This document shows positions 1 through 25,325 of a DNA stretch of 25,325 bases, in pieces. Origin of the DNA: a virus (lineage: Duplodnaviria; Caudoviricetes); IMG/VR virus record IMGVR_UViG_3300032239_000357, positions 1 to 25,325 of that record; one strand, 5' to 3'. Both the position numbers and the translations under genes were made by a program. Every line of letters starts with the position of its first letter. Within the stretch, counting starts at the first letter, position 1. The notes beneath the pieces are model-generated. The model was not told where the DNA came from, ran no database searches, and saw only the letters and a list, made by a program, of their open reading frames with translations.

Positions 1-1824
1 ATGGCCAATAGCTCGATCAATCTTACGAGTCTAGACTTTGATACTATCAAGTCAAATCTCAAGACATACTTAAAGTCGCAGTCAGTATTTAAGGACTTTG
101 ACTACGAGGGCTCTAACATGAACGTCCTTCTGGACGTCTTGTCGTATAACACGTACCTCAACTCGTTCTACCTCAACATGGTAGCCTCTGAGTCTTTTAT
201 GGATACAGCTCAGATTAGAGACTCTGTCGTCTCTCATGCTAAAGAGATCAACTACCTACCATACTCTTATCAATCAGCCAAGGCGACTGTTAATATAAGC
301 TTTGAGACTAGCGGTATAACTTCTGGTATATTCGAGATTCCAAAAGGTACTCAGTTCACCGGCACCAACGCCAACGGTACTTTTATATTTACAAACGATA
401 CAAATTTAACTGTTACTTCTGGAAACAGCACCTTTGCTTTTGCTAATGTAGACCTCTACGAGGGAACTTACATCAACGAGACATTCATCGTCGATACGTC
501 GATAGAGCTGCAGAAGTTCGTTCTGTCTAATCCGCTGATAGATACAAGAAGCCTTATAGTAACTGTATATGAAGACAACGGCGCTACTTCTTCTGACTTT
601 ATTAGGACTGACAGCTTATACGGCGTAGGTTCTACTTCTAACGTGTACTTTATCCAAGCTACACAGAACGACAAGTATGAACTCATATTCGGCGACGGCG
701 TCTTTGGTAGGTATCCAAAGAATGCATCTACTATATTAGCGACTTATAGAATCACTCAGGGCGCTTCCGGAAGCGGCGTAGGTACTCTGTCTCTCAATAA
801 AGATCTTGGGCCATACAACGGTGGCACTGCTATAGCTACTATTACTACTACAGAAGCATCGACGAACGGATCTGATCGTGAGTCTATGGAGTCTATTAGG
901 TTTAGAGCACCGAGAGCCTATCAGAGTCAAGGAAGAGCAGTCACTACGAGTGACTATAGAGACCTAATACTCAATAACTTTCCAGGTGTCAAGGACGTAA
1001 GTGTCTACGGCGGAGAAGATACAGTAGACGCCGTCGACTACGGTAAGGTCTACATAAGTCCTACTAGCTTTTCTGGCACATCAGTTACTGATCAGACAAA
1101 AGCTGGAATCTTAGACTATCTCTACAATAAGAAGATAATAAACATAAGAAACGAGATAGTAGATCCAGAGTACATCGACATTGAGACTACTATATCCGCA
1201 TCGGTAGACTTTGCTACTACTTCATTGAGTCCATCCGATATTACGAGGCTGATAAAGTCTTCTATATTAACCTATAACGATACGTACTTAAAAGTGTTTG
1301 ATGCTTCTTTTAGATACTCTAAGTTCTTAGCTGCTATCACTTCTTCTGACACCAGTATATACAGTGCCGAAGCGTCGCTTACAATGTATAAGCTTTTGGT
1401 ACCTGAGCTCAATCAATCTATTTCACTATCTACATACTTTAGAAACGCTATAGTACCCGGCACGGTATACAGCTCATATTTTGTATTGAGCGATGGATAT
1501 ACTTACCAGATAGTCGACTATAATCCAAATAATGATACTTTTAGTAGAACAGGATCATACACCGACTATACCGTAGTGAATGACAGTCCAGTACTCTATC
1601 TCAAGCTGATCAGCACAAACAATACTGAATCGTATACTAAGATAGGCACTATCGACTACGATACCGGTAAGATAAGTGTTAAAAATCTAGTAGTCACTAA
1701 TTTCTTGACTTCATCAGGAATCAAGATAAATGCTACACCGGTCGACATGGACATCTTTGGTAAGAGAAACAACATAGTTCAAATAGATACTGGCGCAATA
1801 AACATAAACATCGTTAAGATCTGA
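1..1824 (+). CDS. gp6: Baseplate wedge subunit, T4 gp6-like
   Basis: 607 aa. N-terminus LDFDTIKSNLKTYLKSQ..FKDFDYEGSNMNVLLDVLSYNTY..SFY.NM...ESF.DTAQ.RDSVVSHAK and later FGDGVFGR, ES.ESIRFRAPR.YQSQGRAVT..DY, GKVYIS are hallmark motifs of T4-like gp6/baseplate-J-like proteins. Stop TGA overlaps the next ATG (TGATG). Confidence 0.93.
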   Translation: MANSSINLTSLDFDTIKSNLKTYLKSQSVFKDFDYEGSNMNVLLDVLSYNTYLNSFYLNMVASESFMDTAQIRDSVVSHAKEINYLPYSYQSAKATVNISFETSGITSGIFEIPKGTQFTGTNANGTFIFTNDTNLTVTSGNSTFAFANVDLYEGTYINETFIVDTSIELQKFVLSNPLIDTRSLIVTVYEDNGATSSDFIRTDSLYGVGSTSNVYFIQATQNDKYELIFGDGVFGRYPKNASTILATYRITQGASGSGVGTLSLNKDLGPYNGGTAIATITTTEASTNGSDRESMESIRFRAPRAYQSQGRAVTTSDYRDLILNNFPGVKDVSVYGGEDTVDAVDYGKVYISPTSFSGTSVTDQTKAGILDYLYNKKIINIRNEIVDPEYIDIETTISASVDFATTSLSPSDITRLIKSSILTYNDTYLKVFDASFRYSKFLAAITSSDTSIYSAEASLTMYKLLVPELNQSISLSTYFRNAIVPGTVYSSYFVLSDGYTYQIVDYNPNNDTFSRTGSYTDYTVVNDSPVLYLKLISTNNTESYTKIGTIDYDTGKISVKNLVVTNFLTSSGIKINATPVDMDIFGKRNNIVQIDTGAININIVKI

Positions 1825-3959
1825 TGCAGATTCAAAAGTTTATATCACCACTTATATCTTCTCAGTTTCCAGCTTTTTATAAAGAGTATGGACCGAACTT
1901 CATCGCGTTTATAGAAGCATACTATGAGTGGATGGAACAGTCCGGTCAGAGTATTCTGGAAGCTAGAAACCTCATAGAGTACGGTGACATAGACGATACT
2001 ACAAATGCTTTTGTAAACTACTTCAAGAGCAAGTATATGAAGTCTATACCGTCTTCAATATCTGCAGATAAGAGACTTCTGACTAAGCACATCATAGACC
2101 TCTATAGGGCTAAGGGTACAGACCGCGGATACAAGCTGCTATTCAGACTCTTATTCGATGAAGACATCGACGTCTACAACCCTTCAGAACATATATTTAA
2201 GGCGTCCGATGCTACTTGGTACATACCAAAATATATCGAGGTGTCTTCAAATCCATATCTCTACAGACTTGTCGGAAAGAAGATAATCAGCAGCGGTGGA
2301 GCCTCTGCTATCGTCGATAGTTATTTTAGAAAGATAGTGAATGGTAAGACTGTTAATATATTGTATCTTTCAGGGATTCAGGGTATATTTCATTTCAATG
2401 AGCAGATATACTGTGAAGACTATCCAGAAATAACTTTCGACACCGCGCCTATAGTATTCGGTTCTCTTTCTACTGTCAGTATTACTAACGGCGGCGTAAA
2501 CTTCTCTGTCGGTGATAAGCTTTCTATTAATGGTACAGGCCTTGGAGGTCTAGCAAAGGTTTCTTCAGTCAAGACTGAAAACGGAAAGGTTACGTTTACA
2601 CTAATTGACGGTGGATATGGATTCTCCAGAGACGCTATAGTTACAGTAACAGGAGGTGGCGGAGCTGGAGCTACTTTCCAGATCGGTGACATCACAGACA
2701 GTATAATTCTAGCTCTTAATACCGATGGTATATCAGGAATGGTAAATGCTAACCTTGAGATCTATACTCAGGGTTTTGATTTATCTATCTCTGGAAATAC
2801 CGGTAATTTTACTAACGGCGAGAGAGTTACAGCTTCTGCTAACGTTATTCATATAGACGTGAATACTATTACTGGTCAGGTATTGACAGGTGAGAGTCTT
2901 TCTAATGCTAGTATTGGAGTATCAGGACTGACTGTCTATAAAGCAGACGGCAACATGCTCTATATTACAGGTACTGACTCAAATATAACAAACGCTAATC
3001 TAATTTCAAATATCATTCTATCAAGTAATACTACTGGCTCTGTCGTAAGTCTGAACTATAAATCATCTAAGTTAACAGTCAGCGGCAATGGACTAGTCAA
3101 CTCTGCAGCTAGCAACTCTACTCATCTATTCGTATATAACGGTACTACTAGCGCGGGTTACTATATACCCGGAATGACGATCACGGGCGTTACTTCTGCG
3201 CAGACGGCCGTTGTGAGCAATACTAAGAGACTTACAGACTGGGGCTATTTCGTAGCCGCTTCTGACATACAGAATCTAGATTCTCGCATGGGCGACGTCT
3301 TTAGGGTAATATACAAAGAAGTCGGTAGAATAACTTACTTGTCTAACATCAACCCAGGTATAGGTTACTCTACCGACCCGACGATCGAGATAGTTGAGCC
3401 GTACGTCCATGATCTAAGAATAAATGATGGATTCGGTGGATTCTGGGGCTACGACGCTTCTGTTACAGGTAAAGCCGGTACTGCTTCCGGTATCGTTACC
3501 GCTGTAGAGGTTACTGATTCTGGATTCGGATATGAGTACGACGAGCCGATAACTCTAAGTAAGCTAGAAAACAGCACTTCTGTCGTTTCTGGCGTAGCTA
3601 TAGTGAATGAGCACGGTGAAGGGTCTGGCCGCTGGGAAGACAATAAGAGCTTCCTCAGCGATGAGATGTACATTCAAGACAGTGACTTCTATCAGGCATT
3701 CTCTTACGAGATCAGGTCTACTAAGATGCTTGAGGCTTACGAGAAGATAGTAAAGACTCTAGTTCATCCTACTGGAACTAAGTTGTTCGGAAGATTTATA
3801 AATAGCAATGACATGACTGATGGCGGATCATCTATCTCTGATACTTCTCTGTTCCAGGGAAATGTAGTAGCAATTCCGGTAACAGCAGACATAACTACGG
3901 TACGAGCCAGCGAGCGCAGGACTAAAGCAAGCTCAAATTATACGGAGATCATAATATAA
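1824..3959 (+). CDS. Baseplate wedge protein, gp7-like (wedge initiator)
   Basis: 711 aa. N-terminal SQFPAFYKE..PNFIAFIEAYYEW, LYRAKGT.RGYKLLFRLLF and C-terminal IQDSDFYQAFSYEIRS...YEKIVKTLVHPTGTKLFG match the gp7-like wedge protein of T4-like marine/freshwater phages. Lies directly after gp6. Confidence 0.8.
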   Translation: MQIQKFISPLISSQFPAFYKEYGPNFIAFIEAYYEWMEQSGQSILEARNLIEYGDIDDTTNAFVNYFKSKYMKSIPSSISADKRLLTKHIIDLYRAKGTDRGYKLLFRLLFDEDIDVYNPSEHIFKASDATWYIPKYIEVSSNPYLYRLVGKKIISSGGASAIVDSYFRKIVNGKTVNILYLSGIQGIFHFNEQIYCEDYPEITFDTAPIVFGSLSTVSITNGGVNFSVGDKLSINGTGLGGLAKVSSVKTENGKVTFTLIDGGYGFSRDAIVTVTGGGGAGATFQIGDITDSIILALNTDGISGMVNANLEIYTQGFDLSISGNTGNFTNGERVTASANVIHIDVNTITGQVLTGESLSNASIGVSGLTVYKADGNMLYITGTDSNITNANLISNIILSSNTTGSVVSLNYKSSKLTVSGNGLVNSAASNSTHLFVYNGTTSAGYYIPGMTITGVTSAQTAVVSNTKRLTDWGYFVAASDIQNLDSRMGDVFRVIYKEVGRITYLSNINPGIGYSTDPTIEIVEPYVHDLRINDGFGGFWGYDASVTGKAGTASGIVTAVEVTDSGFGYEYDEPITLSKLENSTSVVSGVAIVNEHGEGSGRWEDNKSFLSDEMYIQDSDFYQAFSYEIRSTKMLEAYEKIVKTLVHPTGTKLFGRFINSNDMTDGGSSISDTSLFQGNVVAIPVTADITTVRASERRTKASSNYTEIII
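3797..3804 (+). promoter_or_regulatory. Possible T4-type late promoter (TATAAATA)
   Basis: Exact TATAAATA within the 3' end of the gp7-like gene, about 155 nt upstream of the ATG at 3960. Could be a chance match inside coding sequence. Confidence 0.4.
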
Positions 3960-5690
3960 ATGGCTAAGCAAGTTATTAATATAGGAGCAGCTCCGAATGA
4001 CGGTACCGGCGACTATATCAGAGATTCGTTCAATAAGGTCAATCAGAACTTCACTGATATCTATACGAACTTCGCGACTACGAACGGTGCGAACTTTACA
4101 GGCCTTCTCTATACAGATAACTCGATAGTAGCTACGGGTCACGGATGGTTTGGCACATCAAATGCATCTGCATACACTGTCGGGTCTAACGTAATCGCTA
4201 ACTCTTCAGGTGTATTTACTACAGGAACAGTCAATGCTGTCTCATACACAGTCGGATCTAACGTAGTCGCTAACTCTTCTGGTATTCATACTACTGGTAT
4301 AGTCAACGCAGCTACTATAGTGACTTCAGGTGCAGCTAGTTTGAGTGGACTCGTAGTAGACGGTCTTGCCAACGTGTCGGCAAACGCATCGGTGAACGGT
4401 ACTCTGTACATAGCAGGTAATACTACATACGTCACTAATACGATGATAGCATCTAAGACCCTGATGCTTAAACTGGCTAACGGCACTGCCAGCGCAGCAG
4501 CTGCTAACGGCGCGGGTATAGTAATAGGCGGCACTGCTAATCTAATATATAATTCTTCTAACAACGCGTGGCAGTCAAACGTCAATATAGTACCTTCAAC
4601 TAATAATTTCGGCCTCGGTAATCCTACTTCTCTCTGGAACGTATATTCAAATAATATCTTTGCAAACTCGCTGAGTACGCCAGTAGGTAGCAATCAAAAT
4701 CTATATGTTAACCCCGATGGTGTTGGCGCTCTCGTCGTCGCCCAGGGAACCGGTGTGAGCATTCTTTCTACGACGCAGGCGACTACTCCTACTTCCGGCG
4801 CGCTCGTAGTGAGCGGTGGAATCGGTGTAGCTAACAACGCATACTTTGGAAACAACGTATATGTTACCGGTACAGTAAATGCAGTATCTTATACTCTGGG
4901 TGGTGGAATATTCGTAGCCAATACTACTTCACTAAGAGCTCAGGGCGCCGTAATTAATTCTACTGGAGCGTACATATCTGGTCTGGTAAACGCTACATCA
5001 GTTAACTCTGCATCATATACCGTTGGTTCTTCTATAACAGTAAACTCAGCGGGTTTCTATACTACGGGGACTGTAAACTCTGCATCGTACACCGTTGGTT
5101 CTGCATTTGTAGCTAACGCATCAGGCATGTATACTACAGGTAAAGCTAACGCTGCATCTTTAACCGTTGGAAATACTACATTTACGGTAGATGCAAACTC
5201 TGCGGGTATTTTTGCAACCGGTACTATAAATGCTGCGTCTCATACTGTTGGCTCTACATTTGTCGCTAACAACACTGTACTAAAAGCCAACGGTGTATCG
5301 GTAAACTCTACCGGCATATATGGTGGTGGGTTAGTAAGTGCGGCCGGCCTGAACATCAGTAGCGTAGTTCTTGCAGACTTTACCGGATTACAAGTAAGTA
5401 CAAACACATTTAATCTTGGGACTGCAGGGTCCGTTGGTAACAGTACCTATAATCAAATGTATACTCGACTTCCAAACGGATTTAAGATGGCATCGGGACA
5501 ACTTTATGTTAACAGCAGCGGCAATACAATAACATTTACTTCACCGTTTTCTTCAATATTCTCAATGCAGGCAACTACTTCCAATACTGTTCAATACGCC
5601 GCTGTTACTGCGTTGTCTACTACATCAGCTACTATTAAGACTACTCAGTCTACTAACATAATAGTAAATTGGTTAGCAATTGGTACGTAA
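3960..5690 (+). CDS. Baseplate-attached fibre protein with T4 gp9/gp10-type N-terminal domain, 24-aa repeat shaft and gp53-like C-terminal tail-fibre tip domain
   Basis: 576 aa. MAKQVINIGAAPNDGTGDYIRDSFNKVNQNFTDIY is the gp9/gp10 N-terminal motif. The middle has repeats of ANSSG(V/I)(F/Y)TTGTVNA.SYTVGS. The C-terminal YTRLPNGFKMASG...ITFTSPFS...VNWLAIG resembles the common phage tail-fibre C-terminal (gp53-like) domain. Confidence 0.75.
   Translation: MAKQVINIGAAPNDGTGDYIRDSFNKVNQNFTDIYTNFATTNGANFTGLLYTDNSIVATGHGWFGTSNASAYTVGSNVIANSSGVFTTGTVNAVSYTVGSNVVANSSGIHTTGIVNAATIVTSGAASLSGLVVDGLANVSANASVNGTLYIAGNTTYVTNTMIASKTLMLKLANGTASAAAANGAGIVIGGTANLIYNSSNNAWQSNVNIVPSTNNFGLGNPTSLWNVYSNNIFANSLSTPVGSNQNLYVNPDGVGALVVAQGTGVSILSTTQATTPTSGALVVSGGIGVANNAYFGNNVYVTGTVNAVSYTLGGGIFVANTTSLRAQGAVINSTGAYISGLVNATSVNSASYTVGSSITVNSAGFYTTGTVNSASYTVGSAFVANASGMYTTGKANAASLTVGNTTFTVDANSAGIFATGTINAASHTVGSTFVANNTVLKANGVSVNSTGIYGGGLVSAAGLNISSVVLADFTGLQVSTNTFNLGTAGSVGNSTYNQMYTRLPNGFKMASGQLYVNSSGNTITFTSPFSSIFSMQATTSNTVQYAAVTALSTTSATIKTTQSTNIIVNWLAIGT
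4173..4312 (+). repeat. 72-nt (24-aa) tandem coding repeat, cluster 1
   Basis: tacactgtcgggtctaacgtaatcgctaactcttcaggt at 4173 versus tacacagtcggatctaacgtagtcgctaactcttctggt at 4245. Confidence 0.85.
5004..5280 (+). repeat. 72-nt (24-aa) tandem coding repeat, cluster 2
   Basis: aactctgcatcatataccgttggttct at 5004 versus aactctgcatcgtacaccgttggttct at 5076, followed by further degenerate copies (NAASLTVG, NAASHTVG). Confidence 0.85.
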
Positions 5691-5713
5691 TTATATTAAA
5701 AGTTGGAAAATAA

Positions 5714-8700
5714 ATGGCTGTACTAACTATTCATCACTTTACTAGCACTGTCGAGTCATTCATCAAGAATGTAGTAGATTCTCGTGAGTCTTACTATATG
5801 TTTGTTGGAAAGCCTGATCCATGGCTGGATGCAGACGGTAACGTCGATGATACAGCAGTCATTGCAGCTAACGGCTCGGTTTATCAGCACGAGTCTACTA
5901 TCTATCAAGACATGACTTTTGGAAAGCTTATAGGAAATACCAACGTCTCTTATCTGATACCGAGATATGATTGGACTAATAATACGGTGTTTGATGCATA
6001 TAGTCAGTTTGATGGAGACCTCTACAGCAAGAGATTCTATGTAGTCAACGATAAGTTTCAGGTATATAAGTGCATCGATAACAACAACGGCGCCAACTCT
6101 ACCGTAAAGCCTTCCCTTACTTCTGAGTCAGGAACGTTCTATACTTCTGACGGCTATACCTGGAAGTACATGTACACTATCCAGAGCAGCTCAAATACTA
6201 ACTTTACTTCTAACACCTTTATTCCAGTCACTATAAATGCCAACGTCGCGGCCAACGCTGTAAACGGTACCATCGACGTCGTAAGAGTAAACAACAGCGG
6301 AACCAACTATAGGACTTACTATAGCGGCTATATCGTAAACTCAGTCAACAACTATACCGTTACTGTAGATTCCGGCGCTTCTTCCTACAGCGGCTTCTAC
6401 GTCGACTCTTCGATGTATCTGAAGTCCGGCTTTGGATCTGGTCAGATAAGAAAGATCAAGCTCTACGACGGCCTTAATAAACTAGTTACTCTCTATGAGC
6501 CGTTCACTACCTATGGTATATTCAACGTAAAGAATGTTACAGGAAGTATAAGTGTAGGCAACATACTAACTCAGAACATCGATAGCATAAACACACTGTA
6601 TAAGCAAGGTATCTTCCAGGTAGGCGATGTCGTACGTCAGTCAGATACCGGCGCTAATGGAACTATTATAGCAGCTAACTCTACAATCTTAAGAGTTATT
6701 AGAGGCAGTGGAGCTACGACTTTTAATACCACATACCCAATAGTTAATATGAATAATAGCGGTACTCTTAAGTCCGGCAGCGTTACAGTCAAGCCGTTCA
6801 CACAGCTGACTATAACTTCAAACACCGGCGCTTTTACTGTCGGCGAGTGGATATATCAGAACAACGGCGCTGCAAATACGGCAAACGGTCTTATATTCAG
6901 CGCAAACTCCAGCACGATAATGGTTGGTCTTGTCTCTGGTTCGTTTGTTAATACATATCAAGTCAAGGGTAACACATCTACTTCAAACGCAGTAGTATCT
7001 ACAGTCGGTAGCAACAATACTGGTAATAGCTACATCTACTCCGTACCGGGTTCTGGTACTACCTTCACTACAGACTTCAACCTTACAAGTAACTACTATA
7101 TTAGGATAGGAAGTAATCCAAATACTGCCGTAGCGAGAATAACTTCTGTTAACAGCACGGTCATTGGCGTATCTCAGCCGTTCACTAGTACCTACGTAGC
7201 AAACGCTTACTACTCTATACCAGACGCTACAGTAGCCAGCGGTATAACACTCATTTCAGCTAACGGCGTAGTCACCAACACAAATCTTAACGGCATTAAA
7301 CTCTTATATTCAAACGCTGCTTCTCTAGCATATAAGTTTATAGTCGGTGAGAGAGTAGACCAAGTCAATTCTTCAGATGTATATCAGGGCGCTAACGCTA
7401 TCGTATCGTTCTCTAACTCTAGTACTCTTATTCTATCTGACGTAAACGGAACATTTACTGGTGGCGGGACACTCTATGTGAGGGGTGAGTCTTCTTTACA
7501 AAAAGCAAATATCGACACTATATCCAGCTACCCGACTATAACTGTAAGTTCTCCTATAGGTACTTTCTATGAGGGTCAGAACATAATAGCTAGAAGCGCT
7601 TCTACCTTTGCTAGCCTTGGAAGCGCGAACGTAGTATCTTTTTATACTATACCTAACCAGCTAACAGAGTACGTGATATCACCTACTGTAGTGATAGACG
7701 GCGACGGTGATTCTACAGCTAAAGCGTATTCAGTAGTCAATGCTACTCCGGGGTCGGGCAACTCTATATCTGACGTAATAGTTATCGATCCAGGCATCGG
7801 CTACTCAGAAGCTAATGTCTACATAGTAGCTAATACATCCTATGGTTCTAACTCAGTACTAGAGCCGGTTATATCTCCGGCGCTAGGACACGGATCAAAT
7901 ACAGTCGCAGAGCTTGGAGCTAGATATGCAGGAATATCCATATCTTTCGATGTAGGTGCTATTGAGACCTATAAGTTTCCTCTATATGGCAAGTATAGAA
8001 GGATAGGCATAATTAAGAACCCACTATACTCCGACGTTACAGTCAACATGGACTCTTTTAGCAGGGCTAAGCTCGTAGTATCAAATACGAGCGGTACTGG
8101 ATTTACTGTCGGTGAGTACGTATATCAACCAAACACCGGAGCTATCGGTCTTATATCTTATAAGTCTGCATATAACATCCAACTCAGTAACGTTACTGGT
8201 ACTTTCTCAGCTAATGGAAAATACGCTAACGGCTCTACTTCAAATGACTATATCGTCGGGCTATCTTCTAATACTACTTCTAATGTCAGTACGTCTAACG
8301 TCATATACTTTTCATTAGCATCTAACGTCGAAGTAGTCTCTGAATCTACAGGCGGAGCGCACGCAAGAATAGTCGCTATAAACAGTAATACCCAAATGGA
8401 CTTGACAAATGTAGACGGTTCTTTCCAAGCAAACGATACTGTCTATGACCCAGTCACAAATGCCTACGCTAACGTCACATCTATCTATACTTCCAACGGT
8501 ACGGTAGACGTATCTACCGTCTTTGGACAGAGGTTTAACCAGAGTCTCAGATTCCCGATGTCGTCGAATACAGCGGCCTTCACTCAGTTCGAGTACGTTA
8601 GACAGCTCAATTCAAACGCAATAGGCAGGGTCATCAGCAACGCTAACGAGTTTGACCTCACCATAACCGGCGCGAACGGATCATTTACTGCCGGAGACGT

Positions 8701-9085
8701 AATAACTAATCAGACTACTGCGGCAAAGGCTATACTATTAACGGCAAATAGTAGCTATCTTAGGGCTACTTCAGCGAACGGTTCTTTCGCGCCTGGCCAG
8801 GTGATTATAAATAATCTAAATGTCGGTGCTACTATTGGTAATTCATATCCGGTATTGGTACTAGATGACGTGGCAGGGACGGGAAATTTCCAGAGCGGAG
8901 CGACATCGGCAAACGTTGTAGGTCAAACCAGCGGTGCTATTGGAAGATTCACCCTTTTGGGACAAGTAATAGTATACCCAGATCTGGTAAGAAATTCCGG
9001 AACTGTCATGTACCTAGAAAACATCGAACCATTTACAATATCGAATACTTCAAAAGAAAACATTCGATTAGTAATTAAGTTTTAG
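5714..9085 (+). CDS. gp8: Baseplate wedge subunit, T4 gp8-like, expanded by inserted beta-rich repeat modules
   Basis: 1123 aa. N-terminal YYMFVGKPDPW, IPRYDWT, FYVVN...VYKCIDNN, DGYTWKYMYTI, then ISP..GHGSN.V.ELGA, YRRIGIIKNP and C-terminal SGTVMYLENIEP.....ENIRLVIKF are gp8 family motifs. Confidence 0.88.
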   Translation: MAVLTIHHFTSTVESFIKNVVDSRESYYMFVGKPDPWLDADGNVDDTAVIAANGSVYQHESTIYQDMTFGKLIGNTNVSYLIPRYDWTNNTVFDAYSQFDGDLYSKRFYVVNDKFQVYKCIDNNNGANSTVKPSLTSESGTFYTSDGYTWKYMYTIQSSSNTNFTSNTFIPVTINANVAANAVNGTIDVVRVNNSGTNYRTYYSGYIVNSVNNYTVTVDSGASSYSGFYVDSSMYLKSGFGSGQIRKIKLYDGLNKLVTLYEPFTTYGIFNVKNVTGSISVGNILTQNIDSINTLYKQGIFQVGDVVRQSDTGANGTIIAANSTILRVIRGSGATTFNTTYPIVNMNNSGTLKSGSVTVKPFTQLTITSNTGAFTVGEWIYQNNGAANTANGLIFSANSSTIMVGLVSGSFVNTYQVKGNTSTSNAVVSTVGSNNTGNSYIYSVPGSGTTFTTDFNLTSNYYIRIGSNPNTAVARITSVNSTVIGVSQPFTSTYVANAYYSIPDATVASGITLISANGVVTNTNLNGIKLLYSNAASLAYKFIVGERVDQVNSSDVYQGANAIVSFSNSSTLILSDVNGTFTGGGTLYVRGESSLQKANIDTISSYPTITVSSPIGTFYEGQNIIARSASTFASLGSANVVSFYTIPNQLTEYVISPTVVIDGDGDSTAKAYSVVNATPGSGNSISDVIVIDPGIGYSEANVYIVANTSYGSNSVLEPVISPALGHGSNTVAELGARYAGISISFDVGAIETYKFPLYGKYRRIGIIKNPLYSDVTVNMDSFSRAKLVVSNTSGTGFTVGEYVYQPNTGAIGLISYKSAYNIQLSNVTGTFSANGKYANGSTSNDYIVGLSSNTTSNVSTSNVIYFSLASNVEVVSESTGGAHARIVAINSNTQMDLTNVDGSFQANDTVYDPVTNAYANVTSIYTSNGTVDVSTVFGQRFNQSLRFPMSSNTAAFTQFEYVRQLNSNAIGRVISNANEFDLTITGANGSFTAGDVITNQTTAAKAILLTANSSYLRATSANGSFAPGQVIINNLNVGATIGNSYPVLVLDDVAGTGNFQSGATSANVVGQTSGAIGRFTLLGQVIVYPDLVRNSGTVMYLENIEPFTISNTSKENIRLVIKF
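8806..8813 (+). promoter_or_regulatory. Possible T4-type late promoter (TATAAATA)
   Basis: Exact TATAAATA within the 3' part of gp8, about 290 nt upstream of the ATG at 9100. Confidence 0.35.
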
Positions 9086-9099
9086 TATAGAGGAAAATA

Positions 9100-12000
9100 A
9101 TGGCGACTCTTCAAACTAACCTCTCTAGCTCCCCATACTTTGATACCTTTAAAGAAACAGGAAACTATTATAGAGTACTCTATAAGCCTTCCGTTGCAGT
9201 ACAGGTACGCGAGCTCAACGAGGTTCAGTCTATATTCCAAGATCAGATCAACAAGCTTGGAAGGAGCGTCTTTAAAGAAGGCTCTATCATAGAAGGCTGT
9301 ACTTTTAGCTTTGATTATAATAGACCGTACGTAAAGGTGAGTGATAACTACAGCAACGGTACGGCGTTTACTATAACAGACTTTCAAGATAAGTTTGTAT
9401 TGAATAGAAACGGTCTCAAGGCTAAGATCGTAGCGACTAGGACTGGATTCTCGTCACAGGATCCAGACACAAATACGCTGTATCTAAAGTATAGAAACTC
9501 AGCGATATATGCTAACGGTATCCCTCAGACTACATTTGATTCCGGCGAAGATCTAAGTATAGTTACTTCAGCTAACGTGCTGATCGGTAATATATCAGTT
9601 CTTACAGTTACAAATGCTATAGGTGTATCTTATGCAGCTAGAGTCACTGACGGCGTAATATTCAAGAAAGGACTGATGCTGAACGTCAAGGGACAGTCAG
9701 TAACAGTACTTCCATACGCTAACAACCCCGACAATCTATCAGTCGGTTTTGAAGCAGTAGAGTCTATCGAGACCGCTTCTTCTAATTCTTCTCTCTATGA
9801 CAACGCGGCCGGATCACCAAACTATCTTGCACCCGGTGCAGACCGTCTTAGAATCGATCCTACTCTTGTAGTCAGGACTACCGACAGCGTCACTAATACC
9901 TCTACGTTCTTCTCTCTAGTTGATTTTAAGGGCGGTAACCCAGTAACTATCAAGCAAGATCCACAGGTAGAGATCTTAACAGACGAGATAGCTCGCCGCA
10001 CTTTTGAGACCAGCGGTGACTTCGTAGTCGCGCCTTTCATTATGACTACTGAGAACCTAGCAAATACTTCTGATCCTCAATATGCTACAAAGTTAAACCT
10101 CGTAGTAAGCAGGGGCCTCGGCTACGTTAAGGGGTACAGGATCGAGTATCTTAACAACAACGTTGCTAAGTTTAGAAAGTCTACAGACTATAAGTCTACT
10201 AGTGGTCAGATAGTCACTGCTAACTATGGAAACTACTTTTATGTAAATGAAGTATCTGGCCAGTTCTTTAGCAACTCATCGATCATATCGGTAGATCTAT
10301 ATAACGCTCCATTGACTTCAGTCTCAAGCGGCGCACTTCTATCTGTAAGTCCATCTGCTACTAATAAGATCGGTACCGGTTACATAAGAGGATTCTCTTA
10401 CGTCGACGGCACGATGGGCACTAAAGATGCTAGATACGCTCTGTATCTATTCAACTACGCCGACAATATGACTGGCGGCTTCAGCCCATCAGACATTAGG
10501 TCTATAGTCTATAACAACGGTGGTATCAAGGGTGTAGCGGACGTAGTTACACAGAAGCAGGGTACTCTAGCTACTAATACAGCCGTGCTTCAGCAGTCTA
10601 ACATCAACGTTATGATGTTCAACTTCGGTCAGAAGGCTATCAAGGCCGACGGCTTTAATAACACGAGCTTCGTCTATAGAAACAAGGTATCGTCTTCTGT
10701 TCTAACCAACGGCAACGCGGCTATAACTATACCGGCTGCAGGCGGTACTGGAACTGAGTCTCTTCCATACGGCGCAGGACAGCTCACTCAGGCGCTCCAA
10801 GAAGAGTTTCATATCGTAGCTACTTCGTCTAGCTATACAGCAAACCTAACAGGCAACGTTGCGGTATCTTCTTCGTCTAACGCAGTCACTGGCGCGTACG
10901 GCACTACATTCTTGACTTCTTTCTATCCAGGTGACTACATCTACGTTCAAGGAGATAGTCGTCTAATTACCGGCATAACCAACAATTCTTACCTGAATGT
11001 TCTTTCTCCGTTTTCTGCATCTAATGCGAACTCTAGGTATGCTAAGTCGTTCCCAGCAGGAGCGGTAGTTCCTATAAGTGATAGGCCAAACAGGTATATC
11101 TATATCAATAGTTCATCTGCTGCTACTATAGTTCTTGGTGAGACGCTCAACAGCTCGTTCAACATCGACGTTACTTATAATACAAGTAGAGCAGCCACAG
11201 TTCCTATAAAGAAGATAGTAAACCAAGACGTATACGTTAAGATCAGGCCTTCGAACAGCGCGGCTGGTCTGAGCGGTCCTTGGTCACTCGGACTGCCGGA
11301 CGTCTATCAGATAAGCAGCGTTTACATATCAAATGATGGATCGACATATTCTAGCTCAGGCACTGATTATAAGCAGTGGTTTACTCTAGACACTGGACAG
11401 AGAGACACATTCTACGGCCTAGCTAAGCTGCAGCAGTCTTCACCGTCAATACCTGGAATACAGATCAATGCTAATACAAGAATAACTGTAAAGTTAAGTC
11501 ACTTCACCTACGATCAGTCGTCTGGTCGTGGCTTCTTTACAGCTAACTCATATCCAATCGACGACGCTAATACTTCAAATACTACCGCTATAACTACGGC
11601 TGAGATCCCTGTATTTAGTTCATCATCAGGTAAGTCATATGATCTAAGGTCAGTGGTAGACTTTAGGCCGTTCGCAACGAATACTGCTACGAGTACTACT
11701 ACACTGGCTTCCGCGACTATCAATCCTTCTTCTACTGTAGCGTTTAGCGGGTCTCCGTATCTACCTGCTCCAGATTCAGACTTCCAGACTGACCTTCAAT
11801 ACTACCTTAGAAGAATAGATAGGGTCGCTATCGACACTACAGGTAATATAGTTATCACTGAAGGTGTACCGGTAGCAGCAAATCCAGGAGCTCCAGTAGA
11901 GCAGAGCGGTACTATGACGCTTGGTCTGGTATTTGTACCACCATATCCTACACTCTCGTCTGTAGAGGGAAAGACTTATAACAGGCCAGAATATACAGTA

Positions 12001-13983
12001 TCAACTCAGCCGATACAGAATCGTAGATATACGATGAAGAACATCGGTGAGATAGACAAGAGAATACAGAACATTGAGTACTACACCTCACTCAACTTAC
12101 TTGAGCAAGCAGCTTCTACTCTTCTAGTAAGAAGTACTTCTACCGGCCAGAACAGGTTCCAGAATGGTATATTCGCAGATCCTTTCAGAGACCATTCATA
12201 TGGTAACTTGGTAGATCCACAGTACTACATCGGAATAGACTCACAGGCTACTGAACTGAGGCCGGCACACGCGCAGTTTAGAAGCACTCTTGAGTATTCC
12301 CCTGCACTGAGTACTAACGTTAGAAAAAGAGGTGGTCTAGTACTTCTTGAACATACGACAAACAATTCTTTCATAACTCAGGGCTTTGCTTCTAAGTATA
12401 GAAACTGCGTAGAAGGAAACATATTCCACTACAACGGCACAGTGGTGTTGAGCCCATTCGGCACTGTCACACCTGACATCAATGCCCCTGTTACAGTATT
12501 GAACAATACGCTAGACCTCACTCAGAACTGGCAGACGCTTGACAAGGCGTGGGGAACTCAGTGGGGCAACTGGACTGAGATACCAGATACTGAAAAGGCT
12601 ACAAAGCTTTTAGTTGCCGGTTCTAAGAAAGAGACGGGAAACTTCGACAGCGACAGCGGTCTAGAAGATAAGACTACTACGCAGACTCTCGAGACTATTA
12701 GTAAACAGTATCAACAGGCCGGCACTCAATTAAATTCTAGTGTGATAGATAAGTCGACATTTAACCTCGGTACTTACGTAACTGACGTATCTATCCAGCC
12801 GTGGCTTAAGTCTTCTGTAATTAAGCTGTACATAAGGGGCATGAAGCCAAAGACCAGGTTGTACGTCTACCTAGACAACAAGCCTATGGCAGTTAACATC
12901 GCCCCTTACGCAAACGCCAGTTTTATAAAAGACGCTAACTATACTTCTACGAGCAGTAGCAGTGGATTCAATGGAGACGCTCTATACAGTGATTCGTACG
13001 GAAGGGCATGGGCTACTATGTATATTCCAGCTCATGATCCAGACGTACCTAATTCTGGATTCCAGGCTAGAGAGCTCCCAGTACTCATCACCGACGTATC
13101 AGACCTAGCGCAGGGTCTAGACGCGTCTACGACTTCTGCTACAGCAGTATTTGTCGGATCTGGTCTTACAGTCCAAAAAGGACAGTCTATCCTTTCAGTA
13201 AAAGACGTTGATCTCTCATACGATACAGTAGTCAGTAAGCCAAAAACAGTCGACTATCTTGGATATACTCAGACTGTCACGATTACAGACCATCCTACAA
13301 GCTCTTCTTGCGGCTGTGGCGGATGCTTTACTTACGACACTATAGTCGAGATGGCAGACGGAAGCACTAAGAAAATAATCGACGTGAAGATCGGAGATCG
13401 CGTATATAATAGAGACAAGACTTCTATAAACACCGTTAAGTTTATAGAGAAGACCGTCGATAATAGGTTTGAGAAGCTCTACAGCCCGACGCGCGCGCTT
13501 AAGCCGTTCGCTACTGTAAATCATCCTATATACATCGACGGTGTTCTATCAAGTGTAGACCCAGAAATGAACTACAACTTCTATCCATGGCTCGGTAGAA
13601 ACAATAAGATAGAAAATGCAGTACTAGAAGACGCTTCTGGCGACATGGTATATAATCTATGGGTAGACGGAGACGGCACGTATACAGTCAACGGCTACGG
13701 CACTACTTCTATAATCGGCGACGGCGCCGCTGTGAGGCAGGCTGTAGAGTATGGATACTTCACTGAGGAAGAGGCTGTAAATATAGTTCTTGGATACTCC
13801 GAATCAGGTCCGGCTACTTCTTATGGTTCTTATATCATTATTAATGCTCTTGCTATGCTTGACTTTAAGCCGCTTACTTGGCTGGCAGCAAAGGCCGTTA
13901 AGCGTGAAGGTAGCGGTAAGAAGATAATAGACACCATCTTTAATGTTACTGGAAGTATAGCTCTTCTATTCAATAGACAATGA
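9100..13983 (+). CDS. VrlC/DUF4815-like large virion structural protein (N-terminal part) with C-terminal Hint domain
   Basis: 1627 aa. SPYFD.F....NYYRVLYKPS.AVQVRELNEVQSIFQDQI, APGADRL, ARRTFETSGDF.V.PF, LDTGQRDTFY, DFRP, YYLRRIDR, NRRYTMKNIG.I.KRI.NIEYYTSL.LLE and NRFQNGIFADPF are typical of VrlC/DUF4815 phage proteins. SD-like AGAGGA upstream. Confidence 0.85.
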   Translation: MATLQTNLSSSPYFDTFKETGNYYRVLYKPSVAVQVRELNEVQSIFQDQINKLGRSVFKEGSIIEGCTFSFDYNRPYVKVSDNYSNGTAFTITDFQDKFVLNRNGLKAKIVATRTGFSSQDPDTNTLYLKYRNSAIYANGIPQTTFDSGEDLSIVTSANVLIGNISVLTVTNAIGVSYAARVTDGVIFKKGLMLNVKGQSVTVLPYANNPDNLSVGFEAVESIETASSNSSLYDNAAGSPNYLAPGADRLRIDPTLVVRTTDSVTNTSTFFSLVDFKGGNPVTIKQDPQVEILTDEIARRTFETSGDFVVAPFIMTTENLANTSDPQYATKLNLVVSRGLGYVKGYRIEYLNNNVAKFRKSTDYKSTSGQIVTANYGNYFYVNEVSGQFFSNSSIISVDLYNAPLTSVSSGALLSVSPSATNKIGTGYIRGFSYVDGTMGTKDARYALYLFNYADNMTGGFSPSDIRSIVYNNGGIKGVADVVTQKQGTLATNTAVLQQSNINVMMFNFGQKAIKADGFNNTSFVYRNKVSSSVLTNGNAAITIPAAGGTGTESLPYGAGQLTQALQEEFHIVATSSSYTANLTGNVAVSSSSNAVTGAYGTTFLTSFYPGDYIYVQGDSRLITGITNNSYLNVLSPFSASNANSRYAKSFPAGAVVPISDRPNRYIYINSSSAATIVLGETLNSSFNIDVTYNTSRAATVPIKKIVNQDVYVKIRPSNSAAGLSGPWSLGLPDVYQISSVYISNDGSTYSSSGTDYKQWFTLDTGQRDTFYGLAKLQQSSPSIPGIQINANTRITVKLSHFTYDQSSGRGFFTANSYPIDDANTSNTTAITTAEIPVFSSSSGKSYDLRSVVDFRPFATNTATSTTTLASATINPSSTVAFSGSPYLPAPDSDFQTDLQYYLRRIDRVAIDTTGNIVITEGVPVAANPGAPVEQSGTMTLGLVFVPPYPTLSSVEGKTYNRPEYTVSTQPIQNRRYTMKNIGEIDKRIQNIEYYTSLNLLEQAASTLLVRSTSTGQNRFQNGIFADPFRDHSYGNLVDPQYYIGIDSQATELRPAHAQFRSTLEYSPALSTNVRKRGGLVLLEHTTNNSFITQGFASKYRNCVEGNIFHYNGTVVLSPFGTVTPDINAPVTVLNNTLDLTQNWQTLDKAWGTQWGNWTEIPDTEKATKLLVAGSKKETGNFDSDSGLEDKTTTQTLETISKQYQQAGTQLNSSVIDKSTFNLGTYVTDVSIQPWLKSSVIKLYIRGMKPKTRLYVYLDNKPMAVNIAPYANASFIKDANYTSTSSSSGFNGDALYSDSYGRAWATMYIPAHDPDVPNSGFQARELPVLITDVSDLAQGLDASTTSATAVFVGSGLTVQKGQSILSVKDVDLSYDTVVSKPKTVDYLGYTQTVTITDHPTSSSCGCGGCFTYDTIVEMADGSTKKIIDVKIGDRVYNRDKTSINTVKFIEKTVDNRFEKLYSPTRALKPFATVNHPIYIDGVLSSVDPEMNYNFYPWLGRNNKIENAVLEDASGDMVYNLWVDGDGTYTVNGYGTTSIIGDGAAVRQAVEYGYFTEEEAVNIVLGYSESGPATSYGSYIIINALAMLDFKPLTWLAAKAVKREGSGKKIIDTIFNVTGSIALLFNRQ
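13324..13710 (+). other. Hint (Hedgehog/intein) autoprocessing domain within the VrlC-like ORF, with no homing endonuclease
   Basis: Block A GG|CFTYDTIVEMADGSTKKIIDVKIGDRV (Cys at 13324-13326, residue 1409), block B TxxH (FATVNHP, 13513-13524), block F VYNLWVDGDGTYTVNG. It ends ..NGYGTTS, with no terminal His-Asn. Confidence 0.88.
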
Positions 13984-13991
13984 AATAAATA
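13984..13991 (+). promoter_or_regulatory. Possible late promoter (AATAAATA, 1 mismatch to TATAAATA)
   Basis: In the 34-nt intergenic gap, followed by SD-like GAGGG and the ATG at 14018. Confidence 0.5.
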
Positions 13992-14017
13992 CATAAAATC
14001 GAGGGATTCAGCTACAA

Positions 14018-16525
14018 ATGAAGCCAATTGGACAGACGTTCTTTGTTAATAAAGATGGCTCCGCACAGTCTAAGTTTACAGTGCCGGGTGTATATATTAC
14101 GAGAGTAGACGTATACTTTAAGTCAATAAGTGATAACGCCGGAGTAAACTTAGAGATAAGGACCACCGACAACGGCGCTCCGACCTCGAATCGTCTTCCG
14201 TTTGCTCTAAAGTCTCTCGATCTAGATGATAAACACGCAAACGGATCACTGATCATAATAGCATCTGACGATGCCAGCAAACCTACTATATTTGAATTCG
14301 ATACTCCGATATTCGTTGAGAACCTCAAGTCCTACGCCATCGTAGTCTACCCAGACGGCGGTAACGACGAGTATAATATATGGACCGCTGAGATAGGTCA
14401 GAACGACGTTAATACCGGCAATCCTATATTCACAAACAACGACACCGGCGATCTATATCTATCGTCGAATGATAGGTCATGGCTTCCTGTTAATAATGAA
14501 GACATGAAGTTTAACATCTACGTCGCTGACTTCACTGCTTCTTCCGGTGAGGCCGTATTCACGACTCCGCACGAAGATTGGATCATCTATAAAGATACTA
14601 TCGGCAAATTCGCCATGAGAGAGAAAGTAGTTTTCTCAAACAACTACTTTAACATAGCGGTCCTTGGAGTTACAGGAATTTCTGGCACTTATAATACCGG
14701 TGATACGGTATGGCAGAACAATGGTTCTGCGAATGTCGTAGGTATTATATACTCAGCCAATACTACTGAGTGGAAGTTGTCAAACACTACCGGGTCATTC
14801 GTAGTCACTAGCGGTAGTAGCCCGAAGCTGTTCAACGCCACTACCGGCGGAAATACTTCAGTGACTGCAGTATCTCAGAATGTATCCGTTACATCGTCTT
14901 CGAACACGGTCTCACTTCCTGACTCCAGCATATTTACAGTCGGTAACGTTCTGTTCTTCACTAAGGCTAATGGAGCGAATGCGCAGGTCGTTCAAGTCAC
15001 TGCCAAGCCTTCTAATACGACGATCAACGTCAATAATGCTATCAACTATACAGACTCGAGCGCGCAGGTCGGAAGAGTCATGACTGACGGAGATCTCTAT
15101 GGCGGATACTCCGGAGCTATAGAATATAATAATCTGCAGTACGGTGTTCTCGACGACATGTCAGCGAACAGCTCGGTCAACCTGTCGAATATGGGCGGTT
15201 ATAAGATAATCGGAACGCAGACCGGTGCAGTAGCTACCCTTGCTGCCGGTTCTTATGATCCAGTCTATAACAGTCTAACACCACACTTCTATACTTCAGA
15301 GCCGGGAAATACTTCTATATCTTGGTACTTCAGAGGCTTTGCTAACAACGCTTCCTATACAGAAGACTCCGATTATACTCCTGTAGTTCCGCACACTACG
15401 AACGAGATGGTCGATATACCAAGAGTGGCGATGTCTAGGAGTAGTGAGTATGCAAGGCTGCCTATCGGTAGAAAGGGAGATCACTCTCTACTACTAAAAG
15501 GAGAGCTTCTCAGCTCTAACAACTTCATATCTCCGGTCATCTCAGACGTCAGAAGTGACATCACCTATACGTTCAACATAGTTCCAAGAGACTATGAGCT
15601 TAATGGATTCCACCTCACTGTCAGCAACGTCGGTACCATGACTACAGGCGATACTATTTCTCAGGCGTCTTATGGTAATACGACTACCGGCATCATCCAA
15701 GAAGCTAACTCGAGCTACATAAGGGTGGCCAACGTCAACGGCCGATTCATAAGCAACACCGCCTTTACAAATATGAACAACTCAAATACCGGCTTCGTAG
15801 AAGTAGCTACGAAGTATACTGAGTCAGCCAACAACGGCTACTTCAAGGTATCTAGGTACATATCAAAGAATATAAAGCTGGCGGATGTTCAAGACTCAGA
15901 AGACATGAGACTGTACATGTCTGCTTACAGGCCGGCAAATACTAACTTCAACGTATACGCTAAGATCCTGAATACTCTAGACCATACGGCATTTACGTCT
16001 AAGGACTGGACACAGCTCAGTGAGATCTCTCCGACTTCTCTACTCAGCAGTAGATCAAACCAGACAGACATGGTAGAGCTCATCTATGGATTCCCGCAGA
16101 GTAAGTATCTCTACACACAGAATACTGTGACTAGCAATACGTCTAATACGGTCTATATCGATTCTACATTCGGTCTGGCAAACAACGACTTTGTATACCT
16201 TCTGCCTAGTAACACCATATCTAGTACGACGAATCAGTTCAACGTCAGGCAGATAGTATACGTTGTAAACGCGACATCGTTCGTAGTAGACCGCCCGCCT
16301 TCGTTCAACACGTCTAACGGCGTGGTAGGTTACATACCTGACATCGACTCTACTCAGTCTGCTTTCTTGTACGATAGAAATAGTAACATTGTCAGATATT
16401 CTACAAACAACGATGTCGTATATGATACCTATATTCAGTTTGCGATTAAGATCATTCCGACAGCTGACTCAACTGCAGTTATACCAAGGGCAGGTGACGT
16501 CAGGGTCTTAGCACTTCAGGTATAA
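14018..16525 (+). CDS. Virion structural protein corresponding to the C-terminal part of VrlC/DUF4815-like proteins
   Basis: 835 aa. It begins MKPIGQTFFV...GVYITRVDVYFKS...LEIRTTDNGAPT...DDASKPTIFEFDTPIFV...YAIVV...YNIWTAEIGQ...G.LYLSSN.RSW.P...EDMKFNIY.ADF, the 'DPLAQTF' region normally found in the C-terminal half of VrlC-like proteins. It ends SRYISK.I.L...FAIKI.......IPR..DVRVLAL. Confidence 0.8.
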   Translation: MKPIGQTFFVNKDGSAQSKFTVPGVYITRVDVYFKSISDNAGVNLEIRTTDNGAPTSNRLPFALKSLDLDDKHANGSLIIIASDDASKPTIFEFDTPIFVENLKSYAIVVYPDGGNDEYNIWTAEIGQNDVNTGNPIFTNNDTGDLYLSSNDRSWLPVNNEDMKFNIYVADFTASSGEAVFTTPHEDWIIYKDTIGKFAMREKVVFSNNYFNIAVLGVTGISGTYNTGDTVWQNNGSANVVGIIYSANTTEWKLSNTTGSFVVTSGSSPKLFNATTGGNTSVTAVSQNVSVTSSSNTVSLPDSSIFTVGNVLFFTKANGANAQVVQVTAKPSNTTINVNNAINYTDSSAQVGRVMTDGDLYGGYSGAIEYNNLQYGVLDDMSANSSVNLSNMGGYKIIGTQTGAVATLAAGSYDPVYNSLTPHFYTSEPGNTSISWYFRGFANNASYTEDSDYTPVVPHTTNEMVDIPRVAMSRSSEYARLPIGRKGDHSLLLKGELLSSNNFISPVISDVRSDITYTFNIVPRDYELNGFHLTVSNVGTMTTGDTISQASYGNTTTGIIQEANSSYIRVANVNGRFISNTAFTNMNNSNTGFVEVATKYTESANNGYFKVSRYISKNIKLADVQDSEDMRLYMSAYRPANTNFNVYAKILNTLDHTAFTSKDWTQLSEISPTSLLSSRSNQTDMVELIYGFPQSKYLYTQNTVTSNTSNTVYIDSTFGLANNDFVYLLPSNTISSTTNQFNVRQIVYVVNATSFVVDRPPSFNTSNGVVGYIPDIDSTQSAFLYDRNSNIVRYSTNNDVVYDTYIQFAIKIIPTADSTAVIPRAGDVRVLALQV

Positions 16526-16526
16526 A

Positions 16527-16745
16527 ATGCACGATAGTTACCTCAAGGTAAAAGATAAGCCCGATCTGGTAAGAGATCCGTCCAGCAAGGCTATTCTGAA
16601 CCGTGACCTAGAAGCTCTAAATAAATACAAAGAAGAACGTGACTTTAGGCTCAAGCTCGTCAGGGTAGTCGAAGAGAGTGATACTATAAAGAATGATGTC
16701 GCTGAGATAAAGCAGATGTTGCAAAAAATTATAGGAAAAGTGTAG
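16527..16745 (+). CDS. Small conserved T4-like phage protein (C-terminal coiled coil)
   Basis: 72 aa. KVKDKPDLVRDPSSKAILN.D followed by heptad-like IKNDVAEIKQMLQKI. This type of small ORF commonly follows VrlC in T4-like phages (recollection, not searched). Confidence 0.75.
   Translation: MHDSYLKVKDKPDLVRDPSSKAILNRDLEALNKYKEERDFRLKLVRVVEESDTIKNDVAEIKQMLQKIIGKV
16620..16627 (+). promoter_or_regulatory. Possible late promoter (CTAAATAAATA)
   Basis: Overlapping CTAAATA/AATAAATA inside the small ORF, about 125 nt upstream of the fibre gene at 16750. Confidence 0.3.
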
Positions 16746-16749
16746 AAGA

Positions 16750-19700
16750 ATGTCGATAACGCTCTCACAATTAAGTAATACTCAGACCTTTGGTACCTGG
16801 CTATCTAGGACCAACGATATACTAAGCGTTATATCTTCTAACGTCGTTACTGCCGACGCTACTGCCGGCGGGTCAAAGACTACCGGCAACGCCTACGTCA
16901 TCGGTATGTTCGGCGCTAATATTCTATACACCACGACGATAACAGCCGGTAACATCTCTACCAATGGCTCGCTACTTACTATCACGTCTAATACTCAGAT
17001 CAACGCTACAGCCACCATCGGTAACTCAACCGTCAACGTTCAGATCGGATGGCTTGCTGGGAACTCGAGTATTCAGCAGAGCTTCGCGAATGCAAATAAC
17101 TTCGTTCAGAACATAATACAAAACAGTAATACCGGCACTTCTGCTTCGGGTGACTTCGTCGTGTATAGCGACGACACTTCTTATAACTCATTCATCGACA
17201 TGGGTATAAGCAGCTCCAATTGGTCTAATACTACGTGGACAATAAGCGGCGGCAATGACGGTTACCTATACGTAGGTAACGGCGCGCTCGCTATCGGTAC
17301 AAATACTTCTGGAAAGCAGATCGTATTCTTCACTAGTGGATCGCTTGCAGCTAACGAGAGAATGAGGATCGACGGCTCCGGCAACGTAGGTATCGGCAAC
17401 ACTGCTCCGAATGCAAAGCTCGCAGTTACAGGTACTGCAAACGTATCTGCCAACGTCTACATCGGCGGTGCTATCACAGCTGCTAATCTGTTATCAGTGA
17501 CAGGTAACGTAAGCATCGCCAATACGCTGTCGATAGTAGGAAACGCTACTTTCTCTAACTCAGTAGCTATAACCGGTAGTACGACCCACTCAAATACTAT
17601 AACGGTTACCGGTAATACAGTACTATCGAACACACTCGCAGTAACAGGTAATACCACGCTCTCGAACACGCTCGCAGTAACTGGTAGCGCGACACTGTCA
17701 AACACGCTCGCGGTCACCGGCAGCGTTACTCTATCAAATACATTAAACGTAGTCGGAGCAGCCAACCTTCAGTCTTCAGCCAACGTCGGTGGTACTCTCG
17801 GCGTAGTATTCGCTACGACGCTCTCTAATACCCTCAACGTAGTTGGAGCAGCCAACCTTCAGTCTTCAGCCAACGTCGCTGGAACACTCGGTGTCGTCGG
17901 TGCAGTTACTCTATCAAACAACATGCTTATATCCGGCAACGTCGGAATAAGCAACAACTCGTTCCTTGATAATCTCAGAGTAGAGGGTACAGTATCTGCT
18001 CTTACTTCAATAAGGGTAAGTAACTCAAGCGCCAACGCTGTAGTGGCAAACCTATCAGGCATCTATTCTTTCTCTAACTCGATAGGAAATGCGCTAGGAA
18101 ATACTACGGCTCGCTGGATACTAAACGCTAATACTATAAATGCCTCCGGCCTCATAACAGGTACGGCCGGCATCGACATAACAGGCACCGCTAACGCCTC
18201 GACTTCAATGAACGTCGGCGCTAACGTAAACCTAAGCACGTCCAGCATCAACGTCGGTAACAGCACCCAGAACACAGTAGTAACTACTAACCAGCTCGTG
18301 CTGTCCGACAGCACTACGAATACCACTATTACGGGTTCCAGCGTCGCCCTCGGCGGTAGCTCTTATACTGCAGCCCCTTCTCTATGGCTAGCCAATAGTA
18401 TATCGAATACAGTAGTCAGCGCGGCCGCGATAGCCATCGGTAACTCAACGGTCAACAGTATAACTAACTCTTCTTCGTTTGTGATCGCCGGTAATACCAC
18501 TACTCAGGCTACCGCTACTCTGTCAGCTAACACGCTCGTTATAGGTAACAGTACAGTAACTGCAGCGCCTTCTATCACCCTGCAGAACTCTACTACCAAC
18601 TCAGTGCTTACGAGTCTCTCGCTTAATCTCGGCGCCGGCGCGGCGGTAGCTAATACTCTGGGTGTCTACACTACCGGTACAGTAAACGCCTCGTCGCTGA
18701 CGGTAGGTACAGCTACAGTAGCTAACGCACTCGGCGTCTATACTACTACTTCTAATGCCACTACTTTCCAAGCCGGTGCGACCGGTACTGGAACTGGAGG
18801 CCTGTTAGCTAACGCCACCATCGTATATGTCGGTAACAACACTATCAATACGCAGATCAGTTCTGCCGGTCTGAACGTCAATGGATTCGCGATAGTCAAC
18901 ACGACTAACATAGTAGCGAACGGCTTTACTGCTAACTCACTGGGAGCTTACGTCTCCGGTCTAGTCAACGCGGCATCATATAACGTCGGCACCGTCTTTA
19001 CTGCCAACGCGACTATGGCCAATATGGTTTCTCTCGTAGTATCGACCAACACCGCTACTATAGGCACTGCGGCCTATCACGTATCGAATGGAAACTTCGG
19101 CGTCGGCAACTCAACTCCGACAGACAAGACGCGTGTCGAGGGTACGTTCAGCGTGCTTACAGCGATCGCTGTAAGCAATTCAACAGCAAATTCAATCACT
19201 ATCAATGCGAGCGGTATAACTACTAATACAAACGCGAGTATAAACATCGGAGTCGTCGGTACAGCAAACGGTCTGGCTACTAACACATCTCAGATCACGC
19301 TCGGCAATACTACTGTAAATACCGTAATTACGAGCTCTAATATAACTACTAACAGCGCTTATTTCAATAACCTTACGGTCAGCGGCTCTCTTCTCGGTAC
19401 GTATACGTTTGGTGGAAGTATAGTACCTGGCGCTAACAACACGTATGTGCTCGGTAATACTAGTAGCGTGTTTTCTAACGTATTTGTTACAAATACATAT
19501 ACCAACTCAATATCTGCTTTCGGCTCTACAGTAACTATTAACTCTAACGTCACCATGACTGGAAGTTACCTCAGCATCGGTGGTGTAAGTGAGGTATACT
19601 CTAATAGCTTCTCGTTCTCTGGTACTACTGCCGGCGTGGCGAATACAGTCGATACGATGAGTGCGACGGTGTATAGGTCGGCTGAGTATCTAGTACAGAT

Positions 19701-19923
19701 GTCTGATATACCTTCAGTCGGTACTAACACCTACCAGATCTCCAAGCTGCTGGTCGTGCACGACGGCACCTCGGCCTACGTCACTGAGTTCGGATCAATG
19801 GCTACTTCAGCCAATCTAGTAACCTACGCCGCCGACATCAATACCGGTAACGTGCGCCTTCGCGGTACAGCTACTTCGAATACAGTCACAGTCAAGTTCA
19901 TAAGAAAAGCATTAAAGATATAA
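16750..19923 (+). CDS. Long tail-fibre-like virion protein (trimeric beta-helix/beta-spiral shaft)
   Basis: 1057 aa, very rich in N/S/T/G/A/V. N-terminal TQTFGTWLSRTND anchor motif, fibre motif ERMRIDGSGNVGIGNTAPNAKLAVTG, 6/12-aa repeats (VTGNTTLSNTLA), and a C-terminal DT.....YRSAEYLVQ....YQISKLLVVHDGT.AYVTEFG domain seen in T4-like cyanophage fibre/structural proteins. Confidence 0.78.
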   Translation: MSITLSQLSNTQTFGTWLSRTNDILSVISSNVVTADATAGGSKTTGNAYVIGMFGANILYTTTITAGNISTNGSLLTITSNTQINATATIGNSTVNVQIGWLAGNSSIQQSFANANNFVQNIIQNSNTGTSASGDFVVYSDDTSYNSFIDMGISSSNWSNTTWTISGGNDGYLYVGNGALAIGTNTSGKQIVFFTSGSLAANERMRIDGSGNVGIGNTAPNAKLAVTGTANVSANVYIGGAITAANLLSVTGNVSIANTLSIVGNATFSNSVAITGSTTHSNTITVTGNTVLSNTLAVTGNTTLSNTLAVTGSATLSNTLAVTGSVTLSNTLNVVGAANLQSSANVGGTLGVVFATTLSNTLNVVGAANLQSSANVAGTLGVVGAVTLSNNMLISGNVGISNNSFLDNLRVEGTVSALTSIRVSNSSANAVVANLSGIYSFSNSIGNALGNTTARWILNANTINASGLITGTAGIDITGTANASTSMNVGANVNLSTSSINVGNSTQNTVVTTNQLVLSDSTTNTTITGSSVALGGSSYTAAPSLWLANSISNTVVSAAAIAIGNSTVNSITNSSSFVIAGNTTTQATATLSANTLVIGNSTVTAAPSITLQNSTTNSVLTSLSLNLGAGAAVANTLGVYTTGTVNASSLTVGTATVANALGVYTTTSNATTFQAGATGTGTGGLLANATIVYVGNNTINTQISSAGLNVNGFAIVNTTNIVANGFTANSLGAYVSGLVNAASYNVGTVFTANATMANMVSLVVSTNTATIGTAAYHVSNGNFGVGNSTPTDKTRVEGTFSVLTAIAVSNSTANSITINASGITTNTNASINIGVVGTANGLATNTSQITLGNTTVNTVITSSNITTNSAYFNNLTVSGSLLGTYTFGGSIVPGANNTYVLGNTSSVFSNVFVTNTYTNSISAFGSTVTINSNVTMTGSYLSIGGVSEVYSNSFSFSGTTAGVANTVDTMSATVYRSAEYLVQMSDIPSVGTNTYQISKLLVVHDGTSAYVTEFGSMATSANLVTYAADINTGNVRLRGTATSNTVTVKFIRKALKI
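17560..17920 (+). repeat. 36-nt (12-aa) tandem repeats followed by a 90-nt (30-aa) tandem duplication
   Basis: Repeated (A/V)VTG(N/S).TLSNTL units. The 34-nt stretch ggagcagccaaccttcagtcttcagccaacgtcg is identical at 17755 and 17845. Confidence 0.9.
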
Positions 19924-19926
19924 CAG

Positions 19927-20250
19927 ATGTCTTATAAGAAGAATCTAGTAATAGATCAGGGTACCACGTTCTCGGCAGACGTCACGGCAAAAGACGCGTC
20001 TAGTAACGAGATCATGCTCGACGGCTATACAGCCAACGCGCAGATGAGAAAGTGGTACGGTTCCAGCAACTCAGTGACCTTCTCTACGGCCGTCTCTGGT
20101 AACAGCGTTACCCTGTCGCTGAGCGTGGCCAACACCACGGCGATCGAGGCGGGAAGGTACGTCTACGACGTCGTAGTCACCGACGGCGCGAACAATAAGA
20201 TCAGAATAGTAGAAGGAATAGCCACGGTCACTCCAAGAGTCACTGTCTAA
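19927..20250 (+). CDS. Conserved T4-like phage virion protein (single Ig-like/beta-sandwich domain, possible fibre adaptor)
   Basis: 107 aa. NLVIDQGTTFS...L.GYTA.AQMRK.Y.S...F......G.VTLSL....T.AIEAGRYVYDVVV......RIVEGIATVTPRVT is a pattern widespread in T4-like phage tail regions. Confidence 0.75.
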   Translation: MSYKKNLVIDQGTTFSADVTAKDASSNEIMLDGYTANAQMRKWYGSSNSVTFSTAVSGNSVTLSLSVANTTAIEAGRYVYDVVVTDGANNKIRIVEGIATVTPRVTV

Positions 20251-20254
20251 TCGC

Positions 20255-20278
20255 TTTTTTCTTATAAATAAGAAAAAA
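20255..20278. repeat. Perfect 11-bp inverted repeat (2-nt spacer) overlapping the late promoter
   Basis: TTTTTTCTTAT-AA-ATAAGAAAAAA. The two arms are exact reverse complements. Confidence 0.9.
20263..20270 (+). promoter_or_regulatory. T4-type late promoter TATAAATA (gp55 sigma-dependent)
   Basis: Exact consensus in an intergenic gap, 28 nt before the GTG start at 20299, with SD GGGGAG between. Confidence 0.8.
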
Positions 20279-20298
20279 TCCATAGGGGAGAGTGAACC

Positions 20299-20841
20299 GT
20301 GGCAGATAAAGACTTTGTAGTAAAGAACGGCATAGTAGTAAATACTGCCTTCTCGGCTAACAGCACACAGATCACCCTGTCTACAATTAACTCTACCTCC
20401 AATGGAGTATTCGCAAATACTACACTATTTGCGCTCGGCAATTCGTCAGTAAATGCCACCATAAACTCAACCACCACGTCTACAGCCAACTTAGTAGCTA
20501 CCAGCACGGTCACGGCCGGCGCGACTACTGTAGCTAATAGTCTCGGCGTGTTCGCCACTACGGTAAACGCAGCTACCCATCAGGTCGGTACGGCGTTCGT
20601 GGCAAACACCACCGTGCTGAACGCCAACGGCTTGACGGTCAACTCGACTATTACTAAGATCACATCTACTAATACGTCGGGAAACAACGTCTCCGGTGCA
20701 CTTCAGGTCGCTGGTGGTTTGGGTGTCAATGGTAACATATACACATCTGGAAGGGTAGGGTTCGCTAACTCAGCTAACGTAAGTGTCGTGTACACCTACT
20801 ACAACCAGACGACGAACAGCTTAGATACTGTGTTTGGTTGA
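20299..20841 (+). CDS. Short fibre-like virion protein
   Basis: 180 aa, GTG start. N-terminal KDFVVKNGIVV motif is common to T4-like fibre proteins. Shares the ANSLGVFAT.VNAA..VG..FVANTT repeat and the SGALQVAGGLGVNGNIY motif with the 3960 and 16750 proteins. C-terminal YYNQTTNSLDTVFG. Confidence 0.7.
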   Translation: MADKDFVVKNGIVVNTAFSANSTQITLSTINSTSNGVFANTTLFALGNSSVNATINSTTTSTANLVATSTVTAGATTVANSLGVFATTVNAATHQVGTAFVANTTVLNANGLTVNSTITKITSTNTSGNNVSGALQVAGGLGVNGNIYTSGRVGFANSANVSVVYTYYNQTTNSLDTVFG

Positions 20842-20856
20842 TAGTAGGAGATAGCA

Positions 20857-21087
20857 ATGGCGGTTGAGAACTTAGGTGACGGTATAGTCAGGGACGACTT
20901 TACAATATCAAAGAACGGTTATACATACAGGGACGCTATAGTCATGAACAAGGATGACTATAAGAAGCTTACTGCCGCGGAGATCGAGGCAATGAAACAG
21001 TCTAGGTTTGATAACTGGTATAAGATCATCACTACTCCTGCAGAGATTCCGCCCGATCATGATCTACTACCACCGCAAGAGGGGTAA
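20857..21087 (+). CDS. Small hypothetical protein (possible adhesin chaperone/adaptor)
   Basis: 76 aa with strong SD AGGAGA. Charged, helical motif YRDAIV......LTAAEIEAMKQSRFDNW..IITTP. Sits 6 nt upstream of the giant adhesin gene. Confidence 0.7.
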   Translation: MAVENLGDGIVRDDFTISKNGYTYRDAIVMNKDDYKKLTAAEIEAMKQSRFDNWYKIITTPAEIPPDHDLLPPQEG

Positions 21088-21093
21088 TATTAA

Positions 21094-24000
21094 ATGGCAG
21101 ATAGGTACTGGGTCGGCGGTTCTGGAGTCTGGGATGCTAGGAGTACGGCTAACTGGTCGACTACTTCAGGCGGCATACCCGGCGCCTCTGCACCTACTTC
21201 TGTAGACAACGTAATCTTCGACGCTAACAGCAGTCCTGGTAGCTACACAGTCACGTTCGGAGCTTCTTTCGTCGGATCGTTCGCGGCTTCTACTACGAGC
21301 TATGTAGCTCAGGCCTCTGCCGTGTATACCGGAGCGCTGTCGCCCGGCGACGTAGTCTATCAATTTAACAGTACTTCTAACTATACTGTCCAGGCAGTCG
21401 AGTCGGCAGCCGCGTATAGATACACACTTACTAGTACTCAGTCTCTTGCAAGCACTATCTACATCGCCGGTGCACCTTCTTGCCGAGATATGACTGTAGC
21501 CGCTCCTTCTACAGGCACTGTGGCGTTCAGTATAGCAGGCCAAGGAACTTCTATAGCCAACACGTACAGGACGCTATACGTCTACGGCAGCTTTACGCTT
21601 CCGGCTTCTGGCTGTACCTTCGACGTAGGTGCTAGCTATGGAACGTTCACTCTGCAGTTTATGAGCCCGGGTGGCACATATAGTAGAACGCTGACTACAA
21701 ACGGCGTTACTCTTACTCTAGACACTATTCGCTTCTATGACGCATCTACTACTGGTACTACGACTCTTGGCAGCGCCCTTACACTAGTGTCGTACGGTAA
21801 GATAGTCCATGGCACTGGAAATTTTAATACTGGTGGCTGGAACGTAACAACTGGTTATTTTAGTACGTCCGATGGTACAGCTGCAAGGTCTCTAACACTC
21901 GGTACTTCTACTATAACACTACTGGGTAATGATACATCTGGTATTCTTCCTTGGAATGCCGGTACTATTGGAGGCTTGACATTCAGTGGCGCTTCAAGCA
22001 CTATAGTATTCAATGGCACGGGTAGTTTTACATCGACTTATACGTTCAGCGGCGGCGGACTGACTTATGGCACTGTTACTTTTAATTACGGCAGCTCTAA
22101 TAGTGCAATAAACTATATCATAAACGGCACAAATACTTTTACTAATTTTAATGTGACCAGTGCAGCCAGTTCTTACATGGTTAAAGTAAGCCTGGGAGCT
22201 GATCAGACAGTTGCTGGTTCACTCAGTCTCGGAAGCACTGGACTAAATCCTTCAAACAGAGTCTTCGTCTATTCTAGTGTGGCAGGTACTACAAGGACTA
22301 TATTTGCAACTTCTGTCGGCGGTCTCTACAACGTTGACTTCTTAGATATTACTGCTGGAGCAGCTTCTTTTTCTGGAACCAGTCTTGGAAACTGTGGAGG
22401 TAATTCAAATATAACCTTCCCTGCAGCTAAGACAGTATACATAGTATCGTCAAGTACTTCATCTGACGCAGCGACTGCTGTAATATGGGCTACCAGCTCA
22501 GGCGGTTCAACGAGCGCTGCTAACTTCCCTCTGCCTCAAGACACTATCATAATAGATAACAGTACTCAGGCTAGTGCTACTAGTATCAGTAACCTTTATT
22601 TTTATAACTTAGGTACTATAAACGGGTCTTCAAGGACTACCGCTACTACTATATCAATTAATACTGCGTTAAGTACTAATACCTATAACATATTCGGCTC
22701 TTTAATACTTGGTACATACGTAACATTTTCTGGTACTTTTTCTTCATTGAACTTCAACGGTAGATCAGCTTATTCTATAACATGCAACGGTAAGAGTCTA
22801 CCGTTTAGTAATATAGGGATCAACGCTCCGGGTGGAACTTATACGCACACTGATCAGTGTGTAATAACGGGTGGCGCTATAACTGTCTATGCTGGAACGT
22901 ACGACACCGGAAATCAGGCCATGGCTTTTGGTTCGCTGACGACTTCTGGTACAATTACTAGAACTATAAATCTCGGCTCAAGTACTATAGTTCTGTCGAG
23001 TACTAACCCTATAACTATCACATCGGCTACCGGATTGACCTTCAATGCCGGAACCAGTAATATACAAATACAGAGCACAATTCCCGGAACGTTCTCGTTC
23101 GGAGCCCTGACTTATTATAACCTTGAATTTCAGACTTCTTATAATTTTTCTGTCGGTGGATCTGCGACATTTAGCGGAACAGGTGGTGGACCGACTTTCA
23201 ACAACCTTACTATTCGCGGCCGTACTACCGCGGGCGTAAACAGGTTTATATTAACTGGAAACATTACAGTTAACGGTACATTTACCGTGGGTGCGGGTAC
23301 TACTCCGGGTACCAGCAGGACTGTTATGTATGCCAGCACTTATGGATTAACTCAAAGAGTTATCACCGCAGCTGCAGTAAGCTTAGCAGACGTAGACTTC
23401 CTAGGAATAGTCGCTGCCGGCGCTTCCGGCACTTGGACTGGAACCAGACTCGGAGACGGTGGTAGTAACTCAAACATAACTTTCCCTGCAGCTAAGACTG
23501 TATACTACGTAGGAACTACTTCGAGCACCTTCTCTGCCTCTAACTGGGCTACGTCTAGTGGTGGGGCTACATCGAACCTAAACTTCCCCCTACCGCAAGA
23601 CACTATAATAATAGACAACAGCAGTCTAAATACCTCTGCAGTACTTACCTATGATTATTTCTATCTACTTGGAAATCTGGACGCTTCTAGTAGGACTAAT
23701 GCTATAACTATAGCAGCAAATGTTAGTGTGCTAGCAGCAGGAAATATCACGCTCAGCTCCGCAGTCACATTGACTGGAGGAGCTAGTACTGCTTTTATTG
23801 CAGTCGGGCCGACATGTAATCTAACGTCGGCTGGGGTAGTGTTCCCTTCGTACATACTTGTACAGATGCCGACTACTGGAACACTCACACTAGTAGACAG
23901 CCTTACTACTACTAATACGACAAATATTACGCAGCTCGTGAGCGGTACTCTCGACTTAAATGGAAACTCACTTACCTGCATTTCTTTTTCTCTTACAGGT

Positions 24001-25325
24001 GGTAACACTAGAGGCATAAAAAACGGCAGTATATACATTACAGGCTCTGCTGTTTCGGCGTTCGCTCCTAATACTATATGTGCTATATCGACTACTACAA
24101 ATCTGACTATAACCGGCACGGTCAACATATACCTTACGTACTCAGGCTCTACGGGTACTCGAGTAATTACGGCTGCGACGGGTACTACGGGTCAGAACAT
24201 AAACTACTACGTCACTGCTGGATCTGACGTCGTATCGTTTAATAATACAGTGACTAACTATCTTAATACACTAGACTTCAATGGGTTCAGCGGAACGCTG
24301 TCCGGTGACGGCACAAACGGCGCTAGAAACATAACTGGTAACTTTAGACTGTCAAGCGGCATGACTATCGCCTCGCAGGGCGGTTACACTACTACATTTG
24401 CTGGTACATCCGGTACTAAGACCATAACTACTAATGGTCAGACACTGGACTTCCCTATTAATTTCAGCGGTAGTGGAGCTACATTCCAGCTTCAAGACGC
24501 TATGACTGCTGGCTCTACGCGCATTTTTACACTCACTGCCGGCACTCTTGATTTGAACAACTATAACCTGACTTGTGGCCTGTTTAGCAGCAGCAACTCA
24601 AATACTCGCTCCATATCTTTTGGTACGGGTCAAATTTATATTACAGGTAGCAGCACTACCGTTTTGACCATGTCTACTTATACCAATTTTAGCTGCAGTG
24701 GATCGCGGGTTATTAATTTAACCTATGCTGGGTCTACTGGAACAAGGATCGTATCTGCGCTTGGGTCTGGAGCTGTTTATGCTCAAACAATGGATATAAT
24801 TATAAGCAGCGGTTCAGATTCAATTTCATTTGGTGGAAATGCTAGAAATTTAAATTTTACAGGTTTCAGTGGGACTTGGGCTTCGACAGCTGCTGCGTCT
24901 GGCGTATGGGGTCCATTGGTATTTTCAGCTGGAATGACAATTGGTGCATCGACAAATGCACTTTTCCTTAATGACACTGGTGGAACATATACGGTTACGA
25001 CAAATGGGCAGATAATAGATAACCCAGTTTCAGTACTAGCTGGGTCAAGCACTGTTCAACTTGCAGATGCAATGGTTCTTGGTTCTACACGTACCTTTAC
25101 ACTTAGTAGCGGTACGCTTGACCTTAATAATAAAAACCTCACTTGCGGCTTATTCAGCAGCAGCAGTACCAATACGCGCACTTTAGCGTTTGGAACTGGG
25201 CAAATTTACTTGACTGCGGGAAGCGCGACTATTTGGAGTGCGGATACACAAACTAATTTTAATTATACAGGGACGGCTATTGTAAATGCAACATATTCAG
25301 GTTCTGTAGGTAGCAGAGGGTTTAC
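21094..25325 (+). CDS. Giant beta-helix-like adhesin/tail spike protein (partial, 3' end outside window; not in ORF track)
   Basis: ATG at 21094 after SD GAGGGG. Reads MADRYWVGGSGVWDARSTANWSTTSGGIPGASAPTSVDNVIFDANS... and ends ...NATYSGSVGSRGF at the window edge (>=1410 aa). Spot-checked stretches of frame 1 had no stop, and its absence from the stop-delimited track is consistent with an unterminated ORF. G/S/T/N-rich repeats (GTLDLN..LTC, TITTNG) are typical of parallel beta-helix passenger-like adhesins. Confidence 0.85.
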   Translation, partial: MADRYWVGGSGVWDARSTANWSTTSGGIPGASAPTSVDNVIFDANSSPGSYTVTFGASFVGSFAASTTSYVAQASAVYTGALSPGDVVYQFNSTSNYTVQAVESAAAYRYTLTSTQSLASTIYIAGAPSCRDMTVAAPSTGTVAFSIAGQGTSIANTYRTLYVYGSFTLPASGCTFDVGASYGTFTLQFMSPGGTYSRTLTTNGVTLTLDTIRFYDASTTGTTTLGSALTLVSYGKIVHGTGNFNTGGWNVTTGYFSTSDGTAARSLTLGTSTITLLGNDTSGILPWNAGTIGGLTFSGASSTIVFNGTGSFTSTYTFSGGGLTYGTVTFNYGSSNSAINYIINGTNTFTNFNVTSAASSYMVKVSLGADQTVAGSLSLGSTGLNPSNRVFVYSSVAGTTRTIFATSVGGLYNVDFLDITAGAASFSGTSLGNCGGNSNITFPAAKTVYIVSSSTSSDAATAVIWATSSGGSTSAANFPLPQDTIIIDNSTQASATSISNLYFYNLGTINGSSRTTATTISINTALSTNTYNIFGSLILGTYVTFSGTFSSLNFNGRSAYSITCNGKSLPFSNIGINAPGGTYTHTDQCVITGGAITVYAGTYDTGNQAMAFGSLTTSGTITRTINLGSSTIVLSSTNPITITSATGLTFNAGTSNIQIQSTIPGTFSFGALTYYNLEFQTSYNFSVGGSATFSGTGGGPTFNNLTIRGRTTAGVNRFILTGNITVNGTFTVGAGTTPGTSRTVMYASTYGLTQRVITAAAVSLADVDFLGIVAAGASGTWTGTRLGDGGSNSNITFPAAKTVYYVGTTSSTFSASNWATSSGGATSNLNFPLPQDTIIIDNSSLNTSAVLTYDYFYLLGNLDASSRTNAITIAANVSVLAAGNITLSSAVTLTGGASTAFIAVGPTCNLTSAGVVFPSYILVQMPTTGTLTLVDSLTTTNTTNITQLVSGTLDLNGNSLTCISFSLTGGNTRGIKNGSIYITGSAVSAFAPNTICAISTTTNLTITGTVNIYLTYSGSTGTRVITAATGTTGQNINYYVTAGSDVVSFNNTVTNYLNTLDFNGFSGTLSGDGTNGARNITGNFRLSSGMTIASQGGYTTTFAGTSGTKTITTNGQTLDFPINFSGSGATFQLQDAMTAGSTRIFTLTAGTLDLNNYNLTCGLFSSSNSNTRSISFGTGQIYITGSSTTVLTMSTYTNFSCSGSRVINLTYAGSTGTRIVSALGSGAVYAQTMDIIISSGSDSISFGGNARNLNFTGFSGTWASTAAASGVWGPLVFSAGMTIGASTNALFLNDTGGTYTVTTNGQIIDNPVSVLAGSSTVQLADAMVLGSTRTFTLSSGTLDLNNKNLTCGLFSSSSTNTRTLAFGTGQIYLTAGSATIWSADTQTNFNYTGTAIVNATYSGSVGSRGF
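22400..23630 (+). repeat. Internal module repeat, period 1065 nt (355 aa)
   Basis: NSNITFPAAKTVY...WATSSGG.TS..NFPLPQDTIIIDNS occurs at ~22402-22563 and ~23467-23625. ttccctgcagctaagac is identical at 22417 and 23482. Confidence 0.88.
23941..25325 (+). repeat. Internal tandem repeat, period ~570 nt (190 aa)
   Basis: TTNGQ...GSTR.FTL..GTLDLNN.NLTCGLFSSS..NTR...FGTGQIY.T at 24427-24650 and 24997-25220. A more diverged unit begins ~23941 (SGTLDLNGNSLTC...LTYSGSTGTRV). Confidence 0.88.

What the first reader, a model, noticed from the sequence alone, without database searches (positions are those of the whole stretch)
13300..13983. Hedgehog-like Hint module (cleavage-competent, splicing-incompetent) plus helical tail on a giant virion protein: possible self-catalysed covalent modification of the baseplate
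Seen in sequence: the VrlC-like protein ends ...SSSCGCGG|CF-Hint. Cys1 and the block-B TxxH are intact, but the domain ends NGYGTTS instead of the intein HN|C/S/T. It then continues ~90 aa with amphipathic/hydrophobic helices (FTEEEAVNIVLGY...YIIINALAMLDFKPLTWLAAKAV...IIDTIFNVTGSIALLFNRQ). Established: Hedgehog Hog domains have the same layout (Hint plus a C-terminal sterol-recognition region), form a Gly-Cys thioester and transfer the N-terminal protein onto a nucleophile; inteins need the terminal Asn to splice. Inference: this phage protein self-cleaves at Gly1408|Cys1409, and the helical tail may select a nucleophile (lipid, small molecule or partner protein) that becomes attached to the new C-terminus. 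That would be a Hedgehog-type processing system in a phage virion.
Basis: partly seen in the sequence, partly recalled or inferred. Interest (0 to 1): 0.85.

Follow-up and report, generated by a model that had tools for sequence, protein, structure and literature searches.

The report
Self-cutting end-cap on phage baseplate protein
This phage encodes its large baseplate protein as two genes, and the first piece ends in a Hedgehog/intein-type domain with a helical tail that likely cuts itself off during assembly; the same conserved, apparently undescribed end-cap sits on many unrelated proteins of uncultured phages.

Summary
Observation confirmed: Gly1408|Cys1409, block-B TxxH, a complete Hint fold and TTS|I in place of HN|C/S/T, followed by a folded five-helix tail. 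The 220-residue Hint+tail module is a conserved phage family (225 of 277 proteins fetched, always C-terminal) on many unrelated carriers, including gp5-like spikes. Gly-1 is not conserved (66 of 225). Among 60 relatives with the same split, the site carries this module (7), a Hint-less cysteine-led helical cap (6), tandem Hints (4), a self-cleaving S74 chaperone (2) or no recognisable cap (41). Best reading (0.55): a self-removing assembly cap, released by thioester hydrolysis or thiolysis. Hedgehog-style transfer onto a tail-selected nucleophile stays open (0.25): an invariant Glu42 and Ser/Thr129 may lie where Hedgehog's D46 and C143 do, but the register is unresolved. It is not a Hog, Vint, intein or BIL member by the tests run. 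Ten literature searches found no description. The scan found this system before in other genomes. Cleavage itself is untested.

The parts
9100..13323 (+). VrlC/DUF4815 baseplate protein, N-terminal piece (aa 1-1408); the predicted mature product
   Evidence: PF16075 E 2.5e-53; phrog_358 positions 4-1408; homolog of PDB 9EUF chain 0
13297..13323 (+). Flexible linker ending CGCGG; a CxC motif precedes both Hint+tail and Hint-less caps in close relatives
   Evidence: CxC in 7 of 7 Hint+tail, 6 of 6 IICT-cap and 11 of 41 cap-less loci
13324..13710 (+). Hint domain, module residues 1-129 (aa 1409-1537)
   Evidence: AlphaFold model and fold searches
13324..13326 (+). Cys1409, predicted nucleophile of the N-S acyl shift
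   Evidence: 225 of 225 modules
13447..13449 (+). Glu1450 (module E42), conserved in tail-bearing Hints only; candidate counterpart of Hedgehog D46 (inferred, register unresolved)
   Evidence: 210 of 225 against 8 of 73 HN-ending Hints; Pfam range ends
13513..13524 (+). Block B TxxH (T1472, H1475)
   Evidence: His 225 of 225, Thr/Ser 225 of 225
13582..13596 (+). YPWLG motif typical of the tail-bearing family
   Evidence: Trp 225 of 225 against 7 of 73 HN-ending Hints
13702..13713 (+). TTS|I replacing xHN|C/S/T; Ser1537 is Ser or Thr in 215 of 225, the next residue is Ile/Leu/Val in 216 of 225
13711..13983 (+). Five-helix amphipathic, basic tail (90 aa) and stop codon
13985..13991 (+). ATAAATA between the two VrlC genes, like a T4 late promoter (consensus recalled; function inferred)
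   Evidence: present within 60 nt of the C-half start in 23 of 48 relatives; the window-wide count of 5 is not above chance
14018..16525 (+). VrlC C-terminal piece (835 aa), a separate gene starting MKPIGQTF
   Evidence: phrog_358 positions 1423-2055; both ORFs align in order to single intact VrlC proteins of phages RHph_I1_18 and phiM19

Best explanation
The N-terminal piece of a split phage baseplate protein ends in a conserved Hint domain with a helical tail, which likely cuts itself off at Gly1408-Cys1409 and likely serves as a temporary assembly cap. Steps: (shown) the VrlC gene is split in a variable, low-complexity linker and the module caps the first piece; (established for Hint domains, inferred here) Cys1409, helped by Thr1472 and His1475, turns the preceding peptide bond into a thioester; (shown by sequence) splicing cannot follow, as the terminal Asn and the +1 nucleophile are missing; (inferred) water or a cellular thiol resolves the thioester, leaving VrlC-N ending at Gly1408, which then assembles non-covalently with the separately encoded C-terminal piece; (inferred, weakest) the tail packs on the Hint, gates the timing of cleavage and may hold the unassembled protein at the inner membrane or shield it, a role like that of the S74 intramolecular chaperone found at the same site in relatives.
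For: Cys1 and block-B His in 225 of 225 modules, all C-terminal. Hint fold with pLDDT 96.7. Residue -1 takes 15 different amino acids, and carriers fall into 35 loose similarity clusters, including VrlC, gp5-like hub/spike (7 of 7 tested hit phrog_430/694/1922), Gly_rich_2, subtilase and Ig-repeat proteins: a portable, substrate-indifferent cap. Carrier labels change 29 times on the module tree (minimum 11, shuffles >=58; VrlC versus other 16 changes): long residence with repeated swaps. At the same VrlC break, 60 split loci carry Hint+tail (7), an IICT helical cap (6), tandem Hints (4 near-identical contigs), Peptidase_S74 (2 near-identical contigs, 37.9 bits against cut-off 22) or no recognisable cap (41). 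Hint+tail and IICT caps are intermixed among close relatives (L095 sister to L094/L097, local support 0.94). S74 domains detach by autoproteolysis and aid folding of tail proteins (PMC7824862, passages). Tail under purifying selection in 7 of 7 closest pairs.
Against: No cleavage was shown for any member, and no cultured phage record holds the module. Most split relatives (41 of 60) need no cap, so a chaperone role cannot be essential for VrlC in general. The IICT cap has no Hint, so if it is the same device it must be removed otherwise or stay on. Family-specific invariant residues (E42, W89, W113, D117, S/T129) are more than simple hydrolysis needs and could serve a second catalytic step. 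The S74 and tandem-Hint cases are each one lineage.
Confidence: 0.55

Rival explanations
1. Hedgehog-type ligation: the tail selects a nucleophile (a membrane lipid, small molecule or protein amine) and the Hint transfers the carrier's new C-terminus onto it, possibly through an ester on Ser129.
For: Same layout as Hog domains. The Vint structure 8R2C aligns past the Hint into the first tail helices (Z 11.2, rmsd 3.7, 146 aligned, model 1-170). E42 is in 210 of 225 tail-bearing against 8 of 73 HN-ending Hints; two Pfam range ends put it on PF01079 column 58, which would be Hedgehog position 46 if the profile has no indel (not checked). The last aligned pair with 1AT0 is 130 to 401, which would place S129 on C400/C143. 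D46 and C143 drive the second step in Hedgehog (PMC12054796, PMC9163320, passages). Tail end is basic (median +7) and amphipathic; 34 of 222 carriers end in a hydrophobic stretch before the Cys.
Against: Gly-1 not conserved (66 of 225). PMC12054796 equates C143 with the intein +1 residue, which here is Ile/Leu/Val (216 of 225), and there is no Cys at either place. A divergent subfamily has Lys at 42 (P0255, P0273). The tail alone has no clear structural match. Most relatives with the same split have no ligating device, and an S74 domain can stand in its place. Carriers are too diverse for one obvious adduct.
Confidence: 0.25
2. Triggered cap: the module stays on the virion protein, the tail blocks the active site, and cleavage happens only later (on a host ligand, membrane or redox change), or the helical tail itself is the functional part, as in the Hint-less IICT caps.
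For: Hint-less IICT caps replace the module on at least three carrier types. Tail and IICT cap are weakly similar in register from their first residues (HH score 21.6, E 0.0015, against at most 17.3 in 60 column shuffles; probability only 17%), and P0265 joins an HN-ending Hint to a Cys-less IICT-type cap (E 2e-10). The site is an exposed variable linker.
Against: Homology of tail and IICT cap is weak (probability 2% with shallow, 17% with deeper profiles). Catalytic residues are invariant. No virion data.
Confidence: 0.1
3. Neutral or selfish passenger: a self-removing module that spreads by recombination into tolerant C-termini and does nothing for the phage.
For: Patchy presence at the VrlC break (7 of 60), repeated carrier swaps, tandem Hint arrays upstream in 17 of 225, one copy in each of 5 of 5 contigs searched.
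Against: No homing endonuclease or mobility gene in the module; the 90-aa tail is conserved and under purifying selection, which a bare self-removing Hint would not need unless the tail is required for cleavage; carriers that could be named are mostly virion-type proteins.
Confidence: 0.07
4. Rejoining device: the thioester is attacked by the N-terminal amine or Lys2 of the separately made VrlC-C, restoring one chain.
For: The module sits exactly at the break; type A BILs can ligate through a free amine (PMC4031507, passage); the C-half starts MK in the closest group.
Against: 41 of 60 split loci have no cap; cultured phage Cr30 has a split VrlC without one; most carriers are not split VrlC; at a second break about 170 aa upstream the C-half starts MPY, without Lys.
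Confidence: 0.03

Closest known systems
Hedgehog Hog domain (Hint + sterol/adduct recognition region; PF01079, PDB 1AT0)
   Same: Hint fold (Z 11.4), Cys1, TxxH, no terminal Asn, a helical C-terminal extension, Gly before Cys in this protein; appended to varied N-terminal domains.
   Different: Below Pfam cut-off and only over positions 4-46 of 213; Gly-1 not conserved; no Cys143 counterpart (Ser or Ile); D46 counterpart unresolved; carrier is a cytoplasmically assembled phage baseplate protein, not a secreted signal; tail has five helices, where a helix-loop-helix is proposed for SRR (PMC9163320).
Vint domain (PF14623, PDB 8R2C; VWA-Vint proteins, PMC2362128)
   Same: Splicing-incompetent Hint with a C-terminal extension; structural alignment runs to model residue 170; nearest named Atlas clusters are Vint-type (leads only).
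   Different: PF14623 14.9-18.2 bits against cut-off 27; no VWA or Vwaint domain; longer helical tail; phage virion context.
Bacterial intein-like domains (type A and B; Tetrahymena BIL2 6TMM, C. thermocellum 2LWY)
   Same: Best structural matches (Z 14.2 and 12.2); stand-alone Hints on variable, exposed proteins; HN-ending type A-like Hints occur in tandem upstream of this module in some carriers.
   Different: No His-Asn end (type A); no PF13403 match; obligatory conserved helical tail; nearly absent from prokaryote genomes (3 loci in 185,579 species genomes, two on contigs under 4 kb).
Peptidase S74 intramolecular chaperone (PF13884)
   Same: C-terminal, self-detaching domain on phage tail proteins; found at the very same VrlC break in L120/L121.
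   Different: Unrelated sequence and chemistry (Ser-Lys against Cys-His); chaperone activity of the Hint+tail module is untested.
CFI-box-CTERM (NCBIfam NF041770) and the IICT cap seen here
   Same: Cys-led helical C-terminal domains after Gly-rich linkers; the IICT cap alternates with this module on the same carriers.
   Different: Neither the tail nor four IICT caps match NF041770; tail-IICT homology is weak; the tail has no leading Cys of its own.

Membership tests
Hint superfamily | Hint beta-fold | tested here: met
   (27 chains with Z>=8; the 27 top rows are all Hint-type)
Hint superfamily | Cys/Ser at position 1 and block-B TxxH | tested here: met
Hint superfamily | N-terminal autocleavage | not testable with these tools
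   needs expression and assay
Canonical intein | Terminal (His)-Asn/Gln/Asp | tested here: not met
   position 129 is Ser 195, Thr 20, Asn 5 of 225
Canonical intein | Cys/Ser/Thr at +1 and an in-frame C-extein from the host protein | tested here: not met
   +1 is Ile; the rest of VrlC is a separate ORF
Type A BIL | C-terminal His-Asn (PMC4031507) | tested here: not met
   TS here; upstream tandem Hints of some relatives do meet it
Type B BIL | Match to PF13403 Hint_2 | tested here: not met
   no hit at E<=0.1
Hedgehog Hog domain | Hint followed by a C-terminal helical region | tested here: met
Hedgehog Hog domain | PF01079 at or above the curated cut-off over Hint and SRR | tested here: not met
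   25.1 against 29.7 bits, profile 4-46 of 213
Hedgehog Hog domain | Conserved Gly at -1 | tested here: not met
   present in this protein, but 66 of 225 in the family
Hedgehog Hog domain | General base D46 | tested here: inconclusive
   E42 is the candidate, from Pfam range ends only; no residue-level superposition available
Hedgehog Hog domain | Second nucleophile C143 | tested here: inconclusive
   no Cys; Ser129 or Ile130 depending on register
Hedgehog Hog domain | Tail homologous to SRR/ARR | tested here: inconclusive
   Atlas feature score 0.84 to a Hedgehog cluster is a lead only; PMC9163320 (2022) says a high-resolution SRR structure was missing
Hedgehog Hog domain | Transfer to a sterol or other adduct | not testable with these tools
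   needs mass spectrometry
Vint | PF14623 above cut-off | tested here: not met
   14.9-18.2 against 27 bits
Vint | N-terminal VWA and Vwaint domains | tested here: not met
   carrier is DUF4815
Peptidase S74 chaperone | PF13884 sequence match | tested here: not met
   none for the window module; met for L120 and L121
CFI-box-CTERM | NF041770 match | tested here: not met
   no hit at E<=1 for the tail or at E<=5 for 4 of 4 IICT caps
VrlC/DUF4815 baseplate protein (carrier) | PF16075/phrog_358 match in a gp6-gp7-gp8 wedge cluster | tested here: met

The most novel reading that the evidence does not exclude
A portable, virus-encoded Hedgehog-type ligase: the Hint+tail cap uses Cys1, a D46-like Glu42 and a C143-like Ser129 to attach a tail-selected molecule (most plausibly a bacterial membrane lipid) to the C-terminus of whichever virion protein carries it, and with the Hint-less IICT caps it forms an unstudied C-terminal tagging system of phages. 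It would be the first Hedgehog-style adduct chemistry outside eukaryotes.
Probability: 0.2. Interest if true: 0.9.

Novelty: new variant of a known kind. Interest (0 to 1): 0.6.

Why it matters
Self-removing caps on phage tail proteins are known for the S74 chaperone. This shows a second, chemically unrelated and widespread family at the same kind of site, swapped among baseplate tripod, spike and fibre-like proteins, together with a set of alternative caps at one hot spot. It is a compact 220-residue Hint with a well-predicted accessory domain, so it is a tractable model for how such domains steer thioester chemistry (the Hedgehog SRR has resisted structural work, PMC9163320) and a possible C-terminal labelling tool that tolerates almost any -1 residue. 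If an adduct is found, phage particles would carry a self-installed modification.

Tried and rejected
Homotrimer prediction of the module: no answer (score 0.00, mark 0.42, controls not folded); not evidence either way. Tail-only fold searches: best Z 5.3 in 48,161 chains and no BFVD match at E<=0.001, the level of common helical arrangements; this shows no new fold. Tail profile against PDB sequences: best E 0.037, an aminoglycoside adenylyltransferase, treated as chance. Tail profile over 5,794 ORFs of the first loci found no Hint-less copy. CFI-box NF041770 (accession recalled, confirmed): 0 of 5 carrier contigs. Residue-level alignment to Hedgehog 1AT0 could not be obtained (only residues 1-32 matched). 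Ubiquitin-like 'GG|C' reading rejected: Gly-1 in 66 of 225. Transmembrane reading of the tail rejected on hydropathy. Cultured phages: one weak 35-residue match with the window module and none with a divergent one. The C-terminal domain of Stenotrophomonas phage DLP_6 VrlC-N looks Hint-like by eye (Cys after a Gly run, HN near the end) but hit no Pfam, NCBIfam or in-house profile, so it is not counted. A single-protein scan with VrlC-C found nothing. Sequencing runs: no RNA holder listed. ATAAATA is not enriched window-wide (5 seen, 6.1 expected). Literature searches without a description of this module; some searches were for background. The library lacks most subscription journals, the paper on the Vint structure did not come up, and no supplementary files were read.
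Full report
Context. The window is the baseplate cluster of a T4-like myophage: gp6-like wedge (1-1824), wedge subunit (1824-3959), gp9/10-like (3960-5690), gp8-like (5714-9085), then ORF 9100-13983 and ORF 14018-16525. The two last ORFs match consecutive parts of one family, phrog_358 (positions 4-1408 and 1423-2055), and align in order to single intact VrlC proteins of cultured phages RHph_I1_18 and phiM19. So the VrlC gene is split and the Hint module sits at the break. Both halves match one solved protein, PDB 9EUF chain 0, DUF4815/ORF65. I take this to be the trimeric tripod protein of the phage 812 baseplate described in PMC13433997 (passages); the link between the PDB label and the paper's gp119 is my inference. 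VrlC is an abundant virion protein tied to double-ringed baseplates (PMC4621102, PMC7029224; passages).

Observation. The 219-aa module folds with pLDDT 96.7 into a Hint (1-129) and five helices. It matches Tetrahymena BIL2 (Z 14.2, rmsd 2.4, 126 aligned), gp41-1 intein (Z 12.5), Hedgehog 1AT0 (Z 11.4, rmsd 2.6, 111 aligned) and Vint 8R2C (Z 11.2, rmsd 3.7, 146 aligned, reaching model residue 170). TTS|I corresponds to xHN|+1 of inteins; relatives with VHN before the same tail start show the derivation.

The family. Three protein searches gave 277 proteins; 225 of 277 hold the whole module, each within 173-273 residues of the C-terminus. These are cluster representatives found by likeness to the query, so they are not independent and conservation is partly by selection. 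Cys1, His67 and Trp89 are invariant; position 129 is Ser 195, Thr 20, Asn 5; position 130 is Ile/Leu/Val in 216; residue -1 is Gly in only 66. The 205 carriers with 80 or more upstream residues fall into 35 loose clusters, the largest chained together. On a FastTree of 107 modules (62 of 225 unlabelled and near-duplicates left out, labels rough) carrier labels change 29 times, against a minimum of 11 and at least 58 in 300 shuffles. The module is in 75 viral and 216 metagenome loci but only 3 loci of 185,579 prokaryote genomes, once in each of 5 of 5 contigs searched. The tail has pN below pS in 7 of 7 closest pairs (uncorrected, pS near saturation), a basic end and amphipathic helices, and is not a membrane span.

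The break is a hot spot for caps. I collected 77 loci by the start of the VrlC C-half, not by the Hint (the pattern favours split forms). 17 are fused (one of them judged on a short contig end) and 60 split. The N-half ends in Hint+tail in 7, a Hint-less helical cap starting IICT in 6, tandem Hints in 4 (near-identical), and neither in 43; 2 of these 43 (near-identical) end in Peptidase_S74 above cut-off, and 41 end in low-complexity Pro/Gly/acidic tails. Among the window's closest relatives the two helical caps follow the same CxC linker and are intermixed on the VrlC-C tree (39 rows; the tandem-Hint locus and short or redundant rows dropped). A second break about 170 residues upstream carries the same module in other phages. 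The IICT cap is itself common (148 viral loci), replaces the module on other carriers too and occurs in cultured Synechococcus phage SynMITS9220M01 beside fibre genes. Its likeness to the tail is weak: probability 17%, E 0.0015, above 60 of 60 column shuffles; 2% with the shallow profile.

Mechanism. Shown: anatomy, conservation, split, alternative caps. Established for Hint domains: Cys1 with TxxH forms a thioester; Hedgehog adds D46 and C143 for transfer to cholesterol (PMC9163320, PMC12054796; passages); BILs mostly cleave (PMC4031507; passage). Inferred: cleavage at Gly1408-Cys1409 without splicing. What resolves the thioester is open. For simple release: indifference to residue -1 and to the carrier, absence of any cap in 41 of 60 split relatives, and an S74 chaperone at the same place (S74 role from PMC7824862, passages). 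For ligation: E42 (210 of 225 against 8 of 73 HN-ending Hints) and S/T129 may occupy the places of D46 and C143, judged only from range ends. Against that, the paper equates C143 with the +1 residue, which is aliphatic here, and a divergent branch has Lys at 42. I put 0.55 on a self-removing assembly cap, 0.25 on ligation, 0.10 on a retained or triggered cap, 0.07 on a passenger and 0.03 on rejoining the halves.

Comparison with known systems. It is built like a Hog or Vint domain and sits where an S74 chaperone can sit, but it fails the membership tests for intein, type A and B BIL, Hog, Vint, S74 and CFI-box-CTERM by profile score or defining residues; the Hedgehog second-step residues and SRR homology are inconclusive. 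Hog and Vint definitions are from PMC2362128 (passages), whose main text has no occurrence of 'phage'.

Novelty. Seven topic searches found no description of this module or of Hint caps on VrlC; the library lacks most subscription journals and I read no supplements. Public annotation does label some uncultured phage proteins 'Hint domain containing'. The scan noted the same system in other genomes, which is not independent support. Verdict: a real, conserved, apparently undescribed variant of Hint autoprocessing on phage virion proteins; interest 0.6; Hedgehog-style adduct chemistry 0.2 likely and worth 0.9 if true.

Noticed in passing
window 13985-13991: ATAAATA, like a T4 late promoter (consensus recalled), between the VrlC halves; present before the C-half start in 23 of 48 relatives, which suggests separate expression of the C-half.
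   Followed up: partly
P0002-P0005, P0008; L017:3464-10663, L038, L043, L105:2300-3979: Tandem arrays of HN-ending Hints joined by K, KG or KGG spacers upstream of a terminal cap (73 Hints in 25 proteins); they could splice by the amine route of type A BILs.
   Followed up: partly
L090:3482-3976 and L249-L328: IICT-led helical cap without a Hint, 148 viral loci, no Pfam or NCBIfam match, on many carriers, often after Cys-rich NCNC repeats; also in Synechococcus phage SynMITS9220M01 (QJT70041.1).
   Followed up: partly
L120:3600-3995, L121:3600-3995: Peptidase S74 intramolecular chaperone at the end of the VrlC N-half.
   Followed up: yes
L028:10654-11070, L041:10666-11140, L053:10648-11235, L054, L003:5732-13148: VrlC region in three pieces in some phages: an extra 120-180 aa ORF between cap and C-half, or a further break upstream of the capped piece.
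   Followed up: partly
P0078-P0132 (e.g. L005:813-1937); P0042, P0053, P0055: A 370-aa family and some 1170-aa carriers end in a Gly run plus a 12-20 residue hydrophobic stretch just before the Cys; cleavage would expose a hydrophobic C-terminal tip.
   Followed up: no
P0166, P0186, P0188, P0189, P0194, P0211, P0230: The same cap on gp5-like baseplate hub/spike proteins.
   Followed up: partly
L081:6402-6929 (phage DLP_6, AMQ65897.1): Split VrlC of a cultured phage ends in a Gly run, Cys and a domain with HN near its end; Hint-like by eye only.
   Followed up: partly
P0265, P0273, P0274: Proteins that seem to start with signal peptides (by eye) carry related Hints with or without helical tails, so cellular secreted proteins may share the system.
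   Followed up: no
window 21094-25325: A protein of more than 1410 aa built of long internal repeats, cut by the window end, with no Pfam match; likely a virion or fibre protein.
   Followed up: no
window 16750-19923, 19927-20250: Repeat-rich 1057-aa fibre-like protein followed by an LtfC-like small protein (PF23926 below cut-off, phrog_3304).
   Followed up: no

What the first reader, a model, noticed from the sequence alone, without database searches (positions are those of the whole stretch)
13140..14540. VrlC/DUF4815 protein appears split into two genes exactly at the Hint domain
In VrlC-like proteins as I recall them, the motif A.A.Y.ASG...Q.TI.S.R (here SATAVFVGSGLTVQKGQSILSVK) is followed by a short variable stretch and then DPLAQTF. 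Here the variable stretch carries the Hint domain and a stop, and the DPLAQTF-equivalent (MKPIGQTFFV) starts a new gene with its own SD and a candidate AATAAATA late promoter. Inference: either the Hint element inserted and the gene fissioned, or Hint-driven thioester chemistry removes the tail and lets the two halves assemble or ligate in trans, rebuilding the ancestral single-chain architecture.
Basis: partly seen in the sequence, partly recalled or inferred. Interest (0 to 1): 0.7.

Follow-up and report, generated by a model that had tools for sequence, protein, structure and literature searches.

The report
Swappable self-cutting cap on baseplate protein
This phage encodes its giant baseplate protein as two genes, as its nearest relatives do, and the first piece ends in an optional Hedgehog/intein-type domain that likely cuts itself off and is unlikely to stitch the two pieces back together.

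Summary
ORF 9100-13983 and ORF 14018-16525 are the two halves of a VrlC/DUF4815 baseplate (tripod-type) protein, and a Hint domain plus a 90-residue helical tail ends the first half. All 49 near relatives with a visible junction are split here, and 34 of them carry no recognisable end module. Others carry a BIL-type Hint, an S74 chaperone, a CFI-box or an unnamed helical domain at this spot. The same Hint-plus-helix module ends 94 non-VrlC proteins among 115 clusters. It keeps Cys1 and the Thr-x-x-His motif but lacks the terminal His-Asn, so it likely cleaves only at its N-terminus. The second gene has no intein fragment, and its Lys2 does not track with the Hint. Best reading: an old gene fission at a flexible loop, halves that likely assemble non-covalently, and a mobile, likely self-removing cap built like Hedgehog's Hint plus sterol-binding region. 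What attacks the thioester is untested; a membrane lipid would be the novel case. This scan noted the same thing earlier on other genomes (three findings). My paper searches found no description of it.

The parts
9100..13983 (+). VrlC/DUF4815 N-terminal half with terminal Hint-plus-helix cap, 1627 aa
   Evidence: sequence match to phage 812 ORF65, PDB 9euf, E 2.6e-16
13135..13203 (+). Last conserved VrlC motif before the variable loop (residues 1346-1368)
13204..13323 (+). Variable linker ending in CGCGG; Gly1408 is the predicted new C-terminus after cleavage. A CGC-type motif precedes three different caps in relatives
   Evidence: cleavage site inferred
13324..13710 (+). Hint domain, Cys1409-Ser1537 (module residues 1-129): Cys1, Glu42, Thr64-x-x-His67, YNLWVDGD block, ends Thr-Thr-Ser where inteins have His-Asn
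13711..13980 (+). Helical tail of about 90 residues (five predicted helices), amphipathic, basic end, no transmembrane-strength segment
13984..13991 (+). AATAAATA box, likely T4-type late promoter (consensus TATAAATA recalled)
   Evidence: TAAATA upstream of the second gene in 24 of 35 distinct loci versus 5.5% control
14001..14005 (+). GAGGG, likely ribosome-binding site, 12 nt before the ATG
   Evidence: purine-rich boxes at similar places in relatives
14018..16525 (+). VrlC C-terminal half, 835 aa, starting MKPIGQTF (equivalent of DP[IL]AQTF in fused proteins); no Hint fragment
1..9085 (+). Context: four baseplate wedge genes (gp6-, gp7-, gp9/10- and gp8-like) of a T4-like myovirus

Best explanation
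The VrlC baseplate gene is split at this loop in all near relatives examined, and the Hint-plus-helix module is an optional end-cap that likely moved in later and likely cuts itself off, leaving two halves that likely assemble without a covalent link. Steps: (1) shown: the split is clade-wide and mostly Hint-free, and the second gene has a conserved promoter-like box; (2) predicted: the break lies in a disordered loop, and the lectin-like 'leg' domain seems to draw strands from both halves, so they would meet by strand complementation; (3) shown: the cap has Cys1 and Thr-x-x-His but no terminal His-Asn, and is C-terminal in nearly every carrier; (4) inferred: Cys1409 attacks the Gly1408 peptide bond, forming a thioester, perhaps relayed to the conserved Ser/Thr129, which is then broken by water, a thiol or a bound adduct, releasing the 219-residue cap; (5) inferred: the basic amphipathic tail parks the precursor on the inner membrane or binds the adduct until cleavage. 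Of the possible nucleophiles I rank water or a small thiol first and a membrane lipid second.
For: Split without Hint: 49 of 49 junction-visible loci split, 34 module-free; 59 of 74 site-ending proteins module-free. Tree of 83 selected rows: a 47-row all-split clade (SH-aLRT 97), with the 10 rows bearing this cap confined to an 18-row subclade (98) and mixed there with other caps or none; across the family the cap needs at least 6 changes. FastTree on 143 rows also puts all split rows on one side (support 0.81). Mobility: VrlC-borne caps are rejected as one clade (p-AU 0.007); 94 of 115 full-length caps sit on non-VrlC proteins, 7 of them gp5-like hubs. Chemistry: Cys1 115 of 115, His67 115 of 115, Thr/Ser64 115 of 115, Glu42 100 of 115, Ser/Thr129 108 of 115, Asn129 4 of 115; 113 of 115 end within 30 residues of the module's end. 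Residue 129 is the aligned end-point for the intein chains. Junction: residues 238-266 of a fused homologue's model have pLDDT under 50, just before its DP motif at 269; matches to the phage 812 tripod (Z 25.5, rmsd 1.4, 178 aligned, model range 2-427) and to the Cwp84 lectin-like domain (Z 13.7, rmsd 3.5, 157 aligned, range 8-426) start before and end after the junction. Three fused proteins carry a His-Asn Hint exactly at the junction (P0093, P0122, L170), which could cut the chain at the same place.
Against: No cleavage was observed; activity rests on conserved residues. The order 'split first, cap later' is parsimony on a selected, midpoint-rooted tree; an ancestral cap that was often lost or swapped is not excluded, and the six near VrlC caps are not rejected as one clade (p-AU 0.28). 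'No recognisable module' means no match to my three profiles and two motifs; other small modules could be missed. The two-chain leg domain is read from alignment end-points only. The tail's charge and amphipathicity were measured without a control set. If the cap is dispensable, its strong conservation is unexplained.
Confidence: 0.7

Rival explanations
1. The cap works like Hedgehog's Hog domain: the helical tail binds a host membrane lipid or other adduct and the Hint transfers the baseplate half onto it, leaving a modified C-terminus. This refines the best explanation at the last step.
For: Same architecture as Hint plus sterol-recognition region (PMC9163320, passages). Glu42 is kept in 100 of 115 and lies near the position of Hedgehog's general base Asp46 (by residue count only). 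Ser/Thr129 maps at or next to Hedgehog Cys143, which forms a branched intermediate (PMC12054796, abstract and Discussion). The last 45 residues are net positive in 110 of 115; the 20 residues before Cys1 are Gly-rich in 64 and hydrophobic in 24 of 115.
Against: No adduct known, no pocket analysis done. The tail has no clear structural match (best helical hits Z under 6). A BIL domain without a helical tail also has Glu at this place (2lwy). Most near relatives do without the cap.
Confidence: 0.2
2. One reading: the thioester is attacked by the N-terminus or Lys2 of the second protein, ligating the halves in trans.
For: The two ends were neighbours in the fused ancestor. Type-A BIL domains can splice without a +1 nucleophile (PMC5874633, passages). 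Two fused homologues read His-Asn-Lys-Asp-Pro at the junction.
Against: 34 of 49 split loci have no module at all. Lys2 is as common without the Hint, and absent in 4 of 9 same-site Hint loci. A third fused homologue has Arg there. The cap sits at three different break points of VrlC and on 94 other proteins. No intein C-fragment in the second gene.
Confidence: 0.05
3. Insertion of the stop-bearing Hint module caused the fission in this lineage; the many module-free relatives lost it later.
For: In all 20 cap-bearing VrlC loci where downstream DNA is visible, the gene breaks right after the cap, at different sites in different lineages. Fused proteins with an internal Hint at the junction exist (3 found) and could be an intermediate.
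Against: Needs many losses: the cap is confined to an 18-row subclade of the 47-row split clade. Splits without any module also occur in other lineages (Cr30, L119, L120, L121, L123).
Confidence: 0.15
4. The cap is not cleaved and stays on the virion as a binding or structural domain.
For: No direct evidence of cleavage. The residue before Cys1 varies widely (Gly 36, Asp 20, Val 18 of 115).
Against: Cys1, His67 and Thr/Ser64 are kept in 115 of 115, which points to catalysis. One alternative at this spot is an S74 chaperone (P0050), a family known to cleave itself off (established knowledge).
Confidence: 0.08

Closest known systems
VrlC/DUF4815 (PF16075, phrog_358); tripod protein of Staphylococcus phage 812 (PDB 9euf, 9eui; PMC13433997)
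   Same: Both halves match the family by profile and by sequence to 9euf ORF65; a fused homologue's junction region matches the tripod at Z 25.5. Same place among baseplate genes.
   Different: Encoded as two genes with a cap on the first; phage 812 and 46 of 57 junction-visible loci of a wider sample are single-chain.
Hedgehog Hog domain (Hint plus sterol- or adduct-recognition region)
   Same: C-terminal position, Gly-Cys junction, Cys1 and Thr-x-x-His, no terminal His-Asn, helical extension; fold match to 1at0 Z 11.4, rmsd 2.6, 112 aligned.
   Different: Ser/Thr instead of Cys at or beside the Cys143 position, Pfam Hint score below cut-off, no detected likeness of the tail to the sterol-recognition region, phage virion proteins instead of secreted eukaryotic proteins, adduct unknown.
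Bacterial intein-like (BIL) domains
   Same: Best fold matches are BIL2 of Tetrahymena (6tmm, Z 14.3, rmsd 2.4, 126 aligned) and the Clostridium BIL 2lwy (Z 12.0). Like BILs it sits in variable regions. True His-Asn BIL-type Hints occur at the same VrlC site, some in tandem before this cap.
   Different: Terminal Asn is replaced in 111 of 115 and a conserved helical tail follows.
Vint domain (PF14623; PDB 8r2c; PMC2362128)
   Same: Longest structural alignment (146 residues, model 1-170, Z 11.3, rmsd 3.6); the nearest named ESM Atlas clusters are Vint (score 0.94).
   Different: Pfam Vint score 18.2 against a cut-off of 27; no VWA or Vwaint domain upstream.
Intramolecular chaperone S74 (PF13884) and CFI-box-CTERM (NF041770)
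   Same: Each occupies the same terminal slot in one near relative (P0050; P0014).
   Different: Unrelated sequences; neither is in this window.

Membership tests
VrlC/DUF4815 tripod protein | PF16075 above the curated cut-off | tested here: met
   181.7 bits versus 30
VrlC/DUF4815 tripod protein | Both halves together cover the full-length family profile, in order | tested here: met
   phrog_358 positions 4-1408 and 1423-2055
VrlC/DUF4815 tripod protein | Located among baseplate wedge genes | tested here: met
VrlC/DUF4815 tripod protein | Forms trimers on the baseplate | not testable with these tools
   shown for phage 812 only (PMC13433997, passages)
Hint superfamily | Hint fold | tested here: met
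   model pLDDT 95.5; 27 chains at Z 8 or more, the listed ones all inteins, BIL, Vint or Hedgehog
Hint superfamily | Cys1 and block-B Thr-x-x-His | tested here: met
   Cys1409, Thr1472, His1475; kept in 115 of 115 (Thr or Ser)
Hint superfamily | Autocatalytic N-S acyl shift | not testable with these tools
   needs biochemistry
Intein, including split intein | Terminal (His-)Asn followed by a C-extein starting with Cys, Ser or Thr | tested here: not met
   module ends Thr-Thr-Ser-Ile, then its own helical tail and a stop
Intein, including split intein | C-terminal intein fragment at the start of the partner gene | tested here: not met
   no positive-scoring domain hit of either Hint profile on the second ORF; the first ORF holds a complete fold
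BIL type A | C-terminal His-Asn | tested here: not met
   Asn in 4 of 115 at position 129; window has Ser
Hog domain (Hedgehog) | Hint followed by a helical recognition region at the C-terminus | tested here: met
   architecture only
Hog domain (Hedgehog) | PF01079 above cut-off | tested here: not met
   20.2-25.1 bits versus 29.7
Hog domain (Hedgehog) | Asp46 and Cys143 catalytic residues | tested here: inconclusive
   Glu42 and Ser129 may be the equivalents; only alignment end-points were seen
Hog domain (Hedgehog) | Transfers a sterol or other adduct | not testable with these tools
   needs mass spectrometry
Vint | PF14623 above cut-off | tested here: not met
   18.2 bits versus 27; 13 of 24 members hit at E 0.01 or better
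Vint | Preceded by VWA and Vwaint domains | tested here: not met
   preceded by DUF4815; no VWA hit

The most novel reading that the evidence does not exclude
Phages carry their own Hedgehog-like autoprocessing module that swaps its helical tail for a host membrane lipid or other adduct at the C-terminus of baseplate, spike and other virion proteins: a self-contained lipidation or membrane-sorting device for virion assembly, used as one of several interchangeable self-removing caps.
Probability: 0.2. Interest if true: 0.8.

Novelty: new variant of a known kind. Interest (0 to 1): 0.45.

Why it matters
The split itself is ordinary once relatives are seen. What remains is a Hint class with Hedgehog-like build that is widespread in uncultured phages (115 full-length clusters at 50% identity among the best 150 hits) and nearly undetected in cellular genomes by a pattern scan (2 short contigs). 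If it ligates an adduct, it would be a prokaryotic-virus counterpart of Hedgehog cholesterolysis and a handle on the origin of Hog domains; its high-confidence model includes the helical region, for which Hedgehog lacked a high-resolution structure as of the 2022 review read here. If it only hydrolyses, it is still a compact self-removing tag. The locus also shows that a tripod-type baseplate protein tolerates being cut at one loop by gene fission and probably also by an internal Hint.

Tried and rejected
Complex prediction of the two halves was not available, so binding of the halves was not modelled. Profile comparison of the cap's tail with the unnamed 'IICT' helical cap gave probability 2.4%: no homology shown. 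The ESM Atlas gave only unnamed clusters under 0.9 for that domain; PHROGs gave nothing. A single-sequence scan of IMG/VR with the second half found no pattern match; alignments were used instead. The cap had no tblastn match among 50,697 cultured phage records at E 0.001, so no cultured carrier of this class is in hand; DLP6 carries a different, His-Asn type at the same site (read from motifs), and its paper does not mention intein or Hint in the main text (PMC5349666, passages). No RNA holder listed. The helical tail had no convincing fold match when searched as part of the whole model; it was not folded alone. Domain boundaries of the phage 812 tripod were not found: the only supplement held was the review file, so the Appendix may bear on the 'leg domain' reading. 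The one-mismatch promoter scan in the window alone was uninformative. Paper searches that found no description of a Hint on VrlC or of this module: DUF4815 + Hint (one listing, the PHROG paper), VrlC + phage + Hint domain (31, none), Hint domain/phage tail/autoprocessing/hedgehog (40), Vint domain/Hint/Tetrahymena (50), Vint/adduct recognition/intein/heme (56), Hint domain/baseplate/phage/virion (79; PMC5259590 passages were irrelevant), DLP6/VrlC (109), CFI-box (122, no occurrence in the listed papers), BIL/bacteriophage/tail/C-terminal cleavage (125). The library lacks most subscription journals. Searches of earlier findings by words and by place gave nothing.
Full report
Setting. The window is a 25 kb virus record holding the baseplate cluster of a T4-like myovirus: gp6-, gp7-, gp9/10- and gp8-like wedge genes, then the two ORFs in question.

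ORF 9100-13983 (1627 aa) and ORF 14018-16525 (835 aa) tile one family profile, phrog_358, at positions 4-1408 and 1423-2055. The second ORF aligns to the C-terminal part of single-chain VrlC proteins of three cultured phages, beginning at their DP[IV][AS]Q motif. Both halves match ORF65 of Staphylococcus phage 812. [quoted passage not shown] The Hint starts at Cys1409 after SSSCGCGG. Its model is confident (pLDDT 95.5): a 129-residue Hint and five helices. The TAAATA box before the second gene is conserved in 24 of 35 distinct loci against 5.5% of random windows; calling it a T4-type late promoter rests on a recalled consensus.

The split does not depend on the Hint. A scan of IMG/VR with an alignment of 29 near N-halves returned the best 74 loci of 569 confirmed. 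In 25 the junction is off the contig. The other 49 are all split at this site: 34 with no recognisable module, 8 with an unnamed helical domain starting IICT, 5 with His-Asn (BIL-type) Hints and 2 with this window's class; after removing near-copies 21, 6, 2 and 2 of 31. Among the 119 listed protein homologues other than the query, 74 end at this site (59 module-free, one of them reclassified by hand; 6 this class, 4 BIL, 3 IICT, 1 CFI-box, 1 S74), 15 end about 200 residues earlier, and 30 are fused. These proteins have no genomic context, so a few may be cut by contig ends. A wider sample (best 80 to a fused query, from 4 of 64 parts of the collection) shows the family at large is mostly fused: of 57 junction-visible loci, 46 fused and 11 split, 8 of those without a module and none with this cap class; 4 of the 11 are contigs already seen in the near set. 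Cultured examples: DLP6 is split at this site with a His-Asn Hint, Cr30 at the earlier site with none.

Order of events. On a tree of the N-half core (83 rows: all module-bearing proteins, every third module-free one, five more picked near the split clade, and 19 loci added; quick IQ-TREE, midpoint root), the window lies in a 47-row clade that is all split (SH-aLRT 97). The ten rows with this cap are confined to an 18-row subclade (98) and are mixed there with IICT, CFI-box and module-free rows; over the whole family the cap needs at least six changes. FastTree on 143 rows agrees on one split clade with weaker support (0.81). A CGC-type motif precedes the cap in 11 of 16 capped proteins of three cap types plus one BIL, and a similar Cys pair is in the last 60 residues of 10 of 59 module-free ones, which suggests caps are swapped just after it. 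Fission first, cap later is the simplest reading; an ancestral cap with many losses is not excluded.

The cap is a mobile family. Of 37 IMG/VR loci found with it, 21 are VrlC genes, broken at three different places, and 16 are not (three of them cut by contig ends). The VrlC-borne caps are rejected as one clade (p-AU 0.007); the six near ones are not (0.28). A profile search of 1.84 billion cluster representatives gave 139 hits at E 1e-30 or better; of the best 150, 115 hold the full module, and 113 of these end within 30 residues of it (this set includes clusters of my own seed sequences). Only 21 are VrlC-like. Of the other 94, 7 are gp5-like hubs, 7 more match tail or virion families, and 67 match no PHROG at E 1e-5, so 'virion protein' is shown for only part of them. 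A pattern scan of 185,579 prokaryote genomes found two short MAG contigs.

Chemistry. Cys1 and His67 are kept in 115 of 115, Thr or Ser64 in 115, Glu42 in 100. Positions 128-129, where structural alignments to inteins end, are His in 34 and Asn in 4; position 129 is Ser or Thr in 108. The residues for the first acyl shift are present and those for Asn cyclisation are not, so N-terminal cleavage is the expected reaction (inference). This is the Hedgehog pattern: Cys1 and TxxH shared with inteins, a general base Asp46, a second nucleophile Cys143, and a helical region that binds cholesterol and the membrane (PMC9163320, passages; PMC12054796, abstract and Discussion). Glu42 and Ser129 may be the equivalents; I saw only alignment end-points, and the register at 129 is uncertain by one residue. 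The fold is closest to BIL2 of Tetrahymena (Z 14.3), with Hedgehog (11.4) and Vint (11.3, longest alignment) tied behind; ESM Atlas neighbours are unnamed phage clusters and Vint (Vint as defined in PMC2362128, passages). No curated cut-off is met. The tail is amphipathic without a transmembrane-strength segment in 24 of 24 and ends net positive in 110 of 115; no control set was run.

No sign of trans-ligation. The second ORF has no Hint fragment. Lys before PI[AG]Q is in 16 of 21 module-free loci and missing in 4 of 9 same-site cap loci. Three fused proteins (2 of 30, none of 53, 1 of 46) carry a His-Asn Hint right before [KR]DP[IL][AS]Q. BIL-A domains are described as prone to C-terminal cleavage and sometimes to splicing (PMC5874633, passages), so these may be cut at the same place after translation, or spliced.

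Where the cut falls. A model of the junction region of a natural fused homologue (L154, 456 aa, pLDDT 75.6, pTM 0.55) is disordered at residues 238-266, just before its DP motif, and at 76-108, the earlier break site. It matches the 812 tripod at Z 25.5 (rmsd 1.4, 178 aligned, range 2-427) and Cwp84 at Z 13.7 (157 aligned, range 8-426). The ranges suggest that the leg domain takes strands from before and after the junction, so the halves would lock by strand complementation.

Earlier notes. Three findings of this scan on other genomes reach the same reading; I had stated mine before opening them. The word 'cap' and the lead that the cut lies within a domain come from them. They are not counted as evidence.

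Verdict. The split is ordinary for this clade. The Hint is an optional, mobile end module of a class for which my ten paper searches found no description. It most likely removes itself (0.7 for the whole account); adduct transfer (0.2) is the reading worth testing; ligation of the halves is unlikely (0.05).

Noticed in passing
P0093, P0122, L170 (fused VrlC): His-Asn Hint domains, one or two in tandem, lie in frame exactly at the junction of single-chain VrlC proteins, followed by Lys or Arg and the DP[IL][AS]Q motif: a possible protein-level version of the gene split.
   Followed up: partly
L044:10270-10761, L045, L046, L048, L078, L098, L099, L101, L180; P0007, P0064, P0079: An unnamed all-helical domain of about 165 residues starting [CST]IICT occupies the same terminal slot after a CGC motif. 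No PHROG or NCBIfam family; unnamed Atlas clusters only.
   Followed up: partly
L006, L022, L024, L078, L098, L099, L101: VrlC in three genes: a second break about 200 residues upstream, with the cap on the short middle gene.
   Followed up: partly
L034:6206-7696, L035:718-2208; P0200, P0209, P0210, P0222, P0234, P0244, P0274: Short gp5-like baseplate hub/spike proteins end in the same Hint-plus-helix cap, at what would be the spike tip.
   Followed up: partly
L019:1-2361, L026:2348-7681, L029, L031, L103-L105; P0011, P0177, P0178: Tandem arrays of two to several His-Asn Hint domains at protein ends, often closed by one Hint-plus-helix cap.
   Followed up: no
P0190, P0214, P0227, P0288, P0293, P0294 and others (24 of 115): In many carriers a hydrophobic stretch lies directly before Cys1, so cleavage would leave a hydrophobic C-terminus.
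   Followed up: no
L005:2458-7932 (Stenotrophomonas phage DLP6, KU682439.2): A cultured phage with VrlC split at the same site and a terminal Gly-rich linker plus His-Asn Hint, not shown in the record's feature table; a ready test system.
   Followed up: partly
window 21094-25325: An ORF of at least 1410 aa running off the window, rich in Gly, Ser and Thr, with a repeated block (FPAAKTVY...NFPLPQDTIIIDNS twice); fibre-like.
   Followed up: no
window 20263-20270: An exact TATAAATA upstream of the 180-aa ORF at 20299, a second likely late promoter.
   Followed up: no
window 16750-19923 and 19927-20250: A 1057-aa low-complexity fibre-like ORF followed by an LtfC-like 107-aa ORF (tail-fibre assembly family hits).
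   Followed up: no
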